Origin: an uncultured Candidatus Saccharibacteria bacterium
Lineage (GTDB): Bacteria > Patescibacteriota > Doudnabacteria > UBA920
Length of the DNA stretch: 64,000 nt
Reading direction: 5' to 3'
Assembly: GCA_964597895.1 (NCBI GenBank)
Contig: CAZQZS010000001.1
Location: 81,008-145,007, forward strand
Positions 1-64,000 of the stretch are shown one piece after another. Each line of letters opens with the position of its first letter. Positions within the stretch are counted from its first letter, which is position 1. The translations under genes were made by a program, and so were the position numbers. The notes under the pieces are model-generated. The model searched no databases. It had not been told where the DNA came from and was given only the letters and a program-made list of their open reading frames with translations.

Positions 1-2
1 CG

Positions 3-431
3 GCTGTGATGGTCTCCACTTTTGCCAATCGCGGCCTAAAGGTAACGCCTTTTATTCCTAAAAAGAATCCTGATGGCACAATGCCGGAGCCAAAAGTCAC
101 CAAAGTGGACTTGCCGGAAGATGTGTTGGATGGCGCAATTCCAGGAATGAAGGGCGCTGCCGAATACGGTACAGCCCACCGGGGAGTGGATGCTTCCAAA
201 GGCATTGCTGGTAAAACCGGCACTTGCCAAGGAACTGGACTATTTGCTTCGGTTGCTCCCATCAGCGATCCAAAGTACACCGTTGTGGTCATCACGCGGG
301 GTGCAAGTGGACGCGGAAGAATAGCCGCAGCAATTGCTGGAAAAATCTATCAAAGCATCATGCCGGAGCTTGAGATCCGGAAGCCTTCAGTTGAGGAGGT
401 AGACACGCCGAGATTAGGTATTTTACAGTAA
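3..431 (+). CDS. penicillin-binding protein (transpeptidase) C-terminal fragment, 5' end outside window
   Basis: ORF runs off the window start; KTG(T) motif (GKTGTCQ) typical of PBP transpeptidase domain. Confidence 0.6.
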   Translation, partial: AVMVSTFANRGLKVTPFIPKKNPDGTMPEPKVTKVDLPEDVLDGAIPGMKGAAEYGTAHRGVDASKGIAGKTGTCQGTGLFASVAPISDPKYTVVVITRGASGRGRIAAAIAGKIYQSIMPELEIRKPSVEEVDTPRLGILQ

Positions 432-484
432 CTTTTCATTTCTTCAATTCTTGTCAGCTTACGGGGAGCTGGCAGGTGGCGAAG

Positions 485-518
485 GAGCTGATCGTATCCG
501 CACGATCAGCTCTTTTTT
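485..518 (+). terminator. rho-independent terminator after PBP gene
   Basis: 10-bp perfect stem gagctgatcg/cgatcagctc followed by TTTTTT. Confidence 0.6.
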
Positions 519-524
519 AATCCA

Positions 525-553
525 TTGACTTATGGCCTGATTTAGCGTATAAT
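525..553 (+). promoter_or_regulatory. sigma70-like promoter of rpmF leader
   Basis: TTGACT - 17 nt - TATAAT read directly. Confidence 0.55.
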
Positions 554-600
554 TATCACATTGACTTTAAGATTAAAACAAATTTTTGCTTGGGCCGACA

Positions 601-672
601 GGTGAAGGCGCGACGAGTGTAGCGAGGAGCGCCGTAGCGAACCCCAAGGTTAAGCGAAAATTTGAGAGGAGA
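601..672 (+). ncRNA. conserved structured motif copy A (candidate leader RNA element of rpmF)
   Basis: About 80% identical to 4743-4814; helix ggcGc...gCgcc vs ggcTc...gAgcc covaries; shared core gagtgtagcga...ggttaagc.aaatttg. Confidence 0.3.
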
Positions 673-738
673 AATTGACGAAGACAGCTAGCGGACAAGT
701 TTGCTTGCCTGCGAGAGGTCGGAGACAATTTTGACGAC

Positions 739-903
739 ATGGGAGTTCCAAAGAAGCATAAAACCCGTAGTGGCCGCGACCAACGTCGCAGTCATCACGC
801 CTTAACCGCCAGCCAACTGGCCAAGTGTAAGAATTGCGGCAGCCCAACTCAGCCTCATCACGCTTGTCCAAACTGTGGTTATTACAAAGGACGCAAGGCT
901 TAA
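739..903 (+). CDS. rpmF: 50S ribosomal protein L32
   Basis: 54-aa ORF MGVPKKHKTRSGRDQRRSHHALTA...CxxC...CxxC zinc-ribbon, below 60-aa cut-off of ORF track. Confidence 0.85.
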   Translation: MGVPKKHKTRSGRDQRRSHHALTASQLAKCKNCGSPTQPHHACPNCGYYKGRKA

Positions 904-1097
904 GTTTGAACCAGCTATTACGAAAAGAAACAGCGAATCGCTGTTTCTTTTCTTTGCCCGATTGCTTTGTCAGAAGCCTGCGTTCGGCTTCGCCGTAACT
1001 TTCATTACGCCTCCGCCGAGCCTCGGCTTCTTGCGCGCACTCGGGCAAAATAGCTAGGTTCTAGCAGTTTGTGGATATTTAAGTTAAACTTAACTAT

Positions 1098-1523
1098 ATG
1101 GCCAACCGACACTTACTTAGAACCATAGCCCTTCAATCTTTGTTTGAGTGGGACTTTCATAACCGCCAAGGGGATTTGGCGGATATTTTGGACAGAGTAT
1201 CCAAAGAGTTTTCTCCCGACCAAGAAGGGTTGGAGTTTGCCAATGAGCTGCTCATGGGCGTAGTTAATAATATAGACGAGCTTGATGCGGTGATTGTAAA
1301 GCATGCTCCAGAATGGCCAATCGAACAGATTACTATCATTGACCGTAATGTTTTGCGGTTGGGGATTTATGAGCTTCTTCACCTTAAAGAAACTCCGGCT
1401 AAGGTAGCAATTAACGAAGCTGTAGAAATGGGCAAGCGTTTCGGCGGGGAATCATCGGGCAAGTTTGTTAATGGTGTACTCGGCGCTTTGTTTAAAGAAT
1501 TGCCCGAGGCTGAACAATCCTAA
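1098..1523 (+). CDS. nusB: transcription antitermination factor NusB
   Basis: 141 aa, NusB-like sequence ([13 protein letters not shown]...). Confidence 0.85.
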
Positions 1524-1535
1524 AACCATAAGTTT

Positions 1536-1566
1536 GCACCTCGCGATTGCGAGGTGTTTTTTTATC
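1536..1566 (+). terminator. rho-independent terminator after nusB
   Basis: cacctcgc-gatt-gcgaggtg hairpin followed by T7. Confidence 0.6.
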
Positions 1567-1642
1567 CCAGTTTGAGTTTTTATTGACTGTGTTTTGAACA
1601 GCGCCATGCATAATTACAACAAGATAATCAGAAAGGAGTATT

Positions 1643-3676
1643 ATGCAACAAAAAGTATTGCTTTGGTTTACAGCATTGGCTGTAGCTATTGGCAGCATGG
1701 CTGGTTTGGCTGTACAGACTGCCCGGGCCGAAGTGGCGGCTCAGCCGATTGTTATTTCGGCAGTTCAAGTCTCCGGAGGGGACGGCTTTGTTAATCAGGA
1801 TTTTATAGAGCTATATAATCCGAATCCGTACCCAATGGATTTAAACGGACATCGATTGGTAAAGCGTTCCGCAAATGGCACTGCGGATAGCTCAATCAAA
1901 TCATTTTCGGCAGAAACAATCATTCCGGCTTATAGTTTTTATCTGTGGGCCAATTCTTCCTGGTTGGATATTGCTGTAGTGCCTGATGCTACAACTTCGG
2001 CTACACTAGCCAACGATAATGGCGTGGCTTTGCGCCAGGGTGCATTAGACACTGGGACGATCATTGATAGCCTAGCTTGGGGAGAAACTAGCAATGGTTT
2101 TGTAACTACAGGTTTATCTAACCCCTCGGGAGGAGAATCTGTAGTCAGGCAAGATTTGTTTGAGAATCTTGGCTATTTTCTGGCTAGCAGCAGCCCGCGA
2201 AACAGCAGTGTTCAAGTGTTGCCAGATCAAATCCCTGAGCTAACCGATAACGCTCAGTGTGGTGTAGAAAATCATTCTGTCCAAGTAGCGCCTGGTCAAT
2301 CCTTGCTGCTGAACCTTAACTTGGTAAATTTAGGAAACACGGTTTGGAGCAGCTCAAATTATTTTGTCCAGCAAAATTATACTTCTAGTGAGCTACGAAT
2401 AAGTTTGGGCAAAGATGTAAATCCTCTAGAACAGATTACGCTTGCTTTAACTCTATCCGCACCCGTACAGATCGGAGAGTACTTTTACCAATGGCAGATG
2501 AATTCTGGAGTACAGCTGTTTGGGGAGGTGTGCTCAATGACCGTGACGGTGCAGGTGGAGGTGCCGGATGATCAACCAGGTAGCCAGGCCAAGACAGTTC
2601 AGATCACCGAATTTCTGCCTAATCCAATCGGGGAGGATAATGGTTTTGAGGTGGTGGAGTTACATAATTTTGGCAATACTGTAATCAACTTAGAAAATTG
2701 GGTTTTAGATGACGTTTTAACAGCACCTTTAAGTTCAAATGCATTTGTCCTGGGAAATCAGACATTGGGAGCAGGGGAATATGTTGCCATAACGATTCCT
2801 TCGGGCAAATTTGGCTTGAATAATAGCGGGGGAGATGGTTTAGGCTTATTTGACCAAGAAGGCGAATTAATCAGCAAAGTTACTTATACGAGCACGGCCC
2901 CAGAAGGTAAGTCGTATAGCTTGATTGGCGGTTCTTGGTACTGGTCAGCGCCAAGCCTGGGATCGGTTAATCTAGAATTGCCGTCAGATAATCCAGACAT
3001 TCCCGATGATTCTGATGACGAAGCACCACCTGTTGATCCTGAGCCTGATGATGAGTCAGTGAATTATGAACTGATAATTTCGGAAATCTACCCAGCGCCC
3101 AAACCAGCGCAAAAGGAGTTTGTGGAGATTTATAACCCCAGCGTTTCATTGGTAAATCTGTCGGCCTACAAACTAGTTATCGGATCTAGGGCACAAGTTT
3201 TGCCTGATGTAGATTTGGGGAGCGGGGAATATTTTATACTAACCGGCCAAGATTTAAAGCTTCCTTTGGCAGATTCAGGGAAATTAATTCAACTGCAATC
3301 TCTTTCGGGCGAGATTATAGATGAAGTTGAGTATCCAAAGGCTCTTAAGGGGAGCAGCTATGCTTGGGCTGAGGATAGTTATGTTTGGACTTTAACGCCA
3401 ACTCCTGGACAAGCTAATCAACTGACTGTGTCTGGTGAGGGTCGCTCAAGCAAGGCTAAGCCTGCCAAAAAAACTGTGCCAGCAAAAGTTGCCAAGCAGC
3501 CCATAGCCGGAGTAAGCGAGACTAATCAGGACAAATTTCCTCAGGAAATTGCTCCAGCTTTAGCTCCTCCAGCCCAACAACCCAAGGCTAACATTATCAA
3601 TGCTATAGCCATTGGTTTTGCAAGCTTAAGCGCTGGTGTTTATGCGCTGTATAAATTCGGAATAGCTGGGCTTTAG
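1643..3676 (+). CDS. secreted/membrane-anchored protein with three lamin-tail-like domains
   Basis: Signal peptide; three repeats of the V.ISE..YNP....EF+ELYN...L.GW pattern (aa about 45, 320, 470); C-terminal TM helix; strong RBS aaaggag. Confidence 0.6.
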   Translation: MQQKVLLWFTALAVAIGSMAGLAVQTARAEVAAQPIVISAVQVSGGDGFVNQDFIELYNPNPYPMDLNGHRLVKRSANGTADSSIKSFSAETIIPAYSFYLWANSSWLDIAVVPDATTSATLANDNGVALRQGALDTGTIIDSLAWGETSNGFVTTGLSNPSGGESVVRQDLFENLGYFLASSSPRNSSVQVLPDQIPELTDNAQCGVENHSVQVAPGQSLLLNLNLVNLGNTVWSSSNYFVQQNYTSSELRISLGKDVNPLEQITLALTLSAPVQIGEYFYQWQMNSGVQLFGEVCSMTVTVQVEVPDDQPGSQAKTVQITEFLPNPIGEDNGFEVVELHNFGNTVINLENWVLDDVLTAPLSSNAFVLGNQTLGAGEYVAITIPSGKFGLNNSGGDGLGLFDQEGELISKVTYTSTAPEGKSYSLIGGSWYWSAPSLGSVNLELPSDNPDIPDDSDDEAPPVDPEPDDESVNYELIISEIYPAPKPAQKEFVEIYNPSVSLVNLSAYKLVIGSRAQVLPDVDLGSGEYFILTGQDLKLPLADSGKLIQLQSLSGEIIDEVEYPKALKGSSYAWAEDSYVWTLTPTPGQANQLTVSGEGRSSKAKPAKKTVPAKVAKQPIAGVSETNQDKFPQEIAPALAPPAQQPKANIINAIAIGFASLSAGVYALYKFGIAGL

Positions 3677-3852
3677 TCAAACAATTTTGCGTGTTAAAAT
3701 GTTCATATCTATGGAATATCTCAAAAAAATCTGGAAGTGGATAGAAATCGGTATAGGGTTTGTAATTAATAGCCTCGGGAATCTCATTCTGCCTGGTTAG
3801 AAAATTTATTTTAGGTATGTTATAATTCAGAAAATCAGTAATTTGATGCTTT

Positions 3853-4164
3853 ATGAGTTTGAACAAATCTGATTTAATTGAGGTTTTGGCAGCCCGTTTG
3901 TCTATCACTTATACAGAAGCCGAACGCATGCTTAATGCCTTTATTAATTTAATCTACGAATCGCTCAAAAACGGCGAGAAAGTTAACATTAGCGGCTTTG
4001 GCCAGTTTAGCGTTTCTCATAGAGCGCCACGCATTGGTGTTAACCCGCGTAATCCTACCCAAAAGATAGAGATTCCAGAATTGAACACCCCAAAGTTTAA
4101 AGCCGGAGAGGCTTTTAAAGAAGCTGTGAAGTTAAGAAAAAATTCTAGCCATATACAAGAATAA
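3853..4164 (+). CDS. hup: HU/IHF family DNA-binding protein
   Basis: 103 aa with HU signature (GFGQFSVSHRAPRIGVNPRNP). Confidence 0.85.
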   Translation: MSLNKSDLIEVLAARLSITYTEAERMLNAFINLIYESLKNGEKVNISGFGQFSVSHRAPRIGVNPRNPTQKIEIPELNTPKFKAGEAFKEAVKLRKNSSHIQE

Positions 4165-4165
4165 A

Positions 4166-4192
4166 TAAAACCGCCGTAAGGCGGTTTTATTC
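4166..4192 (+). terminator. rho-independent terminator after hup
   Basis: aaaaccgcc-gtaa-ggcggtttt hairpin plus T-run. Confidence 0.6.
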
Positions 4193-4230
4193 TAATTAAG
4201 AAAAAAGCACCGAACGAGATGTCTTTTCTT

Positions 4231-4631
4231 TGGAGCGGGTAAGGGGAATTACGCGTCGGCTTTCTGCTGAAAGCCTCCTTGCCCGGGGTTGCGGAAACCT
4301 GCCACTGGCAGCTTTCCGATCGTTCGCTTTCGGTTTTCTCTGCAGAGAAAACCTCAGCTCACTTCAACCCGTTCGATTCCTCTATAATCATTCCAAAGTA
4401 AAAGCCCCAGCTATCGCTGAGGCATTTACTTTGGAGCGGCTAAGGGGAATGTCGCGTCGGCTTTCTACTGAAAGCCTCCTTGCCCGGGGTTGCGGAAACC
4501 TGCCACTGGCAGCTTTCCGATCGTTCGCTTTCGGTTTTCTCTGCAGAGAAAACCTCAGCTCACTTCAACCCGTTCGATTCCGCTAACTCACCAAAATAAA
4601 AAAGTACCAGGCAAGCTGATACTTTTTTATT
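4231..4631. repeat. 200/201-bp tandem repeat (2 copies) ending in the tRNA-Gly gene; each copy begins with a 19-nt duplicate of the tRNA-Gly 3' end
   Basis: tggagcgggtaaggggaat at 4231 and 4432 (1 mismatch) equals the 3' end of tRNA-Gly at 4632; the rest of each unit is near-identical between copies. Confidence 0.75.
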
Positions 4632-4706
4632 TGGAGCGGGTAAGGGGAATCGAACCCCTATCATCAGTTTGGAAAACTGAGATAATAACCATTATACGAT
4701 ACCCGC
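4632..4706 (-). tRNA. tRNA-Gly (anticodon UCC)
   Basis: Manual cloverleaf: acceptor GCGGGTA/TACCCGC, anticodon stem TCAGT/ACTGA, loop TTTCCAA, T-arm AGGGG-TTCGATT-CCCCT, discriminator U, CCA encoded; close to E. coli glyT. Confidence 0.85.
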
Positions 4707-4742
4707 AATCTAATGGTGATCAAATTTCTGCTTGGGGCAAGT

Positions 4743-4814
4743 TGGAGCAGGCTCACGGAGTGTAGCGACGGGAGCCGTCGCGACAACGCAGGTTAAGCAG
4801 AAATTTGTAAGGCA
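4743..4814 (+). ncRNA. conserved structured motif copy B
   Basis: Paralogue of 601-672 with compensatory change in the closing helix. Confidence 0.3.
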
Positions 4815-4883
4815 CAATAATGCGGAAGGTGGAGTGGGTCCGCCAGGGGCGGGCACACGCAACCTGCAGCATTAATTGGGCCG

Positions 4884-4960
4884 TGGTCGGGAACCCGGGA
4901 CTCGAACCCGGAACCTCTCGGTCCCAAACCGAGTGCTCTAGCCAATTGAGCCAGTTCCCG
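4884..4960 (-). tRNA. tRNA-Pro (anticodon UGG)
   Basis: Manual cloverleaf: acceptor CGGGAAC/GTTCCCG, anticodon stem CTCGG/CCGAG, loop TTTGGGA, T-arm CCGGG-TTCGAGT-CCCGG, CCA encoded. Confidence 0.85.
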
Positions 4961-5203
4961 AAGCATGATTGCCTCAAATCTACATATGTTACCGAGCCAC
5001 AGCCATCTAAGGCTAGAGGCACTCGGTGAGTGCACTATCTCTTGGTCTGCCTTGGGCAGAACCCAATTGAGCCAGTTCCCGAAGCATGATTGCCTCAAAT
5101 CTACATATGTTACCGAGCCACAGCCATCTAAGGCTAGAGGCACTCGGTGAGTGCACTATCTCTTGGTCTGCCTTGGGCAGAACCCAATTGAGCCAGTTCC
5201 CGT
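4944..5203. repeat. 121-bp tandem repeat, about 2.1 copies, first copy overlapping the 5' 17 nt of tRNA-Pro
   Basis: aattgagccagttcccgaagc... recurs at 4944, 5065, 5186 with identical units. Confidence 0.8.
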
Positions 5204-5263
5204 CGCACATATACATCAAATACAAGTTATTCTACTAATTTTGTCGTAAAAAATCAAGCTGGA

Positions 5264-5292
5264 TTGACATTTATAGGATTAATCTGTAAAAT
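5264..5292 (+). promoter_or_regulatory. sigma70-like promoter
   Basis: TTGACA - 17 nt - TAAAAT, followed by RBS aaaggagg and ATG 5353. Confidence 0.5.
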
Positions 5293-5352
5293 GATATAAC
5301 TGATTTTAGGTTCGGCAATTGGCCCGTATTTTGTTCAAAGGAGGAAACTAAC

Positions 5353-5886
5353 ATGTTAGGTGGAAGGCAGATCTTTGGTTTGGCGGTTTTTGTTTTTGTC
5401 GTCGTATCGTGGGTCGCATGGTACGATTGGTCGAAGTTTTATAGTTCGGCTTGTGAGGAGTGGGGATCGTCTGCTATTGACTGCAACAGCGAATCCTATC
5501 GTCCTGCCGATAAGGTCAAGCACTTGCACGAGTATGTGCGCAATCCTGGTAATGCCAAAAGTTTTCAGCAGTACCAACAGCTGGATACAAATAGAGTTAA
5601 GTACTCCGCCGCTGTCCTCAAGACAGACAATGGGGTATATTACTTGAACGCTTTTCCAGATTCCCTTCAGGTTTTGTTTGTAAAGAATGGAATGCAAGAT
5701 CCGGAATTTGGCTGGCAGGATTTTGATGCCGACGGCACCATTGATTTTGCCACCAGGAGGTTGGTCGATAAGTCACCTCCAGTAGTCTACGATTCCGAGA
5801 TGGGCTTAAACCGTGACCTTAGACCCATATTCCAAGCTGCTTACTCTATGCACGTAGAGACCATCACTACCAGGCTTGGCCTGTAG
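5353..5886 (+). CDS. hypothetical membrane-anchored protein
   Basis: 177-aa ORF with strong RBS, N-terminal TM helix; no recognisable family. Confidence 0.45.
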   Translation: MLGGRQIFGLAVFVFVVVSWVAWYDWSKFYSSACEEWGSSAIDCNSESYRPADKVKHLHEYVRNPGNAKSFQQYQQLDTNRVKYSAAVLKTDNGVYYLNAFPDSLQVLFVKNGMQDPEFGWQDFDADGTIDFATRRLVDKSPPVVYDSEMGLNRDLRPIFQAAYSMHVETITTRLGL

Positions 5887-5891
5887 GCGTT

Positions 5892-5926
5892 AGCGGTCGT
5901 TGTTAACGGCCGCTTTTTTATTTTGA
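5892..5926 (+). terminator. rho-independent terminator
   Basis: agcggtcg-ttgttaa-cggccgct hairpin and T-rich tail. Confidence 0.45.
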
Positions 5927-6866
5927 CTTTATATTGGTAGATCTCTGCGCAGCTTGCACAAACAAAACTTTAGCTATTTTTAGGCTAGATTATGACTTTT
6001 AAGCCATTTTGCAAGACAATTTGCTCGGCCAGACCTTCAAGCTAACCGTGAATATACCCCCATAATTAGTTGACCTTTTTGGCCAGGTATTTTATAATAT
6101 ATGCACAAATGAAAAAGATTGGTTGCCAATTAAATAGCAATCTCCAAATGCGCAAATAAGCGTATTTTTGCCAAATCTCCGTATTTTGGCAAAAATCTCC
6201 ATATTTTGCGTGTTTTTTGTTACCAAAGTTGGCCCAAAGTAGTAAACATATATACATTAAAAAATCAGCCATTTTTTGTAACAGCTTACTAGTATAGACG
6301 TCTAATTTACCGTAATCTGACAATCCTAGAAACAAACACCTAAAAAATCGAGTTTAGAGTAATGCCTGACAGACAGGTATCACCCTGAACTTGAATTGTG
6401 TCATTCTTGGGCTCTACCCTGAGCTTGTCGAAGGGGAGAGAGCCGGGATCTATAATTTATGGATCCCCGGCCGCCGTCGGCGCCAGGGATGACAACTAAA
6501 GAATTCTCGGGCGTGAACCGGGATTCCACAAGTTCAGTTAGTTCTTTTTAGTTATTGACTCATTTTGTACCGTTTCTCAAAAGGTGACTTACGTATTAAT
6601 CACCGAGGCCGGTTGGTAGTCTGAGTTAGCGTTAGATTCCTTGGTCCTAGATCAGGGAGGCCTATGCAAACTCGCGGCGCTCTTGCAGCGTCCTGCCCAC
6701 CCGTTTTGGCAGTAAGTATCCTTGGTCGAACTTTTGGGAGCGAGCGCGTGCGAAATGAATTATCAATAATCGGTCTATGTTTGAAATAGGCGAGCGTGAA
6801 CTCTAGAGCTCGCTCGAAACTAACAGATATAGCTCGTTAAACCTAATTAATATTTTTTGAATCTTT

Positions 6867-6894
6867 TATTGATTATCTCAATTGAATAATCAAG
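6867..6894. promoter_or_regulatory. palindromic operator-like site upstream of acidic surface protein paralogue A
   Basis: TTATTGATTATCTCAATTGAATAATCAAG; inverted repeat ttgattat/ataatcaa; related copy at 11011-11040. Confidence 0.4.
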
Positions 6895-6969
6895 ACTGGT
6901 ATTCTCTCTCTTGTCCTAATGAACAACGAAAGAGATTCTGCCAGCCCGATTCAAAAAATGGAGTATTAA

Positions 6970-9204
6970 ATGTCTTTATTTAAGAAAATTGCTGTTGGTG
7001 TATCTACAGTAGCTCTTCCTGCCTCTATGTTTTTTGGCAGCGCTGCTGTAACCAAGGCTGCTACTGCTGGTGGAGTTTACTCTACCCCAGACGGTACCGT
7101 ATGGTTCGTCACTAAGGATATGCAGAAGCGTCCTTTCACTAGCGCAGGTGCTTTCTTGAGCTATGGTTTCTTAAACTTCTCTCAAGTTACCCCAGCTGAC
7201 GCTAGCGTAACCGCTTTGCCTACTGGTAGCTTCATCGCTCCAGCTGACGGCAAAATCTTCTGTGCTACCGAAACCAAAGGTACTGACGTAGCCGGAGAAT
7301 GTGCTCTAATCACTGGAAGCAAGAAAGCTTCCTTTACCTCTGCTGCTGTATTCGCAGCACAAGGCCACAGTTTTGCCCGCGCAATGTATGGTGACTCTTC
7401 CTTCTTGGAAAAGACCTCTAACATCAGCGACGGCAGTGCTGCTCACCTTCCAGGTGTGTTAGTAAACAACGGCGGCACCGTTCAAATGGTTGTCTCCGGT
7501 GGTCTATGGGGTATCCCATCTCAAGATGTGTTCAACTCTTGGGGCTACAACTTTGCTGACGTAGTACCTGCAAACTCTGCAGATACCGCTAAGAGCCAAG
7601 TTGGTGTAATCCCAGCTCGTATGGCTGGCGAACTCGTTCCTACTGGTACTACCGGTGGAACTCCTGGTCCATCTGATTGTAACGTTGACGGCGTAGCTGG
7701 TGACGTAACTATCACTTTGGGTAATGAATACTCTGATGAAGAAGTTGGTGAAGGCCAAGAAGAAGTACCAGTAATGGACTTCGATGTTGAAGCTGATGAT
7801 GATTCAGATGTAGCCGTTACTTCTGTAAAGGTTGAATTAGAACAGACTAACGCTGCTGACTCTGACGACATCACTGATTACATCGACGAAGTTGTAATTA
7901 TGTTTGGTGACGAAGTAGTAGGTTCTGCTGATGCAGACGACTTCTCCGAAAACAATGACCGTTACAGCAAGTCCATTTCTTTGGACGATTGTGTAATCGT
8001 TGATGCTGGTGAAGAAGAAACCTTCACTGTTGCTATCACTGCATTAGAATCTTTGGATTCTGCTGACATTGATACCGATGTTTGGGATGTAGAATTAGAC
8101 TCTCTCCGTTTCGAAGACGGTGATGGTGTAACTACTACCGAAACTCCAGCTGCTGACGCAATTGACCGTGCATTTGATTTCGGTACTTTTGCTGCAGTAA
8201 ACGATGTTGAATTGACTATTGCCCTCGCTGATTCAGACGAAGGCGATGCTATCAATGACGCACACGTTATCGACATCGATGAATCTTCTGATACTGACGA
8301 TGTAGAAATTTTATCTTTCACCATGGAAGCTACTGGCGACTCTGACATTAATGTCACCGAAATTCCAGTAACTATTACTACCACTGGTGAAACTGATGAA
8401 GCTGTATTGTTAATCAACGCCACTCTTTGGATGGATGGTGAAGAACTAGCTTCTGAAGATGTACCAACTGGCGGTGCTGTAACCTTCGAAGACCTTGACA
8501 TTGATGTAGAGGCTGACGAAGAAGTTGAGCTCGTAGTTGCAGTTAGCATTCAAGACACTGACGGTGCAGCTGACAATGGCGACACCGTACAAGCTTCCGT
8601 TACCAGTGGTAACGTTGATGCTATTGAAGCTGAAGACGAAACTGGCGAAGATGTAGCTACTACTGACCTCGAAGGTTCTGCAGTAGGCGACACCCATGCC
8701 GTTTACGATGCTGGTATCATGGTTGATTTCGTTTCTGCAGAAGCAGAACGTACTTTCACCGCTGACGCAGCGACTGAAGATGATCAAGGTACTTATGAAA
8801 TCGTATTTGAAGTAACTGCCTTTGACGGCGACGCTTACATCGACACTTCTTGTGAAGATGACAACGGCGCTGACGCAGCTGGTCAAGGTACAGTATTTGA
8901 TATTAACTCATCTGCTGGTACCCCAACCGGTGGCAGCACATGTCTAGTAGACGCTGCAGGAACCGTAACTGGTGATGTAGTAGGTACTTCTTGGCGTGTA
9001 ATTGAAGGTCAGACTCGTGAATTTACTTTCACAGTAACATTGACCGCTGACTCTACCCCAACCGATGGCAATCACCAAGTTATCTTGGAATCCATCAACT
9101 GGGATAATGAAGCTGGCGGTGTAGATGCTACTCCTGACTTCTTCTACAACTTCAACATGGATGACTTCAAGACTCCATACCTGTTCTTGAACGGTATCGC
9201 GTAA
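6970..9204 (+). CDS. secreted acidic (D/E/T-rich) surface protein, paralogue A
   Basis: 744 aa, signal peptide, conserved N-terminal about 200 aa identical to paralogue B, highly acidic variable C-terminal region. Confidence 0.7.
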   Translation: MSLFKKIAVGVSTVALPASMFFGSAAVTKAATAGGVYSTPDGTVWFVTKDMQKRPFTSAGAFLSYGFLNFSQVTPADASVTALPTGSFIAPADGKIFCATETKGTDVAGECALITGSKKASFTSAAVFAAQGHSFARAMYGDSSFLEKTSNISDGSAAHLPGVLVNNGGTVQMVVSGGLWGIPSQDVFNSWGYNFADVVPANSADTAKSQVGVIPARMAGELVPTGTTGGTPGPSDCNVDGVAGDVTITLGNEYSDEEVGEGQEEVPVMDFDVEADDDSDVAVTSVKVELEQTNAADSDDITDYIDEVVIMFGDEVVGSADADDFSENNDRYSKSISLDDCVIVDAGEEETFTVAITALESLDSADIDTDVWDVELDSLRFEDGDGVTTTETPAADAIDRAFDFGTFAAVNDVELTIALADSDEGDAINDAHVIDIDESSDTDDVEILSFTMEATGDSDINVTEIPVTITTTGETDEAVLLINATLWMDGEELASEDVPTGGAVTFEDLDIDVEADEEVELVVAVSIQDTDGAADNGDTVQASVTSGNVDAIEAEDETGEDVATTDLEGSAVGDTHAVYDAGIMVDFVSAEAERTFTADAATEDDQGTYEIVFEVTAFDGDAYIDTSCEDDNGADAAGQGTVFDINSSAGTPTGGSTCLVDAAGTVTGDVVGTSWRVIEGQTREFTFTVTLTADSTPTDGNHQVILESINWDNEAGGVDATPDFFYNFNMDDFKTPYLFLNGIA

Positions 9205-9256
9205 TTGATTCATCTATCGCCAATAGCGAACCTAATCTGCTAATGGCATAGTTGTA

Positions 9257-9284
9257 CAAAACCCCGCCCGAAGGCGGGGTTTTG
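9257..9284. terminator. bidirectional rho-independent terminator between convergent genes
   Basis: aaaaccccgcc-cgaa-ggcggggtttt. Confidence 0.55.
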
Positions 9285-9315
9285 TTTTGCCTGCTAAGCA
9301 CCATGCGAGGCAGGT

Positions 9316-10149
9316 TTATTCATACTCTTCGCTGTATTGATCAGCGAGGATAGATATTTTAGCGTCAAGAATTTTCTGTAAGGCCTCATCATAGTCTGCT
9401 CCATCCATTTCGTCTATAGCTTGTTCAAGTAATAGCTCTTCTTCCTGGGTTAACTCTGTATCTTTACTGAGTTCTACAACATCATTTATTTCGGATTCAA
9501 CTAACTGTTTTTGCTCAGTTTCGTTCGCACTTTCGATAAACATATCCAGCTCATTTTCTATCTCTATATCTATGGTTTGTTCGGCTAAGGCGATATCTTG
9601 GCTTTCTGTTCCTGCTTCGGAAAATAATTCATCCTGAGCATCTAATATGGCTGCCACTTCCACTAGCTGATCAATTTGTAAAGAAGGGGATTGTTCCGAT
9701 TCATTTAATACTACCTCCAGAGCATAATCTTCTATATTTTCGGAAATATAGCTCAGAGTTTCTGAATCCAGCTGCTCTGGTGAAGAGTTTTGCAATTCAT
9801 TTAGCCTTTCGTGAAGTCTTTCAGTAGCAAATTCGTTTTGCTCCTGCCACGGGGAGGTGAGCAGTTCTTCTGCAGGCTCAATTATCATAATTTCTACTCC
9901 ATAAAGCCAACCGCCGGGTCGGCTATTTTGAGCTGCATATGTGAGCGGGGTGGCAATTAATATTAGCAAGAGTGCTACGCTCACAGGCATAGCCACTTTG
10001 CTCTGCAGAAGCTGATGAATTAAGTGACTAATCCCGCTTGGCTGGGCTTTATCGCTCCCAATCACAGCAGTCAGCATTTGTTCCTTTTCCTTGGCCGACA
10101 GCCTAGTTTGATTGGCTTGTTCTGTAAATTTTTGTAATGGGTCAGTCAT
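9316..10149 (-). CDS. putative anti-sigma factor (single TM, acidic extracytoplasmic domain)
   Basis: Overlaps ECF sigma gene by 8 nt (translational coupling); short N-terminal cytoplasmic region, one TM helix, acidic C-terminal domain. Confidence 0.5.
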   Translation of the reverse strand: MTDPLQKFTEQANQTRLSAKEKEQMLTAVIGSDKAQPSGISHLIHQLLQSKVAMPVSVALLLILIATPLTYAAQNSRPGGWLYGVEIMIIEPAEELLTSPWQEQNEFATERLHERLNELQNSSPEQLDSETLSYISENIEDYALEVVLNESEQSPSLQIDQLVEVAAILDAQDELFSEAGTESQDIALAEQTIDIEIENELDMFIESANETEQKQLVESEINDVVELSKDTELTQEEELLLEQAIDEMDGADYDEALQKILDAKISILADQYSEEYE

Positions 10150-10627
10150 AAATTTTTTTAATCTTCTCTAGTCCTCGTTTGATTTGCACCGAGACTGTAT
10201 TTTCTTTGCGGTTAAGTATTTGGGCAATTTCTTGAACTTGCATACCTTCTACATACCTCATAAGTAGCACATCTCTGTATTGTGGATCGATAGATCTAAT
10301 TTTTTCCAGCACTTCATTTTGAAAGACTATTTCCGAGACATTGGCTTTCTGGTCGGGGATGTCGAAGCCAGTATCTAGTAGTTGGTTAAGGGAAATCTCT
10401 TTATTACCTTTGCGGATTTCGTTGATAAAAATGTTCGCCGCGCTACGATAGAGGAAAGCTTTAGGGTGCTCCACGGCATTTCCCTTTTGCAGATACTGCC
10501 AGAAGTTGGAGAAGACATCTTGGGTTAGCTCTTTGGCCCTTTCCCGGTTCGCTAATTTAAAATACAGATACCGAAATATAGCATCTGCGAATTCGTGATA
10601 GATCTTTTCGAATTCTGCTTGGTCCAA
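10142..10627 (-). CDS. ECF-family RNA polymerase sigma factor (sigma-70 regions 2 and 4)
   Basis: 161 aa with sigma-70 region 2/4-like sequence (LLMRYVEGMQVQEIAQILNRKENTVSVQIKRGLEKIKK); TTG start with RBS aaggag. Confidence 0.8.
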   Translation of the reverse strand: MDQAEFEKIYHEFADAIFRYLYFKLANRERAKELTQDVFSNFWQYLQKGNAVEHPKAFLYRSAANIFINEIRKGNKEISLNQLLDTGFDIPDQKANVSEIVFQNEVLEKIRSIDPQYRDVLLMRYVEGMQVQEIAQILNRKENTVSVQIKRGLEKIKKIYD

Positions 10628-11010
10628 CCCGTCTCCTTTATGAAAATAAAAATCCGCTTATTTCCGGATGATTTTTATTGTCAGATTTTCCGGTTTTCTG
10701 TGTCTTTAATTACAGAGGCGGACTTCCGCTTACATAAATCAAGACGTGTTTTGGCTGGGTGTGTTACTTCGCGCTCATTATAACTCACTAATGTATTTCT
10801 GTTAAGTTTGCCGTCCGCCTCTATCTAAATCTTGTTGACTTGTCAGGGGCATACGGATCACCGGACATAGCTGGTGATTGGTCGTGCGTATGTGTTCATT
10901 ACTTTGTCTGCACAAGCAATAAGCAAGAGAGTATAAAGTTTTTGCGATAACTCTAGATAGTCGCTAATTCATTAATATTCTGTTGAGTAATTAATTATGT
11001 TTTCTATAAT

Positions 11011-11040
11011 TATTGATTGTCGCAATTGAGCAATCAATTA
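11011..11040. promoter_or_regulatory. palindromic operator-like site upstream of paralogue B
   Basis: TTATTGATTGTCGCAATTGAGCAATCAATT; inverted repeat ttgattg/caatcaa; TATAAT immediately upstream (11004-11009). Confidence 0.4.
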
Positions 11041-11095
11041 TGAAGACCCTCTAACTTTTGGAAGAGGGTCGCAGTTATAGAAAACGGAGTATCTC

Positions 11096-13342
11096 ATGAA
11101 AACTTTTTTAAGTAAAATAGTAACTGGTTTTTCTGTTGTTGCTTTATCTGCAACAATGTTGGTTATGCCGGCTGCTGTAACCAAGGCTGCTACTGCTGGT
11201 GGAGTTTACTCTACCCCAGACGGTACCGTATGGTTCGTCACTAAGGATATGCAGAAGCGTCCTTTCACTAGCGCAGGTGCTTTCTTGAGCTATGGTTTCT
11301 TAAACTTCTCTCAAGTTACCCCAGCTGACGCTAGCGTAACCGCTTTGCCTACTGGTAGCTTCATCGCTCCAGCTGACGGCAAAATCTTCTGTGCTACCGA
11401 AACCAAAGGTACTGACGTAGCCGGAGAATGTGCTCTAATCACTGGAAGCAAGAAAGCTTCCTTTACCTCTGCTGCTGTATTCGCAGCACAAGGCCACAGT
11501 TTTGCCCGCGCAATGTATGGTGACTCTTCCTTCTTGGAAAAGACCTCTAACATCAGCGACGGCAGTGCTGCTCACCTTCCAGGTGTGTTAGTAAACAACG
11601 GCGGCACCGTTCAAATGGTTGTCTCCGGTGGTCTATGGGGTATCCCATCTATTGATGTATTCAATTCTTGGGGCTACAACTTTGCTGACGTAGTACCTGC
11701 AAACTCTGCAGACTTAGTTAAAGAACAAATTGGTGTGATTCCTGCCCGCCAAGCTGGTGAATTAGTGCCGACTGGCCTTACTGGCGGTCCAACTCCTGGT
11801 CCAAAGGATTGTAATTTGGATGGCTCTGCCGGCTCAATTGACGTGGAATCTTCATCCATTTACAGCAATGAAGAAGTGGGCGAAGGGCAAGAAGAAGTTC
11901 CTGTAATGGCCTTCCGTGTAGAAGCTGATAACGATTCCGACATTGAAATCCGCTCTATCCGTGTTGCTTTGGAACACACTGGTTCTGGATCTCAGGACTT
12001 AGACGATTACGCAACCGAAATCACTGTTTGGCAAGGCGATGATATGGTAGGTTCTGCAGATGTTGATGAATTCACCGAGAATAATGACATCTTTACCAAG
12101 ACCATTAACTTGGATTGTGCAGTGATTGATGCAGACGAAACTGAGGAATTCTCGGTAGCTGTTTCTGCATTGCGCAACATTGACTCCAATGATTTGGATG
12201 AAGTTTGGAACATTGACGTGACCAGCATCCGCTTTATGGATGGTGACGGCGTGACCACTACTGAATCCCAGTCTGGCCTGGATCAAGACTTTACTTTTGT
12301 GGATTTTGTCACTGCTGCTGACGTTGAACTTCGCGTTGCTCTTAATGACGACGAGGAAGACATCAATGACGCGCATAACATCTTGGTAGATGAAGACACC
12401 ACCACCAAGAATGAGCCAGTATTGGCATTCACCTTGGAAGCTCGTGGTGATTCTGACATCACTGTGGATGAAATCCCAGTGTTGTTGACCACTGATGACG
12501 ATGATATGGATTCTGTAGCAACTACTGCTCATCTTTATCAGGGTACGACAAAGTTGAGTACAGAAACAATTACTAGCAGCAATACTGACCATGACAATGA
12601 TGCTCAAACTGCTCTGGTTATCTTCGATGATCTCGACTTTGACATCGACGCAGGCGATAAGGAAGAGTTCCAGGTTCGCTTGGATTTTGCCCGCCGCACT
12701 GTAAGCACTTATGCTGAAGGTACTACCGTCCGTGCAGAAATCACTAGCGCCTTGGCTGATTCTGACTTGGAAGCCGAAGACGAAGAAGGTAATGATTTGA
12801 GCTCTAGTGAAATCAGTGGTTCTGCTCTAGGTGAAGACCACTCCTTGTTTACCCAAGGTATTCAGGTAGAAGTAACTTCTAAGCAAACCAATGTTAACAC
12901 TAACGACGGAGCAGACAACGATTCTGTGGAGTTCGTTTGGGAAGTTACCATTACCAACATTGGTGATGAAGATGTATTCATCAATGCCGACAATGCCGAT
13001 GTAGTATCTAGTGATACTGCAGCAGATGTTGACACTTTGTACGCATCTGAGGACGGTGCAGCAACTCTTGGTAGTTTCAGTGGTACAATCACTGATGAAA
13101 ATGCAACCGAGTCTACCGCTAGTGCCGGCAACTTTAATGGTGAAGTGTTCTACAAGATCGCTGCTGGCGGTTCGGAAGACTTTACCATCACCGTGACTGC
13201 GACTAACAGCGCAGGTGCAGGTCAGGTTCGTGGTTGGTTGACTGCCATCGAATGGACAACCAACATTAATGGTGGGGTAGCTGAGTCTTATACCGCTAAT
13301 CTGGTTCAAGATTCACGCACACCATTCAAGCTGGTAAACTAA
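11096..13342 (+). CDS. secreted acidic surface protein, paralogue B
   Basis: 748 aa; DNA 11171-11650 is 100% identical to 7042-7521, then the sequences diverge. Confidence 0.7.
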   Translation: MKTFLSKIVTGFSVVALSATMLVMPAAVTKAATAGGVYSTPDGTVWFVTKDMQKRPFTSAGAFLSYGFLNFSQVTPADASVTALPTGSFIAPADGKIFCATETKGTDVAGECALITGSKKASFTSAAVFAAQGHSFARAMYGDSSFLEKTSNISDGSAAHLPGVLVNNGGTVQMVVSGGLWGIPSIDVFNSWGYNFADVVPANSADLVKEQIGVIPARQAGELVPTGLTGGPTPGPKDCNLDGSAGSIDVESSSIYSNEEVGEGQEEVPVMAFRVEADNDSDIEIRSIRVALEHTGSGSQDLDDYATEITVWQGDDMVGSADVDEFTENNDIFTKTINLDCAVIDADETEEFSVAVSALRNIDSNDLDEVWNIDVTSIRFMDGDGVTTTESQSGLDQDFTFVDFVTAADVELRVALNDDEEDINDAHNILVDEDTTTKNEPVLAFTLEARGDSDITVDEIPVLLTTDDDDMDSVATTAHLYQGTTKLSTETITSSNTDHDNDAQTALVIFDDLDFDIDAGDKEEFQVRLDFARRTVSTYAEGTTVRAEITSALADSDLEAEDEEGNDLSSSEISGSALGEDHSLFTQGIQVEVTSKQTNVNTNDGADNDSVEFVWEVTITNIGDEDVFINADNADVVSSDTAADVDTLYASEDGAATLGSFSGTITDENATESTASAGNFNGEVFYKIAAGGSEDFTITVTATNSAGAGQVRGWLTAIEWTTNINGGVAESYTANLVQDSRTPFKLVN

Positions 13343-13378
13343 GCTCTATCTGTTGAGCTAGCTCCCTAGCTTTTGTAT

Positions 13379-13432
13379 AAACCCCGCATTAGGTTTGGCA
13401 AGTTTGCGGCCTAAGCGGGGTTTTACTTTTTC
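13379..13432 (+). terminator. long-stem terminator hairpin
   Basis: ccccgc...gcgggg stem followed by ttttactttttcg. Confidence 0.4.
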
Positions 13433-13505
13433 GTTTATAATTAAGGCAGAAAACATTTTCTAAAAAGTGTTACATTTTTTGCTCAGTGCAGTTATAATAG
13501 TTAGT

Positions 13506-14162
13506 ATGGAACCACAATCAAACATTCAAAATAATTCAAACAACCAAAATAATCTCACCAAGGATTTGCCAAACAAGAGTTTCTTGTCTCGGTATTTTTG
13601 GCCGTTAATTTTAATCTTGATTATTGCCTTGGCTACAGGCTATTGGCTTAGCCAGAAGGATCGGGCAACTGACCCAGATCTAAGTCTTTCACCAAACGAA
13701 GTTGAACAGCTGCCAGCTGATCAGCAGAAGGGTGTATTAGAAAAGCAGTTACAAGATTTATTGGGGCAGGAAAAAGCTCTAACATCAGAGTCAGACCGCG
13801 GCGATAGATTCACAGTTTACATTCAACTTGGCGAAGTTTATACAGCCTTAGGGCGTCACGATGAAGCTTTGGCTGTATTAGACAAGCTTAAAGAAGAGCG
13901 CAGTGGCAATACTCGGCTTTGGATGACCTATGCCCAGGTATATAAAAACAAGAATAGCTTGCCAGAAGCACGTGCTAATGTGCGTATGGCTTTAGATATT
14001 GATCCAGAGTTAGCCCAGAACTGGCTGTTTATGCTTGGCATCCTTGAGGATTTAGATAAACCAAGCCAGGAGAGTATTTATAAGGAAGCCCTGCAGCGAA
14101 GTGGTAACCTACCAGAAATACAAGCAGCATATCAAGCTTGGCAGCAAAGTAATCAACAATAA
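13506..14162 (+). CDS. membrane-anchored TPR-like repeat protein
   Basis: ORF 13467-14162; TATAAT at 13493-13498 lies 7 nt before ATG 13506, so the shorter, possibly leaderless start is preferred; one TM helix then helical repeats. Confidence 0.4.
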   Translation: MEPQSNIQNNSNNQNNLTKDLPNKSFLSRYFWPLILILIIALATGYWLSQKDRATDPDLSLSPNEVEQLPADQQKGVLEKQLQDLLGQEKALTSESDRGDRFTVYIQLGEVYTALGRHDEALAVLDKLKEERSGNTRLWMTYAQVYKNKNSLPEARANVRMALDIDPELAQNWLFMLGILEDLDKPSQESIYKEALQRSGNLPEIQAAYQAWQQSNQQ

Positions 14163-14877
14163 ACAAAACCGCCTTCTAGCAGTTTTTCGCTATTTGGTTT
14201 CTTGAGAAATTTTTCAGTAAATCTTGTTCCCAAAAATACATTGACTCAAGCCTGCTCTGAAGGCTAGAATAAATTACTAACCAACTTTTGAATGCTAACG
14301 AATCAAGATATTGAAAAATTAAAAAGCGTTTTTGCTACCAAAGAGGATTTTGGTATTTTCGCAACCAAAGACGACTTTAAATATCTAAAAATCAAAATTA
14401 ATGGCATAGATTCCAAACTTTTGAAGCTTAGAGAGGAAATAAAGAGCATCGGGTAAAGAGACATAGAAGATATCACCGCTTTATCAAAAAGTATTTTGAA
14501 TCATGAGGGTCGTATTAAGATATTGGAGCGTCGGGTCAGACGCGGAATAAAGAGATCAGTATAAACTGCCATTTAGCTGTTTTTTTACATGATATTTATA
14601 ATAAAAATAATTTTTTTGTAGTTTGTATCGTGCAGGTATTGTAGTAGCTGGTATAATCAATTTCATAGGAATTAATTTAAATCATATGACTATAAAAAAG
14701 TGTGATGTGTGCCAAAATGATATTCCAGATAAGTCCTGGTTTTCAGTATCAATCCGTTCCATAGCTATCTTTTATGATTTATGTGATGAATGTAGTAAAC
14801 CTATCAAAGACTATTTGTTTGAAAATAATTTATCTTTAGAAAGATAGTATCGACATTTGGAAAAAGATAACTAAATA

Positions 14878-14886
14878 TGTTATAAT
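14878..14886 (+). promoter_or_regulatory. extended -10 element (TGTTATAAT) upstream of pilB
   Basis: Read directly; about 60 nt upstream of pilB start. Confidence 0.35.
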
Positions 14887-14944
14887 TTAGTCATAAATTC
14901 GCGCACAGGGCGGGAAAATTTTAGAGTTAGAAACCCAAACAAAA

Positions 14945-16687
14945 ATGGTTACAGCTGAGCTCAATCAGCTCCTCAAAAAAAAGCGCATTGTTTCCAGTTC
15001 TGCTTTAACTAAGCTGGAAAAAGAATTCTCTGGACTCAAGCAGCCTATGGCTTGGGAAGATTTTTTGTTGGAGCAAAAAGCTCTCACCGAAGACCAGCTT
15101 CTTAAAGTCAAAGCCGAGGAGTTTGGGGTAGAAATTGTTGATTTGCATGATAAAGATCTTGCTGAATCTGTGCTCAATATGGTTCCCGAACCAATCGCGC
15201 GACGACACCACGTGATTAGTTTTGCCAAAACCAAGAATGAGCTGTCTTTGGCCATGACGGACCCAAGCGACTTGCAAACTAAAGAATTTATAAAAAAGAA
15301 AACCGGCTTGGACATTAAAGTTTTTTTGATCGGCAAGAGTTCGCTTGATCACGGTCTGTCAAAGTATCACACCAACTTAGAAGGCGAAATCAAGCACATG
15401 GTTGATGAGGGCAAGCCTGACGCAGCCGGCGGTACAGATGAAGTTGGTGATGAGCTAAAAAAAATGGCTCAAGAGATTCCGATTATCCGCGTGGTGGACA
15501 CTTTGTTGGAATATGCCGTAATCGAAAAAGCTTCCGATATTCATATTGAGCCACAAGAAACTGCAGTGGTCGTGCGATATCGTATTGACGGCGTACTTCA
15601 TGATGTCATGACTTTGCCTAAGCCAATTCAGGCGGCGCTGGTTGCGCGCATAAAGGTGTTGGCAAACCTTAAAATAGACGAACACCGTTTGCCGCAAGAC
15701 GGCCGCTATAAAATAGAAAAAGACGGTTATAAGTTTTCTTTGCGTATTTCTACGATTCCGATTTTTGATGGTGAAAAAGTTGTAATTCGGTTACTGGATG
15801 AATCCACCAAAGCTATGAACTTGGAGCAGTTGGGTTTCTTAAAGGAGCAGTTGGATATTGTCACCCGGAATATCAAAAAGCCTCATGGCATGATGCTAAT
15901 TACCGGTCCAACTGGAAGCGGTAAATCTACGTCTTTGTATGCTATCTTGACTATCCTTAACACTAAAACTGTTAACATTTCTACCATTGAAGACCCTGTG
16001 GAATATCGTATTGTCGGTGCGAATCAGATGCAGGTCAACCCAAAAATTGGCCTGACCTTTGCTGTAGGATTGCGCGCTTTGCTTCGCCAAGATCCGAACA
16101 TTATTATGATAGGTGAAATTCGCGACCAAGAAACTGCCGAAGAGGCCATGCATGCGGCCATGACCGGGCATATCGTGCTGTCTACGTTACACACTAATTC
16201 GGCCGCCGCTGCTCCACCGCGCCTAATTGATATTGGGATTGAACCTTACCTGATCGCTTCTACTACCAACGCCATCATGGCCCAGCGTTTGGTCCGTGTT
16301 ATTTGTCCTGATTGCAAAGCCGAAGAAAAGCCTGATCCTGCTACGTTTGAATCTTTGGGTAAGCAGTTTAACTTAGACGCCTTAATGTCAGTGTTGGCCC
16401 GCTTAGGCTTGTCTGGTTCGGCTAAGTCTCTTGCAGACATGCCGTTTTATGTTGGCAAAGGCTGTGAAAAATGCGGCAACACCGGCTATAAGGGTCGTAT
16501 CGGTGTTCATGAAATTTTAGAAAATACTCCAGAAATTGAAGATCTAATCGTAAAGCGTGCTACAGCGCAAGATATCGAGGTTGCCGCAGTTAAAAACGGC
16601 ATGATTACCATGTGGCAGGACGCCTTTATTAAAGCCGTGCAGGGCCAGACCACCATAGAAGAAATTCTGCGCGTAACCAAAGAATAA
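14945..16687 (+). CDS. pilB: type IV pilus assembly ATPase PilB (GspE family)
   Basis: 580 aa, Walker A GPTGSGKST, GspE N-terminal domain, tetracysteine motif. Confidence 0.85.
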   Translation: MVTAELNQLLKKKRIVSSSALTKLEKEFSGLKQPMAWEDFLLEQKALTEDQLLKVKAEEFGVEIVDLHDKDLAESVLNMVPEPIARRHHVISFAKTKNELSLAMTDPSDLQTKEFIKKKTGLDIKVFLIGKSSLDHGLSKYHTNLEGEIKHMVDEGKPDAAGGTDEVGDELKKMAQEIPIIRVVDTLLEYAVIEKASDIHIEPQETAVVVRYRIDGVLHDVMTLPKPIQAALVARIKVLANLKIDEHRLPQDGRYKIEKDGYKFSLRISTIPIFDGEKVVIRLLDESTKAMNLEQLGFLKEQLDIVTRNIKKPHGMMLITGPTGSGKSTSLYAILTILNTKTVNISTIEDPVEYRIVGANQMQVNPKIGLTFAVGLRALLRQDPNIIMIGEIRDQETAEEAMHAAMTGHIVLSTLHTNSAAAAPPRLIDIGIEPYLIASTTNAIMAQRLVRVICPDCKAEEKPDPATFESLGKQFNLDALMSVLARLGLSGSAKSLADMPFYVGKGCEKCGNTGYKGRIGVHEILENTPEIEDLIVKRATAQDIEVAAVKNGMITMWQDAFIKAVQGQTTIEEILRVTKE

Positions 16688-16689
16688 GC

Positions 16690-17904
16690 ATGCCAACTTT
16701 TTTATATACAGCAGCCGCTAAAGATGGTAAACAGCAGACTGGCACTATAGAAGCTGCTAATTTTTTGTCAGCAGGACATTTGTTAAAAGAGCAGGGTTTG
16801 ATCCCTATGGATTTGCATGAGCAAAGTACAGGGTTTGACTGGCAAGAATATTTGCAGGGCTTTGCCACCATTCCGCTTAAGGCCAAAATTGCTTTTATTC
16901 AAAATTTGGATTTACTGCTAAAAAGCGGGGTAGCAGCGCCGCGGGCCTTAAGGATTATTGCCAAGCAAACTGCTAATCGCAAGTTTCGTGGCATTATTGA
17001 TAATTTGGCTACAGCTGTAGAAACTGGTAAATCCCTGCACGAAGCTATGGCTGAGTATCCAAATATTTTTTCGCATATCTTTATTAGCATGATAGAGGTA
17101 GGGGAGCTGTCTGGTAATTTGGAAAAGAGCTTAGAATATTTGCGAATTCAATTGCAGCGCGAGGCAGATTTAAAGTCCAAAACAAAAGGAGCAATGATCT
17201 ATCCGGCGGTAATTGTGTCGGCCATGATTGTGATTGGTATTGTGTTGGCTATATTTGTGCTGCCTAAATTAACCGCCACGTTTAAGGAATTTAACACTCA
17301 GCTACCAATCTTAACTAGAATTGTAATTTTTATAAGTGATTGGATGGCAGCCAATTCAATTGTTGTAGTAATTGGTTTTGTGGCTTTGGTAGTGGGTGCG
17401 GTGTTTTTTTTGCGAACCCCTGCTGGCAAGCGCTCCCTGGCTTGGTATTTACTGCACATGCCAATGATCAGCCCGATCACAAAAAAGATCAATATTGCCA
17501 GGTTCTCCAGAATATTGGGTTCGCTCATGAAGTCGGGCATATCGGTAGTGCAGGGCTTAGGTGTTACCGCTGACGCGCTTAGTAATGTGTATTACCAGGA
17601 GGTGCTAGAGGATACGGCCGAAAGCGTGAAGCTGGGCAAGCCGCTTACGGAATCCTTAGCCAAGCACGATAAGCTATTTCCGTTTATTGTTACCCAAATG
17701 CTCGCTATAGGCGAGGAGACTGGTAACTTAGAAGATATCTTAGAGCAGTTGGCGCAGTCTCATGAGGCGGAAATAGATGAAACCATGAAGAATTTGTCAT
17801 CCATCATTGAACCGTTGCTGTTGTTGGTAATAGGTGTTGTGGTTGGTTTCTTAGCGTTGGCATTGATTATGCCAATTTATAATATTACGCAATCAATCTC
17901 TTAA
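16690..17904 (+). CDS. pilC: type IV pilus assembly inner-membrane platform protein PilC (GspF family)
   Basis: 404 aa with duplicated GspF domains and TM helices. Confidence 0.85.
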   Translation: MPTFLYTAAAKDGKQQTGTIEAANFLSAGHLLKEQGLIPMDLHEQSTGFDWQEYLQGFATIPLKAKIAFIQNLDLLLKSGVAAPRALRIIAKQTANRKFRGIIDNLATAVETGKSLHEAMAEYPNIFSHIFISMIEVGELSGNLEKSLEYLRIQLQREADLKSKTKGAMIYPAVIVSAMIVIGIVLAIFVLPKLTATFKEFNTQLPILTRIVIFISDWMAANSIVVVIGFVALVVGAVFFLRTPAGKRSLAWYLLHMPMISPITKKINIARFSRILGSLMKSGISVVQGLGVTADALSNVYYQEVLEDTAESVKLGKPLTESLAKHDKLFPFIVTQMLAIGEETGNLEDILEQLAQSHEAEIDETMKNLSSIIEPLLLLVIGVVVGFLALALIMPIYNITQSIS

Positions 17905-17926
17905 TTTGTTATACTTTTATTAGCAG

Positions 17927-18976
17927 ATGGGGTTATTTAAGAAAAAACATCATTACATTGGACTGCATATTAATAACCACGCCATAAAGGCGTTGCAGTT
18001 TGATGTTTCTAAATCGCGAACTAAGTTGCGCGGCTTTACCAATGTTGTCATGCCAAAGGGTATGATTGTTAGCGATGAGTTTGCGGATGTGGCCGCTTTG
18101 GCAGATTTTATTTCCCGCAGTTTCAAAAAACCACAGCACGGTAGTTTTTCAACCAATCGGGTGGTGGTGGCGATACCAGAATCGAAATCATTTGTACGTA
18201 TTATTCCGCTTCAAAAAATGAAAGAGTCTGAGATTGCCAATGCTATCTTGTTTGAAGCCGAAAGTTATATCCCACTACCTATGGATCAGGTGTACTTTGA
18301 TTGGCAGGTGTTGCGGGAAACAGACGGTGGTTTGGAGATTTTAGTAATTGCTTCACCAAAAGCTTATGTTGATAAGTATATTTCGGTTTTAGAGTCATCT
18401 GGTTTAAAAATTGCTGGCATAGAGACCGAAAGTCAAAGCGTGGCTAGGGCGCTGGTGCCACCATCCGTGCTTGAACCGATTTTAATCGCGGATATGGATG
18501 CTTATAAAACTGCGTTAGTAATGGTTCAGGGCGGCACATTGCAGTTTACTTCGTCGGTACCATTAGCTGGAAATAATTTTACAGAACGGCTAGCCAAAAC
18601 TTTGTCTATTAGCCAGGCCGAAGCAGAAAAAATTAAACGTGACGTTGGCTTTGCCAACACTGTTGAGTACCCAAATTTGAAAATTCAGATGTTACCGGCC
18701 CTAGAGGATCTGGCGGCCGAAATCAAGAATATTTTACGTTTTCACTATGATCACCATCAAGATCATATCGGTAGCTTGGTATTGACTGGCGGGGGAGCAA
18801 AGCTTCAGCATATTGCCGAAGCTTTGGAGACCATGATGGATCAGTATGCGCCGATAAAAGTAACGGTGGCTAATCCATTGGAGCATATTCCCAATTATCG
18901 CGATGAAGCGTTGGGTCCTTATGAAGCCTTAAGCTATACAACGGCCATTGGTTTGGCAATGTGGGAGTTGACCTAA
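17927..18976 (+). CDS. pilM: type IV pilus assembly protein PilM (actin-like ATPase fold)
   Basis: 349 aa, PilM-like; position between pilC and pilN. Confidence 0.7.
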   Translation: MGLFKKKHHYIGLHINNHAIKALQFDVSKSRTKLRGFTNVVMPKGMIVSDEFADVAALADFISRSFKKPQHGSFSTNRVVVAIPESKSFVRIIPLQKMKESEIANAILFEAESYIPLPMDQVYFDWQVLRETDGGLEILVIASPKAYVDKYISVLESSGLKIAGIETESQSVARALVPPSVLEPILIADMDAYKTALVMVQGGTLQFTSSVPLAGNNFTERLAKTLSISQAEAEKIKRDVGFANTVEYPNLKIQMLPALEDLAAEIKNILRFHYDHHQDHIGSLVLTGGGAKLQHIAEALETMMDQYAPIKVTVANPLEHIPNYRDEALGPYEALSYTTAIGLAMWELT

Positions 18977-19540
18977 ATGAAGCGGATTAATTTATTACCA
19001 CAACACAAACAGGTTGAATTATACTACGAAGATCTTTATCATAGCGTCAACGCTCTGGTGGCCTTATCTGCTGTGATTTTGTTGCTTGGCGTGGTGGTTC
19101 AAGTTGGGGTGTGGGTATATTTAGACCGTAAAGAAGCGCGCTTAGTTGCCGAGGTGACTGAACTGCAGCAGGTAATCAATAAAAGCGAAAACGCAGAAGT
19201 GAAGCAGGAGATCAAGGATATAAACGCTCAAATGACCGATTTTGACAAACTGACGACTAGCTCGCCTCAATGGTCGAAAGTCTTAAAAGCTTTTGCCGGT
19301 TTGGTTCCTAACGGGGTGTTGATTAACAACTTTATTTCGGATTCAGAAAGTCAAGAAGTGGAGATTAGCGGGTATAGCCCCACCCGAGAACAGGTGATTG
19401 AGTTATACAACAATATTAATGCTAGCAAGGAATACTTTAAAGACATTAACTATCCTCTTGAAAATGTTGCCAAGCCGACTGATGTGACTTTTAATTTTAA
19501 GTTTTATATCCAAGATGGAATATTAACCCCGACCGAATAA
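18977..19540 (+). CDS. PilN-like pilus assembly protein
   Basis: 187 aa, N-terminal TM and coiled coil, operon position. Confidence 0.5.
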   Translation: MKRINLLPQHKQVELYYEDLYHSVNALVALSAVILLLGVVVQVGVWVYLDRKEARLVAEVTELQQVINKSENAEVKQEIKDINAQMTDFDKLTTSSPQWSKVLKAFAGLVPNGVLINNFISDSESQEVEISGYSPTREQVIELYNNINASKEYFKDINYPLENVAKPTDVTFNFKFYIQDGILTPTE

Positions 19541-20092
19541 ATGTCTAAAGTAAGTTCCAGAGTAAAACTTTTTATTTCTATTATCTCGTTTGCTGGTTTT
19601 GCAGCACTCATGTTTAGTTTTGGTTACAGTATTATGGAAAATCGCAATCAGTCTAGGCTAGAGATTGTCAATCAGAAAAATCTGGAGCTACTAGTTTTAC
19701 AGCGAGAACAGCAGAATTTTGAGCAAGGTAAGCGGGACTTGGCGACCTTACTAGAAAAACCTTATCCACCGCAGGAGTTGTTTAGCCGCGATACTAAGGT
19801 GGTAGGGGAAATCCGTACTTTGGAAGCCATTGCTGCACGGTACAGCTTGGATTTTACCTTGCAAGTTGCTGGTTCCGCCCAAGCAGCCCCCAAGGCTAAA
19901 GGTGTTAGTGGGGAATTGCTGCAAATTCCTTATTCTGTCACAGTGAGCGGACCATTCAATAATATTTTAAAATACATTGAAGCCACCGAGCATGCCAATT
20001 TTATTAACCAGGCACAAGCAATAGAGCTCACGGCAATTTCAGATGGTAATACTCGAGCCACCATTAATTCCCAATTTTATCTGACGCCATGA
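19541..20092 (+). CDS. PilO-like pilus assembly protein
   Basis: 183 aa, TM plus coiled coil, operon position. Confidence 0.45.
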   Translation: MSKVSSRVKLFISIISFAGFAALMFSFGYSIMENRNQSRLEIVNQKNLELLVLQREQQNFEQGKRDLATLLEKPYPPQELFSRDTKVVGEIRTLEAIAARYSLDFTLQVAGSAQAAPKAKGVSGELLQIPYSVTVSGPFNNILKYIEATEHANFINQAQAIELTAISDGNTRATINSQFYLTP

Positions 20093-20379
20093 AATCTCTA
20101 AAACGCTATTTAGATTTACGCAAATTAACCGAACTGCTTGCAACCAAATTTGCCTTGGTGCTTTGGTTGGTTTTGGCTTTGGTCTTGCTCGGCGAGGCCT
20201 GGGTAATCAAGGGTTCTTTGGATAAGATTTTAAAGGCTAATGATAATTCACAGGTTGGTAATGCACAGGTTATTCGAGTTAATTTTTCCTTGTATGACGT
20301 AATTGAGAAGCGTTTAATAGATAATCAAACCTACCTGCCTCCAGAGCCAACCACACGCGATCCTTTTGGTGTGAAGTGA
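20089..20379 (+). CDS. hypothetical small membrane protein (end of pilus operon)
   Basis: 96 aa, ATGA overlap with the pilO-like gene, one TM helix. Confidence 0.35.
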   Translation: MKSLKRYLDLRKLTELLATKFALVLWLVLALVLLGEAWVIKGSLDKILKANDNSQVGNAQVIRVNFSLYDVIEKRLIDNQTYLPPEPTTRDPFGVK

Positions 20380-20457
20380 ACTGAGTAGCCATCGCATGGA
20401 TTCTACAAGGACCTATCTTTTTAGCCATTTAGATATCTAATTTAAAACAACAGGGTT

Positions 20458-20575
20458 GTCTGCTAAAAGCCTCGTTGATCGGGGTTGCGGAAACTTGCCA
20501 CTGGCAGCTTTCTCGATCGTTCAACGCGAATTTTTCTGCAGAAAAATTCTTGCTTCACTTCAACCCGTTCGAGTC
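20458..20575. repeat. tRNA-associated conserved module, copy 3 (22-nt perfect palindrome gaatttttctgcagaaaaattc at 20528-20549)
   Basis: Aligns with 4255-4380 and 4456-4581; shared ggggttgcggaaac.tgccactggcagctttc.cgatcgttc ... cttcaacccgttcga. Confidence 0.55.
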
Positions 20576-20593
20576 ATTCCTAGGAAAACCATA

Positions 20594-20625
20594 AAAAAAT
20601 TCCGAACAAGTCGGAATCTTTTTTT
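20594..20625. terminator. bidirectional terminator (A-run, hairpin, T-run) between pilus operon and tRNA-Lys
   Basis: aaaaaaa-attccga-acaag-tcggaat-cttttttt. Confidence 0.55.
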
Positions 20626-20627
20626 GG

Positions 20628-20700
20628 TGGGTCGGGTGGGACTCGAACCCACGACCGAGTGCTTAAGAGGCACCTGCTCTACCAGCTGAGCTACCGACCC
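20628..20700 (-). tRNA. tRNA-Lys (anticodon CUU)
   Basis: Manual cloverleaf: acceptor GGGTCGG/CCGACCC, anticodon loop CTCTTAA, T-arm GTGGG-TTCGAGT-CCCAC, CCA encoded. Confidence 0.85.
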
Positions 20701-20763
20701 TAGTTTGTAAATACCGCGTAATTATAGCAGATTATAGGGAATTTTGCAACGGATGCGGCTATT

Positions 20764-21435
20764 TTAGAATTTTTTAATGAAATAATCGTTGGCAAACTGC
20801 AGCTGTTTGGGCGTGCCAACTGGAAGCCAGCGAGTAGCACTAACAAGATTGACTTTAGTATTCAGTGCCAGTTTCGCCAAGGTGTGGGGGAGGCTATATT
20901 CAATACCATTTGGCACAGGCACATCAACTAAAGGAATAGAGAAGAACTCTTCTGTTAAGAAGTAGGCACCGCAGTTAATCAAACTGGATTGGTCACTGAA
21001 ACCACCGAAGCTATTGTCTTCATTGCGGACTATTCCATAATTGCTAGTTGCTTGGCTCTGCCAAACTAGCATTGAATTGGGGAGTGCGATGAGCTGTTCT
21101 AGATCTTTCTTCTCATAAAGGTCATCGCCATTCAAGACCAAGAAAGGGCTTTGCAATAAATCTTTAGCCCTGTGCAACGCATCTCCAGTGCCTAGGAGCT
21201 CGGTCTGTTTGACATAATGAATTTGCTTAGTGTTCCAATAACTGCCAAAATGTTCTACGATTTGCTCGCCTAAATAGCCAACCACGATAATAACCTTGTC
21301 TATACTGCTTGGCAAAGCGCCGAGCGTATATTCCAACAAAGGCTGATGGTTGATTTCTATCAAAGGCTTAGGGTGTTTTTCGGTGAATGGCCGGAGGCGC
21401 AGACCTTTGCCGGCGGCGAGAATGACAGCTTGCAT
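20764..21435 (-). CDS. sugar-phosphate nucleotidyltransferase
   Basis: N-terminal MQAVILAAGKGLRLRP nucleotidyltransferase motif; ORF extends to 21474 but the internal ATG is preferred. Confidence 0.65.
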   Translation of the reverse strand: MQAVILAAGKGLRLRPFTEKHPKPLIEINHQPLLEYTLGALPSSIDKVIIVVGYLGEQIVEHFGSYWNTKQIHYVKQTELLGTGDALHRAKDLLQSPFLVLNGDDLYEKKDLEQLIALPNSMLVWQSQATSNYGIVRNEDNSFGGFSDQSSLINCGAYFLTEEFFSIPLVDVPVPNGIEYSLPHTLAKLALNTKVNLVSATRWLPVGTPKQLQFANDYFIKKF

Positions 21436-21502
21436 ATTTTCTAATCCCAAAGGTTCCAGCAGAATTTGGTACAATTAAATTACAATTAATTGGAGGTGTG
21501 AT

Positions 21503-21679
21503 ATGGGTTGCGCTCGTGATAACGAAATGGTAGTGGCTGGTCGGTGTGCCGAACTACAGATTCCATACTTTGCTCCAAGCAAATATCAGTCTAGAAGTTG
21601 GCATAAATTGCTACCAGTAATGAATTTGCTATTAGGCGCTTTTGTCTTTACTGTTTATCGGTTACGATTTTTGATTTAA
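21503..21679 (+). CDS. small hypothetical protein (58 aa, C-terminal TM helix)
   Basis: Strong RBS GGAGGTG 5 nt upstream of ATG; own hairpin terminator immediately after the stop codon. Confidence 0.45.
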   Translation: MGCARDNEMVVAGRCAELQIPYFAPSKYQSRSWHKLLPVMNLLLGAFVFTVYRLRFLI

Positions 21680-21706
21680 ACGGAACTTCTGTTCCGTTTA
21701 TTTTAC
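21680..21706 (+). terminator. rho-independent terminator
   Basis: acggaac-ttct-gttccgt followed by ttatttt. Confidence 0.5.
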
Positions 21707-21716
21707 AATCAAAAAG

Positions 21717-21743
21717 ATTGATGGTGCTCTCGGTAGGATTCGG
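21717..21743 (-). repeat. 27-nt duplicate of the tRNA-Arg(UCG) 3' end, located 204 bp downstream of the tRNA
   Basis: gattgatggtgctctcggtaggattcg is identical at 21717-21743 and 21919-21945. Confidence 0.75.
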
Positions 21744-21924
21744 TCACCTCCCGCTACTCTCCTCTCCTTCGACAAGCTCAGGATCGTCGAGTAACGCTGC
21801 GGCGACCCCCGCCGCTATTGATTGCTCCAAATAGTCGCAACCAATTTCCGCTTGCGCGGAACCGCTCTTTTTCTTATCCTGCTGTGCAATCAATCATTTA
21901 TCATCTACGATGAGAAATGATTGA

Positions 21925-22001
21925 TGGTGCTCTCGGTAGGATTCGAACCTACGACCCCTTGTTCCGAAGACAAGTGCTCTAATCCACTGAGCTACGAGAG
22001 C
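21925..22001 (-). tRNA. tRNA-Arg (anticodon UCG)
   Basis: Manual cloverleaf: acceptor GCTCTCG/CGAGAGC, anticodon stem CTTGT/ACAAG, loop CTTCGGA, T-arm GTAGG-TTCGAAT-CCTAC, CCA encoded. Confidence 0.85.
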
Positions 22002-22062
22002 GAGTAAGAATCCCCGTAAGTTTAGCTCAAAATGGCTTCTAAATCAATGCTATAATCTAGCT

Positions 22063-22989
22063 ATGCTAACTTTACTTATTGGCCAAGATATCTTCGCAAA
22101 ACAGGAGTATTTGGACGCAGAATCAGACAAACACGGTGCAGAGGTAGTAAAATATGATAACATTGCCCAGGTGCCGAATTTAGTTAATCTATCTGGGGCG
22201 AACCTGTTTGGTGGGGCCACGGTCCATGTTTTAATCGGGCTGTTAAAAGAGTATGAATTGCCAGAATTAGAGAAAGCTGCAAGCAGCGAGAGCCTGATTT
22301 ATTTCTGGGAGGATTCGGTAGATAAGCGGCTCACGAAGACTAAGAGCTTAGCAAAAATTGCCGCTATGCAAGAATTCCCGGAACCAGATGCCAACTCGGC
22401 CAGTGCCTGGATCATTAAGCATGCGGGTCAGAATGAAATTAAAATCCAACCTTCTGCGGCAGCTGAGCTCGCAAAGCGTTTATTAGGGGAAACCAAGCTT
22501 GCATTGCCTGTGGTCGCTGCTCACAATGAATTGTTAAAGCTCGCAAGTTACTCGGGCGATAGGGCCATTACCGTAGCTATGGTAGAGGAGCTAACCCCGC
22601 GCGATTTAAGCATTGATATCTTTGGGTTATTAAACCATATTGCTTCTGGGAATAAATCTTTGGCTATGCAGGCCATTAAAAATTATTACGACAACTCCAG
22701 TGAAGATGATAAGGTGCTAACTATTAGATTAGTAGCCTTAATGTCTGATCAGCTGCGCAGTTTGTTGATTGCTAAACAACTTACCGAGCAGGGTTTAACA
22801 GAACAGCAGATTTTAACTGCCACTGGCTGGAAGAGCGGACGTCTTTTTGTTATGAATAAGCTCGGGCGTAATTTTAACCAACCACAGCTGAATACTAGCC
22901 TTACCAAATTATATAATTTAGATAAAGAATTAAAGTCTTCTACATTGCCGCCTCGCGCGGTAATGGATATGATTGTAGCTTCAATTTGA
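22063..22989 (+). CDS. DNA polymerase III delta subunit-like protein
   Basis: 308 aa; weak resemblance to the HolA N-terminal domain; assignment tentative. Confidence 0.4.
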   Translation: MLTLLIGQDIFAKQEYLDAESDKHGAEVVKYDNIAQVPNLVNLSGANLFGGATVHVLIGLLKEYELPELEKAASSESLIYFWEDSVDKRLTKTKSLAKIAAMQEFPEPDANSASAWIIKHAGQNEIKIQPSAAAELAKRLLGETKLALPVVAAHNELLKLASYSGDRAITVAMVEELTPRDLSIDIFGLLNHIASGNKSLAMQAIKNYYDNSSEDDKVLTIRLVALMSDQLRSLLIAKQLTEQGLTEQQILTATGWKSGRLFVMNKLGRNFNQPQLNTSLTKLYNLDKELKSSTLPPRAVMDMIVASI

Positions 22990-23108
22990 TTTTTTGGGGC
23001 ATTTCTGCTATAATTACTTATATGACTACCAAGAAGCGCACGCTTTTAGTTTGCACAGCCATAGCAGTTGCTGCAGCTCTAACTTTTCCAGCACTTGCTT
23101 TATTAGCA

Positions 23109-23150
23109 TAAAAAACCGTCCTTAGCGAAAGCCGAAGGACGGTTTTTTAA
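23109..23150. terminator. bidirectional terminator between convergent genes
   Basis: aaaaaaccgtcctt-agcgaaagccga-aggacggtttttt. Confidence 0.55.
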
Positions 23151-24976
23151 TTGCTGCGTTTTTCTCTTTTACGCTCGTTGGGATCGAGCAGTCGTTTGCG
23201 GATTCGTACGCTTTGGGGTGTGACTTCTACGAGTTCGTCGCTGCCAATGTATTCTAAGGCAAAATCTAACGTAACTTCACGCGGAGGAACCAGAATGATG
23301 CCTTCGTCAGAACCGGAAGCTCGCATATTAGTAAGTTTTTTGCCTTTGCAGACATTAACTTCAATGTCGCTCTCTAAAGCATTCTTTCCGACAACTTGGC
23401 CAAGGTAGACTTCAGTGCCGGGTCCGACAAACATCACGCCGCGCTCTTGGGCATTGTTAAGACCGTAGGCAGTGGTTGTGCCAGCTTCGGAGGCAATCAG
23501 AGAGCCATGCTCGTTGGTTGAAGTGTCAATGTCGTGGGCAGGGCGATAGCTGTCAAATAAGTTGTTGATGACTACAGTACCTTTAGTCCGAGTTAATAAC
23601 AGGTTTTTAAGACCGATTAAGCCTCGGGTGGGAATAATATATTCTGCATGGATATCACCGCTCGCCGCTGTTTCTAGGGTTTGCATTTCGCCGCCACGCT
23701 TGCCGATTTCTTCAATCACTGCTCCTTGATGCTCGGAAGGCACATCAATTGTTAAGTATTCGTAAGGTTCTTTCTTAACTCCATCTTCTTCGTGGAAAAT
23801 AACCTGCGGCTGGGAAACCTGCATTTCAAAACCTTCACGACGCATAGTTTCTATTAAGACAGCTAAGTGAAGTTCGCCGCGTCCTGAGACTAAGAATGAA
23901 TCCCCGGTGGCTTCTTCTACGCGCAGGGCTACGTTGGTTTCTAGTTCGCGCATGAGGCGGTCACGGATTTGGCGGGAAGTTAATAGTTTACCTTCGCGGC
24001 CCGCAAACGGGGAAGTGTTAACGCCAAAGGTCATCTTAATGGTTGGCTGTTCAATTTCTACTGGAGGAATCTGGCGCGGATTGGTAGTGTCGGTAATAGT
24101 GTCGCCGATTTGCACGTTGTCAAAACCGCCGATAGCAACAATATCGCCTGCCGTGGCGCTGTCTACTTCTGCAGTGGCCAAACCTTCATACATCAGGAGG
24201 CTGGTGGCTTTGCTGTTAGTTTTACTGCCGTCGCGGGAAATTAGCGTTACGTTTTGGGCTTTCTTGATGTCGCCAGAGGCAATTTTTCCGATACCGATTT
24301 TGCCTTTGTAGTTGTCGTAACGAAGAGCGAGTACGAGCATAGCAAAAGGTTGGTCCGAAATAGTCGGCGCTTCAATGTTGTTGATGATAGCGTCAAACAC
24401 TGGGGTGATGTCGCCAGGTTCTGTGCCAACAACTGCTGCTTGAGCTTTAGCTAAGTCAGTATGAGCGATTCCTTTTACGCCACTGGCATAGAGAATCGGA
24501 AAGTCTAGCTGTTCGTCAGTTGCACCCAAAGACACAAACAAATCAAAGGTTTTATTTACTACTTCGTCTACCTGTGCGTCCGGCTTGTCTATTTTGTTGA
24601 TTACCACAATTGCTTTATGACCAAGCTCTAGAGCTTTCTTCAGTACGAACTTGGTTTGAGGCATCGGGCCTTCTTTGGCGTCCACTAATAGCAATACGCC
24701 ATCGGCCATACGCAAAGTACGTTCTACCTCGCCGCCGAAGTCAGCGTGGCCAGGAGTGTCTACGATATTGATTTTGATGTCCTTATATTTAAGCGAAGCG
24801 TTCTTAGCAGTGATGGTGATACCGCGTTCCCGTTCAATATCGCCTGAGTCCATGATTAAAACTGCGTCAGTATCCTTGACGGTTTGAGTGGATTTTAGCA
24901 TCGCGTCTACCAGGGTGGTTTTACCGTGGTCAACGTGAGCAATAATGGCAACGTTGCGAATATTATCTCTTTTCAT
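23147..24976 (-). CDS. typA: translational GTPase BipA/TypA
   Basis: 609 aa, N-terminal RNVAIIAHVDHGKTTLVDAML G-domain, EF-G-like architecture, length typical of BipA. Confidence 0.8.
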   Translation of the reverse strand: MKRDNIRNVAIIAHVDHGKTTLVDAMLKSTQTVKDTDAVLIMDSGDIERERGITITAKNASLKYKDIKINIVDTPGHADFGGEVERTLRMADGVLLLVDAKEGPMPQTKFVLKKALELGHKAIVVINKIDKPDAQVDEVVNKTFDLFVSLGATDEQLDFPILYASGVKGIAHTDLAKAQAAVVGTEPGDITPVFDAIINNIEAPTISDQPFAMLVLALRYDNYKGKIGIGKIASGDIKKAQNVTLISRDGSKTNSKATSLLMYEGLATAEVDSATAGDIVAIGGFDNVQIGDTITDTTNPRQIPPVEIEQPTIKMTFGVNTSPFAGREGKLLTSRQIRDRLMRELETNVALRVEEATGDSFLVSGRGELHLAVLIETMRREGFEMQVSQPQVIFHEEDGVKKEPYEYLTIDVPSEHQGAVIEEIGKRGGEMQTLETAASGDIHAEYIIPTRGLIGLKNLLLTRTKGTVVINNLFDSYRPAHDIDTSTNEHGSLIASEAGTTTAYGLNNAQERGVMFVGPGTEVYLGQVVGKNALESDIEVNVCKGKKLTNMRASGSDEGIILVPPREVTLDFALEYIGSDELVEVTPQSVRIRKRLLDPNERKREKRSN

Positions 24977-25074
24977 AAAAAAATGCCCCGCCCTCGGGGC
25001 AATCCAAATTACTGATATATTTTAGCGCTTTTATGCTTAATTGTCAATATTTTGTTATACTATAAAGACTTAAT

Positions 25075-26118
25075 ATGAAACTTATGAGTACAACCAAACG
25101 ACTCCATTCGGTCAGTTTTTTAGTAGCCCTGCTACTAATGTTTTTGTTAATCGGTTGGATTTTACATCCATTTATTAATATCGTGGCCTTTGCCATCATC
25201 GTGGCGATAATTTTTCACCCGCTATATAAATTCTTTTACCGCCGGCTCGGCAAACCAGCCATTGCCAGCTTACTTACTGTATTAAGTATCTTGGGATTAA
25301 TTGGATTACCAATTTGGCTATTTGGCCACATCATCATCTCTGAGCTGATTAATTTGTATGATCGTTATCAGTCTGGAGCATTTGTGATTGATCAGAGCGA
25401 GATTGTGGCCAGTTTGCCGCCCCAGGTTCAAAACTTTATCCAGAATTTTAGCCAAGATATTAATAACTTTGTCGGCCGCGTTTCAAACCAGCTATTTTCT
25501 TCTGTTACTTCCATTCTTGGCAATGTGGCAAGTTTTGTGGTTGCCTTTTTTGCTTTCGTGTTCACAGTTTACTATTTGCTTAAAGACGGCACAAAGATTA
25601 AGCATGTCCTGATGGATATTTCACCGATTTCTAGCCGACAGGAACATCAACTTATTGATAAAATTGTGGCTGCAGTAAATGGGGTAGTAAAAGGTTCATT
25701 CTTGGTTGCGTTTGTGCAGGCTGTGGTGGCAACAGCTGGTTATGCGATTTTTGGTTTGCCAGATCCATTTGTGTGGGGTGCGTTCACATTTGTCGCTGCA
25801 TTAGTGCCGAATGTTGGTACTGCGCTGGCATTGGTCCCGGCAGTAATCTATCTCTTAGTTACAGGTCAAAATCCTCAGGCACTTGGCTTGGCTATTTGGG
25901 GAGCGGTTGCTGTGGGCTTGGTGGACAATTTTATTGGCCCGCGTTTGGTGGGTAGCTCTGCCAGGCTGCATCCGGTGCTGGTATTGTTGTCTGTCCTGGG
26001 CGGTTTGCAGTTCTTCGGAATCCTCGGATTTCTGATCGGCCCGATCATTATGGCGATCTTTGTAGCTATGATAGAGATTTACCGCGATGAGTTTAAAGAT
26101 TATATCAACGCAAAATAA
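25075..26118 (+). CDS. AI-2E family transporter (UPF0118/PerM-like)
   Basis: 347 aa, multi-TM, conserved FVAALVPNVGTALALVP region. Confidence 0.75.
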   Translation: MKLMSTTKRLHSVSFLVALLLMFLLIGWILHPFINIVAFAIIVAIIFHPLYKFFYRRLGKPAIASLLTVLSILGLIGLPIWLFGHIIISELINLYDRYQSGAFVIDQSEIVASLPPQVQNFIQNFSQDINNFVGRVSNQLFSSVTSILGNVASFVVAFFAFVFTVYYLLKDGTKIKHVLMDISPISSRQEHQLIDKIVAAVNGVVKGSFLVAFVQAVVATAGYAIFGLPDPFVWGAFTFVAALVPNVGTALALVPAVIYLLVTGQNPQALGLAIWGAVAVGLVDNFIGPRLVGSSARLHPVLVLLSVLGGLQFFGILGFLIGPIIMAIFVAMIEIYRDEFKDYINAK

Positions 26119-27324
26119 ATGATTTGGCTGTACGCAAGTTTAATAGCAGCCGCGCCTCTATATATTTGGCGGTTTGAATTAGTTGGCCTGCCAACTAATT
26201 TTTTCATGGTTTATGCGTTTGCAGTGGCTTTGGTGGGAGGTTTGACTATTGTATTTCGCGGTCAAACCAAATTGGCATGGCAAGTATCAAAAGAACTTCC
26301 AGCTGTGCTAAAATGGAGCGTTTTGGCTTTTTATTTGGCTACGGTGATATCGCTATTTGTCGGAGGATTGGATTTGCCAAAGTTGGCCCAGTGGCTGGTA
26401 CTTTATGCGCTGCCGATAAAGTTAGCTGGACAATTTTATTTTTTCTTACAACAACAGTCTGACAAAAAAGCAGTGGTCTTAGGTATTATTTATGCTTTTT
26501 TGTTTGGTTCAGGTATTGCCGCGTTGGCGCAGTATTTTTGGCTGATTGGGTTGCCCCAGGACTGGTGGGGAAATAGCAATGAACCTAAACGGGCAATTGG
26601 TTTCTTCGTTCATCCAAACAATTTAGCATTATTCATAACACCATTATTGGCTTACTCTGTGCCGGACTTAAAGCTACGCTTGGAAAAATGGTGGAATTTT
26701 GGAAAGCCAATTTGGTCGCAGAATTTTCTGATCGCTTGTGCTTGGCTCGGGGGAGCAGTGGCTTTATTGCTGTCACTATCGCGCGGCGGCTGGCTGGGCA
26801 TGGTTGCTAGCTCGGCAATCTTCGTTTTCTGGGCAGGAAACAAGCGCCTGCGCTTAATAGCTTTAGCCTTGGCAGTTATCATCATATTAACAGTCGCAGC
26901 TGTGCCGAATTTGCGATATCGCGTAATTCTTCCTTTCTACGGAGAAAAGTCCAGCGTGGCGCGGCTTAGTCTGTGGGATACCGGCAGTAAGATGATAAAG
27001 GATTCGCCAATTTTGGGACAGGGAATTAACGGCTTTAATTATAACTGGGATAAGTTTAATACTGATCCGAATCTGGATCATTATAACTTTCCTCATAATT
27101 TTATTTTGAATACCTGGATTGATTTAGGATTACTAGGCTTATTGTCTTGGCTGACCATTACCGGCTGGGCGATATGGTATGGTTTTCGCAATCGGGCTAA
27201 GCCATACGCATTTGGACTGCTACTGTTTATGATTGCTCTTTTGGCTCATGGACTAATTGATATTCCGTATTTTAAAAATGACCTAGCCATGATTTATTGG
27301 CTGGTCATTGCTTTGGCCTTATAG
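26119..27324 (+). CDS. O-antigen ligase/polymerase family membrane protein
   Basis: 401 aa polytopic membrane protein with Wzy_C-like LSLSRGGWLG loop. Confidence 0.55.
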   Translation: MIWLYASLIAAAPLYIWRFELVGLPTNFFMVYAFAVALVGGLTIVFRGQTKLAWQVSKELPAVLKWSVLAFYLATVISLFVGGLDLPKLAQWLVLYALPIKLAGQFYFFLQQQSDKKAVVLGIIYAFLFGSGIAALAQYFWLIGLPQDWWGNSNEPKRAIGFFVHPNNLALFITPLLAYSVPDLKLRLEKWWNFGKPIWSQNFLIACAWLGGAVALLLSLSRGGWLGMVASSAIFVFWAGNKRLRLIALALAVIIILTVAAVPNLRYRVILPFYGEKSSVARLSLWDTGSKMIKDSPILGQGINGFNYNWDKFNTDPNLDHYNFPHNFILNTWIDLGLLGLLSWLTITGWAIWYGFRNRAKPYAFGLLLFMIALLAHGLIDIPYFKNDLAMIYWLVIALAL

Positions 27325-27352
27325 AAACCTGCTTACGCAGGTTTATTTTTTA
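27324..27352. terminator. bidirectional terminator
   Basis: aaacctgc-ttac-gcaggttt and T-run. Confidence 0.5.
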
Positions 27353-28097
27353 ATAAGTACAGCGCACCCCATAGTCCGGCCATATCATTGAGCCCGGCAA
27401 TTTTAATTTTTGGTACAGTAAAATAGTTTTTAGAAAGAGATGAGAGTTCATCTGATAATTGTTGGAGGCTCCAACCTTTATGGAAAGTCTTACCCCCACC
27501 TAGCACGACAATTTCTGACGGCCACATTAACAGACAGTTAAACAATCCTACAGCCAAAAAGTGAACTTGTTCTTTTGGGGTAGGGGAATTGTCCACTAAG
27601 TATTCCCAGTTGGTAAGTGTTTTAAAGTCTATAATTTGGTGTCCTGGCTCAAAGCTGCCTTGTCCTGCGAGCTGACCATTTACCATCCAGGATCCACCTA
27701 GTCCGGTACCGACAGCAATGTAAAGCACTTGTTTAAAACCTTTTCCTGCACCCAAATTGGCTTCCCCCAAGCCGCCTAGAACAGTATCATTTTCTAAGTA
27801 GATTGGCCGGTTAAAGTGCTGGTGAAGTTTTTCTACGATTGGAAAGTCAATCCATTTGGGTAGATTTTGTGCAGTGTTGAGTGCGGATTTTTGTTCGTTG
27901 AGCACTCCCGGCAAGCCTCCGCCAATGGCTTCAATCGGCTCTCTGCCCGAAGCATCCTCTATCAGCGTGATAAGTTTTTTAATAGCTTCTTCGGGGCGCT
28001 GCGGCGTGCGTACAATTATTGGCTCGCTTAAATTGCGACCATCTATACTGGTCGCGATTCTGATTTTTGAACCGCCGATGTCGAAAACTATCTTCAT
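27333..28097 (-). CDS. ROK/glucokinase-family sugar kinase
   Basis: MKIVFDIGGSKIRIA N-terminal ATPase motif, ENDTVLGGLGE. Confidence 0.6.
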   Translation of the reverse strand: MKIVFDIGGSKIRIATSIDGRNLSEPIIVRTPQRPEEAIKKLITLIEDASGREPIEAIGGGLPGVLNEQKSALNTAQNLPKWIDFPIVEKLHQHFNRPIYLENDTVLGGLGEANLGAGKGFKQVLYIAVGTGLGGSWMVNGQLAGQGSFEPGHQIIDFKTLTNWEYLVDNSPTPKEQVHFLAVGLFNCLLMWPSEIVVLGGGKTFHKGWSLQQLSDELSSLSKNYFTVPKIKIAGLNDMAGLWGALYLLKNKPA

Positions 28098-28098
28098 A

Positions 28099-29103
28099 TT
28101 AGTTGTTACGAAAGATTGGTTTAACTGTTTCTATGAGTGAATTGTCGTTATGAGTTTTAGCTAACCAGTACCACCATTCTGCACCCCAGAAATAATGCTG
28201 CTCTAATCCCGATCTTTTGGCATACTCAATATTCTCAAGCAGAATGTCAGAATTCATTAAGCGCTTGTGTTCTTCGTAAGGAGTTTGGACTGGTCCCGTG
28301 CCGGCAAACCATGGCTCAGCTTGAAGCTCAACCCCAAAGGCCCGATTGGCGCCACTAAACATGCGCACCCAACCTGCTTTTACGCGATAGGTCCACGCCG
28401 GCAGAGGATAGGTGGTATAACGCCGCTCTTTGTCCAAATATACTTCGCGGTACATTGTCGAGCCAAAGATATTTATGCCTGTCCAGGCTGTGGGCAGCCA
28501 GGCGCCTTTCTCGCCGCTGTCTGTGCCAATCACTGGTCGTGGGTCAAGTTCATGGATAATTGCCAGTTGCTGTCTGTATAGCTCGCGTTCAGATACAGGG
28601 CAATCTTCGCCATAATCAAAGAATGGCTCGTTTTCCAGTTGCCAGGCAAAAATATTGTCATAAGTTTGAAAGTGAGTGACAGTGTTCCGGACTTTGTTGA
28701 ACGTGGCTTCTACTTTTTGTTGACCGTCCAGAGTTTCCCACCATTCTGGCACGTGGCATTCAGGCCAGCGCGGCAATTTTCGTCCTACCGCAAGAATGAT
28801 TTGCACATCGCGCTCTTTGGCGATAGTCAGCAGTTCGTCTATTTCGCTGAAGTCGTACTGGCCTTGCTGGGCTTCAATATCGCTCCAGTAAGCTGGTAGG
28901 CGAACGTATTTTACCTGCAGCTCGTCCAACATTTGGGTAAATAACTGTTTTGGTTCAAAACCCAAGCCACGAGCATGGCTGGGAGAAAAGTTAATTCCCC
29001 AAACTGGATCATTTGTAACAGGCGCGGCAAAATACCCCGCTGCTATCAGGAGGGAAAGGGCAAGAATGATGCCGAGGATAATTTTTGCAATTTTTTTTAC
29101 CAT
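28099..29103 (-). CDS. secreted TIM-barrel glycoside hydrolase (GH5-like)
   Basis: Signal/TM N-terminus; LENEP catalytic-acid-like motif; family assignment tentative. Confidence 0.45.
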   Translation of the reverse strand: MVKKIAKIILGIILALSLLIAAGYFAAPVTNDPVWGINFSPSHARGLGFEPKQLFTQMLDELQVKYVRLPAYWSDIEAQQGQYDFSEIDELLTIAKERDVQIILAVGRKLPRWPECHVPEWWETLDGQQKVEATFNKVRNTVTHFQTYDNIFAWQLENEPFFDYGEDCPVSERELYRQQLAIIHELDPRPVIGTDSGEKGAWLPTAWTGINIFGSTMYREVYLDKERRYTTYPLPAWTYRVKAGWVRMFSGANRAFGVELQAEPWFAGTGPVQTPYEEHKRLMNSDILLENIEYAKRSGLEQHYFWGAEWWYWLAKTHNDNSLIETVKPIFRNN

Positions 29104-29993
29104 TGCGTCAGTAAAATTAGGCCAGCGCTAATCATGGCGATAGCAAACAGTTTTTGGAAGATGATAGCCCTGGTCACTTCTTCTTTCAGGATTTTTGGGA
29201 AATACTTGGACAGCGCCACTGTGCCGATTAACAGCAAGGCATACTGCGTGCCTTGCATGGCATTGACGATAGTTACGCTTCCCAAACTGATTGCGTAGTT
29301 TTGCAGAAAGCCAGCGATACTGCCACTCACCCGAGCGCCGTAGTAAAGGTATTTGCTACCAGTGGAAGTTTGCTTCGGCGCATTGAATACAGCTTTGCGA
29401 ACATCTTTAGGAATAAGAAAGCTTAAGGCTACAGCAAAGAAACCTAAACGCGTCCAGATCAGTCCCGAAACTAAATTGTAGTTGTCAAAAATGTACTTCG
29501 TTAAAACGAACGACAGCGCAAACAATATTGCGGCGATCACGGCGTTGGTAAGCGCACGGGAATGCCAGCCAGTCTTTTCTTGTTTGAATGAGATTAGTAC
29601 TGCGCCGCTAACTAAAAAGGCGAAAGCTGCCAGCTGGGTTGGCAGAAGTCGTTCGCCTAAGATTAAGTACGCAAATAATAGAGTAAACACAGGCACCAGC
29701 CCGCCTTCAATCGGTAATATTCTTGAAATAGAAGTTTGGCGAGTCGCTTTGTATAAGAAGTACAGTGCCCAGACAAAAGTCGCGCCGCCGAACAACGCCA
29801 CAAAAAAATCCGAGAATGAAATTAGCTTTAAGCCAAACGGAGCCAACACCAAAGTGAGTGGACCGGTGATGCCGATGTAAAATGCGTATACTGCCGGCGA
29901 GCGAACTTCCTTGGTTAGTAAAAATTTATCAATGATGCCATTAATCGCGTAAAGCGAGTAGGCGATAATGGCTATGGTGATATAAAAGCTCAT
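29097..29993 (-). CDS. EamA/DMT-family permease
   Basis: 298 aa, about 10 TM helices, duplicated EamA-like halves. Confidence 0.5.
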   Translation of the reverse strand: MSFYITIAIIAYSLYAINGIIDKFLLTKEVRSPAVYAFYIGITGPLTLVLAPFGLKLISFSDFFVALFGGATFVWALYFLYKATRQTSISRILPIEGGLVPVFTLLFAYLILGERLLPTQLAAFAFLVSGAVLISFKQEKTGWHSRALTNAVIAAILFALSFVLTKYIFDNYNLVSGLIWTRLGFFAVALSFLIPKDVRKAVFNAPKQTSTGSKYLYYGARVSGSIAGFLQNYAISLGSVTIVNAMQGTQYALLLIGTVALSKYFPKILKEEVTRAIIFQKLFAIAMISAGLILLTQW

Positions 29994-31171
29994 ACGATTT
30001 GTTTAAAGATGTCTGCACTTGGTCTGATGGTGCGCTTTTGGTTTTCAAAATTAACTTCCACTAATCCGAATTTGGGGTCATAGCCGTCGTGCCATTCGTA
30101 AGTGTCAGTGAGTGTCCAGTAAAAGTATCCTCGCACATCTGCTCCGTCTTGGTTGGCTTTACTGATCCATTCTAGGTGTTCGCGAATATAATCCTGTCGC
30201 ATGTCGTCGCGGGCGTTGGCTATGCCATTCTCTGTTATGTAAATAGGTTTGTTGTAGCGCTTATGCAGTTCCATAACGAGATAATAAATACCTTTCGGGT
30301 AGGTGCGCCAGCCCATGTCTGATTTCGGTCCCTCTAAGTTTTTTTGCTTGATGCCATCAAGGCCAACCGACAAAGAATGATAGAAATAATAGTTGAGTCC
30401 GATGAAGTCAAGATGATCTTTGATCATATTTAGAAACCAGTAGTTACCGTACCAGTCATTAATTTTTACTGCCAGACTGTCTAAAAAGTTATCCTTTCGG
30501 TACGCTTCGTTGTATACGTTGTTTTTAGCAATCCCGATCTTCGCTTCTGGTTGAATTGACTTTATGGCCGAATAAGCTTGGCGGTGAGCTTTGGCTAAGA
30601 TTGTAAAGTGGGCTAGTGCGGTTAAGGGGTTTTGCGAGAAGGGCGGCCAGAGCCCTTTGATGTAACCCATGTAGGTGAGCACTTCTGGTTCGTTGATAGT
30701 GTTCCAGAGATCAATTTCTTCGCCGAGCTCTTTTGCGATCAGTTTTGCATAACGTACAAAGTAACTTACATTTTTGTGTGAAGTAAATCCACCCTGTTTT
30801 GCAAACCACTGTGGAAGCGTAAAGTGAAACAGCGTGACCATGCGCGTGAGTCCTTTGGCTTTCATGGTTTCTAGTACACGGTGATAGTGCGCGATTGCGG
30901 CGACATCAAATTGGCCTTCTTGAGGTTCTATACGGCTCCACTCAATAGAGATGCGCATAGCATTGAGTCCGATGTTTTTGGCTAGATCAAAATCTTCCTC
31001 AAAGCGATGGTAATGATCTGTTGCCAGGCCTGATTTAGGGAGTTGGCCTAATTGTTCAAAAGCCCACCAATCATTGTGCGAGTTATTGCCTTCTACTTGG
31101 TGGCTACTGGAAGCCGCACCAAGCAAGAAACTTTTCGGTAATAGTATTGGTGTTGGTTTCAAGTCAGTCAT
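29990..31171 (-). CDS. glycoside hydrolase family 1 beta-glucosidase
   Basis: TINEPEV (acid/base) and IYITENGIA (nucleophile) GH1 signatures. Confidence 0.85.
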   Translation of the reverse strand: MTDLKPTPILLPKSFLLGAASSSHQVEGNNSHNDWWAFEQLGQLPKSGLATDHYHRFEEDFDLAKNIGLNAMRISIEWSRIEPQEGQFDVAAIAHYHRVLETMKAKGLTRMVTLFHFTLPQWFAKQGGFTSHKNVSYFVRYAKLIAKELGEEIDLWNTINEPEVLTYMGYIKGLWPPFSQNPLTALAHFTILAKAHRQAYSAIKSIQPEAKIGIAKNNVYNEAYRKDNFLDSLAVKINDWYGNYWFLNMIKDHLDFIGLNYYFYHSLSVGLDGIKQKNLEGPKSDMGWRTYPKGIYYLVMELHKRYNKPIYITENGIANARDDMRQDYIREHLEWISKANQDGADVRGYFYWTLTDTYEWHDGYDPKFGLVEVNFENQKRTIRPSADIFKQIV

Positions 31172-31392
31172 TAGTAATTTAATTATACTATAAAATGTGC
31201 AGTTTTTTTTGGGACATGAGCTATCTAATTATATGTTGTAAGTTCCTTGCTAAGATGTAAAAAATATGTTATAATTATATTAACTTAGCAGTTTTACTGC
31301 CTAGAAATAGAAACAAAAATACAATTTATCCTAAAGATTATCTGCAGTCTTAAGCATTTCTTTTTGAGTCTGCTGCATCTTTGTAGCGTTAA

Positions 31393-34300
31393 ATGAAAAG
31401 ATTTTATTGGTTCACAATATTTGCGGTCGCGACTTTGGTAGCTGTGGGGCTAGTGGCTCGGTACTTGGACTTGCGCTATATTCCCAGCGGCGCGGATCAG
31501 CAAGTGATAGAAATTACAGCTCGGACTACTGATACTTATGTTGATGCAACTTCTGCAATCAGAGATGGTATAACTCAACTCTCCTCTGGCAATGGGGGAG
31601 TGTTATTTTTTGGTCCTGGTAAATATTTAGTTAGAGAAACAATTGTAGTACCTTCAAATATCACTATTCAAGGCGTCGGCGCTGGTGAAGTTGGGCCAAC
31701 AATGTTAATCTTGGGCACCGACCAAGATATGAATGCTTCTGGTGTGGCGTTGTTAGAAATACAGCCGGGCGCGGAAAATGTAATCATTCAGGATATTGAA
31801 TTGCGCTCCATGACTCCTGGTCCAAATGTTTACCCGCGGTATGATACTGTTAGGATTCGTGATGAGAACACCACAGCTATCCGTATCCCTGGTGGAAGCG
31901 CTACGACTCGTAATTTGCAATTCGAAAATGTCCGCATCGTTAACTTTACTTACGGGATAGATGTTGGTGCGAGTGATGGTAATAATTACAGTATCAGGGA
32001 TGTGAAAATCAAAAGTTTATCTAGCGGTGTTAATCACTGGGCTATGCGAGTGCGTAGTACTAGTGCTACTAATTGGGATCTACAAAATTTTAATGTAGTG
32101 GAGATGCTGGAGGGACAGAATGGTATCTTGTTTGAACGAGCCGGTAAGATGAGTTTTATGCAACTATCTTGCGCGTCCACTTTGCACAATGCTGCGCTGT
32201 GCTTAGATATTAGGGAGCGCTCTGGCGAGCTTTATTTTGTGCAAGCCCATGTAGAGGGGCCAGCTGAAGGCTTTAGGGTAAAGCAACAAAGTTCTCAGCC
32301 AATCTATTTTGTAAATTCAGCTCTGGCAGGTTATGTGGAGCAAGAGAGTGTAATTTACAGTCTCGCCAATAGGTATTGGTCACAGCTGTCATCTAATCGT
32401 ATTCATTTCACTGGGCCAGGCAGTAGTTCTACGCTGTACAGGTGCGGTGATGTATTTACCAATGGGGCTCCGAATCCGCTTGAGGTTTTACCGGCAGAGT
32501 TGTATCCAGGTCTAAGCAGTCTGCCAGAAGAGTGTAACTTTGACCTTAGTTCAATAGCGGTAAATTTTGACACTCACACAGTACCATTTACAGCTTTAGA
32601 TTGGATAATTTCTGGGAACAGTCCATCTGCTGCATATTTAAATGTGCGAAATTTTGGTGCAGTTGGTGATGGCGTGACAGATGATACAGCCGCCTTTCGT
32701 ACAGCTTTGCAAGAGGCCGGTTTTTGGTACAACAGTACGATTGTCGTACCGAATGGCATTTATCGAATCTCCGATACGCTGGTGCTAGACGACGGGATTA
32801 GTATTGTTGGGGCAGGGAATAGCACACTTTTCTTTACAGCCACGGATAAGCCTCTGTTTTTGGTAAGGGCGATGCAGTCAGACACGATTATTAAACGAGG
32901 TATTTCTTTGCAAGCTCTACAAATAGAGCAGGCTAATGCTTCTGACCTTGGCCAGACTACAGCAGTTGAACTGTCCGGCAATCGCGGGGCGGCAAGCGAT
33001 TTTATATTTGAAGATTTAGTGATTAGCAATTTCAATAAAGGCATCATTGTGAAGAATGACAGCGGTGCATTTGATGAGCAACAGCCTCAATTTGATTCTA
33101 TTGCGTTGAGAAATTTAATCTTCTCTAATAACAATATCAGTATAGAGATGAGAGATCAGAATGCGTCTAATTGGAATATTATCAATACCCAAATTCAATC
33201 CATGCGAGTTGGGCAAACAGGAATTAAAGTTGATGGAGGACATGTCGCGATTTCAGATTTAGAATGTGATGGACAATCAGCGCAGAATAAAGCCGAGGCC
33301 TGCATACATTTGTCTAGGCATAGCAATGTGTATGTAGAAAGAGTTCAATCCAGTAACAACAAATTTGCTATGTATGTGGAATGGCCGATCGGTTACATGC
33401 CTTTCCCTGTAGTCGTGAAAGACAGCGACTTGCGCGATGGCTTTTACGCAGCAGGAAAAATATACTTGCTTAGCGTTAACAATATTTTTACAGACAATGG
33501 GCAGGGCGATCCGTTAGGATCGCAGGCTACCTTTTTTAATTCTTCTGGCTCAGATAATCCAGCCAATGTTTATCCTGGCATTGATAGTCGCGTGCGCTCA
33601 TGTAGTGATGAGTTTCGGACTCTCCAAGGAGAACCTTCTGTTAACCCGCCATTTGTTGGGTTAACTAACGCACCAGTAATATGTTCTGCAGTGGTACCCC
33701 CTCCGCCACCTCCCACTGACACCACTGCTCCAGTGATGAGTAATGGTGCACCAAGCAGTAACCAGCCAGCTGGTACCACTCAGGTAGCTATGTCTTTAAC
33801 CACTGATGAATCAGCCACCTGTAAGTATGGCACAGCTACTAACCAAACCTATGCCAATAAACCTAACACCTTTGCAACAACCGGAGCCACCACTCACTCA
33901 ACTACACTCACAGGCTTAACCAACGGCACATCTTACACCTACAGAGTAAGATGCCAAGACACTGCAGGCAATGCTAACACCACTGACTTAGTTATCTCCT
34001 TTGCTGTTTCTAGTCCAGCAGGGGACACCACCGCTCCAACTGTCAGCTTAACTGCTCCAAGCGCTAATGCCACAGTCTCTGGCTCAAGTGTCACTGTCTC
34101 TGCCTCCGCCTCCGACAATGTCGGTGTAGTAGGAGTCCAGTTTAAGCTAGACGGCTCTAATCTTGGAGCAGAAGATACCTCTTCTCCATACAGCATCACC
34201 TGGAACACTACCACAGCTTCTAATGGCACTCATAGTCTAACTGCAGTAGCTAGAGATAGCGCTGGCAACACTACCACCAGTACTGCGGTCTCAGTGACTG

Positions 34301-35292
34301 TTTCTAACACTATCCCTCCTGCAACTGTAGCTAACCCAAGTATCTCACCTAATGGCGGCAGCTTTACGTCTAGCCAGCAAGTTACTCTCTCTACTGCAAC
34401 CACTGGTGCATCTATTAGATATACTACCGATGGTTCAAACCCAACCTCTTCTAATGGCGCTCTCTACAGCAGTCCATTTACTATTACCTCAACTACTACC
34501 ATTAAAGCTATTGCTTACCAGACTGGCTCTACTGATTCAGCTGTTACCTCAGCTACCTTTACTCTCAGCACTCCACCATCATCTGGCGGAGGAGGCGGCG
34601 GAGGAGGCGGCGGAAGCAGTAATCGTCCTCCAAGCACTCCTCCTGGTACTCCTAATCCTCCAAGCACCCCTTCACCATCTGGTGTAGTCCTTCCTCCTAA
34701 TGTGATTGCTGGTCAAACCATCAAGTTCCCAGATAGCCCTGCTGTCTACTTAGTTCAGTCAACAGGCCTGCATCCTTTTGACACTTATGCCTCGTTGCAA
34801 GCCTATCAAGCAGTCAGTGGTGCTGTCATCATCACAAGAAGCGGAACTGCCTCTACTTATACAGTTTCTCCAGTTTTCGCTCGTACCATACTAGATCAGG
34901 GTGGTAATCCGGTTCCTAGCAGCTCTCCACCTGCCAATGGTACCAACTTTGTCTGTTCTGGCAATCCAACTATTTACTACATGCATAATTCACAGAAGTT
35001 AGCGTACAGTGAGCTAGCTTCGTATCAGGCGTGGAATGGTAACAGCTTTGCTGGGGTAATAAGCTTACCTGTTAGTACTTGCGCGACAATTCCTAGTGGC
35101 GGGATTGTACCGATGCCAGAAGGTAGTATTGTAAAAATTCCTGGCGGTCCCGAAATTTATAGAATTGAGGGTACAACTGCCAGACCCTTTACAAGCTACT
35201 CTGCGTTTCTAAGAGACTCCGCAGGCAAAATTACATACACAATTTCGGTTCCTTACTTGCATACTTACTCTCGGGGAGAAAATATTAATTAA
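31393..35292 (+). CDS. large secreted protein with pectate-lyase-like beta-helix, Ig-like domains and a poly-Gly linker
   Basis: 1299 aa; NVRNFGAVGDGVTDDTAAF pectate_lyase_3 motif; Ig-like repeats; chitobiase/beta-hexosaminidase C-terminal-like motif (TIKAIAYQTG); G11 run at 34585-34615. Confidence 0.6.
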   Translation: MKRFYWFTIFAVATLVAVGLVARYLDLRYIPSGADQQVIEITARTTDTYVDATSAIRDGITQLSSGNGGVLFFGPGKYLVRETIVVPSNITIQGVGAGEVGPTMLILGTDQDMNASGVALLEIQPGAENVIIQDIELRSMTPGPNVYPRYDTVRIRDENTTAIRIPGGSATTRNLQFENVRIVNFTYGIDVGASDGNNYSIRDVKIKSLSSGVNHWAMRVRSTSATNWDLQNFNVVEMLEGQNGILFERAGKMSFMQLSCASTLHNAALCLDIRERSGELYFVQAHVEGPAEGFRVKQQSSQPIYFVNSALAGYVEQESVIYSLANRYWSQLSSNRIHFTGPGSSSTLYRCGDVFTNGAPNPLEVLPAELYPGLSSLPEECNFDLSSIAVNFDTHTVPFTALDWIISGNSPSAAYLNVRNFGAVGDGVTDDTAAFRTALQEAGFWYNSTIVVPNGIYRISDTLVLDDGISIVGAGNSTLFFTATDKPLFLVRAMQSDTIIKRGISLQALQIEQANASDLGQTTAVELSGNRGAASDFIFEDLVISNFNKGIIVKNDSGAFDEQQPQFDSIALRNLIFSNNNISIEMRDQNASNWNIINTQIQSMRVGQTGIKVDGGHVAISDLECDGQSAQNKAEACIHLSRHSNVYVERVQSSNNKFAMYVEWPIGYMPFPVVVKDSDLRDGFYAAGKIYLLSVNNIFTDNGQGDPLGSQATFFNSSGSDNPANVYPGIDSRVRSCSDEFRTLQGEPSVNPPFVGLTNAPVICSAVVPPPPPPTDTTAPVMSNGAPSSNQPAGTTQVAMSLTTDESATCKYGTATNQTYANKPNTFATTGATTHSTTLTGLTNGTSYTYRVRCQDTAGNANTTDLVISFAVSSPAGDTTAPTVSLTAPSANATVSGSSVTVSASASDNVGVVGVQFKLDGSNLGAEDTSSPYSITWNTTTASNGTHSLTAVARDSAGNTTTSTAVSVTVSNTIPPATVANPSISPNGGSFTSSQQVTLSTATTGASIRYTTDGSNPTSSNGALYSSPFTITSTTTIKAIAYQTGSTDSAVTSATFTLSTPPSSGGGGGGGGGGSSNRPPSTPPGTPNPPSTPSPSGVVLPPNVIAGQTIKFPDSPAVYLVQSTGLHPFDTYASLQAYQAVSGAVIITRSGTASTYTVSPVFARTILDQGGNPVPSSSPPANGTNFVCSGNPTIYYMHNSQKLAYSELASYQAWNGNSFAGVISLPVSTCATIPSGGIVPMPEGSIVKIPGGPEIYRIEGTTARPFTSYSAFLRDSAGKITYTISVPYLHTYSRGENIN

Positions 35293-35304
35293 CTGAAAAA
35301 GCTA

Positions 35305-35328
35305 AAACCGCCCTTTTGGGCGGTTTTA
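35305..35328. terminator. bidirectional terminator
   Basis: aaaaccgccc-tttt-gggcggtttt. Confidence 0.5.
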
Positions 35329-36033
35329 AAATGGCAATTTCATCGGCACATCAATGGCGATGAATTCTGAATCAGCTGAGGCTTTAATTAGAATATCTGC
35401 TTCGTCCATAATGCGTGCTTGGTCTTCTTTCTCAAACTCAACCCCATTGATTGTAAGTTTTCCTTGTTTAATATAGATGAATAAACCGCGATCATTTTCT
35501 AATTGGTAACGAATTGTTTTGTCTGAATCAAGTTTGGCCAAGTAGATTGTGGATGCGGTGCGGATTTTGATTGCGTCTGGTTTGTTTTGCCCGGAAGCAA
35601 CTGGTATCAGCTGATTCATCGTCATATTGCTAAATCCCTTTTGGGCATATTGGGGCTGTTGATTTTGCTCGTCGGGGAAAATCCAGATCTGGTAAAGATG
35701 TATCGGTTCTTTCTGCTGGTTGACTTCGGCGTGCGTAACGCCAGTGCCTGCAGACATGTATTGCACCTCGCCGGTTTTGATTTGGCCAGTGTTGCCCAGG
35801 CTGTCCTGGTGGGTTAGTGTGCCTTTATGGACGATTGTGATGATTTCCATGTTGTCATGGCTGTGCGCGCCAAAACCAGATTCGCCGTCTATGTAGTCAT
35901 CATTAAATACGCGCAGTGCGCCAAAGTTCATATTGCCTCGGTCGTGATACATGTTGAACGAAAAGAGGTGGTAGGTTTTTAGCCAGTCATGCTCGGCTTT
36001 ATAGCGATTGCTGGCTGGAATTTTTCTAATCAT
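35326..36033 (-). CDS. pirin-family cupin protein
   Basis: 235 aa; HSHDNMEIITIVHKG metal-binding cupin region typical of pirin. Confidence 0.65.
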   Translation of the reverse strand: MIRKIPASNRYKAEHDWLKTYHLFSFNMYHDRGNMNFGALRVFNDDYIDGESGFGAHSHDNMEIITIVHKGTLTHQDSLGNTGQIKTGEVQYMSAGTGVTHAEVNQQKEPIHLYQIWIFPDEQNQQPQYAQKGFSNMTMNQLIPVASGQNKPDAIKIRTASTIYLAKLDSDKTIRYQLENDRGLFIYIKQGKLTINGVEFEKEDQARIMDEADILIKASADSEFIAIDVPMKLPF

Positions 36034-36076
36034 AATATGAGCATAACAAAAAACCGCCCTGAAGGCGATCTATTGC

Positions 36077-36153
36077 TGGGGTGGCTGACGGGTTTTGAAC
36101 CCGCTGCCTCCGCTGCCACAGAGCGGCGCTCTACCGATTGAGCTACAGCCACC
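36077..36153 (-). tRNA. tRNA-His (anticodon GUG) with encoded G-1
   Basis: Manual cloverleaf: extra 5' G pairing with C73, anticodon loop CTGTGGC, T-arm GCGGG-TTCAAAA-CCCGT, CCA encoded. Confidence 0.85.
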
Positions 36154-36272
36154 ATATAAAATAAAAACTCGCACACAGCGAGATGTTTCAAGACTCATAT
36201 CTGCTGTGCCAGATAGGGATTAATCCGAAGCCATTATAGCCCAAAAAAAGCGCCGAGTCAATCGGCGATTTT

Positions 36273-37721
36273 TTATTCATCATCATTATACGGCTTGCGT
36301 TCTAGAAAGAAACCAGAACTGGCTTGCGAGATTTTCTTTAGTGATTGCGGCGGTGCTTTGCGGCCGCGTTCATAATCTGATTGTCTGCGTTTGCGTGTGC
36401 TACCGGAGTTGCTGTCATAGGGCTGGGCATGACTGCGTCGCTTTGAGGGGCTTTCTGGGCGCCTTGATCGTTTTTCCGAACGTTCGCTAGAAGGCGCATA
36501 CTGCCGTGAACTGTTTCTTGGTTTGGCGTTCGGTCTTTGGTGTCCGCGTTCGCGCGGGCTTGGTTCGTAAGGCAGTGATTCGCCCTCAGGCAACGAGGCC
36601 GGTGTTTTTGAGACAGGCAAGGATTTCCGAATCAGTCTTTCAATTGTGTTGATGTCCCGTTTTTGGTCGTGCGTGGCAAATGAGATGGCATGGCCAGTGC
36701 GATCGGCACGGCCGGTGCGGCCGATGCGATGCACGTAATCTTCGGCCTGTTCTGGCAAGTCATAATTGATAACCAACTCTATGCCGGTAACGTCTATGCC
36801 GCGGGCAGCGATATCTGTGGCCACCAAGATTCTATATTTTCCAATTTTGAATCCGTTCAATGCTTCCAGTCGCTGGTTTAAAGTGCGGTTGGAATGAATT
36901 TCGGTTGCAGTTTCACCGTGATTGCGGATGGCTTGGGCAATTTTTTTTGCGCCAAACTTGGTACGAGAAAAGACAAGTACGCTTCCTTTATACTCTTGTA
37001 AAACTTTTTTTAGTAACGGCAGCTTTTGGTTTTTTGCAACAAAGAAAATTTCTTGCGTAATTGACTTTGCGGCAATGCCTGCCGGCGCAACTTCAATTCT
37101 GAGCGGAAGCTCCATATAAGTATCGGCAATCTTCATGATTTCGTTAGGCATTGTTGCAGAGAATAGCAACATCTGTTTTTGCTTCGGCACTGCTGCTAGG
37201 ACTTTTTTAATCTGTGGGGCAAATCCCATATCCAGCATGCGGTCCGCTTCATCCAGTACCACAATATTTGTCTGCGTTAGACTCAAGGTTTTTTGCTCAA
37301 TATGATCAATCAGGCGACCAGGCGTGGCGATGATGATATGCGGTTTGGTTCGCAGCGCGCGGAGCTGTTTGCCCATGGCTTCGCCGCCGATGAGAATCGC
37401 AGTTTTTAAGCCTAGTGAACCGCCGATTTTCTTGAGAGAATCGTTAACTTGTACGGCTAACTCTCTAGTCGGAAGGACTATTAAGCCGCGGCTTTTGCCG
37501 CCGCTTTGGGCCAAACGCTGAATCATCGGCAGACCAAAGGCTAGGGTTTTTCCGGTTCCAGTTTGGGCAATTCCGATTAAATCCTTACCTTCAATAGCAG
37601 CAGGTATAGACTGCTGCTGAATCGGCGTTGGGGTTTTAAAGTTGTGTTTAGCAAGAATATCCAGAAGCTTTGGCGCAATACCGAGGTTTGCGAAGCTGCC
37701 AGAGTTTGTTGGCGTTGTCAT
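36273..37721 (-). CDS. DEAD-box ATP-dependent RNA helicase
   Basis: AQTGTGKT, DEAD, SAT, HRIGRTGR motifs; basic R/S/K-rich C-terminal tail. Confidence 0.9.
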   Translation of the reverse strand: MTTPTNSGSFANLGIAPKLLDILAKHNFKTPTPIQQQSIPAAIEGKDLIGIAQTGTGKTLAFGLPMIQRLAQSGGKSRGLIVLPTRELAVQVNDSLKKIGGSLGLKTAILIGGEAMGKQLRALRTKPHIIIATPGRLIDHIEQKTLSLTQTNIVVLDEADRMLDMGFAPQIKKVLAAVPKQKQMLLFSATMPNEIMKIADTYMELPLRIEVAPAGIAAKSITQEIFFVAKNQKLPLLKKVLQEYKGSVLVFSRTKFGAKKIAQAIRNHGETATEIHSNRTLNQRLEALNGFKIGKYRILVATDIAARGIDVTGIELVINYDLPEQAEDYVHRIGRTGRADRTGHAISFATHDQKRDINTIERLIRKSLPVSKTPASLPEGESLPYEPSPRERGHQRPNAKPRNSSRQYAPSSERSEKRSRRPESPSKRRSHAQPYDSNSGSTRKRRQSDYERGRKAPPQSLKKISQASSGFFLERKPYNDDE

Positions 37722-37808
37722 AAAGATGGAAAAAGCTGGGCAAGCCAGCTTTAAGATAAGTTAAATTGGTAAGCTCATTATAGTGTAAACTTGCGGATTT
37801 AACAAGCC

Positions 37809-38909
37809 CTAAGGGATTAATAGCAATGGATCAATCCAGTCTTCTAAATCTTCTTTGGCCGTCACATAACCCAAGATGTTTATGGTTGTGCCGCGGCGCA
37901 CGCTTAAGTGCAAATGCTTGCGCGCGTCATCAGTTTCTATACCAGGTTCACCGAGTCTGGCAATGTATTGCCCGGATAGTAAAGAATCATTCATACTTGC
38001 GTTAACGCTGGCTAGAGCGATATGTCCGTAGATTACTTGAATAATTTGATCATTGATCTGGCATTGCTGAACCGCATATCCGCCATAACCAGATGCTGTG
38101 CCTTTGCGTTTGAGCGGACCGCTACAAATCGCCTTTACGCTGACTTGTTGCTCTGATTCATTGCCGATAATTTCAAAATCTACGCCGGTGTGATAGCCGT
38201 CAAATTTATCTGGCTGAACAGGGGATGTCTCTGGTGTAATAAAAATCCCGAATGGTTTTTTAGTAACGCGGGATTTGGCTTGCGGGAGCGGTTCAGTATA
38301 GCTTTGAAGGTCATTGTGGAAGCGGAGGCTTTTGAGGAACTCATCAAAAACAGTTTCGTTGAGCGCGGGATTGGCAGCAATAACGAAAAAAGTGCTGGGG
38401 TTGGTGTCGGCATAGCGAACGTCTATCAGCTTATGTTGTTCGTTCCGCCAGGCAGGCTGTGAAGGAAAATTGGCAGCCTCAGGCTGTTTGACAATTTCAT
38501 AACGGACAGCCGCGTGGTTGCCAAGAGTTGTTTCTTCGCGCGACAGAATGTCTACTGTATTAAGGGTTAAGAACGAATTAGCAGAGAAGTTGCGGATAAA
38601 AATTTGGGATTTGTCTAAACTTGTTTCGCCGGCGACATTCGGGTTATAAATGTTCAAACTGTCGTTAGCCGAAACATATTCAACCTCCCAGTCGTTAGAT
38701 ATATACCCAGAAAACTTATATGTGTCGTCAAAATTGCTGAACTCAACAAGTTTTGTGTCGGTGGAGGTGCTTAGTGTCGGCTGACTAGTCACACTTTTGT
38801 CGTCAGAATTTTTAGAATTTTTCTGCTCAGGTTTGGTAAAATAAACAGTACTAACTATCCCAGCGCCTACTAAGGCAAATACGATGATAATTGGCAGGAC
38901 TTTTTTCAT
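37809..38909 (-). CDS. secreted M23-family metallopeptidase
   Basis: Signal/TM N-terminus; GYHTGVDF ... YGH ... HLHLSV M23/LytM motifs. Confidence 0.6.
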   Translation of the reverse strand: MKKVLPIIIVFALVGAGIVSTVYFTKPEQKNSKNSDDKSVTSQPTLSTSTDTKLVEFSNFDDTYKFSGYISNDWEVEYVSANDSLNIYNPNVAGETSLDKSQIFIRNFSANSFLTLNTVDILSREETTLGNHAAVRYEIVKQPEAANFPSQPAWRNEQHKLIDVRYADTNPSTFFVIAANPALNETVFDEFLKSLRFHNDLQSYTEPLPQAKSRVTKKPFGIFITPETSPVQPDKFDGYHTGVDFEIIGNESEQQVSVKAICSGPLKRKGTASGYGGYAVQQCQINDQIIQVIYGHIALASVNASMNDSLLSGQYIARLGEPGIETDDARKHLHLSVRRGTTINILGYVTAKEDLEDWIDPLLLIP

Positions 38910-38942
38910 ATAAAGTTAGTATATCAAGTAATTTTAATTATA

Positions 38943-40487
38943 ATGAAACAAATATCCAAATATATTTTGGCTACAGCAATGGTATTCGGCTTGGTGATGC
39001 CCCAGCCTGCTCTAGCGCAGCTCTCAGCAATTAGAAGCATAATTTTTCCTGTGATAGGGACGGTGACTTACTATGACGATTTTGGAAATGCACGTGATGG
39101 CGGAGCCCGTAGTCATGAAGGTAACGATTTATTTGCAAAAAAAATGACCCCGCTGGTCGCAGCGGTTGACGGCACGATTGTGAATGTGAATTACCCGGAA
39201 GAAAGTTGGGGCATGGCTGTTACCATCCGCGATAAAGATGGCTTCACTTATCATTACATTCATATGAATAATGACACGCCCGGCACTGATGATGGTAATG
39301 GTGATGGCATTAATGCCTATGCAGTAGAAGTAATGGAAGGTAATAAAGTGGTGAAAGGTCAATTGATTGGTTATATCGGCGATAGCGGTAATGCTGAAAC
39401 CACGCCGCCGCATTTGCATTTTGAGATACGCCAGCCTGACCGGCAAGCCTTTAGTCCGTACCAGAGTTTGAAGGCGGCTACTAAAATCACTTCACCTGTT
39501 CCTGCGCCAAAACAAGACGGTGAAATTTTGCCTTACGAAGAGTTTAATGGCGGGGCTTCTTTAGCCGCTGCCAATCTAGACAAAGACGAAGATACTATTG
39601 AGTTGGTAACAGGAGCTGGCCCAGGCGGCGGCCCGTTAGTAAAAGTTTTTGATGAAGCCGGCAAACAGCTTGCTGCTTTTTATGCTTATGATCCAAACTT
39701 CAGCGGGGGAGTGGATGTTGCGGCCGCAGATGTTGATGATGACGGCGTAGCCGAGATAATCACCGCACCAGGCCCAGGCGGCGGCCCGCATATTAGAATT
39801 TTTGACAGCAAGGGTACTCCAATCAATAATAGTGCAATTAAAGAATTTTTTGCATATGATACCAACTTTACTGGAGGTGTATTTATAGATGCAGGAGATA
39901 TAGATAATGACGGAGTAGCCGAGATTGCCACAGGAGCTGGTCCAGGCGGCGGCCCGCATGTCAAAATTTTTAAACCTAACGGCAGCGCGATTAAAGATTT
40001 TTTTCCTTATGACTCTAATTTTCGTGGGGGAGTAGATGTTGCGGTCATTCCAGCTGGGCGCAGTTCTTCCAGAAATTCTCGCATTACACCTGGTGGTGTT
40101 GTTACCGCACCAGGCCCAGGCGGCGGCCCGCATGTGCGTATCTACGACGAAGATTTTGTACTGGACAATGAGTTCTTTGCCTATGATGGAAACTTTAATG
40201 TTGGTCTCAGGGTTTCTGCCGGTAATGCTGACACGAGCGAAGCCGGGATGGAAATCGCAACCGTGCCGGCAACTAGCGGTGGTCCGCATGCTAAGCTGTT
40301 TAGCCGCAGCGGCGAACAGATCTTTAGTGGCCTGATTGAGTTTGAGCCATGGTGGCGCGGCGGTTATGATATCGCGTTGCATGATGGCGGCGGGTACAAG
40401 AGCAGTTTCGGGGGTAGACGAGCTAGCGTGCGTGAAGCATCTTTTCGATCATTCAGTTTGGATCGTGATTGGCGCGATAGAAATTAA
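38943..40487 (+). CDS. M23 peptidase fused to five FG-GAP-like repeats
   Basis: HEGNDLFA...PPHLHFEIR M23 motifs, then five repeats of G(A/P)GPGGGPHV(K/R)IF; signal peptide. Confidence 0.7.
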   Translation: MKQISKYILATAMVFGLVMPQPALAQLSAIRSIIFPVIGTVTYYDDFGNARDGGARSHEGNDLFAKKMTPLVAAVDGTIVNVNYPEESWGMAVTIRDKDGFTYHYIHMNNDTPGTDDGNGDGINAYAVEVMEGNKVVKGQLIGYIGDSGNAETTPPHLHFEIRQPDRQAFSPYQSLKAATKITSPVPAPKQDGEILPYEEFNGGASLAAANLDKDEDTIELVTGAGPGGGPLVKVFDEAGKQLAAFYAYDPNFSGGVDVAAADVDDDGVAEIITAPGPGGGPHIRIFDSKGTPINNSAIKEFFAYDTNFTGGVFIDAGDIDNDGVAEIATGAGPGGGPHVKIFKPNGSAIKDFFPYDSNFRGGVDVAVIPAGRSSSRNSRITPGGVVTAPGPGGGPHVRIYDEDFVLDNEFFAYDGNFNVGLRVSAGNADTSEAGMEIATVPATSGGPHAKLFSRSGEQIFSGLIEFEPWWRGGYDIALHDGGGYKSSFGGRRASVREASFRSFSLDRDWRDRN

Positions 40488-40490
40488 ATT

Positions 40491-41885
40491 ATGGTACAAA
40501 AATCAAAACAAAATCTTTCGCCATGGCTTCATTATTCAGCTTGCGACCGCCCGGTTAAAAAACTATCAGAAGACGAGCAGGTAGAAGTGGCCATTACTGG
40601 TGCTGGGATTGCGGGCGTTGCCAGCGCTTATTTTTTACTCAAGCATACAAGCATTCCTAGAATCGCTTTGGTAGAAGCCAGGCGTGTGGCTCATGGGGCC
40701 AGCGGCCACAACGGCGGTTTCTTGGCGACGTATTTTGAGCGCAGCTTTCGTGACTTGGTCTCTGAGTTTGGTTTGGACATGGCCAGTAGCGGTCAGCGCG
40801 ACATGGACAGCGCTTGGGATTTGCTAGATCAAATGATTGCTGATACACATATTAACGTACCAGTTCAAAAATTTACTGGTTACACAGCCATCCAAACCAA
40901 AGAGCAAATCTTTGCTTTTTTGGAAGACAATAGACTTCGTACGCAGGGCGGCTTGCCAACCGAACCGATGTTGATTTCAGACACTCAGTCTTGGCTCGAT
41001 CAAATTCCAAAAAAGTATCAGCCATTTTATACTCTGGCGAGTCATGCTGATATTTTGGCATTACTGCAATCAAAAGACGATAGTTATATCGGATTACTGC
41101 AAACCCCTAAAGGCACAGCCAATAGTGCGATGCTTTGTGAGCAATTGGTTTGCTGGATGCTGGAACGTTATCCCGAACGCTTTCAATTATATGAAGAAAC
41201 TAAGATTGACGAGTTGGTCCTAAAGCAAGACTTTGCTGTGCTCGCAACAGACGGCGGCCAGAAAATCACTGCCGGCAAGATAGTCCTATGTACCAACGGT
41301 TTTGAAAATTTTAAGATTGTTAACGAAAATGGGCCGGAGATTGACAGCAAGTTTCATCACTTGGTGCGTGGTATTGTCGGTTATATGGCTGGCTATATAG
41401 AAGATCGTTTGGTGCCGGCAGGGGAGACCAGCTTTCTGCCGAAAGGGATGACTAATCCTAGACGAGATATTTTTTCTGAGGAAGCATATTTTTATTTAAC
41501 AAAGCGTCCTATGCAAATTGATAATCAAAGCTCAACTTTGGTTTGTTTAGGTGGCCCCGAAACTTTACTAGAAGATACAGCAAATTATGATCATCAAGAG
41601 CCTTATCCAGATTTTGCTTTACACCAATTTAACAATTTTTTGCAAAAAACTTACCAGTTAAAAGTTCACGATAGACTGCATTATAGGTTTTTATGGCACG
41701 GCTTGATGGGTTTTACACCTAATGGAGTTCGTCTGATTGGTCCAGAGCCAAGGAATCCGATTTTACTTTATAATCTAGGTTGCAACGGCGTGGGTTTATT
41801 GCCATCTATATTTGGCGGCCGTAAAATCGCCAGCTTCCTGGCTGGCGAAAAGCTGGCTCCGTCTATGTTTGATCCGCAACAATAA
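40491..41885 (+). CDS. FAD-dependent oxidoreductase (DAO family)
   Basis: VAITGAGIAGVASAY Rossmann GxGxxG motif, 464 aa. Confidence 0.6.
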   Translation: MVQKSKQNLSPWLHYSACDRPVKKLSEDEQVEVAITGAGIAGVASAYFLLKHTSIPRIALVEARRVAHGASGHNGGFLATYFERSFRDLVSEFGLDMASSGQRDMDSAWDLLDQMIADTHINVPVQKFTGYTAIQTKEQIFAFLEDNRLRTQGGLPTEPMLISDTQSWLDQIPKKYQPFYTLASHADILALLQSKDDSYIGLLQTPKGTANSAMLCEQLVCWMLERYPERFQLYEETKIDELVLKQDFAVLATDGGQKITAGKIVLCTNGFENFKIVNENGPEIDSKFHHLVRGIVGYMAGYIEDRLVPAGETSFLPKGMTNPRRDIFSEEAYFYLTKRPMQIDNQSSTLVCLGGPETLLEDTANYDHQEPYPDFALHQFNNFLQKTYQLKVHDRLHYRFLWHGLMGFTPNGVRLIGPEPRNPILLYNLGCNGVGLLPSIFGGRKIASFLAGEKLAPSMFDPQQ

Positions 41886-41905
41886 AACTCAGAGCAAACT
41901 GAGTT

Positions 41906-43540
41906 TTAATTGTGCCGCAAATGTTCGGTGTAGTAGCTCATGTTGGCTTCGGTTTTTTTGTGCGGATTAAAGATATTCTCTGGATCAAAGATTTTTTTCA
42001 CCTGTTTGAACAGGGCAAAGATTTCTGGACCGTACATGTGTTCCAAGAATGGACCGCGTACTAGGCCGTCGTTATGTTCGGCGGTAATAGTGCCATCATA
42101 TTCCTTAACTAAATCAAACACTGCGTTACTCATTTCTACTACTTGACGGCGGTGTTCTTCGGTGGATAAGTCAATTAATGGAATAATGTGGAAATTAGCA
42201 TCGCCTGCGTGGCCGGCTAGAGTTGAAATAAAGTCTGGATACCGCTTGATAATCTTATTGAGTTTAGGAATAAAACTTGGCAGCTGATCAGGGTGGACAG
42301 CAATGTCTTCAATGAATGGCGCGCTGATTTTTCGGGCATTGTGCTGACGCAGTAAGTTGTAGCTTTCACGGCGGAATGTCCAGTATTTTTGGGCTTGCTC
42401 GAAAGTTTTACAAACTTTTACGGACAGATTGAAGTGTTGGTTTAAGTTTTGGGCAGCTTCGTGAGCGGCTTTGGCGGCTTGTTCTTGGGTTGGTGCAGTG
42501 AATTCTGCTAACAATACCAATTTTGGTAAACCACCAGTCATAAAACTTAACATGTCCGGCAGGAATTGCTTTAGTAGTTTAAGCTTGGAGCCTTTCATTC
42601 GCGATAGCATCTCTGGCCAATACTTAATTGCCAATCGAAAAGTTTGATCGTCAAATACTTCAAAACTTTCTGGCTTAAGTTCGTTCACATGGTTGATGAT
42701 CTCGCCAAGCAGTTTAAGGTCATGCAGGTAGAAGACAATTAGCTGGCGGCCACGTTCAACCGGTACAAGCTTCCACTTGATATTGGTAATTATTCCCAGA
42801 GTGCCTTGCGAGCCCACAAATAATTTGGTGAGATCAAAAGTATTGTTATCCCATACATCCCACAAAAAATAACCAGCTGCATTCTTGGATGTCGTGGGTT
42901 TGGCTTTTTGGATTTTTTGGAAGTTGTTGCGTACGAGCTCATAAACTTGTTTATAGAGTCGTCCTTCAAAATCGTCTTTGGCAATTTTTGAGTCTAGTTC
43001 AGAAGAGGTGAGGGGTTTGATGTGGTAGGTATTGCCGTCGGCTAAGACTACGTCTAGTTCGACTACATAATTTTTTACTTGCCCGAACTTAAAAGTCTTT
43101 TCACCGCCTGCATTATTGCCAACCATGCCGCCGGTTGCGCACCAGGCTTTGGAAACAGGGTAAGCCGGCATAATCACATTCTTGGCCAGTAGCCTGGGTT
43201 CTAGATCGCGGAAGAATACTCCGGGCCCGGTTTCTACTGACTCATTGGTCAGGTTATTTATATGATTGAGGTGTGCTACATTCACAATCAAAGAATCATT
43301 GATACTGCCGCCAGTCATATCTGTTCCGCCAGCGCGGGGAGTAAGGGAGAGCTCTGGAAATTTTGCTTTGTTTGCGTTTACATATTTTACCAAAGCGCAA
43401 ACATCAGCGCTGTCTTGCGGACTTACAACGGCAGTCGGATGGATTTCAAAAATGCTCGCGTCGCGAGAGAATTTTGTGAGGGTTGCTTCGTCAGTTGTAA
43501 TTTCGCCTTTAAAATTTTGTTTCAAACCGTCTAGGTCCAT
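41906..43540 (-). CDS. FAD-linked oxidase (GlcD / D-lactate dehydrogenase-like)
   Basis: 544 aa with FAD_binding_4-like N-terminal domain and FAD-oxidase C-terminal domain. Confidence 0.65.
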   Translation of the reverse strand: MDLDGLKQNFKGEITTDEATLTKFSRDASIFEIHPTAVVSPQDSADVCALVKYVNANKAKFPELSLTPRAGGTDMTGGSINDSLIVNVAHLNHINNLTNESVETGPGVFFRDLEPRLLAKNVIMPAYPVSKAWCATGGMVGNNAGGEKTFKFGQVKNYVVELDVVLADGNTYHIKPLTSSELDSKIAKDDFEGRLYKQVYELVRNNFQKIQKAKPTTSKNAAGYFLWDVWDNNTFDLTKLFVGSQGTLGIITNIKWKLVPVERGRQLIVFYLHDLKLLGEIINHVNELKPESFEVFDDQTFRLAIKYWPEMLSRMKGSKLKLLKQFLPDMLSFMTGGLPKLVLLAEFTAPTQEQAAKAAHEAAQNLNQHFNLSVKVCKTFEQAQKYWTFRRESYNLLRQHNARKISAPFIEDIAVHPDQLPSFIPKLNKIIKRYPDFISTLAGHAGDANFHIIPLIDLSTEEHRRQVVEMSNAVFDLVKEYDGTITAEHNDGLVRGPFLEHMYGPEIFALFKQVKKIFDPENIFNPHKKTEANMSYYTEHLRHN

Positions 43541-43660
43541 AGCTGTATTATAGCAGATAGCTTGACAAATCGTTAAAAAATGCTATAATTTAGATGAATT
43601 AAATACTCGTGGCAGGGAAGTATTTTTTTGTTGCTGTAATTAATCAAGGAAGGGAGTCCT

Positions 43661-44143
43661 ATGGCACCTAAACATCAAAAACCAGTTGTGAGCGGGGTGG
43701 AGCGCTTGGCGGCTAAGTTTACTGCCTGGCTAGGATCTCCGGCATCTATTATTGCCCACACCTTTGTTTTTATTGGCGCGTTTGTTTTTGTTTTGCTCGG
43801 CACGCCTTTAAATACTGTGTTGCTGGTATTAACGACTGCTGTTTCGCTTGAAGCAATTTATCTGGCGCTATTTATTCAGATGAGCGTAAATAAGAATACA
43901 CAAAGCTTAGCCGAAGTTGAGGAAGACATTGAAGAAATCGCCGAAGACGTTGAGGGGATCGAAAAAGACATTGATGAAATCGAAAAAGACATTGATGAAA
44001 TCCAAGAGGATGTAGAAGAGATCGAAAAGGATGATGAAGATGATTTACATGATGCTGAAACAATGAAGACTCTTTCTGAGTTGCAAAACCACATGATTAC
44101 CATCACCAAAGAAATTCAAAACCTCAAAGAACAGAAAAAATGA
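43661..44143 (+). CDS. DUF1003-like membrane protein with acidic repeat tail
   Basis: Two TM helices then EDIEEIAEDVEGIEKDIDEIEKDIDEIQEDVEEIEKD repeats. Confidence 0.45.
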   Translation: MAPKHQKPVVSGVERLAAKFTAWLGSPASIIAHTFVFIGAFVFVLLGTPLNTVLLVLTTAVSLEAIYLALFIQMSVNKNTQSLAEVEEDIEEIAEDVEGIEKDIDEIEKDIDEIQEDVEEIEKDDEDDLHDAETMKTLSELQNHMITITKEIQNLKEQKK

Positions 44144-44185
44144 ATTGAGTTATAAAGAAGCGCCAGCTAGAATGCTGGCGCTTTG

Positions 44186-44869
44186 TTATTCAATTGGCTT
44201 GCTGACAAAAGTGGCTTGGCCTAACGAGCTATTGGCTTCGTATTTTCTTGTCACGATACCCAGTAGTGTTTCGCCGTCACGCGAGTAGATGCAGCCTCCA
44301 GAGATGCCGCTGTCTACGTATTGTGCGGAGATAATTTTCTTGTCGGTAAGCACTCGCTTCGTGTTTTCATCAACAGCGTCACTCAGGATTTTGCCAGGCT
44401 GGACTAATGTACTGAACCCTCCCGGACTACCAACAATGATGATATCGTGGTTATCACCAAAGCTATTGTAGTTGTCTAATTCGGCATGCCGTTTATCAAT
44501 CTCGGCAAAAGTTGAGAGTACTGCTAAATCCAGTTCTTGGTTTCTGATTGGGTCGGATATTAATCTGGCCCTCTCGTCATTTACTGCAATCGCTGGGTTA
44601 GCGTTCAGGTCTCCCAGGCAGTGGAGCGCAGTTAGTACGTAACCTTTTCGGATTAAACAGCCCGAGCATTGCGAACCCCCGGCAGTCACAGTAACTGAGC
44701 GGTTTTTGGTCTTAGCTTTCACTTCTGGTGGTATATCAAACCAGGGCTTCACAGTGAGCTGGGGTAATTGCACGGGAGTGAGGCCAAAGAAATGTGCCGT
44801 CACCATACCAAGACCAAAAGTTATCACCACAACCATCACTCTCAAAAATATGGACAGCTTATTGTTCAT
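44186..44869 (-). CDS. secreted trypsin-like (S1) serine peptidase
   Basis: TALHC (His) and DSGISGG (Ser) catalytic motifs; signal/TM N-terminus. Confidence 0.6.
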   Translation of the reverse strand: MNNKLSIFLRVMVVVITFGLGMVTAHFFGLTPVQLPQLTVKPWFDIPPEVKAKTKNRSVTVTAGGSQCSGCLIRKGYVLTALHCLGDLNANPAIAVNDERARLISDPIRNQELDLAVLSTFAEIDKRHAELDNYNSFGDNHDIIIVGSPGGFSTLVQPGKILSDAVDENTKRVLTDKKIISAQYVDSGISGGCIYSRDGETLLGIVTRKYEANSSLGQATFVSKPIE

Positions 44870-44997
44870 TTTGACCTCCTGTCTAGTTTTCAGTATTTGG
44901 TATTTTTATCGTAGCATATACGGGTTTGTGGATAAAATCCTTTTATTAAAAAAACTATATGGGATAATATAGCTATATTTAATTAACACAAAAATCC

Positions 44998-45855
44998 ATG
45001 GGTAATTCTAAAGGAAAATTTTTGAATTATTTTACGAGACAGCATTTAATGCTTTTATTGCTTTTAGTGGTCGCTGCAGGGGGATTAGTGTATTGGCGCT
45101 ATTATAGTGCAAATCCTCCGAGTGCATTGTATTCTAGTGCAGATGAACAGCCTCCTCACTGGTCACATACAGAGGATTTTCCAGTTAGCATACCTTTGCT
45201 TAATCATACTTCTTTTCAGTGGCAACCCCCACTCAATAAGGCTTTAGGTATTTGGGAGTCAAGTGGTTTAGTTGATTATGAAGAACTTGCTGGAGGCGAT
45301 TTTGAGTGTTATCCAATCAGATTAGATCCAGAAAAAATGAATATTTGTAATTTTTCTGAGTCAGGAATCTATCCAGCCATCGCAGCTATGTACGTTGCCC
45401 CGAATGGCTATATTCACGGTGGCACTGTCGCGCTCAATGATTATTATCTATTTGATCCCAAGTCAGAATATGGTAATGATATTATTCGTCAAAAAATACT
45501 TTGCTGGGGATTAGGGTGGACTTTTGGTTCCCCGATGAGATATCTGGATCCCAATGATGCTAAAAGTTGTATGAATGCGTTTTATACCGTAGAGACAGCT
45601 GCGAACATGCAAGAGCCAGATGAGTATGACTATCGCGCCTTAAAGAACATCTATTCTCATCAGGGTATACCATCTTCTAGTGCTGTGACTTATAAAATGC
45701 AGCAAGCCAATGTGCTCTTGAGTCAAAATTATTTTGGTACACTTGATGCAAAACAAAGTAATGAGCTTGTAGACTATTATGTTATGGATTTAGGTGAGGG
45801 GTTTGAAGTGCTTGTTATGGGAATAAAAAATATATCAGGAAGCGTTACAAAATAA
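44998..45855 (+). CDS. hypothetical secreted protein
   Basis: 285 aa, N-terminal TM/signal; no recognisable family. Confidence 0.35.
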   Translation: MGNSKGKFLNYFTRQHLMLLLLLVVAAGGLVYWRYYSANPPSALYSSADEQPPHWSHTEDFPVSIPLLNHTSFQWQPPLNKALGIWESSGLVDYEELAGGDFECYPIRLDPEKMNICNFSESGIYPAIAAMYVAPNGYIHGGTVALNDYYLFDPKSEYGNDIIRQKILCWGLGWTFGSPMRYLDPNDAKSCMNAFYTVETAANMQEPDEYDYRALKNIYSHQGIPSSSAVTYKMQQANVLLSQNYFGTLDAKQSNELVDYYVMDLGEGFEVLVMGIKNISGSVTK

Positions 45856-45892
45856 AAAAACCGTCCTGGGGCAAGCTCAGGACGGTTTTTTT
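45855..45892. terminator. bidirectional terminator
   Basis: aaaaaaccgtcctg-gggcaagc-tcaggacggttttttt. Confidence 0.55.
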
Positions 45893-47633
45893 ATTTGCTG
45901 GCCACTTGTTGTCGCCAGAGGGCGGCATAGAGACCGCCTTGTTTGAGGAGTTGCTCATGGGTACCACTTTCGGCAATGGAACCCTTTTCGAGTACGTAAA
46001 TAGTGTCAGCGTGAATAATGGTGGAGAGTCGGTGCGCTACCAGTATGCGGATTAAATCAGGGTGCTGTTTTTCGATGTCTTTGATTGTGCTGGTAATGGA
46101 TTCTTCGGTAATGGAGTCTAGACTCGAAGTCGCCTCATCGAAAATAAGGATGTCAGGGCGGCGGAGGAGTGCGCGGGCGATTGCTAAGCGTTGTTTTTCA
46201 CCACCGGAAAGTTTCAGGCCACCCTCGCCAATTTTTGTATCTAAGCCTTTTTCACCGCGCTCGATTAAGCTTTCCGCGCTGGCAGCTCGCAAAGCATCAA
46301 TAGCTTCACCATCAGTCGCATCGGGGCGGACAAACAACAGGTTTTCGCGAATAGTGCCAGCAAATAATTGCGTATCTTGAGCCACCAAACCAATGCGATT
46401 ACGCAAAGCCACTAAATCAATTTCCGTGCTTGGGATGCCGTTGAATTTTACTTGGCCGCCAGTGGGGTGATACAGACCCACAATCATTTTCACTGTGGTG
46501 CTCTTGCCGCTACCAGAAGGACCCACAAATGCTACGGTTTGTCCGGAGTTAATTTTTAAATCAATCGCATTTAATGCGTGATCATTTCCTGACTGGTAAC
46601 CAAAAGAAACTTTTTCAAAGCTGATATCCTTGATATTTTCCACTGGGCGCGGATTCTTGGGGTGATCTTCTTTTTCCTGGTCGAGAATTTCTTCAAGTTT
46701 TTCTAGGCTCGCTTTAGCTTCTTGATAAGTGGTTGCTACATTGCCGAGTTCTGAAAGCGGGCCAAACACAAAGAATGAGTAGAATAATAAGCTGAAAAAT
46801 TCACCCAACGTAATCGCTTGATTAAAAATTAACCAGAGCATTAAGAAAATTAATCCGGAGCGGAAAGCATTGATGATTGTTCCTTGAATAAAACTGTAAG
46901 TGCGGACAATGCGAACTTTTTTAAGTTCTAATTCAAGGATTTTGTCGTTGGTAGAATTAAGGCGGTCAATTTCTTGGCCTTCCAGGCCGAGCGACTTCAC
47001 TAATTCAACGTTGCGCAAAGTTTCTGTGGTACTGCCAGCTAAAGCTTGAGTTTCGGCTACTATTTCGGTCTGAGCCTGTTTGATTTTACGGGTTAGGCGG
47101 AAAGTAATTATGCCAAGCACTGGAATCATTACCACTAAAGCTAAACCGATCTGCCAGTGCACAATGAAAGAATAGATGAGTACGAATACAACTCCAACTA
47201 AAGTTAAGAAAACAATATTGATAAATTGTTGGATTAAGCGTTGACTATCTTTGCGGGCGTCTTGAAGTTTGGATAAAAATTCACCGCTGCGTTGATCTTC
47301 AAATACAGCGTAGGGGAGTGAGAAGGAGTGAGTGACAGCGTCGTTATATAATTTGGCGCCAAGTCGTTGGGTAATAACATTCGTGTAGTAATCCTGGAAA
47401 GTTTTGGCAACCCGGGACACGAATGCTACTGCCATGATTCCAAGTAGTAATAACAACACGCCTTGCACATAATCACGCGCGCTAAGTTCTGCAAAGCGAT
47501 TGGCATAGTTATCTACAATAACTCGAAAAATTTGCGGGTCTAGCAAAGAAAAAACCTGATTGATGGCTGCTAAAACCAATGCGGCAGCAATCAGGCCTTT
47601 GTAGGTTTTTAAGTAGTTCCAAAGTAATCTCAT
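45891..47633 (-). CDS. ABC exporter, fused permease/ATPase (MsbA-like)
   Basis: Six-TM domain plus Walker A GPSGSGKST, LSGGEKQR signature, Walker B. Confidence 0.9.
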   Translation of the reverse strand: MRLLWNYLKTYKGLIAAALVLAAINQVFSLLDPQIFRVIVDNYANRFAELSARDYVQGVLLLLLGIMAVAFVSRVAKTFQDYYTNVITQRLGAKLYNDAVTHSFSLPYAVFEDQRSGEFLSKLQDARKDSQRLIQQFINIVFLTLVGVVFVLIYSFIVHWQIGLALVVMIPVLGIITFRLTRKIKQAQTEIVAETQALAGSTTETLRNVELVKSLGLEGQEIDRLNSTNDKILELELKKVRIVRTYSFIQGTIINAFRSGLIFLMLWLIFNQAITLGEFFSLLFYSFFVFGPLSELGNVATTYQEAKASLEKLEEILDQEKEDHPKNPRPVENIKDISFEKVSFGYQSGNDHALNAIDLKINSGQTVAFVGPSGSGKSTTVKMIVGLYHPTGGQVKFNGIPSTEIDLVALRNRIGLVAQDTQLFAGTIRENLLFVRPDATDGEAIDALRAASAESLIERGEKGLDTKIGEGGLKLSGGEKQRLAIARALLRRPDILIFDEATSSLDSITEESITSTIKDIEKQHPDLIRILVAHRLSTIIHADTIYVLEKGSIAESGTHEQLLKQGGLYAALWRQQVASK

Positions 47634-47690
47634 AGGTTTGAATTATACTACAAATATTGCTAATATGCCTAAAATCACAGGAGGTGAAAT

Positions 47691-47954
47691 ATGATAGGTA
47701 AGTTGCTGTGTTGGCTAGGTCGTCATAAGCCCCACCAGGAACCATTTCATCGGGAATTGCTAAAAGACGAAGGAAGCTTTATTCTTTGGAGTTTCGCGGT
47801 TCAAAAAGGCATCACCAAATGCGCCCGAGAAGGCTGCCAAGTTGAAATTAAAGTTTATCGTAGTGGAATCTGCGGGTCAGGTGGAGACGCGTCGCCGTGG
47901 CGAGAGCTTTCGGAGGAACTAGAAGCACACATCGATCGGTTGCCCGTATTATAA
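47691..47954 (+). CDS. small hypothetical Cys-containing protein
   Basis: 87 aa; strong RBS aggaggtg; own terminator. Confidence 0.4.
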   Translation: MIGKLLCWLGRHKPHQEPFHRELLKDEGSFILWSFAVQKGITKCAREGCQVEIKVYRSGICGSGGDASPWRELSEELEAHIDRLPVL

Positions 47955-47959
47955 TTTTA

Positions 47960-47984
47960 AAAGAGGCGCAAGCCTCTTTTTTAT
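47960..47984. terminator. bidirectional terminator
   Basis: aaagaggc-gcaa-gcctcttttttatt. Confidence 0.5.
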
Positions 47985-48748
47985 TTGCTGACGATGATGA
48001 TGTCTTTGTCCAAAGTGTTAACTTCTTTGGTGGAATGTGAATAATTACCGGCAGCCGCTTCAACAGTGTCAAAAGTATATTCATAATTTTCGCCGCGACG
48101 CGTACCAGGGTCATTGGTGATAAAATAATCAACGCCGTTTTCGGTGTAATAGCCAGTGATTACGAACATATGGTAGGGCGGACCTGGGGGAGTGAAGTTA
48201 GGATTACCTAGTAGTTGTCCTTGCGCCGGTACAATCACTAACTTTCCTTCAGCTAAGGCTTGCTTGATTGTGTCAGCATTAAAAGATTTGATTTCAGTTT
48301 CCAAGCCATAAACTTGCTGGGCCATGCGCGCAGTTTCTGGTGTTGTGATGCTAAGGTAGTAACCGTAATTATCCTGTTGCCACTTTGTGAGCTTGGTTAT
48401 TTCTGCTTCTACGGTAGTAGGGGGTAGGGAAGTGATGTCGTTAAAATAAGCCCAGGCCATAATGACGCTAGCTTCCTCGCAAGCTTCGTTATGAAGTTCG
48501 TCCCAGTTGCCAGTAGGTGCCTGCGAGGTAAATGGAACTGTTAGTTTCAACTCCTCTGGTAGAGACGTTGTTTCAGTTGGCGTTTGTTGGTTTGCGGGAG
48601 TTTCTTGCTCAGTAGATATGGGTTGCTCGGATAACTCAGCAGTAGGCGAATTATCTTTTAAAATAAAAACTATCCCAGCTATCAGTGCCAGTGTAAAGAT
48701 AGCCAGCCAGATCGTTTTGGCTGTTTGATTTATTTGATGCATTAACAT
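47981..48748 (-). CDS. secreted peptidase-C39-like domain protein (YvpB/BtrH-like)
   Basis: Signal/TM N-terminus; HNEACEEASVIMAWAYF resembles the C39_2 catalytic Cys region; tentative. Confidence 0.4.
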   Translation of the reverse strand: MLMHQINQTAKTIWLAIFTLALIAGIVFILKDNSPTAELSEQPISTEQETPANQQTPTETTSLPEELKLTVPFTSQAPTGNWDELHNEACEEASVIMAWAYFNDITSLPPTTVEAEITKLTKWQQDNYGYYLSITTPETARMAQQVYGLETEIKSFNADTIKQALAEGKLVIVPAQGQLLGNPNFTPPGPPYHMFVITGYYTENGVDYFITNDPGTRRGENYEYTFDTVEAAAGNYSHSTKEVNTLDKDIIIVSK

Positions 48749-48750
48749 GC

Positions 48751-49434
48751 TTATAGAATATCGCTTTTCTGGACTTCAATATACTCTCCGGGAGCGATAT
48801 TGGGCAGTTTGAGCTTATTGATGCGGACTCTTTTTAGATTATGCACGCCTAAGCCGACAGCATTAAACATGCGTCTTACTTGTCGTTTTTTGCCTTCGTG
48901 CACAGTAATGTAAATTTTGCCGCTGCGCTGTTTTATAGCAGCGGGGGAGGTGAGACCTGTTGGCAGTTCAATACCATCACGCAGCTTTTCTAGCTGAGCT
49001 GGCTTAGGTTCGCCATCTGTAATGACTTCATATTCTTTATCATGCTCGTATTTAGGGTGGGAGAGCTCTTGCGTTAAATCGCCGTCGTTCGTCAGTAATA
49101 ACAAGCCTTCAGTATCGTAGTCTAATCGGCCGACATTATGCACCTTAGTTCGTAAGTCTTCTGGCAGTAGGGAAAATACAGTCTTGCGTCCCCGTGGATC
49201 GCGTTTGCTAACCACAACGCCTTTAGGTTTATTGAGGGCGATATAAATTTTTCGTTCAGAATGCTTTACGATTTTACCGTAAACTTTTACCTCATCTTTT
49301 TCTGGATCAACTTTGTCGCCAAGCTTGGCTTTGCGTCCATTAATTGAAACTTGGCCAGACTTAATAAACTCCTCGGCTTTTCGCCGAGAAGCTATCCCCT
49401 GCTCACTTAAAAATTTTTGAACGCGTTCTTGCAT
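48751..49434 (-). CDS. pseudouridine synthase, RsuA/RluB family
   Basis: N-terminal S4 domain plus VGRLDYDTEGLLLLTNDG catalytic motif. Confidence 0.8.
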   Translation of the reverse strand: MQERVQKFLSEQGIASRRKAEEFIKSGQVSINGRKAKLGDKVDPEKDEVKVYGKIVKHSERKIYIALNKPKGVVVSKRDPRGRKTVFSLLPEDLRTKVHNVGRLDYDTEGLLLLTNDGDLTQELSHPKYEHDKEYEVITDGEPKPAQLEKLRDGIELPTGLTSPAAIKQRSGKIYITVHEGKKRQVRRMFNAVGLGVHNLKRVRINKLKLPNIAPGEYIEVQKSDIL

Positions 49435-49437
49435 AAA

Positions 49438-49761
49438 TTATGAGCCTGTGACCACAAAGATAATCATAAAGGCGATGATTACGAATAAGAGAATCCAGCC
49501 TAAGGTATAACCTAAAAAGAAAAATGCATCTCGCTTTAAATTATTTAAAAATAGATAGACAGGGCGACCGAACACGAGGATGGCCATAACCGCAACCGAG
49601 AGTACTAATAACAGCAGCATGGCAATCGGGGCCATAAAGGTATCAGGGGTGTTGGCGAAGTACTTTTCTAGATTGGTCATCAGGGTGACGACTAGGCTGA
49701 TGTAGACAACTACGCCGGCGGCGTGCCCAAAGCTATGTAAAAGCATTTTTGATTTGTTCAT
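49438..49761 (-). CDS. small hypothetical membrane protein
   Basis: 107 aa with three predicted TM helices. Confidence 0.35.
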   Translation of the reverse strand: MNKSKMLLHSFGHAAGVVVYISLVVTLMTNLEKYFANTPDTFMAPIAMLLLLVLSVAVMAILVFGRPVYLFLNNLKRDAFFFLGYTLGWILLFVIIAFMIIFVVTGS

Positions 49762-49987
49762 AAAACTCCTTTGTTACATAATTTTGTAACGATTGGGTAA
49801 TGGTAATTGTAACAATCATATGGTAGCTCCGGCTGGGATTGCACCAGCGACCGCGTCGTATCGGGCTTCGCCCGTGCGACGCCAACTTTCGTTGGGTCGC
49901 AACTCAGCTTCGCCGATACTCCTTTAACTTTCTTACTTAACCTCGCTTTACTCGGCCCAAGTAAGAAAGTTGTCCATGAACTCTTGC

Positions 49988-50064
49988 TGGTGGCCTCGAC
50001 TGGGATCGAACCAGTGACCTTGGGCTTAGAAGTCCCCTGCTCTATCCAACTGAGCTACGAGGCC
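49988..50064 (-). tRNA. tRNA-Arg (anticodon UCU), non-canonical anticodon stem
   Basis: Perfect acceptor and T-arm, D-arm identical to E. coli argU, loop CTTCTAA; anticodon stem has G27.A43 and A31.G39 mismatches. Confidence 0.6.
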
Positions 50065-50090
50065 ATCAGCAAGAGTTCATTAATTACTCG

Positions 50091-50125
50091 AAGCCCCTGC
50101 TCTATCCAACTGAGCTTCGGAGCCG
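50091..50125 (-). pseudogene. tRNA-Arg 5'-half fragment (acceptor, D-arm, start of anticodon stem)
   Basis: GGCTCCGAAGCTCAGTTGGATAGAGCAGGGGCTTC is about 90% identical to tRNA-Arg(UCU) nucleotides 1-35. Confidence 0.5.
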
Positions 50126-50167
50126 TGATGCTTATATTATAACAAAAACCGCTGTTTGCGGTTTTCG

Positions 50168-50244
50168 TGGTGCACCCGACAGGATTCGAACCTATGACCT
50201 CTCGCTCCGCAAGCGAACGCTCTATCCAGCTGAGCTACGGGTGC
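50168..50244 (-). tRNA. tRNA-Arg (anticodon GCG as read)
   Basis: Manual cloverleaf: acceptor GCACCCG/CGGGTGC, anticodon stem TTCGC/GCGAG, loop TTGCGGA, T-arm ATAGG-TTCGAAT-CCTGT, CCA encoded. Confidence 0.7.
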
Positions 50245-50405
50245 ACGTCGTAGTTTTCTTCGGGTTTACGAAATCGGCTAAAGCCAATTTCTACCGCCCT
50301 CCGTAAACTACTCCTGTCACATTCACGATTAACTTCGCTCTGCTCGGCCCAAGTGTGAATGTGGTCTAGAGTAACAACTAAAGAATTATAATGAAAAATA
50401 GAGAA

Positions 50406-51362
50406 TTAATCAAGCTCGGCTTGGACGACTTTTTCAGCTTCGGCAGCGGTTTTGCATTCGTATAATTTTGCGCGCAGTTCGGCAGCGCCGTCAAAGCCAT
50501 GTACGTACGCTTTAAAATGGCGCTTCATAACATCAAAGTGTTTGATGTTATTAAATAATTCGTGATAAAGCCTGACATGCTCAAGTAGAACTGTTAATTT
50601 TTCCTCACGGTTTGGTTGGTGTTCAGAAAATAGCCACGGATTTCCAAAAATTGCCCGACCCATCATCACTCCATCACAGCCTGTTTCTGCAACTTTCTGC
50701 TTGGCTTCTTCCACTGAACGGACATCTCCATTGCCGATAATGACCGGCCGGGTTTCTGGCGTTGTCTGTGCGTGGATAAATTTCACAATTTCTAGCATAA
50801 GCTCCCAGTGCGCTGGTACTTTGGACATTTCTTTGCGTGTGCGCAGGTGAATTGCAATTGCGGCTGGCTGTGCTTCTAATAATTTACCGATCCAGTTTTG
50901 CCAATCTACTTTAGTATCGCCAATTCTAATTTTGCAGGATACTGGTAAATCCCCAGCGCCTTCTTTAGCAGCTAGAATAATTTCTTTGGCGAGTTCGGGT
51001 GTGTGAAATAAACCGGCACACGAACCTGTTTTAATAATTGCTTTGTCGGGACAACCCATGTTGATATCAATACCGTCAAATCCAAGCTCACGAGCCAGCT
51101 TGGCTGTATCTTTAAACTTGTCTGGTTTGGTGCCAAAGATTTGCGCCACTACAGGATGCTCGCCGTCACTCAGCCAGAGGTGATGGATAAGCTTTTCCCG
51201 TCCGGCACTCATCAAGCCATCAGTTGACACAAACTCAGTATAAAAGACATCTGGCTTGCCATATTTGGCGATGATGCGGCGAAATGCTTCGTCGGTCACA
51301 TCATACAGCGGCGCCAGAGCCATAATCGGTTTAGGTAAAGTTTTCCAAAAATTCTTAGACAT
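50406..51362 (-). CDS. dus: tRNA-dihydrouridine synthase
   Basis: 318 aa TIM-barrel flavoenzyme with Dus-like N-terminus (LAPLYDVTDEAFRRI). Confidence 0.8.
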   Translation of the reverse strand: MSKNFWKTLPKPIMALAPLYDVTDEAFRRIIAKYGKPDVFYTEFVSTDGLMSAGREKLIHHLWLSDGEHPVVAQIFGTKPDKFKDTAKLARELGFDGIDINMGCPDKAIIKTGSCAGLFHTPELAKEIILAAKEGAGDLPVSCKIRIGDTKVDWQNWIGKLLEAQPAAIAIHLRTRKEMSKVPAHWELMLEIVKFIHAQTTPETRPVIIGNGDVRSVEEAKQKVAETGCDGVMMGRAIFGNPWLFSEHQPNREEKLTVLLEHVRLYHELFNNIKHFDVMKRHFKAYVHGFDGAAELRAKLYECKTAAEAEKVVQAELD

Positions 51363-51429
51363 GCCGTATATTTTACACAGAAATTGAAAATAAAGAAAGG
51401 CACCACGAATGTGGTGCCTAAATACCTGC

Positions 51430-52233
51430 TTAATTGTAGCGGATGAAGAATTTTCCTATTACAGAATTACGCTCATGCACTTGGCCAGAAAAGAATCTGG
51501 AATAGTCCAGTCCTCCCCCTAAGCATAGTCTGTTGAATCGGTATCCGATCATCAAGTCTAAATTGCCGATAGTTCGCTTGCCTGGCTGAATTGCGCCGTT
51601 ATCCCAAATTATTTGAGCTGTTGGCTGAAGCCAAATCCGACCGAGGCTGATGCGGTTTTCAATGCCGCCAGAAACTGTATATCCTCTGTTGATTCGGAAC
51701 CCTGCTTCTGTAGGAGTAAAGTACTCCACTTTGGAAAACAGTTCTGTGCGTTCAATTCGCGGCCGGGATTCCGATAGATCAATTCCTGCTTCGTGGAGCT
51801 TGGCGTTAACCCCAGCATACACCGAAGAAAAGCGCCTTGTTCTGGTGTAATGGTATGAACCACCTACTTTGAGATCAAAAGCTTGGCTTAGTCGCTGGTT
51901 GCGTTCCACCGCAAAACCTAGGTAATGATTGTTTAAAGTTTGCTTGCTGGCAAAGCCAAACAGTGACTTGAGTTCGGTTCGGCCGTAGCGGTCCGCTTTG
52001 CTGAACTGGGCGCTGGTTAAGCTCACCGGCGCATCAATCAGCGACAGTTTGTTATCCGTTTCGAGTTTGCTCTGGAAAGTGGCAGTAAAAGAAAGCTTCC
52101 ACTGGGGTTGATTTTGCTCTGAAGGCGGCCAGTCTGTCGGCGTTTCAAAGGTGATGTCTTGGCAGCGGGCTGCAGCGTACAAAACCACAAGCAAAATGAC
52201 AAGCACGAAAAATCTGCCTATGTTGGTAATCAT
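51430..52233 (-). CDS. hypothetical secreted protein (possible beta-barrel)
   Basis: Signal peptide, alternating amphipathic strands, C-terminal aromatic residue. Confidence 0.35.
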   Translation of the reverse strand: MITNIGRFFVLVILLVVLYAAARCQDITFETPTDWPPSEQNQPQWKLSFTATFQSKLETDNKLSLIDAPVSLTSAQFSKADRYGRTELKSLFGFASKQTLNNHYLGFAVERNQRLSQAFDLKVGGSYHYTRTRRFSSVYAGVNAKLHEAGIDLSESRPRIERTELFSKVEYFTPTEAGFRINRGYTVSGGIENRISLGRIWLQPTAQIIWDNGAIQPGKRTIGNLDLMIGYRFNRLCLGGGLDYSRFFSGQVHERNSVIGKFFIRYN

Positions 52234-52346
52234 CCGGTAGTTCCTCCTGTTCAGTTGTCGGGTCAGATTACAATTATATCTGACGGAAACCCGAGGTCAA
52301 GTCACCTAGGTGCAACCTTTCAAGCTAGTAATGACCGGATTTAAGG

Positions 52347-53312
52347 TTATTTTTTATTGTGAAATTTTTTATGCACGTCTCGCAATTGCTGGTTTGTAAC
52401 GTGAGTGTAGATTTGAGTTGTTGTGATTGAAGCATGCCCTAAAAGAGTCTGTACGCTGCGAATATCTGCCCCATTTTGCAATAAATCAGTCGCGAACGAA
52501 TGGCGAAAGGTGTGCGGCGTAACTTTATGCATGATTCCCGCCAGCATGGCATATTTTTGAACTAACCTCTGCACACTGCGTGCGGTTAGTCCTGGCACTT
52601 TATTATGACCGCCAACGCTTTCCATTTGCCGCTCTACGGTATTGCCAATTTTTGAATGGCTCACAAACAAAGCTGGGTTGTTATCATGCCTTTTCTTTAA
52701 GTAAGACTGAATCGCTCTAATTGCTTCTTCGGACATAAAGGCCAGGCGCAGCTTGTCGCCTTTGCCGCGTACAGTGAATTCGCCGCTTTTAAAGTTTAGT
52801 TGAGTAATTTTTAATTGAACTAGCTCGGAAATACGGATTCCGCTAGAAAACAGCAATTCTAATATGGCGGCATCGCGCAGGCGGTTCATTTCGATCTTTT
52901 CTTCTGCTGTGGCGTCTTTAATGCGCTGGACTTCTTCGTTTGTCATTACGGACACCTCGCGGCTGGGATTCTTGGCTAATTCTATTTTTTCTGCAGAAAG
53001 GGTATTTACGTCTCGTTTAGCCAGGTATTTTAAAAAGGCCCGAACAGCGATTACGTGGTAGTTTTGCGTAATGAGCTTTAAGCGGCGGCCTTTGTCGTCC
53101 TCAAACCGGTTTAGATATAGACGGAAGCTCCGCACGGTATCTAAATTGATATCTTCAGGTCTAAAAATGCCATTTTGTTTGCAAAAATCAGAAAAGCGGG
53201 CGAGATAGTGCCTATAATTGCGGATTGTTAAATCGCTCTTATTTCTTTCTATTTCACAGTAGTCTAGGAAGTCCTGGATGTACTTATCTATTTTTGTTCT
53301 GTTTTCGGCCAT
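52347..53312 (-). CDS. tyrosine site-specific recombinase (XerC/XerD-like)
   Basis: N-terminal SAM-like domain plus HTFRHSFATDLL ... LLGHASITTTQIYTHV catalytic region. Confidence 0.8.
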   Translation of the reverse strand: MAENRTKIDKYIQDFLDYCEIERNKSDLTIRNYRHYLARFSDFCKQNGIFRPEDINLDTVRSFRLYLNRFEDDKGRRLKLITQNYHVIAVRAFLKYLAKRDVNTLSAEKIELAKNPSREVSVMTNEEVQRIKDATAEEKIEMNRLRDAAILELLFSSGIRISELVQLKITQLNFKSGEFTVRGKGDKLRLAFMSEEAIRAIQSYLKKRHDNNPALFVSHSKIGNTVERQMESVGGHNKVPGLTARSVQRLVQKYAMLAGIMHKVTPHTFRHSFATDLLQNGADIRSVQTLLGHASITTTQIYTHVTNQQLRDVHKKFHNKK

Positions 53313-53489
53313 TTTATTTTAATTTCTAGATAGAATAGGCTACTTTGATTATATACCCGCGTCGTAAATTATTCAATTGTGCGACAAGGACCAAAACTTG
53401 CGATTTTTAGCGATAATTGTTATAATTGCTTTGTAATTAACCACGCGCTGGAAATATACTGCCAGCGTCGTGAAGAAGGATTAAAGTAT

Positions 53490-53765
53490 ATGTTAACTAA
53501 AAAGGAAAAAGACGCGATCATTAAAAAGTATCAGGTCCACAAAGATGATACTGGCTCCCCTGAGGTACAGATCGCTATTCTTACCAAAGAGATTGAGCAA
53601 GTCAGCGAACACCTTAAGGAACACCGCAAAGACAATCACTCTCGCCGCGGACTTCTGAAGATGGTTGGTAATCGCCGCAGACTGCTTCGCTACCTAAAAG
53701 GTGAAGACCAGACTCGCTACGAAAAGATTGCCGACAAACTCAAGTTAAAGCGCGATTCAAATTAA
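53490..53765 (+). CDS. rpsO: 30S ribosomal protein S15
   Basis: 91 aa, S15 signature; RBS aagga; ORF-track entry extended upstream. Confidence 0.85.
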
Positions 53766-53801
53766 AGATTCTAGCCTCATCTTTTTAGGTGGGGCTTTGT
53801 A

Positions 53802-54215
53802 ATGTTTATGGAAAATACCAACACTAATCCCGCATTAGATGCGGAAGAGTTTGAAAGAATTTGGATTTCTTGCAACGAAGGCATTATTAAAGACATCATG
53901 GCGGATTCGGATATAGAGCAAATTAAGCAAGAAGTTCGCAACAAGGGCCATGTAACTGACGAACATAAAGATCAGTTTATTCGTAAAGTCAACGAAATCA
54001 AGAACAAGCATATCAATAAACAGTTTGGGGATGTAGGCACCGAAGACTATACCAAATTTATAAGACAGTGGGAGAACTGGCAGAGATTGCGCGGCAAGGA
54101 TCGGCCAAAGCCCGAAAATATGTTTGAAGATAATATCAACCACTTGTTGTACGGCAGTACACCAGATCCAGATCTGTTTTTGCGCGACTTTAATATCTAC
54201 ACTGATATCAATTAA
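53802..54215 (+). CDS. hypothetical protein between rpsO and pnp
   Basis: 137 aa with RBS aggtgggg; no recognisable family. Confidence 0.35.
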   Translation: MFMENTNTNPALDAEEFERIWISCNEGIIKDIMADSDIEQIKQEVRNKGHVTDEHKDQFIRKVNEIKNKHINKQFGDVGTEDYTKFIRQWENWQRLRGKDRPKPENMFEDNINHLLYGSTPDPDLFLRDFNIYTDIN

Positions 54216-54337
54216 TTAACGCGCCGATCTATAATATAGACCGAGTAGAGTAGGAGGTTCCCAAGGTATTGCGCCGTAAGCGGCTCAGCACTTTGGAAAT
54301 CTTCCCGCTCGGATAAGGATTGGCGCCAAGGACATTT

Positions 54338-56623
54338 ATGACCTCACAAACCATTACCACCCAAGTTGGTGGCAAAGAGTGGAAGTTTGAAACCGGCAAG
54401 TTAGCCGGTCAGGCCAATGGCGCGGTTTTAGCACGCCTAGGCGATACGGTAGTACTAGCTACTGCAGTTATGAGCAAGCAAGTTCGCGAGGGGATGGACT
54501 TTTTCCCATTGCTCGTGGATTATGAAGAACGTTTATACGCTGCTGGAAAAATTAAAGGCAGCCGCTGGGTCAAGCGCGAAGGTCGCGCCACCGATGAAGC
54601 TATTTTGACCGGCCGTATTATTGACCGCACTCTGCGGCCAATGTTTGTTGACAACATGCGTAACGATGTACAAGTTGTTGCAACTGTTTTGTCTGTGGAC
54701 GGTGAAAATGACCCCGACATGGTGGCTGTAAATGCTGCGGCAATGGCGCTGCATATTTCTGACATTCCTTTTGACGGGCCGGTAGCCGGTGTCCGCGTCG
54801 GAAAAGTAGACGGCCAGTATGTAGTCAATCCAACCAACTCTCAGCGCGAGCAATCTGATTTGGACTTGATTGTTTGCGGTACTGCCGTGCACATCATTAT
54901 GGTAGAAGCAGGGGCTAATTTGGTGCCTGAATCTGATATCGTTGGCGGAATTGAATTTGCCCAGGCGCATTTAAAGGAGCTTACTGATGTCCAAGCTGAC
55001 TTCCATAAACAAGTTGGTAAAACCAAAGCTACTCCAATTATCAAAGAATATTCTGCTGAAGTAATGGAAAAAGTAACAGCCTTGCTTACAGACGATAAGA
55101 TTGAGGCTGCTGTTTACGTGCCTGTTAAAGCGGAGCGCGATATGAACATCCAGAATCTGACAGCAGAAATTACAGAGCAAGTTAAGGCAGAACTTGGCGA
55201 GCGAACAGATATTAACATCGCCAAAGAAGTAGCAGGTAGCGTTGATAAACTTCTCAAAAAGTATCAGCAAAAGCAAATTTTAGAAAACGAACGCCGTGTG
55301 GATGGTCGTAAATTAAACGAGACGCGCTTGATTACCGCTGAGGTTGGCGTATTACCTCGCGCTCACGGCAGTGCTTTGTTCACTCGCGGGGAAACCCAAA
55401 TCCTAACCGTGGTTACGCTCGGCAGCAAAGGCGATGAACAGTTGTTGGATGGCATGGATGATCCAACCGAAGGCCGGGCCAAGCGTTACATTCACCATTA
55501 CAATTTTCCTGGCTATAGCGTTGGTGAAGTTTCGCCGATGCGCGGTCCAGGCCGCCGCGAAGTTGGTCATGGCGCGCTCGCTGAACGCGCAGTAGAAATT
55601 GCTTTACCAAAACAAGAAGACTTCCCTTACACTATGCGGCTCGTGTCTGAAACCATGTCTTCTAACGGTTCTACTTCCATGGCGTCTACCTGCGGTTCAA
55701 CACTCTCACTTATGGATGCTGGTGTGCCAATCTCTACTATTATTGGTGGTGTGGCTATGGGTTTGGTCATGGATGAGAGCAATCCAGAGAAATTTAAAGT
55801 TCTAACCGATATTGCTGGCATTGAAGACTTTAATGGTCATATGGACTTTAAAGTAACCGGAAATGAACAGGGTGTTTCTGCTCTCCAATTAGATATCAAA
55901 GTAAAAGGTTTGACTGCAGCAATTTTGGCGCAAGCTTTAGAAGAAGCCAAGCCAGCTCGTATGCACATTCTTTCCAAGATGAAAGAAGCTTTGTCTGAAC
56001 CTCGTCCGGAACTTTCACCTTATGCTCCTCGGATTGTTTCCTTTATGATCAAGCCAGATCAGATCCGCGACGTTATCGGCAGTGGCGGGAAAACCATTAA
56101 CGGCATTATTGCGGAATGTCCTGGCGTCAAGATTGATATTGAAGACGACGGCTTGGTAATGGTAGCTTCAGTTGATGCAGAAATGGGCCAGAAGGCTGTA
56201 AAGATGATTAAAGATTTAACTCGGGAGATTGCAGTTGGTGAAGAATTTGAAGGTAAGGTTGTTCGTATTATGGACTTTGGTGCGTTCGTAGAAATTCTAC
56301 CTGGCCGTGATGGCATGGTGCATGTTTCGCAGCTTGCTAACTATCATGTTAATAAAGTAGAAGACGTCGTAAAGTTGGGCGACATGCTCAAAGTAAAAGT
56401 TCAGGAAATTGACGATCAGGGACGCATTAATTTAACACATAAGCCTTACGCACCAGCTCCAACTCCAGAACAGCTGGCAGCGGCAGGTGAGCGCGGCGGC
56501 CGCGGTTTTGACTGGAAGCCAAAGTTTGGCGGCGGTCGCGGCGGCGATCGCGGTCCGCGTGGCGGCGGAGCGCGAGACGGTCACCGTTCCCGTGCACCGC
56601 GTCCAAATGGCGCTAATAGATAA
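54338..56623 (+). CDS. pnp: polyribonucleotide nucleotidyltransferase (PNPase) with RGG-rich C-terminal tail
   Basis: Two RNase PH domains, KH and S1 domains; ATG 54338 with RBS aagga preferred over upstream TTG. Confidence 0.9.
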   Translation: MTSQTITTQVGGKEWKFETGKLAGQANGAVLARLGDTVVLATAVMSKQVREGMDFFPLLVDYEERLYAAGKIKGSRWVKREGRATDEAILTGRIIDRTLRPMFVDNMRNDVQVVATVLSVDGENDPDMVAVNAAAMALHISDIPFDGPVAGVRVGKVDGQYVVNPTNSQREQSDLDLIVCGTAVHIIMVEAGANLVPESDIVGGIEFAQAHLKELTDVQADFHKQVGKTKATPIIKEYSAEVMEKVTALLTDDKIEAAVYVPVKAERDMNIQNLTAEITEQVKAELGERTDINIAKEVAGSVDKLLKKYQQKQILENERRVDGRKLNETRLITAEVGVLPRAHGSALFTRGETQILTVVTLGSKGDEQLLDGMDDPTEGRAKRYIHHYNFPGYSVGEVSPMRGPGRREVGHGALAERAVEIALPKQEDFPYTMRLVSETMSSNGSTSMASTCGSTLSLMDAGVPISTIIGGVAMGLVMDESNPEKFKVLTDIAGIEDFNGHMDFKVTGNEQGVSALQLDIKVKGLTAAILAQALEEAKPARMHILSKMKEALSEPRPELSPYAPRIVSFMIKPDQIRDVIGSGGKTINGIIAECPGVKIDIEDDGLVMVASVDAEMGQKAVKMIKDLTREIAVGEEFEGKVVRIMDFGAFVEILPGRDGMVHVSQLANYHVNKVEDVVKLGDMLKVKVQEIDDQGRINLTHKPYAPAPTPEQLAAAGERGGRGFDWKPKFGGGRGGDRGPRGGGARDGHRSRAPRPNGANR

Positions 56624-56661
56624 ACTTAACTGGGCCACAACTGTGGCCCTTTGTTAACTTC

Positions 56662-57825
56662 ATGGCTTATTTTGATATTACAAAAAAAGACCCCAACTCC
56701 CAGGCCCGACTCGGGGTTATTCATACTGCGCACGGCGATGTGCAAACACCGCAGTTTTTACCTATTGGCACAAAAGGCACAGTAAAAACTGTCACCAGTG
56801 AAGAACTAAAGTTTTGGGGCGCGACCATGGTGCTGGCCAATACTTATCACTTGTGGCAACGCCCAAGTGATGTTTTGGTTTATAAAGCGGGTGGCCTGCA
56901 CAAGTTCATGAACTGGAAAGGCCCGATTTTTACCGACTCTGGCGGTTTTCAAGTTTACTCATTAGCGAAGATGCGCAAAGTCATGGAAGCGGGTGTGTTA
57001 TTCCAATTTGATTTAGATGGTAAGCAAGAAATTCTTTCCCCAGAAAAATCCATTCAAATTCAAGCTAACCTAGGTAGTGATATTGCGTTAATTTTAGATG
57101 ATTTTCCTGGCTACCCATTTGAGTATGAACGAAGCAAGCAGTCAATTGAATTAACCGAGCGTTGGGCGGAACGGGCAGTGCGTGAACACAAACGCATTGT
57201 TGAAGATGGTGATCCTGTTAATCCAGGTCAAAAGTTGTGGGGGATTGTTCAAGGTGCAAGTTTTGAAGACTTGCGCAAGCAGTCTGCTGAAACCATGGCT
57301 AATTTTGGTTTCGAAGGTTTTGCTATCGGTGGCGTGGCAGTTGGTGAACCGCACGAAGAAATGATGAAGGCTATTGAGTATGCCATTCCGTATTTGCCAG
57401 AAACAGCGCCAAAGCACTTGCTTGGCGTTGGAACGCCTTTTGATATTGTCCAAGGTGTGGCGCGCGGATGTGACACTTTTGACTGCGTTATTCCCACCCG
57501 CGAAGCTCGTCATGGCCGTCTATATATTTCTGCAAAGGACGAAGCAGGTAATGACGGCTATCAAACTATTGATATTCGTCTGGAAAAGTTTAAAGAAGAC
57601 TTCACGCCGATTGATTCAACTTGTAATTGTTATGCTTGTTTAAACCATACGCGCGCTTATGTCCGACATTTGATGACTAGCGAAGAGTTGTTAGGAGTCA
57701 GGCTAGCAACAATGCACAATTTGCGTTTTTATTTAAACTTGATGGAAAAAATTCGCAAAGCGATTGAGTTTGATTATTTTGATGATATGATTAAAAATTT
57801 CCGCGACCTTACCAAAAAGAAGTGA
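56662..57825 (+). CDS. tgt: queuine tRNA-ribosyltransferase
   Basis: 387 aa; Tgt catalytic region and zinc site CxCxxC...H. Confidence 0.9.
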   Translation: MAYFDITKKDPNSQARLGVIHTAHGDVQTPQFLPIGTKGTVKTVTSEELKFWGATMVLANTYHLWQRPSDVLVYKAGGLHKFMNWKGPIFTDSGGFQVYSLAKMRKVMEAGVLFQFDLDGKQEILSPEKSIQIQANLGSDIALILDDFPGYPFEYERSKQSIELTERWAERAVREHKRIVEDGDPVNPGQKLWGIVQGASFEDLRKQSAETMANFGFEGFAIGGVAVGEPHEEMMKAIEYAIPYLPETAPKHLLGVGTPFDIVQGVARGCDTFDCVIPTREARHGRLYISAKDEAGNDGYQTIDIRLEKFKEDFTPIDSTCNCYACLNHTRAYVRHLMTSEELLGVRLATMHNLRFYLNLMEKIRKAIEFDYFDDMIKNFRDLTKKK

Positions 57826-57883
57826 TATAATTTTATTATCTAGTTCAGTACAAGGGGAAATCTCAAACCGTAGGAGGTCGACC

Positions 57884-58036
57884 ATGGGATACAATGACGA
57901 TAACCGGAACGATGGTGGTGTTGTGTTGATTATTTTCGTCATAGTTCTTGCCTTCTTAGTGATTTGGTTAAAGCCAGGGTTTTTTGCCCAAGTACCGTCC
58001 AAACAGAGCGCTGTTAGCTATTTCACAGATAGGTGA
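57884..58036 (+). CDS. small hypothetical membrane protein (50 aa)
   Basis: Strong RBS aggaggtcgacc before ATG; one TM helix. Confidence 0.4.
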   Translation: MGYNDDNRNDGGVVLIIFVIVLAFLVIWLKPGFFAQVPSKQSAVSYFTDR

Positions 58037-58102
58037 GTCCCTCGAAAAGTCTCTAGTGAGGCTTTTCTTTTCGTTTGCGTGGTTTTTTGCTATAATTCCT
58101 TC

Positions 58103-59431
58103 ATGAATACGCCTGATTTGATGGATAAAATTGTCTCCCTGGCCAAACGTCGGGGTTTTGTATTTCCTGGTTCCGAAATTTACGGTGGCCTAGCTAACTC
58201 ATGGGATTATGGTCCTTTGGGTACTGAACTAAAGAACAACATCAAGAATTTGTGGTGGAAGCGCTTCGTGCAGCAGCGCGACGACATGGTAGGGATTGAT
58301 GCGGCTTTGGTGATGAACCCAAAAGTTTGGGAAGCTAGCGGTCATTTGGCTACTTTTACCGACCCGTTGGTTGAATGTAAAAAGTGTAACGAACGTTTGC
58401 GGGCTGACAACTTGCCCGAAGATTTAAACTGCGCTAAAGGCGGTCAGCATGAATTTACCGAAGCCAAGCAATTCAATTTAATGTTGAAAACTTTCCTTGG
58501 TCCTGCCGAGGAAGCAGCAAACGTGGCTTACTTCCGTCCGGAAACTGCACAGGCGATGTTTGTTCAGTTCAAAAATATTGCCACAACTTCTCGCAAACCC
58601 ATACCATTTGGTATCGCTCAAGTTGGAAAAGCTTTTCGTAACGAAATCACTCCAGGAAATTTTGTGTTTCGAACTCGCGAGTTTGAACAAATGGAAGTTG
58701 AGTATTTTATTCCTCACCCAAAAAGCGATGAAGAGTGGAATAAATATTTTGAAATGTGGCGTGTGGAAATGAATAAGTGGCTTAGTGATGATTTGAAATT
58801 AAACATGGATAGCGTTCATGAAGTTGAAATTCCAGAAGCCGACCGCGCGCATTATTCTAAGCGCACAATAGATTTTGAGTTTGATTATCCATTCGGCCGT
58901 AAAGAACTTTATGGTCTGGCCTACCGCGGCGATTTTGATCTGAAGAATCATCAGGATGCAAGCGGCGAAAATTTGGAGTATACAGATCCTCATACCAACG
59001 AAAAATATTTACCGCACGTGATTGAGCCGAGCTTGGGCGTGGACCGCAGCGTGCTGGCAGTGCTCTTGTCACACTACCATGAAGACGGCGAGGGCGATGA
59101 TAAGCGCGTTTGGCTCTCTTTGCCAGCTAGACTCGCGCCTTATAAAGCTGCGGTGTTCCCACTTCTCAAGAATAAGCCAGAATTAGTAGACAAGGCTCGC
59201 TCTATATATGATGAGCTGCGCAAGCATTTTAGCGTGGCCTGGGATGATCGCGGTAACGTAGGCAAGCGCTACTTTAGCCAAGATGAAATCGGCACGCCTT
59301 ATGGCATTACCGTTGACTTTGAGACTTTAGAAAACAACACTGTTACAATCCGCCATCGCGACACCATGCAGCAGGAACGTGTTAACGTGGATGATCTAAA
59401 GAATAAGATTCAAACTAAATTAGAAGAATAA
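58103..59431 (+). CDS. glyQS: glycyl-tRNA synthetase, single-chain class II (GlyQS type)
   Basis: Class II motifs; TATAAT (58091-58096) 6 nt before ATG 58103, so the GTG at 58079 is probably not the start. Confidence 0.85.
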   Translation: MNTPDLMDKIVSLAKRRGFVFPGSEIYGGLANSWDYGPLGTELKNNIKNLWWKRFVQQRDDMVGIDAALVMNPKVWEASGHLATFTDPLVECKKCNERLRADNLPEDLNCAKGGQHEFTEAKQFNLMLKTFLGPAEEAANVAYFRPETAQAMFVQFKNIATTSRKPIPFGIAQVGKAFRNEITPGNFVFRTREFEQMEVEYFIPHPKSDEEWNKYFEMWRVEMNKWLSDDLKLNMDSVHEVEIPEADRAHYSKRTIDFEFDYPFGRKELYGLAYRGDFDLKNHQDASGENLEYTDPHTNEKYLPHVIEPSLGVDRSVLAVLLSHYHEDGEGDDKRVWLSLPARLAPYKAAVFPLLKNKPELVDKARSIYDELRKHFSVAWDDRGNVGKRYFSQDEIGTPYGITVDFETLENNTVTIRHRDTMQQERVNVDDLKNKIQTKLEE

Positions 59432-60718
59432 ATGAAATATCACAAACGAGTTTTAAAAAATAAATTAACTATTATCGAAGTTCCTTCCACTGATGCCGAA
59501 AGCGTAGTGGTGGATTTTTTTGTGAAGACAGGTTCGCGCAGCGAAACAGCAAAGGAAAACGGCATCTCGCACTTCCTGGAGCATTTCTTATTTAAAGGAA
59601 CCAAGAAGTATCCAAGCGCTATGGCGATTACCGAATTAGTAGACGGTATTGGCGGCGAAATGAATGCCAACACTGGCAAAGAACATACCCAGTACTTCAT
59701 TAAAGCTCATCATAGCCGCTTGGAAATGATCTTTGAAATTCTCACAGACATGATTCAACAACCGTTGTTGGACAAGCCGGAGCTGGAGCGAGAGAAAGGT
59801 GTTATCGTAGAAGAAATTAACATGTATCAGGATAGTCCTCGTTCGGTAGTAGCAAATTTGTTAGAGGAGACGATGTGGCCCAAGCAGGCACTGGGCAGAG
59901 ATATTGCCGGCACCCCAGAAACTGTGACGAAATTTACTCAAGCTATGTTTAGAAGTTATCTTGAACGCCACTACCAAACCGGCAACATGATAGTTGGCAT
60001 TTCGGGTAAATATGATCGCAAGAAACTAAATTCTCTCATCAAAAAATATTGGGAAAAAATTCCAGCCAAAAAGTTTAACGGCTGGGATAAATCCAAAAAC
60101 CATCAAACTGAACCACGCGTAGCAGTGAAGTTTAAGGATACTCAGCAAGCTCACTTTGACTTGGGTTTTAAATCTTTTGGCTACGATGATAAGCGCGGCC
60201 GGATTGCCGCGGTACTCAGTTCGGTGTTGGGCGGCGGCATGAGCAGCCGGTTGTTTACAGAGATTCGCGAGAAGCGGGGATTGGCCTATTATGTTCGCGC
60301 CGGGCAAAGCGCCTACATTGATACCGGTGTCTTTGATATTTCTGCTGGAGTCCAGGTGGCAAAGTTAGAAGAGGCAGTTGCGGTCACTTTGCAAGAATTG
60401 GATAAAATCAAGGCCGGTGATATTTCGGATAAAGAGTTAGTCAAAGCCAAAGAGTACTTAAAAGGCCGCACTACTATATATTTGGAAGACAACCAGGCTC
60501 GGCTTGATTGGTTTTTGGAGCAAACAGCATTTAAGAAGGAAGTAAAGACTCCGGCTCAGGCTTTTAAGGAAATTGATAGCGTGACTAAGGCGGAGATAGT
60601 AAAAATCGCCAAAGACTTGTTTGTGCCAGAAAAATTGAGTTTTGCCGTGGTCGGCCCATATAAAAAACCGATGGAAGCCAAAATTAACAAAATTATCCGA
60701 GCATGGGCAAGCAAATAG
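59432..60718 (+). CDS. M16-family zinc peptidase (pitrilysin/insulinase-like)
   Basis: HFLEHFLFKGT inverted zincin HxxEH motif. Confidence 0.8.
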   Translation: MKYHKRVLKNKLTIIEVPSTDAESVVVDFFVKTGSRSETAKENGISHFLEHFLFKGTKKYPSAMAITELVDGIGGEMNANTGKEHTQYFIKAHHSRLEMIFEILTDMIQQPLLDKPELEREKGVIVEEINMYQDSPRSVVANLLEETMWPKQALGRDIAGTPETVTKFTQAMFRSYLERHYQTGNMIVGISGKYDRKKLNSLIKKYWEKIPAKKFNGWDKSKNHQTEPRVAVKFKDTQQAHFDLGFKSFGYDDKRGRIAAVLSSVLGGGMSSRLFTEIREKRGLAYYVRAGQSAYIDTGVFDISAGVQVAKLEEAVAVTLQELDKIKAGDISDKELVKAKEYLKGRTTIYLEDNQARLDWFLEQTAFKKEVKTPAQAFKEIDSVTKAEIVKIAKDLFVPEKLSFAVVGPYKKPMEAKINKIIRAWASK

Positions 60719-61575
60719 CACACTCTCTGATTGGCTGCCACGTTTCTATTGCCGGCGGGTTATTTAATGCGCCAGCTCGCGCTAAAGAACTAGGTTGCGA
60801 AACTTTTCAGATTTTTAGTCGTAGCCCGCAAGGTGGGGCCGCGCCAACAATAACCAAAGACACCCAGCAGCAGTTTGCGGCCGAGATGAAGTCTGCTGGT
60901 CTGGATACCTTTGTGATTCACGCGCCGTATATTTTAAATTTTGGCTCAGGCAAAAAATCCACCTTTCATGGGTCGGTAAACTTGGTTCGCACTGATTTGG
61001 AGCGGGGCAGTCAGCTCGGCGCTAAGTATGTGATGTTTCATCCCGGCAGTTTTAAGGACCTCGGCGAAGTGGCTGGCATGAAGCAGGCAAAAGAAGGCCT
61101 AAAACAAGTGCTGGATGGGTACAAAGGCACCACCAAGCTGCTCATAGAGATTTCGGCAGGAGCCGGCAGCGTGATCGGCGATACTTTTGAAGAATTGGCC
61201 GAGCTGATGAAGCCGATCCGCAAGAACAAGCATTTCGGCGGCATTTGCTTTGATACCCAGCATGCCTTCGGCAGCGGTTATGATCTGCGCGATGAGGCTG
61301 CAGTCAAGAAATTATTCAAGCAATTCGATAAAGTCATTGGTTTAGAGTATTTTGCCATGAGCCATGTCAACGATTCCAAGGTAGAATTAGGCTCCCATCG
61401 CGACCGTCATGAGCATATTGGCGACGGGCATATCGGCAAATCCGGCTTCAGCGCTTTCTTGGCCGAATTATCTCGTCGTAAAATGGAAATTCCCTTGATT
61501 CTGGAAACTGAGCATGATAAAGTTGAGTCAGATATTAAATTACTCAAGGTTTTAAGAGATAAAGCCAAGAAATAA
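60703..61575 (+). CDS. nfo: endonuclease IV (AP endonuclease family 2)
   Basis: 290 aa TIM-barrel with Nfo-like metal-binding His/Asp/Glu pattern. Confidence 0.8.
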   Translation: MGKQIAHSLIGCHVSIAGGLFNAPARAKELGCETFQIFSRSPQGGAAPTITKDTQQQFAAEMKSAGLDTFVIHAPYILNFGSGKKSTFHGSVNLVRTDLERGSQLGAKYVMFHPGSFKDLGEVAGMKQAKEGLKQVLDGYKGTTKLLIEISAGAGSVIGDTFEELAELMKPIRKNKHFGGICFDTQHAFGSGYDLRDEAAVKKLFKQFDKVIGLEYFAMSHVNDSKVELGSHRDRHEHIGDGHIGKSGFSAFLAELSRRKMEIPLILETEHDKVESDIKLLKVLRDKAKK

Positions 61576-61770
61576 AAGAAAGGTCATATGGGATTCATGA
61601 GCGAGATAGCGCCAGGATTTGGCGCAGAGGTAACAAAGAATTATCCAGAACTCAAATTAGTCGATATCAAAGAGATGTCGGAAATGAGTTATCATCGCAA
61701 TAATTTTGTTGAATTAGGAAAAAGCGTTGATCCCAGCTTTGAAGCTCCGGAAAGCAACTAGTACACACAT

Positions 61771-62001
61771 ATGGACGAAAAATTAGAAAAAATCATACAT
61801 TTGATTGAACAGTCTGCGCTTGATAGAACAATCAAAGATATTTTAATTCGCGACATTCAGAACGAGGGGTTGACTGATTTTTTGCGTGAACAGATTCGCG
61901 TCTACTGTTTGGAAGGCATTAAGCAACTTGATGCCCAGATGGCTGAGGCTAAAGCAGCTCTTGAAAACAATCCCGACCAATCATCCGAAAATCCAGCCTA
62001 G
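61771..62001 (+). CDS. small hypothetical protein
   Basis: 76 aa ORF; no recognisable family. Confidence 0.3.
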   Translation: MDEKLEKIIHLIEQSALDRTIKDILIRDIQNEGLTDFLREQIRVYCLEGIKQLDAQMAEAKAALENNPDQSSENPA

Positions 62002-62033
62002 CTGGATTTTTATGTTTTGATATAATTTAATTA

Positions 62034-63050
62034 ATGGAATATCGTTTAGACAACTCAACTAAGATCATCCTCCGTGTGGTGGTTATTTTGCTGGTCTTGA
62101 TGTTTTTGTGGCTCATCCGCGATATCGTGATCGTAGTTCTGCTGGGCTTAGTGTTGGCTTCTGCTATGGAGCCGATGGCAGATTATTTTCACAAATATAA
62201 AATCCCGAAATTTGTCAGCGTTTTGGCGGCCTACATTTTAGTATTTGGCCTCTTTGGTTTAGTGGCAGCATTAATGGCACCTCTAGTAGCGGATCAGGCG
62301 AGAGTTTTGGCGGCTAATTTACCGGCCCTGGCGGTTGAGCTTCAGGCGCGCTATCCAAACCTAACTATCTTGTTTGGTGGGGCCAACTTGTCTGCCATTG
62401 TGGATGCGCTGTTATCCAACAGCGGTTTTGGTAGTAATTTATTTGACCGCACTTTAGGTTTGTTTAATGGATTGGTAGCAATTGTCACTGTGTTGGTAAT
62501 TTCCTTTTACTTGGTGGCTGCCGATCGCGGCATGAAGCGTTTCGTCGGTGAATTGGTTCCAAAACAGTATCAAGACACTACAGTTCGCCTGATTGCGAAA
62601 ATTCAGAGAAAAATGGGAATGTGGGTTGTTGGCCAGTTTATCTTGAGCGTCTTTATTTTTGCTTTGACTTATATCGGATTAAGTATTTTAGGGGTAGAGT
62701 ATGCTTTGGTGTTAGCGCTGATCGCTGGCTTGCTGGAAGTCGTGCCATATATTGGTCCGTTCGTGTCAGCGATACCCGCGGTATTTTTTGCATTAATCCA
62801 GAGCCCGCCGCTCGTAATCGGTGTGATTGTGATGTATATTCTAATTCAAAAAACCGAAGGCTATATTTTAGTGCCAAAGATTATGGAAAAAACTGTTGGC
62901 ACTTCGCCTCTGGTCGTACTACTAGCTTTATTAATCGGGTTTAAATTGGCGGGGATTTTGGGCGTCCTCTTGGCTGTGCCTTTGGCCGGGGCGATTACTG
63001 TGATTTTGCAAGAATTCTTTCATACTCAACCAGCCAAAGCCGAAGGCTAA
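62034..63050 (+). CDS. AI-2E family transporter (second copy)
   Basis: 338 aa multi-TM; UPF0118 conserved region LLEVVPYIGPFVSAIP. Confidence 0.75.
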   Translation: MEYRLDNSTKIILRVVVILLVLMFLWLIRDIVIVVLLGLVLASAMEPMADYFHKYKIPKFVSVLAAYILVFGLFGLVAALMAPLVADQARVLAANLPALAVELQARYPNLTILFGGANLSAIVDALLSNSGFGSNLFDRTLGLFNGLVAIVTVLVISFYLVAADRGMKRFVGELVPKQYQDTTVRLIAKIQRKMGMWVVGQFILSVFIFALTYIGLSILGVEYALVLALIAGLLEVVPYIGPFVSAIPAVFFALIQSPPLVIGVIVMYILIQKTEGYILVPKIMEKTVGTSPLVVLLALLIGFKLAGILGVLLAVPLAGAITVILQEFFHTQPAKAEG

Positions 63051-63116
63051 TCGGCTTGTGAGTGCATAGATAAATAGCTATAATAAAAGAGCTCAATTTA
63101 GAGCTTTTTTACGTAT

Positions 63117-64000
63117 ATGAACAACAAATTTTTCGTCACTACCGCAATTGACTACATCAATGGCAAGCCTCACATTGGCCATTCTTACGAGAAGGTCGCA
63201 GCAGATGTGCTGGCCCGTCTTTATCGTGCACAAGGAAAAGATGTGCGTTTTTTGACAGGCACAGATGAACACGGCGCCAAGATTGAGAAGTTTGCCGCGG
63301 ACTCTGGTTTGCCAATTGAACAATTTGCTGATGAAGCAGCTGCGGGATTCAAGCTAGCTTGGGATAATTTAAATTTGAGCTACGATCGATTCATCCGCAC
63401 GACCGACGAAGATCATGTCAAAACTGTTGAAGAGCTAGTCACGAAAATTAAAGATAATGGATTTTTGTACGAAGCTGATTATGAAGGCTTGTACTGTGTT
63501 GGTCATGAGGCGTTTATCACTGAAAAAGATTTGGTGGACGGCGTTTGCCCAGAACACAAAAAAGCGCCGGAGTTGATTAAAGAAAAAAACTGGTTCTTTA
63601 AAGTTTCTGCTTTCACAGACACTATCAAGCAAAAAATTGAAAACAATGAGCTTCAGATTTATCCAGAACATTCCCGTAAAGAAATTTTGGCAATGCTAGA
63701 GGAAGGCTTTAATGATATTGCCGCAACTCGCCCAAATGTAAAGTGGGGAATACAAGTTCCTTGGGACAAAGAGCAAACCATTTATGTTTGGGTTGATGCG
63801 CTAATCAATTATTACACTGGCGGTAAAGATTTTTGGCCGGCAGATGTTCATGTGATTGGTCCGGACATTGCTAAGTTCCATTGTATTATCTGGCCAGCAC
63901 TACTGCTTGCGGCAGGTTTGGATATTCCGAAAAAAGTTGCGGTTCATGGCTTCTTAACTTTAAATCACGAAAAAATTTCTAAGAGCACAGGCAATATCAT
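63117..64000 (+). CDS. metG: methionyl-tRNA synthetase, N-terminal part (3' end outside window)
   Basis: HIGH motif (KPHIGHSY), zinc knuckle, KISKS variant at window end; absent from ORF track because no stop codon. Confidence 0.85.
   Translation, partial: MNNKFFVTTAIDYINGKPHIGHSYEKVAADVLARLYRAQGKDVRFLTGTDEHGAKIEKFAADSGLPIEQFADEAAAGFKLAWDNLNLSYDRFIRTTDEDHVKTVEELVTKIKDNGFLYEADYEGLYCVGHEAFITEKDLVDGVCPEHKKAPELIKEKNWFFKVSAFTDTIKQKIENNELQIYPEHSRKEILAMLEEGFNDIAATRPNVKWGIQVPWDKEQTIYVWVDALINYYTGGKDFWPADVHVIGPDIAKFHCIIWPALLLAAGLDIPKKVAVHGFLTLNHEKISKSTGNI

Follow-up and report, generated by a model that had tools for sequence, protein, structure and literature searches.

The locus lies in a 64-kb stretch of DNA (hereafter the window) from an uncultivated, ultra-small bacterium of the CPR/Patescibacteria. 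It consists of two forward-strand genes, A and B, which flank an overlapping pair of reverse-strand genes, and it adjoins a type IV pilus cluster. The gene sizes (about 745 aa) and the intervening ECF sigma/membrane-protein pair described in an earlier, sequence-only reading of this DNA agreed with what we found, with A and B at 744 and 748 codons. The identified features are as follows.

6550..6562, forward: conserved box AGTTATTGACTCA, distal end of the region conserved upstream of gene A
6712..6969, forward: predicted conserved structured leader of gene A (pairing and covariation in alignment A5)
6720-6732, forward: leader A block CCTTGGTCGAACT
6771-6778 with 6829-6836, forward: leader A helix Ha
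6791-6816, forward: leader A hairpin Hb around GAACTCTAGAGC, followed by the core junction
6842..6972, forward: core leader motif of gene A, a predicted three-way junction (MFE, covariance model, covariation), with P1 6853-6863 pairing with 6948-6958, P2 palindrome hairpin 6869-6893 and P3 about 6896-6944
6960-6963, forward: Shine-Dalgarno sequence GGAG of gene A, predicted single-stranded, before the ATG at 6970
6970..9204, forward: gene A, A-type surface protein, 744 aa (ORF, end-to-end BLASTP match to B)
6970-7059, forward: signal peptide of A (AVTKA/AT)
7042..7521, forward: gene-conversion tract, copy 1 (exact; near-identity continues to 7583)
7051-7653, forward: N-terminal three-repeat domain of A
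7675-9201, forward: acidic beta-sandwich region of A
9257..9289, both directions: bidirectional intrinsic terminator (CAAAACCCCGCC-GAAG-GGCGGGGTTTTGTTTTG; from sequence) between the convergent gene A and membrane-protein gene
9316..10149, reverse: candidate anti-sigma factor, 277 aa (position and single-pass topology)
10142..10627, reverse: ECF-type sigma factor, 161 aa, TTG start after AAGGAG (Pfam, TIGR02937)
10675..10805, reverse: upstream region of the sigma operon
about 10713-10675, reverse: block TTAAAGACAC-N-GGAAAATCTGACAATA, common to L028 and L029
10805-10777, reverse: sigma-70-like site TTAACA-17-TATAAT (from sequence)
10832-10845, forward: TTGACT box upstream of core B
10944-10964, forward: degenerate Hb hairpin upstream of core B
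10986..11098, forward: core leader motif of gene B, same junction as A, with P1 10999-11009 pairing with 11075-11085, P2 11013-11037, P3 11045-11070 and Shine-Dalgarno sequence 11086-11089
11096..13342, forward: gene B, B-type surface protein, 748 aa (ORF)
11096-11188, forward: signal peptide of B
11171..11650, forward: gene-conversion tract, copy 2 (exact match to copy 1)
about 11180-11788, forward: N-terminal domain of B
11810-13339, forward: acidic beta-sandwich region of B

Proteins A and B gave a single end-to-end BLASTP alignment (53% overall, E=0), and their C-terminal regions are 38% identical; the suggestion that these regions had diverged completely was therefore wrong. Their hyper-acidic character, on the other hand, is real, with D+E contents of 26% in A and 23% in B, and the assignment of both as secreted surface proteins was supported. 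Together with the membrane protein encoded between them, they are the three most acidic of the 44 window proteins. A has 6 cysteines and B has 4; cysteines are unusual in classical S-layer proteins. The AF2 model of A (pLDDT 85.8) showed a beta-sandwich string, and 4-5 Ig-like beta-sandwich domains were predicted in the surface region of roughly 510 aa. Fold searches with this region returned generic Ig-like, cohesin, Calx-beta and adhesin matches, among which no solved S-layer protein stood out, and the modelled string would fit adhesins as well as S-layer proteins. In a codon-bias comparison covering the genes of the 64-kb window, the two lowest ENC values among 43 genes were 34.7 for A and 41.3 for B, and the other 41 genes had values of at least 47.3. 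To judge from these sequence features, A and B are probably highly expressed.

The stretches 7042-7521 and 11171-11650 had been described as identical, and the match was exact over 480 nt, at an offset of 4129 nt and with both copies on the forward strand, which is the longest exact run in the A/B comparison. Past it, 5 mismatches fall in 7522-7536, the sequences are exact again over 7537-7583, and identity afterwards decays to about 50-60%. All codons are the same at residues about 40-160, while further downstream the same codon is used at approximately half of the conserved residues, with a sharp boundary between the two. Purifying selection was ruled out as the cause: the N domains of orthologues show 89-94% protein identity, yet their DNA is only 82-84% identical over the same 480 nt (72-87 mismatches), so that selection is insufficient to account for 0/480 between A and B. 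By our own arithmetic, the chance of 0/480 mismatches at 84% identity is 0.84^480, about 1e-37. Recent gene conversion, as had been proposed from the sequence, is the right explanation.

The same pattern was found in relatives. N domains cluster by genome (99% between A and B, 100% within L029 and 95% within L028, against 89-94% between genomes), whereas C-terminal regions cluster by type, A-type or B-type, and both types recur in other, distant genomes. The C region of A is nearest to that of L001 (70%), then L002 (58%), and that of B to L006 (48%), then L028_1 and L029_1 (38%); the last 160 aa of B are 47-49% identical to the latter two versus 23% to A. A and B are anciently separated paralogues, their C-termini representing two old types, and the N-domain DNA is under concerted evolution, which recurs in relatives. 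Relatives have tracts of their own, which reach into the upstream DNA by about 260 nt: one of 951 nt at 99.2%, present in three independent assemblies (ERZ761587, JGI 3300014773 and ERZ761594), and one of 958 nt at 91% in GCA_022842405. Five MAG contigs and P0121 break off inside the N-domain DNA or where it ends, which is expected of a repeat.

Exchange between strains was seen in L028 and L029, which are near-identical (flanks 96-99%) and differ solely in a replaced 3′ segment of ~1.35 kb in gene 2; the segment encodes one C-terminal region, with 48% amino acid identity between the two versions. The C-terminal variability expected from the sequence is thus real in the form of such replacement, but the regions are homologous and belong to two old conserved types rather than being free-running hypervariable tails. 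We suggest that homologous recombination between the A and B copies would repeatedly overwrite the anchor-coding DNA, giving the 480-nt identity while the surface regions go on diverging, and that the conserved 5′ block and the downstream flank would permit the swap of whole surface regions between strains. Neither a recombinase gene nor tandem or long homopolymer repeats were found at the locus. Cassette-type antigenic or phase variation was rejected, as the copies are in direct orientation, each with its leader, Shine-Dalgarno sequence and start codon, and there is no recombinase and no slippage tract. A diversity-generating retroelement target was also rejected, since no template/variable repeat pair involves the 3′ ends and no RT-like ORF occurs in 5.5-15 kb of the window.

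The N domain was modelled with high confidence (pLDDT 96.5) as three beta-beta-beta-alpha repeats, and a profile search collected 3,111 cluster representatives, in which it occupies either terminus, N or C, of proteins 177-3254 aa long and in some cases is present more than once. Pfam had no family for it, either with the window sequence or with 46 members at E up to 1, and neither had NCBIfam; a PDB profile search gave only marginal beta-propeller matches. Profile comparison with known wall anchors (SLH, CWB2, PG_binding_1, LysM and SH3b) gave no significant match. Weak similarity to the EccB repeat domains, phage PlyCB and the cell-wall-binding domains of enterococcal endolysins was confined to a single repeat, with no sequence relationship; the three-repeat arrangement is specific to the A/B N-domain family, unlike in these proteins. 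Some homologues carry PG_binding_1 in place of the N domain (e.g. P0103, residues 60-96), and because of this substitution the N domain is probably a cell-wall anchor. The build is bipartite, with a signal peptide and a modular N domain, swappable with PG_binding_1 and presumably anchoring, followed by a C-terminal beta-sandwich part. The commonest metagenomic partner of the leader and N domain is a different architecture of 1150-1600 aa.

Upstream of both genes the sequence-only reading had noted a palindromic, operator-like site. The palindrome does occur exactly twice in the window (6869-6893 and 11013-11037; 0 expected by chance), but rather than an operator it behaves as an RNA hairpin within a covarying leader. 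Core A had an MFE of -32.6 kcal/mol (z = -5.0) and a covariance-model score of 64.1 bits, and core B had -34.8 kcal/mol (z = -6.1) and 73.8 bits. In alignment A5 (21 sequences), 93.4% of cells were paired versus 80.9% in shuffles and 28-43% when the alignment was slid, 70 double-change cells were found where 26.7 were expected, and none of 500 shuffles matched the covariation score. The P1 duplex energy over 25 sequences was -10.3 kcal/mol for own strands versus -3.9 for crossed ones. The motif was found upstream of N-domain genes in 56 distinct sequences, with 93.7% of cells paired versus 78.6% in shuffles and covariation at 10/10 P1 and 9/9 P3 pairs; pair counts from leader alignment A9 are inflated by its fitting to the model, and the P1 energies and the A5 tests agree with them. 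The G-U pairs are compatible with the sense strand only. Of 42 metagenomic P2 matches, 35 directly precede an N-domain ORF, whatever the neighbours. Rfam 15 gave only 7 tRNAs above gathering thresholds in the whole window and no leader match, and in 6500-7000 at E up to 10 only noise of at most 16 bits. On this comparative evidence, the leader of each gene is predicted to be a previously undescribed, conserved, structured and covarying RNA, at which the palindrome forms the invariant hairpin P2 of a three-way junction. The closing helix P1 would stop 1-2 nt short of the Shine-Dalgarno sequence, which stays free, and the leader may stabilise the mRNA and/or control translation, probably via a conserved trans-acting factor. 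Further upstream, the box AGTTATTGACTCA is kept before both paralogues in L028 and L029 and in L027, and a related TTATTGACC..TATAAAT box occurs in more distant loci; it may be a promoter element.

The sigma factor matched Sigma70_r2 (E = 1e-7), Sigma70_r4_2 (E = 6.5e-15) and TIGR02937 (79.4 bits versus a cut-off of 42.9); with sigma-2 and sigma-4 regions only, 161 aa and this superfamily-model match, it is an ECF (group 4) sigma-70 factor. Its gene overlaps the downstream 277-aa ORF by 8 nt (ATGACTGA). The encoded protein has a cytoplasmic N-terminus of only about 50 aa, one hydrophobic/transmembrane segment and an acidic helical external part of 202 aa (27.7% D+E). No Pfam or NCBIfam family reached the cut-off and no N-terminal anti-sigma domain was recognisable; its L029 homologue matched DUF5667 only weakly, with a sub-threshold E of 4e-4. 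Thus, of the sigma/anti-sigma pair described earlier, the ECF sigma and the overlapping single-pass acidic protein stand, but no described anti-sigma domain was found, and the 8-nt overlap and topology make the membrane protein a candidate anti-sigma factor. Terminator-like elements resembling that at 9257..9289 also lie downstream of genes in L006, L008 and L029. The pair is kept beside the paralogues in the closest relatives, L028-L031, but in about 20 other genomes or loci, including that of the closest A-type orthologue, genes of the family with the same leader lack an ECF sigma at distances up to 10 kb. The linkage to ECF sigma factors therefore holds in this clade only, the cassette proposed in the sequence-only reading is not self-contained, and the pair is a neighbour specific to this lineage that does not define the system. 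It would be a real regulatory module here, which may tune the divergently transcribed B.

Our preferred reading, to which we give a probability of roughly 0.6, is that A and B are S-layer-type surface proteins that combine a shared, gene-converted expression and anchor module, leader RNA included, with exchangeable surface domains, beside a lineage-specific ECF pair. They would be paralogues in a family of hyper-acidic, secreted surface proteins found throughout the Patescibacteria. In each gene a 5′ module would supply the structured leader, a signal peptide of the Sec type and the roughly 200-aa three-repeat N domain, presumably for wall anchoring, and the second part would encode the surface region. 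The strongly biased codon usage, the length and structure of the leader and the strong terminator all speak for very high expression, and a major wall-associated (S-layer-type) coat is therefore the most likely role, with A perhaps the main coat copy and B an alternative. S-layer proteins have a two-part build in which anchors can be swapped (bioRxiv 10.1101/2025.04.02.646754). Their genes show biased codon usage and long 5′ UTRs that act in stabilisation, and they occur as several paralogues in which the wall-binding region is conserved (PMC3666127). S-layers were seen on CPR cells by cryo-TEM (bioRxiv 10.1101/2020.05.14.094862). The true lattice protein could be the 1150-1600-aa architecture with the same leader and N domain.

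Other readings were weighed against this one. A and B could be host-attachment adhesins of an epibiont, with the N domain as anchor and a variable beta-sandwich stalk presenting a host-binding tip. The fold matches do include Ig-like adhesin stalks (PrgB, SdrG, Cna-type and pilins), the adjoining pilus cluster would agree with such a role, and C-region replacement between strains would suit host-range variation. However, the strongest codon bias in the window and the long structured leader suggest bulk structural amounts, no lectin or tip domain was recognisable in A or B, acidity is uniform over the entire C region, and both types are conserved across distant genomes, so we regard adhesins as a somewhat unlikely alternative. 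That the identical block is an assembly artefact, arising where a repeat is collapsed or duplicated or the consensus is homogenised, is hardly credible. The window does come from a metagenome-assembled contig (one NCBI contig of 286 kb) and short reads only just resolve repeats of about 480 nt, but both copies have unique flanks on each side, the assembled path is the only one through all unique sequence, the architecture recurs in independent assemblies of relatives at graded levels of identity (99.2%, 91%), and the decay past 7583 is gradual and codon-wise.

Two further alternatives concern regulation. The palindrome might be a DNA operator for a dimeric transcription factor, with the surrounding complementarity incidental; it is 25 nt long, nearly invariant and dyad-symmetric, and a plain helix is typically less constant than a site recognised by a protein. 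Yet its single variable position preserves RNA pairing (G-U 41, A-U 14, G-C 1) and breaks DNA symmetry, P1 and P3 flanking it covary at every pair, and the element is 11-110 nt from the Shine-Dalgarno sequence, within the likely transcript. We consider an operator unlikely, though it could coexist with an RNA role, and some of the conserved sequence upstream of the genes might function at the DNA level. Quite improbable, in our view, is a self-contained envelope-stress-responsive cassette in which the released ECF sigma drives A and B via the shared palindromic site. Such a cassette fails to explain the family genes with leader but without a nearby sigma, and the palindrome tracks the N domain in metagenomes independently of neighbours and sits within a covarying helix beside the Shine-Dalgarno sequence, not at a promoter position. 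Moreover, the conserved block TTAAAGACAC-N-GGAAAATCTGACAATA upstream of sigma was not found upstream of A or B, and gene A is cut off from sigma by the membrane-protein gene and the bidirectional terminator. These points outweigh the real and overlapping sigma and membrane-protein genes, their preserved position in L028-L031, the divergent transcription of B and sigma across 468 nt, an external domain as acidic as the surface proteins, and the analogy with the Sap to EA1 switch of Bacillus anthracis with growth phase (PMC4232325).

As candidate S-layer-type proteins, A and B resemble B. anthracis sap/eag (Sap, EA1), which are also two clustered chromosomal paralogues, in which a three-repeat wall anchor at the N-terminus precedes a diverged 500-600-aa surface (crystallisation) domain, and which form alternative coats of one cell (PMC4232325). 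Here, however, the anchor is not SLH, has no Pfam family and consists of beta-beta-beta-alpha repeats, the surface regions are hyper-acidic beta-sandwich strings, the sigma/membrane-protein pair splits A and B, and a lattice and an A/B switch are only proposed. Lactobacillus slpA/slpB and related genes share several paralogues per strain, a conserved wall-binding region, a variable assembly region, a long structured mRNA-stabilising 5′ UTR and biased codon usage (PMC3666127). Their wall-binding region is C-terminal, whereas our presumed anchor is N-terminal, and our leader has an invariant hairpin conserved across a phylum-level group. L. acidophilus switches by chromosomal inversion onto one active promoter, unlike the direct orientation here with a leader and Shine-Dalgarno sequence for each gene. 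The sap surface-layer gene family of Campylobacter fetus likewise has a conserved 5′ coding block and differing 3′ parts. In C. fetus, this conserved 5′ block is the recombination substrate. One promoter, promoterless cassettes and inversion are characteristic there, none of which was seen at A/B, where no recombinase gene is adjacent. Segmental sequence conservation of sapA is the subject of Dworkin et al. 1995, as listed in PMC4232325. In Clostridioides difficile SlpA/CWB2, the anchor is common to many surface proteins and swappable, and between-strain recombination substitutes one surface domain for another (bioRxiv 10.1101/2025.04.02.646754). Both its anchor fold and its surface fold differ from ours. 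To our knowledge, nothing like a leader RNA shared along with the anchor module has been described in C. difficile.

A large share of bacterial diversity belongs to the CPR/Patescibacteria, and the components of their envelopes, at which S-layers are seen in cryo-TEM, are still poorly defined (PMC5220378; bioRxiv 10.1101/2020.05.14.094862). The locus gives a testable candidate in the form of a probably abundant bipartite surface-protein family. The large, unannotated family of the presumed anchor domain would let the wall-associated proteome be listed, and a new cis-acting RNA motif with strong covariation marks the N-domain genes. It is also a clean natural case of concerted evolution confined to the anchor module together with between-strain exchange of surface domains, and it explains the frequent MAG contig breaks at the N-domain repeat in this group. 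Tentatively, and as a possibility we hold well below our main reading, the family or its 1150-1600-aa sister may be the S-layer/coat protein of Doudnabacteria-like CPR cells, held by a new and very widespread wall anchor, with a conserved trans-acting factor on the invariant hairpin linking the synthesis of every wall-anchored protein to the envelope's state. If true, the cell surface would have a post-transcriptional regulon of its own, to which the ECF pair would be an added input in this clade.

Genes A and B, the paralogous genes for acidic surface proteins, flank a sigma factor gene and a membrane-protein gene on the opposite strand, and each is preceded by a conserved structured RNA, here referred to as the leader. 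The features of the locus, in window coordinates, are:

6712-6972, + strand, leader of gene A
6970-9204, + strand, gene A, ORF of 744 aa
9257-9289, between gene A and the membrane-protein gene, perfect bidirectional intrinsic terminator (CCCCGCC-GAAG-GGCGGGG), flanked on either side by A/T runs
9316-10149, - strand, membrane-protein gene, ORF of 277 aa
10142-10627, - strand, sigma factor gene, ORF of 161 aa
10986-11098, + strand, leader core of gene B
11096-13342, + strand, gene B, ORF of 748 aa

The coding strand of A and B is rich in GAT and GAA, and the long antisense ORFs within the two genes were regarded as a by-product of this composition. Terminator-like elements of 24-29 nt were also detected 3′ of genes in L006, L008 and L029 (L numbers denote homologous loci from other genomes or metagenomes). 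About 630 nt of non-coding DNA (5915-6545) lies 5′ of the conserved leader of A, with a near-consensus TTGACC-17-TATAAT site at 6070-6098 and a 20-nt tandem/inverted repeat at 6154-6208; two blocks upstream of A, at ~6069-6227 and ~6328-6470, are 88-89% identical to L027. Elsewhere in the window, a 1299-aa protein (31393-35292) with pectate-lyase-like, Big_7, CHB_HEX_C and Fn3-associated domains is another large probable surface protein, unrelated to the A/B family.

More than 265 proteins belong to the A/B family, every one of them from Patescibacteria (Doudnabacteria, Taylorbacteria and MAGs). Neither A nor B nor the membrane protein could be assigned to a family in Pfam, NCBIfam and PADLOC scans. 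An AlphaFold2 model of A, built on a 121-sequence alignment (pLDDT 85.8), predicts that a signal peptide is followed by an N-terminal domain of ~200 aa (N domain), in which a beta-beta-beta-alpha unit is repeated three times, and that a short linker connects this domain to four or five beta-sandwich domains. Searches with the whole model retrieved generic Ig-like neighbours only (integrin legs, PrgB, cohesins, Calx-beta and adhesin stalks). The remainder of each protein (C region) is extremely acidic, with 26% D+E in A and 23% in B and just 2-4% K+R; the 44 proteins of the window, when ranked by acidity, are headed by A, B and the membrane protein. Among the 43 genes scored, codon bias was by far strongest in A and B (ENC 34.7 and 41.3, the next being 47.3).

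A profile search with the N domain (window 7051-7653) retrieved 3,111 cluster representatives at E≤1e-3, 640 of them at E≤1e-30; the N domain is a large unannotated family. The proteins that carry it range from 177 to 3254 aa and have it at either terminus, in some cases as 6-10 stretches; fusions with unrelated proteins (~330, 1150-1600 and as long as 3254 aa) are among them. Conversely, in homologues spanning the C-terminal 67-73% of A, a PG_binding_1 domain replaces the N domain (for example residues 60-96 of P0103). Such modularity resembles the behaviour of SLH, CWB2 and LysM, and matches that of S-layer anchors as described (bioRxiv 10.1101/2025.04.02.646754). As hallmarks of S-layer genes, the literature gives codon bias, a long structured leader and the presence of several paralogues in which the wall-binding part is conserved (PMC3666127); cryo-TEM reveals S-layers on CPR cells (bioRxiv 10.1101/2020.05.14.094862), whose envelope components are unclear (PMC5220378). 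Given these published hallmarks, together with the acidity, the codon bias and the modular N domain, we interpret A and B as surface proteins that are abundant and anchored to the wall, and that probably also form a coat. The proposal of the sequence-only reading that the two genes encode surface proteins holds.

The longest exact match between A and B is 480 nt (7042-7521 = 11171-11650, at an offset of 4129 nt), beyond which there are 5 mismatches in 7522-7536, then 47 identical bases (7537-7583), and then a decay to ~50-60% identity. All codons are identical over residues ~40-160, while downstream of these only about one in two conserved residues has the same codon in both genes. Selection on the protein cannot yield 0 mismatches in 480, since orthologues whose N domains are 89-94% identical show just 82-84% DNA identity over the same 480 nt. 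In identity matrices the N domains cluster by genome: 99% between A and B, 100% between the two paralogues of L029 and 95% between those of L028, against 89-94% between genomes. The C regions, on the other hand, cluster by type and not by genome. That of A is nearest to L001 (70%), L002 (58%) and the second paralogue of L028 (43%), and that of B to L006 (48%) and the first paralogues of L028 and L029 (38%). Over the last 160 residues A is 23% identical to B and 82% to L001, whereas B is 47-49% identical to L006 and the first paralogue of L028. At least 16 of the 121 family members end in a B-like tail (...TPFxxVN), and this, with the clustering by type, indicates that the A/B duplication is old and that its 5′ part is undergoing homogenisation. 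The recent gene conversion proposed from the identical block is therefore well founded; the complete divergence of the C regions that went with it is not, as BLASTP aligns A and B end to end, with the C regions 38% identical.

Two other origins of the identical block were weighed against gene conversion. A recent partial duplication was rejected because the C regions group with orthologues from other genomes. As to an artefact of assembly, the contig ends of five GTDB MAGs (L014, L016, L017, L018 and L027) lie inside the N-domain DNA or at its end, with break points at residues ~205-225, or at residue 48 in L027, and the partial protein P0121 stops likewise. Contigs that stop within a sequence are the usual mark of an assembly-breaking repeat, and this suggests that the N-domain repeat routinely breaks short-read assemblies of these genomes. 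In related loci, the paralogues share 951 nt at 99.2% in three separate assemblies (L029, L030 and L031) and 958 nt at 91% in L028, so that, judged from these alignments, the homogenisation is seen independently in relatives. With conversion tracts in the relatives and contigs that break at the repeat, an artefact is an unlikely source of the identical block in the window.

The C regions are themselves exchanged between strains. L028 and L029 are 96-99% identical over ~20 kb, except for ~1.35 kb that code for the second paralogue's C region (L028:10966-12314 and L029:14246-15593), which do not align at the DNA level and show 48% protein identity; the C region of the other paralogue is 100% identical between the two. 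As the breakpoints lie just 3′ of the conserved 5′ part and just past the stop codon, the conserved module also serves as a handle for replacing surface regions. In this respect, some of the C-terminal variability expected by the sequence-only reading is borne out. Diversity-generating retroelement (DGR) targeting, slipped-strand phase variation and inversion switching were all considered and rejected after repeat searches of the locus. Two different N-domain genes lie near each other on the same strand in L004, L008, L021 and L026 (for example, a protein of at least 1150 aa beside a 745-aa family member), and clustering of genes with a common 5′ module seems common.

The DNA upstream of these genes is strikingly conserved between loci whose proteins share just 40-70% identity, with a conserved box at the distal end of the conservation (6550-6562 for A and 10832-10845 for B). 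RNAalifold, applied to 21 long versions of the leader, predicted two upstream helices and a hairpin formed by a 25-nt palindrome (P2). In this alignment 93.4% of cells paired, against 80.9% after shuffling and 28-43% after sliding, and 70 cells had changed on both sides, against 27 expected; none of 500 shuffles reached the covariation score. A long-range helix (P1) pairs the U-rich stretch just 5′ of the palindrome with an A-rich stretch ending 1-2 nt before the GGAG Shine-Dalgarno sequence (SD). In the 21-sequence alignment the two clades are shifted by two columns relative to each other, which prevented a count of P1 pairs; P1 was tested by duplex energies and on a model-fitted alignment. 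Over 25 distinct sequences, own pairs averaged -10.3 kcal/mol and mismatched partners -3.9, with the own partner first in most. Minimum free energy folding gave the cores of A and B the same three-way junction of P1, P2 and a third helix, P3, with the SD free (z = -5.0 and -6.1).

When 740 kb of fetched DNA were searched with a covariance model based on 11 sequences from a different clade, 65 copies were found, of which 56 are distinct; in the window the model found exactly two (73.8 and 64.1 bits). The alignment of the 56 distinct rows was fitted to this model, which inflates its pair counts, but it agrees with the two independent tests (covariation and P1 duplex energies); in it, compensatory changes occur in 10 of 10 P1 pairs and 9 of 9 P3 pairs, while P2 is invariant save one pair running G-U / A-U / G-C; the G-U pairs are compatible with the sense strand alone. 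No match for the leader was found in Rfam. The leader exists in a short version, limited to P1 and P2 and located 11-15 nt from the SD, and in a long version with two extra helices upstream.

The window has only two copies of the palindrome. When metagenomes were scanned for the P2 sequence, 42 matches were obtained, 35 of which have an N-domain ORF directly downstream. Five more are cut off less than 200 nt past the hairpin, and what remains shows the signal peptide of the family; another (L063:465, - strand) has the leader and a family-like signal peptide, with no N domain detected in 1.3 kb, and the last (L050:299, - strand) has the 25-mer amid unrelated, GC-rich DNA. The P1/P2 leader is absent from the PG_binding_1 variants (L032 and L033), which ties it to the N domain and not to the C-terminal family. 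The shared stretches of the paralogues in L028 and in L029, L030 and L031 take in ~260 nt 5′ of the start codon; by these alignments the leader is part of the 5′ module and lies inside the conversion tract in relatives. In the window, the distal leader of B has diverged and its core is intact. About 60-90 nt 5′ of the PG_binding_1 variants we observed TTTGTCGAA, followed by ATAATCAATAAG in L032 or ACTTATTAATGG in L033; these recall the long-leader blocks GGTCGAACT and ATCAATAATCGG, and the element may be a remote relative of the leader.

The palindrome, previously taken for an operator-like site, is thus better described as the P2 hairpin of a covarying leader RNA beside the SD, although a role as a DNA operator is conceivable. 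The leader could clamp the 5′ end of the mRNA and sit by the SD, for mRNA stability or translation control, and the invariance of P2 suggests recognition by a conserved factor.

The sigma factor carries Sigma70_r2 and r4_2 domains and passes the ECF superfamily model TIGR02937, and its gene overlaps that of the membrane protein by 8 nt (ATGACTGA), which confirms the ECF and membrane-protein genes between A and B. In the membrane protein, a short head in the cytoplasm is followed by a single hydrophobic span and then by 202 external residues, 27.7% of which are D or E. Its candidate role as an anti-sigma factor is drawn from position and topology, and no anti-sigma domain was recognisable in it with Pfam or NCBIfam. 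Window 1098-20092 is syntenic with relatives such as L029 (NusB, an LTD protein, ..., TPR, and PilB, PilC and PilM, type IV pilus genes). The order in L028-L031 is membrane protein (-), sigma (-), B-type (+) and A-type (+); the A-type gene, which in these relatives is found to the right of the B-type gene, is located in the window to the left of the sigma pair. The relatives also have toxin-antitoxin genes (PemK, ParE/RHH and Gp49/HTH) inserted after the pair. Linkage to an ECF sigma factor holds in L028-L031, but no similar sigma lies within 10 kb in any of ~20 other loci; L020 has a weak sigma match 3 kb downstream.

The sigma operon has its own sigma-70-like site, and no GAAC-N-CGT-like (ECF-type) promoter pair was found upstream of the sigma gene. 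Its 5′ region contains a block, TTAAAGACAC-N-GGAAAATCTGACAATA (~10713-10675, - strand), in common with L028 and L029 and with no match upstream of A or B, which could be the sigma factor's own regulatory site. Matches to the sigma-70 consensus were not trusted as promoters, as they lie partly inside the P1 helix, and no promoter was placed with confidence. Control of B by this sigma factor is conceivable. The notion of a self-contained, ECF-driven variation cassette is not supported, given the loci with no nearby sigma and the absence of the sigma-operon block upstream of A and B; the sigma/membrane-protein pair does not define the system.

In our comparison, the known systems that come nearest are pairs and families of S-layer genes in which a conserved anchor is joined to divergent or exchangeable surface domains, namely B. 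anthracis sap/eag, the Lactobacillus slp genes, C. fetus sap and the C. difficile slpA cassettes. Four features set this locus apart: its undescribed anchor domain, its hyper-acidic beta-sandwich surface regions, conversion between direct repeats with no switch by inversion, and a leader RNA that is phylum-wide and linked to the anchor module. Its main interest lies in a candidate coat/anchor family of CPR bacteria and in a new RNA motif.

Follow-up and report, generated by a model that had tools for sequence, protein, structure and literature searches.

Among the described systems closest to the arrangement reported here are the cassettes of SegB, a free-standing GIY-YIG homing endonuclease of about 220 aa. 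To our knowledge, nucleases that recognize the T-loop of tRNA genes have so far been known only from T-even phages. The SegB enzyme of phage T4 targets a 27-bp site that starts with GGTTCRANTCC, often ends with CCAR and is cut just after it (PMC2330249), and in phage T6 SegB drives recombination-dependent tandem amplification at tRNA genes (PMC13096335). Group I introns of Patescibacterial tRNA genes, which lie in the anticodon loop at position 35/36 and must splice, come from the same phylum and are likewise small structured RNA elements of tRNA genes, mostly devoid of endonuclease genes (PMC13011429). Integrative elements residing at the 3' ends of tRNAs, the gene-less remnants of such elements and the arrays of partial tRNAs left by Prochlorococcus tycheposons share with the elements discussed below flanking tRNA 3' repeats, a restored tRNA, tandem accretion and decaying partial copies. 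MITEs, palindromic elements derived from IS200/IS605 and REP elements resemble them in being small, gene-less, structured, multi-copy, patchy in distribution and presumably mobilized in trans.

The locus considered here is a tRNA-Arg(UCG) gene in a Patescibacterial genome, followed by a partial copy of its own 3' end. The window, that is the whole stretch of 64,000 nucleotides that was analyzed, encodes holA (DNA polymerase III delta subunit), BipA, type IV pilus genes, NusB, HU, ribosomal protein S15 and a Xer-type recombinase; the genes around the tRNA-Arg locus are ordinary chromosomal genes, and the homologues of its holA come from Patescibacteria labelled Saccharibacteria or Doudnabacteria. 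The features of the locus, together with the recombinase, are the following.

21925 to 22001, minus strand: complete tRNA-Arg(UCG) with encoded CCA (ARAGORN; Rfam tRNA, 73.4 bits)
21919 to 21945, minus strand: proximal copy of the 27-nt direct repeat, from T-loop C56 to CCA (21 nt) plus TCAATC (exact match search and sequence)
21743 to 21918, minus strand: 176-nt non-coding insert with a structured core (fold, consensus pairs, no Rfam match)
21716 to 21742, minus strand: second, distal copy of the 27-nt repeat, representing a tRNA 3' end that was displaced or duplicated (exact match search)
21678 to 21699, no strand assigned: hairpin AAACGGAAC..GTTCCGTTT between a small plus-strand ORF (21503 to 21679) and the distal repeat, a conserved outer flank
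52347 to 53312, 30 kb from the insert: Xer-type recombinase, the only recombinase found in the window (Pfam on about 40 ORFs, and tblastn)

An exact match search finds the 27-mer GATTGATGGTGCTCTCGGTAGGATTCG exactly twice in the window, at the two positions listed, and in none of 100 dinucleotide shuffles. Read in the tRNA sense it is CGAATCCTACCGAGAGCACCA followed by TCAATC, and thus runs from T-loop position 56 to the encoded CCA and six nucleotides beyond. The first-pass annotation had reported this exact duplicate, placing the first copy one nucleotide off (at 21717 to 21743); the composition it gave, the tRNA 3' end plus four flanking nucleotides, has to be replaced by 21 nt of tRNA and 6 nt of flank. 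The copies are spaced by 203 nt and the 176 nt between them have a G+C content of 51%. Direct repeats of the tRNA 3' part therefore flank the insert while the tRNA-Arg stays intact, as in an att-type layout. Both repeats and the whole insert are present in an independent Logan contig, L001 (SRR28154526), which differs from the window by three SNPs in about 590 aligned nucleotides, all of them inside the insert, and a second contig, L002 (SRR35430756), covers the proximal part of the arrangement. Since L001 reproduces the whole arrangement, the duplicate, whose reappearance in independent assemblies had been singled out beforehand as decisive, stands.

Using holA as an anchor, 26 species-level loci and several metagenome contigs were compared. 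Their holA identity to the window and the state of their tRNA-Arg locus are as follows.

Window and L001: holA identical; homologous insert, 203-nt spacing
L004, L005 and L007: holA 78-79%; homologous insert, 204-nt spacing
L003: holA 79%; a different remnant downstream of tRNA-Arg
L060: holA 68%; a terminator and a small ORF after tRNA-Arg
L008: holA 61%; two 35-nt mini-units downstream of tRNA-Arg
L009: holA 61%; insert absent
L014: holA 52%; homologous insert, 204-nt spacing
L010 to L013, L016 and L062: holA about 39-63%; tRNA-Arg abuts an NTP-transferase gene

The insert is thus absent from genomes as close as L003 (79%), L060 (68%), L062 (63%) and L009 (61%), and in seven sister loci without it (L010 to L013, L016, L062 and L060) the tRNA-Arg lies next to a gene or a terminator. 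The uninterrupted locus that had been proposed as a check was found in the six genomes where the tRNA abuts the NTP-transferase gene. Because of these uninterrupted loci, the comparison establishes, at the level of sequence, that the tRNA-Arg element is an insertion with a patchy distribution and precise boundaries. In all instances the left boundary is CCA plus 0 to 6 nt, and the right boundary falls at T-loop positions 56 to 58, beside a conserved junction motif which in the Arg element is GGGAGGTGAC. L003 and L004 have the outer-flank hairpin beside their tRNA-Arg locus as well. In every intact case the distal repeat reproduces exactly the tRNA-Arg of its genome, across three lineages with three alleles (CGAGAGC, CGGGCGC and CGAGTGC; window and L001, L004/L005/L007, and L014) differing in the acceptor and T-stem, and such exact identity marks recent insertion or homogenization. 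In degenerate relatives (L008, L009, L034 and the tRNA-Lys of the window) the distal copy is mutated, interrupted or truncated, from which it follows that it is dispensable. A tRNA-Arg resident in L008 is interrupted where the 5' strand of its T-stem ends, and the insert holds a complete tRNA-Arg identical in sequence to the window's allele.

Several simple origins were discarded. Slippage would have to account for a tandem duplication in which only 27 of 203 nt are repeated, and an intron in the T-loop is contradicted by the proximal copy, which already completes the tRNA, and by the decay of distal copies in relatives. Unlike the Patescibacterial group I introns, the Arg element follows a complete tRNA, has no group I match in Rfam and carries a distal copy that is dispensable. 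It is not protein-coding either: a 49-aa ORF starting with TTG is in frame in L004, is broken in L014 and has its stop inside the junction. A known RNA family was also rejected, Rfam giving no match for the insert: Rfam 15 at the gathering score detected only tRNAs in the whole window, and at E values up to 5 on positions 4000 to 7000 and 20300 to 22100 only tRNAs and chance matches, none of them to a group I intron.

The insert is nevertheless structured. Its parts, in the order in which they follow the tRNA on the sense strand, are given below.

21887 to 21924, minus strand: hairpin H0, directly after CCA, its sequence varying between lineages with the structure kept (helices 1 and 2 with compensatory changes)
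21871 to 21882, minus strand: degenerate antisense copy of the tRNA T-arm ("anti-T", GCAGGATAAGAA; 9/13 match)
21817 to 21861, minus strand: two internal hairpins, 21846 to 21861 and 21817 to 21845 (predicted fold, consensus)
21743 to 21815, minus strand: long irregular helix (helices 6 to 8 paired at 97-100%)
21765 to 21783, minus strand: GA-hairpin UCCUGAGCUUGUCGAAGGA capping the long helix, the "core" of the first-pass annotation (motif search)

The 5' strand of the long helix, GCGGCGGGGGTCGCC..GCGTTACTCGAC, pairs with the junction GAGGAGAGTAGCGGGAGGTGAC and then with the first 12 nt of the distal tRNA copy, its 3' strand passing through GGGAGGTGAC into that copy. The fold has a z value of -5.3 on the tRNA-sense strand versus -3.0 on the opposite strand. 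An Arg-type consensus drawn from five sequences of only three lineages contains 57 pairs, with 92.5% of cells paired and compensatory changes at 14 pairs; when the partners are slid, pairing falls to about 32-49%, and none of 500 shuffles was as good. G·U pairs are invariant at two positions in all five sequences and are present at a third in four of them. Two of the three SNPs separating the window from L001, a G·U to A-U change and a C-G to U·G change, are compatible with pairing on the tRNA-sense strand but not on the other; of the three, those located in the two internal hairpins are the G·U to A-U change and one loop base. Because of the covariation and the invariant G·U pairs, the modelled fold is well supported as a conserved, strand-specific structure on the tRNA-sense strand that pairs with the distal tRNA fragment. 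Conservation is uneven along the element: the core of the window's element is about 88% conserved in L004 and H0 has wholly diverged, the anti-T match rises from 9/13 in the window to 11/13 in the L014 homologue, and the GA-hairpin has loop and stem variants in L004 and L014.

The predicted lowest-energy fold of a transcript containing tRNA and element pairs the 5' acceptor strand of the tRNA with the distal copy and leaves the tRNA misfolded. There would thus be something to insulate against and, in one of two readings of the structure, the antisense and other internal segments might sequester the distal tRNA fragment and prevent it from competing with the true 3' end.

The GA-hairpin was examined separately, since the insert had been said to share a 25-nt core with a distant intergenic region. 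It is a small hairpin with tandem G·A mismatches, YCCUGAGC..CGAAGGR, and occurs a second time in the window.

6417 to 6443, plus strand: the GA-hairpin again, in the non-coding stretch that precedes the ORF at 6970 to 9204 (motif search)

The alignment proposed earlier, of the insert against the region around 6.4 kb, shows the arms at 6418 to 6438 (plus) matching those at 21762 to 21782 (minus) at 20 of 21 positions. The similarity is real, and 0.02 such hairpins are expected per window-sized shuffle; it does not amount to a specific link between the two regions, because the exact 17-mer of the hairpin, CCUGAGCUUGUCGAAGG, is found in at least 120 IMG/VR viral contigs and the motif occupies unrelated sites in sister loci. 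Beyond 6417 (plus) and 21783 (minus) of the window, it is present in L007 (as hairpin H3 of a type A element, see below), L017, L022, L028 and L039. In 33% of the 135 occurrences of the 17-mer among the matches listed, the flanks extend the stem by 2 bp, where about 6% are expected by chance, and 25 occurrences among the matches listed form one arm of a longer palindrome, CCGTTCG..CGAACGG. No Rfam family matched ten motif-bearing viral contigs, and literature searches returned no paper on the motif.

The Arg element has company in the window. The earlier annotation had suspected a general process targeting tRNA 3' ends, and this view is borne out by tandem units at tRNA-Gly, a unit at tRNA-Lys and relatives at tRNA-Arg, Lys, Trp, Asn and Gly(gcc). 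The units at tRNA-Gly and tRNA-Lys have a conserved core in common, and we refer to them as type A.

4224 to 4650, minus strand: a pair of type A units in tandem downstream of tRNA-Gly(UCC), whose 3' end is present three times (model R1)
20429 to 20582, minus strand: type A unit after tRNA-Lys(CUU), distal tRNA copy lost (model R1, 113 bits)

R1 is a covariance model built here from the type A family, every member of which it finds; at tRNA-Gly it matches 4231 to 4386 with 177 bits and 4432 to 4587 with 173 bits. The tRNA-Gly units measure 200-201 nt, each ending with a 26-nt copy of the tRNA-Gly 3' end. Searching with the core pattern brought up more copies: metagenome contigs have them downstream of tRNA-Trp, tRNA-Asn and tRNA-Gly(gcc), and sister loci downstream of tRNA-Lys. 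The type A order is tRNA, hairpin, antisense T-arm, TCGAACGGGTTGAAGTGAG, hairpin H1, GCGAACGATC, hairpin H2, then GCAACCC..GGGCAA, hairpin H3, GAGGCGGAA and a tRNA copy from T-loop to CCA. In nine sequences the type A consensus has 42 pairs, 95.7% of cells paired and compensatory changes at 19 of the 42, with none of 500 shuffles as good; outside H3 the strand counts are four G·U versus two A·C. The antisense segment matches its own tRNA at 12-13 of 13 positions in nine of ten elements, representing five tRNA species, and other tRNAs match less; in the tenth, which is the decayed element at tRNA-Lys of the window, the match is 10 of 13. This segment pairs with the junction and the distal copy to form helix P1, one position of which covaries with the T-loop of the host tRNA. 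The type A H0 resembles an intrinsic terminator; at the Arg locus no terminator-like U-tract follows H0.

The Arg element of the window presents the same layout: CCA, hairpin, antisense T-arm (degenerate, 9/13), structured core, small hairpin and a copy from T-loop to CCA. R1 does not match it at E values up to 10 and finds the L014 Arg element over its full length with a weak score of 14.5 bits (E = 0.006-0.16), so the relation between the Arg and type A elements is architectural, at best distantly homologous. The link between them runs only through L014. At tRNA-Gly the spacing of about 200 is similar and the intervening sequence is different, as had been stated, with the qualification that the inserts are not wholly unrelated, L014 being weakly matched by the Gly/Lys model. 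A search of the metagenome collection with the Arg junction pattern gave no further Arg-type copies.

Duplications of tRNA 5' ends also occur in the window, at tRNA-Pro and tRNA-Arg(tct). Those of tRNA-Pro have a junction in the D-loop, and the adjoining hairpin copies tRNA positions 17-32. Cutting at the T-loop or CCA does not explain the tRNA-Pro duplications. Literature searches brought up no description of these tRNA-associated elements, and the family of small inserts at tRNA genes in Patescibacteria is apparently undescribed.

Genes have been found at this very position in relatives. In L003, a 407-nt insert between tRNA-Lys and a distal copy encodes an 85-aa GIY-YIG protein and ends with the type A junction GAGGCGGAAGTCCCAC. 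Patescibacteria commonly encode 79-aa homologues, and when L003 and three further protein clusters were looked up, the genes (79-85 aa) were located on the same strand about 110-185 nt (about 140-185 nt in those three clusters) downstream of tRNA-Lys, Val, Arg(gcg) and tmRNA. At tRNA-Arg(gcg), tmRNA and the L003 tRNA-Lys, the cassette starts at the 3' end of the RNA gene, where the hairpin CTGCTTCGC..GCAGTGCA is conserved; at tRNA-Val, other small elements separate tRNA and cassette. A distal 3'-end copy follows the ORF in L003 and L058, and the tmRNA example has one. The proteins consist of the catalytic domain only, and PHROG and NCBIfam models did not match them. A tblastn search disclosed no GIY-YIG gene in the insert or in the 64-kb window, and neither a nuclease nor a recombinase gene lies in or beside the Arg cassette.

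These genes invite comparison with SegB. The duplicated segment (T-loop to CCA, 21-27 nt) is the segment recognized by SegB-type enzymes and the left boundary of the cassettes coincides with the SegB cut position (PMC2330249); tandem amplification at tRNA genes (PMC13096335) has its parallel in the tandem units at tRNA-Gly. As with SegB cassettes, presence varies among close relatives with precise boundaries at the Arg locus, and related cassettes in sister genomes encode a GIY-YIG protein. In contrast, the Arg insert has no ORF, its setting is a chromosome and not a phage, and the candidate Patescibacterial proteins are far shorter. The structured core, the antisense copy of the target and the direct repeats on either side have no equivalent in SegB cassettes that we know of. 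Homing alone leaves the covarying, strand-specific fold and the antisense target copy of the gene-less elements unexplained.

The explanation that we consider probable, if by no means assured, is that the unit formed by the 176-nt insert and one copy of the repeat, about 203 nt long, is a gene-less, non-autonomous mobile cassette which entered the 3' end of tRNA-Arg(UCG) through recombination inside the segment from T-loop to CCA. From its sequence relatives, the cassette reads as belonging to a clade-specific superfamily occupying the same position at many tRNAs, whose members would be gained, amplified in tandem, decay and be lost. By analogy, the leading candidate for the mobilizer is a SegB-like nuclease recognizing the T-loop and acting in trans; the enzyme, the intermediate and any role of an RNA are put forward conditionally. 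The unit would carry one copy (R) of the T-loop-to-CCA segment, so that its insertion into a tRNA gene leaves an intact tRNA, the cassette and a second R. A nuclease recognizing the conserved T-loop and cutting near CCA would make a double-strand break in an empty allele, the small GIY-YIG genes at the same position in relatives being candidates for it, and the cassette would then be copied in as the break is repaired by recombination with a filled allele. Lying inside the conserved tRNA sequence, the two R copies would provide homology arms that travel with the cassette and do not depend on what lies downstream, and unequal recombination would give the tandem units at tRNA-Gly. In the tRNA-sense strand, be it RNA or single-stranded DNA, the distal R is paired with segments inside the cassette. 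The scheme predicts an empty-site junction in which the CCA of tRNA-Arg leads directly to ...TCAATCTTTTTGATTGTAAAAT, and a circle or tandem-dimer junction reading GGGAGGTGAC-CGAATCC..ACCA-TCAATCATTTCTC.

Rather unlikely, in our estimate, is a miniature integrative element or deletion remnant left by a tyrosine integrase with a crossover in the T-loop, now mobilized in trans or dead, for which the repeats would be a classical attL/attR pair at a tRNA 3' end and which would compare with the cis-mobilizable elements that remain once integrative elements have lost their genes. The identity block from T-loop to tRNA 3' end around the insert, the intact tRNA and the accretion of units at tRNA-Gly agree with such an origin, the T-stem-like GGAGGTGACCGAATCCTAC before the distal T-loop resembles a core-type binding site, and the T-loop is reportedly a known sublocation for integrases. 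However, no integrase was detected within or beside about 20 instances across at least 15 genomes, and the term "att-like" used in the first-pass annotation is not supported in its integrase-mediated sense, the only enzyme of this kind in the window being of Xer type and 30 kb away. Compensatory changes and strand-specific G·U pairs are not expected of double-stranded arm sites, and the tRNA-Pro 5'-end duplications do not fit. A phage or plasmid attP source was rejected: the Arg junction and type A patterns have no match in IMG/VR, and blastn of the whole unit against phages and plasmids gave none. The elements further differ from integrative elements and tycheposons in measuring 200 nt, in lacking an integrase nearby, in their conserved single-strand structure and antisense target copy and in their 5'-end versions. 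They depart from MITEs and REP-type elements in being inserted strictly at tRNA genes and in duplicating 19-27 nt of a defined tRNA segment; inverted repeats of a known insertion-sequence family are missing from their ends, and a partner transposase was not identified.

It is improbable that the element is a small RNA beneficial to the host, issued from the tRNA 3' trailer or from its own promoter, with a tRNA-like end and an antisense segment functioning in processing, stability or the control of tRNA maturation and with the duplication as a by-product. The strongly conserved strand-specific structure, the shared strand with the tRNA and the missing U-tract after H0 at the Arg locus, the contrast between conserved core and diverged H0 and the base-pairing of the distal tRNA fragment within the element would all suit such an RNA. 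Against it stand the patchiness in close relatives, the truncated, decayed and tandem copies, the occurrence of the same core at five different tRNAs with flanks re-tailored to each, the terminator-like H0 of type A elements, which would keep the element from being co-transcribed, and the predicted misfolding of the tRNA in a co-transcript. A scan for promoters at the Arg locus found none.

Two further proposals assign the structure a part in insertion itself. In the first, quite improbable, gene-less mobile units of about 200 nt would form a new class that finds tRNA genes by its own nucleic-acid structure, the antisense T-loop-to-CCA copy pairing with the sense copy of the element to act as a folded duplex mimic or guide and an enzyme of the host or one encoded in trans, such as the Xer-like recombinase or the minimal 79-aa GIY-YIG nuclease, performing the insertion; retargeting to a new tRNA would then require a change of only about 20 nt. 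In the second, distinctly improbable, the intermediate would be a single-stranded DNA circle of about 200 nt in which R and anti-R form a hairpin that a Xer-like or HUH enzyme would take for its duplex tRNA target, or else an RNA guiding or templating insertion, with the antisense copy as the recognition device. Such a circle recalls the folded single-stranded attachment site of the CTX phage, and its integration can be likened to that of IS200/IS605-type elements. The layout (R, hairpin, inverted R', core, R) turns R and R' into the covarying helix P1 upon circular permutation, the structure is strand-specific, the tRNA-Pro 5' units hold a hairpin copying a tRNA segment beside the junction, and a Xer-type recombinase is encoded in the window. 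However, the loci compared offer no direct evidence of circles or of reverse transcriptase, HUH or IS110-type genes, group II introns were not detected by a published survey of Patescibacteria (PMC13011429), and the antisense segment is degenerate in the window's Arg element. Lastly, an assembly artefact or a chance repeat, for which nothing speaks beyond the general risk with metagenome assemblies, is practically eliminated by the shuffles, by the independent sample with its SNPs and by the recurrence of the layout in four further assemblies from other species.

We class the elements with the small mobile inserts found at the 3' ends of tRNA genes; their logic is akin to that of homing cassettes and integrative elements. 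Partial tRNA copies of this sort can mislead tRNA annotation and island finders based on att sites, and repeated units can break short-read assemblies; the GA-hairpin, for its part, is exactly conserved over very many viral contigs. If the mobile cassette explanation is correct, the family would offer a tractable case of an element without genes in which the segments matching the target differ according to the tRNA occupied, and would tie the variation of chromosomal tRNA flanks to T-loop-recognizing nucleases. The reduced genomes of Patescibacteria, Saccharibacteria-like ones among them, would then host tiny, structured and hitherto undescribed cassettes at the 3' and sometimes the 5' ends of many tRNA genes, without inactivation of the tRNAs.

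Type A units, a family of structured units of about 200 nt that follow tRNA-Gly, tRNA-Lys, tRNA-Trp and tRNA-Asn genes, were located at two sites of the window and in the comparison contig L036:

4224-4650, minus strand: a pair of units in tandem, 200-201 nt long, after tRNA-Gly(UCC), each closing with a tRNA-Gly 3'-end copy
20429-20582, minus strand: one unit after tRNA-Lys(CUU), scoring 113 bits against R1, the covariance model built from type A
L036 1400-1720: one unit closing with a copy of the tRNA-Asn 3' end

At the tRNA-Gly(UCC) locus, the middle copy of the tRNA 3' end carries one mismatch (TTAGCCGC) and in this form corresponds to the 3' end of tRNA-Gly(GCC) in the contig L038. The tRNA-Lys(CUU) unit is devoid of a distal tRNA-Lys copy and has a diverged 3' part; judged from its sequence, it therefore looks like a decaying copy. 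Upstream of the L036 unit, ARAGORN called no tRNA. The tRNA-Asn gene may be rearranged at this position or may contain an intron, the latter being possible because introns at position 35/36 are known from Patescibacterial tRNA-Asn genes.

Duplications also involve the 5' ends of tRNA genes, and hairpin elements accompany one of these loci:

4942-5221: three repeats of the tRNA-Pro 5' end (first 19 nt), spaced by 121 nt, upstream of the gene
50094-50124: partial 5' copy (31 nt) of tRNA-Arg(UCU), between tRNA-Arg(GCG) and tRNA-Arg(UCU)
49917-49974 and 50309-50366: two hairpin elements, one on either side of this tRNA-Arg pair

Every tRNA-Pro unit holds, inside a hairpin, positions 17-32 of the tRNA copied in antisense. 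These repeats mirror the 3' elements on the 5' side of a tRNA gene, and their junction lies in the D-loop. In the two hairpins bordering the tRNA-Arg pair the stems covary and the loop (..TTAACCTCGC..CTCGGCCCAAGT) is conserved; relatives of these hairpins are encountered upstream of tRNA-Arg(UCG) in the related loci L003 and L004.

The GA-hairpin motif, recorded as a 25-nt core in the first-pass annotation, contains an exact 17-mer, CCTGAGCTTGTCGAAGG (window 6417-6443 and 21765-21783), which also occurs in viral contigs from IMG/VR, at least 120 of them (including L063-L142). Among the matches listed, it often forms a self-contained hairpin in these contigs and sometimes a single arm of a palindromic sequence (CCGTTCG..CGAACGG) about 70-100 nt long. 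Ten viral contigs bearing the 17-mer were scanned against Rfam and gave no family match, and a literature search found no published description of the motif. The window also has two long non-coding stretches that are rich in G+C and contain several hairpins:

6340-6960: upstream of a large ORF (6970-9204)
4707-4883: between tRNA-Gly and tRNA-Pro

Neither stretch matched Rfam. The ORF at 6970-9204 matched no Pfam family; over 300 nt, its start shares 90% identity with that of the ORF at 11096-13342.

In Patescibacteria, GIY-YIG genes (79-85 aa) are situated on the same strand as a tRNA-Lys, tRNA-Val, tRNA-Arg(GCG) or tmRNA gene, about 110-185 nt downstream of it (L003 3315-3572; L042-L058). Their conserved 5' leader opens with CTGCTTCGC..GCAGTGCA, and ORF-less remnants of it occur in L003 after tRNA-Arg, in L014 after the tRNA-Arg element's distal repeat copy and in L009 after the tRNA-Lys element.

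A further relative carries a composite locus:

L008 2700-2960, minus strand: chimeric tRNA-Arg locus

It comprises, in order, the 5' part of the resident allele, 19 nt, a complete tRNA-Arg identical in sequence to the window allele and two 35-nt mini-units ending in the 3' end of the resident allele. This mixture of alleles, read from sequence, suggests transfer between lineages.

When window 21480-22070 was compared with the independent assembly L001, all three SNPs fell inside the 176-nt tRNA-Arg(UCG) insert and none in the flanking 400 nt or so. In the lowest-energy folds predicted for tRNA plus element (21716-22001; 4425-4706, minus strand), the tRNA 5' acceptor strand pairs with the distal copy; for tRNA-Gly (4425-4706, minus strand), the antisense region is also predicted to pair with the genuine T-arm and 3' strand. 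If co-transcribed with its tRNA, the element could compete with tRNA folding.

Follow-up and report, generated by a model that had tools for sequence, protein, structure and literature searches.

A mini-cassette of tRNA-Arg(UCU) and structured RNA between two tRNA fragments in Saccharibacteria

Split and permuted tRNA genes in Nanoarchaeum, other Archaea and Cyanidioschyzon have complementary leader/trailer helices, and in bacterial rRNA precursors the rRNAs are enclosed by RNase III processing stems. We know of no RNase III-type stem that encloses a single bacterial tRNA. The locus described here lies in a 64-kb stretch of Saccharibacteria DNA (the window, meaning the whole stretch that was analysed). 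It contains a complete tRNA-Arg(UCU), called tRNA' below, which is bracketed by an inverted repeat and followed by a structured RNA (the module), with one tRNA fragment on either side of the whole. The locus is similar to split and permuted tRNA genes in having tRNA half-genes and a helix of roughly 14 bp made from flanking sequence, but this helix encloses an intact tRNA, there is no bulge-helix-bulge, the host is a bacterium and the halves appear to be relics. With the RNase III stems of rRNA precursors it shares a leader and trailer helix, predicted here at 20 bp or more, around a whole stable RNA. It also brings to mind MITEs and CIMEs, since it is small, codes for no protein and has terminal inverted repeats of 14 bp that bracket a 107-bp unit; however, there is no target-site duplication, the unit occurs as a single copy in 64 kb, and one related locus (L022) has only one arm. 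A MITE was rejected on these three grounds.

Phages, ICEs and genomic islands that integrate into tRNA genes restore the gene (Reiter et al., 1989; Campbell, 1992; Williams, 2002). The present locus is alike in that a tRNA gene is the target, the incoming DNA supplies a functional tRNA sequence, the displaced resident part stays as a direct repeat, and presence or absence varies among relatives. It is different in that the incoming DNA measures 235 nt, has no integrase or other ORF, and carries a whole tRNA with its own leader and trailer; in addition, both target halves remain, the breakpoints are at about positions 38 and 45, and the locus seems to have spread as a whole by homologous exchange. 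Group I introns sit in the anticodon loops of Patescibacteria tRNAs and many of them are ORF-less (PMC13011429). Our insert is comparable in size, is likewise structured and ORF-less, and occupies the region of the anticodon in a CPR tRNA gene, but it has no group I core, the would-be exons are incomplete and decayed, and a tRNA is carried. In a literature search nothing was found on the module or on tRNA-carrying mini-inserts, and the group I intron paper alone was relevant. Our refined view is that the locus represents a tRNA-targeted insertion with new features, namely a horizontally exchanged mini-cassette of tRNA and structured RNA that replaces the resident gene.

Layout of the locus and the two tRNA fragments

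The tRNA, the inverted repeat, the 5' half and the 3' piece are all on the minus strand. This was absent from the original prediction, as were two further features: the tRNA is separated from the 3' piece by 120 nt of conserved structured RNA, and a second copy of this RNA is found upstream of tRNA-Arg(GCG). Read along the minus strand, the locus starts with an extended -10 element, TGtTATAAT (50136..50144, read from the sequence), located 11 nt upstream of position 1 of the fragmented gene, which we call X. The 5' remnant of X (50087..50124) is followed by the insert (50086..49853; 235 nt, no open reading frame) and by the 3' remnant of X (49821..49852). Within the insert the order is linker, 14-nt left arm, tRNA', 14-nt right arm, linker and 120-nt module. 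The left linker, TAATTA (50081..50086; CTATTA in L020), is where the plateau of high identity to the related locus L020 starts (~50082). The left arm of the inverted repeat, ATGAACTCTTGCTG (50067..50080), lies in the 5' leader of tRNA' with AT (50066-50065) next to it, tRNA' itself spans 49988..50064, and the right arm, CAGCAAGAGTTCAT (49976..49989), overlaps the last two bases (CA) of the CCA end. The linker GGA (49975-49973) then joins the right arm to the module copy termed module B (49853..49972), which scores 104.5 bits with our covariance model R1 and shows covariation. The junction sequences of the insert are CTTC(G/T)AG-(T/C)TATTAATGAAC on the left and ACGACGC-GGTC on the right.

On the same strand, the second copy of the module family, module A (50245..50364; 114.8 bits with R1), ends 1 nt before the +1 of tRNA-Arg(GCG) (50244..50168; ARAGORN and Rfam). 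A promoter scan placed the module A promoter, TTGATT-17-TATAAT, at 50413..50385, and an inverted-repeat search found the terminator hairpin of tRNA-Arg(GCG), AAAACCGCaaacaGCGGTTTTT, at 50166..50142. The TGtTATAAT element was not called in the consensus promoter scan and its -35 is weak. The -10 region of X, TTGTTATAAT, is kept at the equivalent place in L006, L020, L017 and L024, and the element is presumed to be the promoter of the entire composite transcript. No terminator was predicted after the 3' piece in the promoter/terminator scan, so transcription may run on into a 107-aa ORF and an rluB-like gene. No transposase, reverse transcriptase or phage genes were found in the 64-kb window. 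The one tyrosine recombinase in it is XerC/D-like, scores below the equivalog cut-offs and lies two genes from the locus, outside the insert. Type IV pilus genes are present in the window.

The original prediction had placed a tRNA-Arg(UCU) with G.A and A.G mismatches in its anticodon stem at 49988-50064, and both points were borne out. ARAGORN calls tRNA-Arg(tct) at 50064..49988, and the Rfam tRNA model (RF00005) gives 62.3 bits against a gathering score of 29, covering model positions 1-71 in the canonical register, the same register as had been proposed. The only non-canonical pairs flagged by the model are 27-43 (G.A) and 31-39 (A.G). tRNA' has the features of an elongator tRNA: a 7-bp acceptor (GGCCTCG/CGAGGCC), D and T arms (T stem ACTGG/CCAGT), a 7-nt anticodon loop with U33, and an encoded CCA. 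It is identical (77/77) in L006 and L020, and likewise in L022 as read from the sequence. The mismatches G27.A43 and A31.G39 are common to tRNA', to X (L016) and to a third type, Y (L023, L024), and pair 28-42 covaries between G-C and A-U across the tRNA-Arg(UCU) types; a more distant tRNA-Arg(UCU) in L021 has five Watson-Crick pairs in its anticodon stem. Since the mismatches are kept in three allele types while pair 28-42 covaries, the comparison indicates that they are a conserved trait of the tRNA-Arg(UCU) of this subclade and not decay. Anticodon-stem mismatches need not signal a pseudogene in annotation.

The two fragments had been described as 5'-half and 3'-end copies of the central tRNA. 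They are real, but the alignment indicates that they are not copies of tRNA': both belong to a single older gene, the resident tRNA-Arg(UCU) X, as its 5' and 3' ends. The 5' half, GGCTCCGAAGCTCAGTTGGATAGAGCAGGGGCTTCGAG, has 90% identity over 31 nt to the 5' part of tRNA' and comprises the acceptor strand GGCTCCG, the D arm, the 5' strand of the anticodon stem lacking A31, and the loop as far as CTTC. The 3' piece, GGTCGCTGGTGCAATCCCAGCCGGAGCTACCA, has 78% identity over 32 nt to the 3' end of tRNA' and comprises the variable loop GGTC, the T arm GCTGG/CCAGC with a decayed T loop (TGCAATC), the acceptor 3' strand CGGAGCT and ACCA. We assign both to a single gene because their acceptor strands GGCTCCG and CGGAGCT pair with each other (7/7, including G1.U72) and match the intact tRNA-Arg(UCU) of L016 and L017. 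L016 has a single intact X-type tRNA-Arg(UCU) (GGCTCCG/CGGAGCC, T stem GCTGG/CCAGC) just before the rluB-like gene. In L017 the X-type gene is uninterrupted up to the T arm; it was used only that far, its odd 3' end (CCGGTACCAATCGGCTCCAC) lying near the contig end. The alignment further revealed compensated differences between the X remnants and tRNA' at pairs 4-69, 5-68 and 49-65. As these three pairs differ on both sides, tRNA' would be a different allele from X and not a local copy.

The insert sits between position about 38 and position 45 of X, and X has lost about 5 nt (positions about 40-44) and A31, nothing else. Decay marks in the X pieces of the window are the A31 deletion, U55G, G57A and C72U. 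The X pieces, judged by these changes, are decaying relics. tRNA' is now the working gene; tRNA halves beside intact tRNAs in these genomes should then be annotated as relics, neither introns nor split genes. If the insert were instead a group I self-splicing or other intron, X would be live, with the 235-nt sequence spliced from its anticodon loop. It is true that a CPR tRNA is interrupted here in its anticodon loop or stem, and many ORF-less group I introns of Patescibacteria are at loop positions like 35/36 (PMC13011429). However, without positions about 40-44 and A31 the would-be exons cannot rebuild the anticodon stem, the T loop has G55, the 3' piece of L006 mismatches its 5' piece, L022 is without any 5' exon, and the insert holds a complete tRNA of the same specificity. 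An Rfam search at E<=10 over 49700-50450 on either strand returned no Intron_gpI (RF00028) or any other intron or ribozyme family; besides tRNAs it gave chance-level hits alone. We consider an intron extremely improbable.

A functional role of the X halves is another reading that we judge very unlikely. In this nested arrangement the halves would be kept for closing a 305-nt unit into a tRNA-like handle with an acceptor and a T arm, which RNase P and 3' processing enzymes would use to excise tRNA' and the module. The minimum-free-energy fold does pair the X acceptor strands around the unit, and this pairing is perfect in the window and in L020. It is broken by a C.A mismatch in L006, however, L022 has no 5' half and the T loop in the window is decayed; the pattern resembles recency and not constraint.

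Filled and empty sites among relatives

Orthologous loci were reached via homologues of the upstream dus gene and the downstream 107-aa ORF, and nine related loci were compared. The contigs L013, L014 and L018 end right after dus and are uninformative; the break is probably at repeated tRNA or module sequence. The window, L006 and L020 are independent assemblies with the same composite architecture, and misassembly was rejected on account of this agreement. The insert is partial in L022 and absent from L024/L025, L017, L016, L021 and L023. L023, L024 and L025 have an intact tRNA of the third type, Y (GGCCCCG/CGGGGCC), and the gene of the more distant L021 is intact as well. Among the nine related loci, no genome was found with tRNA' as the sole uninterrupted resident gene.

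Filled and empty sites occur among close relatives (Dus proteins 91-95% identical). Dus proteins of the window, L006, L013 and L024 form clade 1 (91-99% identity), those of L020 and L017 form clade 2 (95% identity), and identity between the clades is about 75%. In clade 1 the window and L006 are filled, and L024 (Dus 94% identical to that of L006) is empty and of type Y; the cassette-bearing genomes of this clade hold X-type relics although their close relative L024 is Y-type. In clade 2 L020 is filled and L017 (Dus 95% identical to that of L020) is empty.

Between genomes with about 73% identity in the flanking dus genes, identity in the insert reaches about 97%. Comparing the window with L020, identity is 72.6% in dus and 84.6% in module A, and the spacers are mostly unalignable (48-69% in windows of the downstream spacer), whereas the left arm and linker (20/20), tRNA' (77/77), and the right arm and linker (15/15) are the same and module B differs at few positions (116/120). 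The sliding identity forms a plateau of 95-100% exactly over 50082..49843. Against L006, identity is 80.5% in dus, 92-100% between the dus stop and module B (100% in most windows of 40 nt, with spacers at 41/41 and 42/42) and 84-87% in the downstream ORFs. The A31 deletion is common to all three full copies. The 3' pieces, by comparison, are mosaics: the form in the window is X-type with extra decay, that of L020 is chimeric with a tRNA'-type 5' part and an X-type 3' part, that of L006 is fully tRNA'-type (a 32/32 direct repeat), and that of L022 has a Y-type T stem and an X-type acceptor. At its far end the insert has a direct repeat of the 3' part of the tRNA, which matches over 25/32 nt in the window and 32/32 nt in L006.

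The explanation that we favour, with a probability of roughly two in three, is that one insert split and replaced X and that the composite locus was then exchanged among Saccharibacteria. The single insertion would have hit a genome whose gene was of the X type, and the disrupted locus would later have moved in its entirety among Saccharibacteria lineages by homologous recombination, with the conserved tRNA sequences and the neighbouring DNA serving as arms, and gene conversion between the 32-nt direct repeats could have produced the differing 3' pieces in different genomes. A single insertion followed by horizontal exchange of the disrupted locus has good support at the sequence level: exchange is suggested by an insert that is about 97% identical where dus is about 73% identical, and by patchy presence among near relatives in two clades, the shared A31 deletion argues for a single origin, and the mosaic 3' pieces are read as a trace of the same events.

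Duplication in situ, by which one tRNA-Arg(UCU) would have been partly duplicated on both sides and then decayed with no foreign DNA involved, is strongly disfavoured by the same comparisons. The fragments are 78-90% identical to the central tRNA, and perfect tandem partial duplications do exist at tRNA-Pro. But the outer pieces share three compensated pair differences from tRNA' and equal the intact gene of relatives, which means that the functional inner copy must have changed while the pseudogene pieces stayed ancestral. Local duplication is also at odds with a cassette that is ~97% identical between clades with flanks of ~73%.

Several tRNAs have structured elements and copies of their own 3' ends, which points to a systematic and possibly site-specific process and against one accident. 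The cassette could on this basis be a miniature site-specific integrative element, non-autonomous and put into tRNA genes like an attP by a tyrosine recombinase acting in trans, and the module and the elements designated R and G/K would behave likewise; each element would supply tRNA sequence and push the resident part aside, leaving it as a direct repeat. Several small elements are bordered by tRNA 3' ends in direct repeat that begin in the T loop or the variable loop (32/32 nt in L006, 26/26 nt after tRNA-Arg(TCG), 22-23 nt in L016 and L022, and 18 nt after tRNA-Ala in L004). The two units in tandem after tRNA-Gly look like tandem accretion at an att site, members of a single element family occupy different tRNAs in different genomes, and the XerC/D-like recombinase is only two genes away. 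We nevertheless regard such an element as improbable. There is no integrase within any of the elements, and the nearby recombinase keeps its synteny whether or not a genome carries the cassette. Retention of both target halves together with a whole incoming tRNA is not attL/attR geometry, and the A31 deletion in the target piece of three genomes fits one event and co-transfer better. The repeats after R elements include genome-specific trailer bases. The hypothetical junction of an excised circle of the cassette would be ACGACGC joined to TAATTAATGAAC. A search of viral contigs returned 0 hits to the module motif and 0 to the left arm with the tRNA' start; the core-word hits of R (8) and G/K (5) there all fell within unrelated sequence and were attributable to chance.

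The inverted repeat around tRNA'

The perfect 14-bp inverted repeat of the original prediction is exact: ATGAACTCTTGCTG at 50080..50067 pairs over its full length with CAGCAAGAGTTCAT at 49989..49976. Via a U-A pair and one A.C mismatch the helix joins the acceptor stem, giving 23 nt with 96% complementarity. Among perfect 14-nt inverted repeats in the 64 kb it alone has a long spacer, and block shuffles expect about 0.06 such repeats; nine other 14-mer inverted matches in the window are overlapping positions of three hairpins with short spacers (3-19 nt). Leader-trailer pairing of more than 6 nt is absent at the other six tRNAs of the window. The helix forms in the minimum-free-energy fold (z = -6.2 for the tRNA with its arms and z = -7.9 for the whole unit) and also in the centroid folds. 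The sequences flanking the repeat, TAATTA and GGACAA, contain no target-site duplication, and the arm motif occurs once per genome segment.

As to orthologous loci, the inverted repeat is present in those that carry the insert and is missing, along with the insert, from those that lack it. L006 and L020 have the identical left arm, which L022 lacks. The right arm has one C to T change in L006 and is unchanged in L020 and L022. This sole arm substitution turns a G-C pair into G.U and retains pairing, and no double compensatory changes were seen. Linkers and arms are 100% conserved against L020, where neutral spacers are saturated with changes; this conservation may reflect only the youth of the cassette. 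In L022 the right arm (14/14) stands without a left arm, and a DUF167 ORF is fused to the +1 of tRNA'. Since the right arm is unchanged there without its partner, pairing would not be the sole reason for the persistence of the arms: the right-arm sequence either persists for some other reason as well or is simply young.

For the enclosing helix the original prediction had offered a processing element or a recombination footprint. Our inference is that the inverted repeat may act as a clamp for precursor processing or folding. In such a model the extended -10 promoter of X would drive one precursor containing the 5' part of X, the leader arm, tRNA', the trailer arm, the module and the 3' part of X. 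The 14-bp leader-trailer helix would stack on the acceptor stem and so extend to 23 bp, interrupted by a single A.C mismatch. It could clamp the true ends of tRNA' and prevent their mispairing with the decoy halves, which are 78-90% identical, and it might supply an RNase III-type double-stranded cleavage site that frees tRNA' for RNase P and 3' trimming. Within the favoured explanation, the single precursor and the clamping or cleavage of its helix are the modelled part.

The structured RNA module

Module B begins with CAACTTTC. It consists of a long hairpin (P1) with an invariant apical CTTGGGCCGAGnnnAGCGAGGTTAAG, a junction AAAGGAG, a stem P2 that encloses the hairpin P3, and the tail ACGACGC. 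RNAalifold analysis of an 11-sequence alignment gave 36 pairs, 24 of which have compensatory changes. The covariance model R1 had 26 matches at E<=1, and the 18 matches at E<=1e-10 were taken into a second alignment. In this 18-sequence alignment 93.3% of the cells pair, compared with 29-38% with slid partners, and none of 500 shuffles attains the observed value, whichever measure is used. We concluded that the module is a real structured RNA belonging to an unannotated family. At least four copies of this family are found in the 64 kb. The apical motif TTGGGCCGAGnnnAGCGAnGTTAA has only two occurrences in the window, where 0 are expected, and in contigs from one genome per species its hosts are Saccharibacteria, Doudnabacteria, Parcubacteria and two MAGs labelled Gammaproteobacteria. 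A strongly covarying RNA family in these groups is new to annotation.

A search of the whole 64 kb with Rfam 15 at the gathering score found nothing besides tRNAs. Three Rfam candidates in 49700-50450, YrlA (28.5 bits vs 69), twister-sister and permuted tmRNA, were rejected for chance-level scores; the permuted-tmRNA hit, with 10.9 bits and E = 8.1, is the only one at E<=10 that overlaps either module. A metagenome scan with the module motif yielded 4 loci only, among which L010 has just the P1 hairpin. L011 and L012 were rejected as module copies, as they are inside ORF-like sequence with no clear hairpin and are probably chance matches.

The 3' end of the module, ...GAC(G/A)N, abuts the next feature, either 1 nt before a tRNA +1 or straight at an ATG. 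The tRNAs that follow a module are Arg-GCG, Ala, Ile, Ser, Cys and fMet, and in L009 the module abuts a probable tmRNA start at the contig end. The module also abuts the ATG of rpmF (window 578-737, + strand) and, in L001, that of an unannotated ORF, in both cases without an intervening Shine-Dalgarno sequence. In L002 it is followed by a terminator, and a tRNA 3' fragment comes after it in the window (module B), L006, L020, L022 and, after tRNA-Ala, L004. The fixed position relative to the tRNA +1 or the start codon raises the question of how these organisms set or control the 5' ends of stable RNAs and of some mRNAs. A broader reading is improbable as a whole: the module would be a new class of cis-acting leader RNA that fixes the 5' end of the following gene, the module and the R and G/K elements, all protein-free structured RNAs, would colonise CPR tRNA genes by duplicating tRNA ends, and the cassette would act selfishly, as a 'bring-your-own-tRNA' element by which the resident gene is killed and replaced. 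If the leader-RNA reading is true, the layout of the module would suit a self-cleaving or RNase-directing element, or alternatively a split Shine-Dalgarno, with the order AGGAG-P2-GACGAC-AUG at rpmF, or a riboswitch-like leader.

On the favoured explanation of one insertion followed by exchange, tRNA genes in the ultra-small genomes of CPR bacteria appear to be hot spots for tiny protein-free RNA-gene cassettes. These cassettes may insert, replace the resident gene and cross species boundaries, as a miniature form of tRNA-targeted integration in which the element itself shows no recombinase.

The link made in the original prediction to tRNA-fragment duplications throughout the window holds. 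In this genome and its relatives, small structured elements followed by a copy of the 3' end of the preceding tRNA are found at tRNA-Gly, tRNA-Arg(TCG), tRNA-Arg(GCG), tRNA-Ala and tRNA-Ile.

Module copies beyond the tRNA-Arg locus

The covariance model R1 of the ~120-nt module, a structured RNA family with helices P1, P2 and P3, detected a third copy at window positions 578-737 on the plus strand (73.7 bits), in which the P1 tip is enlarged. This copy is preceded by a promoter, TTGACT-17-TATAAT, and directly followed by rpmF (739-903), encoding ribosomal protein L32. Its 3' end, GACGAC, abuts the L32 ATG, and no Shine-Dalgarno sequence is present between the two. An AGGAG is located at the foot of the P2 helix of the same copy, and it could represent a structurally split Shine-Dalgarno sequence plus spacer. 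A fourth, weak match (42.3 bits) was found between tRNA-Gly and tRNA-Pro at 4720-4884 on the plus strand; it is placed on the opposite strand and adjoins the antisense 3' end of tRNA-Pro.

When module A, the copy just before tRNA-Arg(GCG), was compared among loci from other genomes, it was found to vary: the P1 tip carries a large insertion in L024 (1571-1733) and L015 (4055-4202), and the "invariant" apical motif is rewritten in L020 (4511-4630). Because of this variation between relatives, the apical motif is not strictly required.

Partial tRNA copies and other structured elements

Within the window, a 121-nt unit is repeated 2.2 times at 100% identity on the minus strand (4942-5202). Every unit opens with CGGGAACTGGCTCAATTGG, the first 19 nt of tRNA-Pro, and the final copy in the array is the real tRNA-Pro. 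Here the 5' end of the tRNA is duplicated, which mirrors the 3'-end duplications at other tRNAs. The ~135-nt G/K element (CGAACGGGTTGAAGTGA...GTTTCCGCAACCCCG) is found on the minus strand at two places. At 4224-4585 tRNA-Gly is followed by two tandem copies with a period of 201 and 96% identity; behind each of them, at 4432-4450 and 4231-4249, the 3' end of tRNA-Gly is duplicated over 19 nt. At 20450-20582 a single copy follows tRNA-Lys, with no Lys fragment. The start of every G/K copy is antisense to a T loop.

Another family, the ~165-nt R element (GCGACTATTTGGAGCA...GGCGGGGGTCGCCGCAGCG...GGGAGGTGACC), gave no Rfam match. In the window it lies after tRNA-Arg(TCG) at 21716-21944 on the minus strand, between two direct repeats that match exactly over 26 nt, 6 of them trailer bases. 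It is also present after tRNA-Arg(GCG) in L016 (4498-4682) and L022 (1222-1423), where in both cases 22-23 nt from the 3' end of this same tRNA are duplicated, and after tRNA-Ile in L004 (from about 5835).

The tRNA-Arg locus in the window and its relatives

Between the window (49853-50405) and L006 (6373-6925), identity reaches 95-100% over a whole intergenic block of 550 nt, in two genomes with flanking genes that are 80-87% identical. The block is sharply bounded by the stop codon of the upstream gene dus on one side and, on the other, by the end of module B, the copy within the insert that splits tRNA-Arg(UCU). By sequence comparison, the block looks like a recent recombination tract.

For CGN arginine codons, bacteria usually use an ACG anticodon, normally read as inosine-CG. 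The tRNA at 50168-50244 on the minus strand carries GCG instead, as it does in all the relatives compared.

In L017 the otherwise intact X-type (resident) tRNA-Arg(UCU) at 4310-4421 is interrupted in the 3' acceptor strand by an unrelated sequence with the inverted repeat CCGGTACCAAT...AATTGGTAC. The break lies close to the end of the contig and could reflect either a further insertion or a chimeric assembly. The syntenic XerC/D-like recombinase of one relative, L019 (1193-3499), has 768 aa and contains an intein bearing a LAGLIDADG domain.
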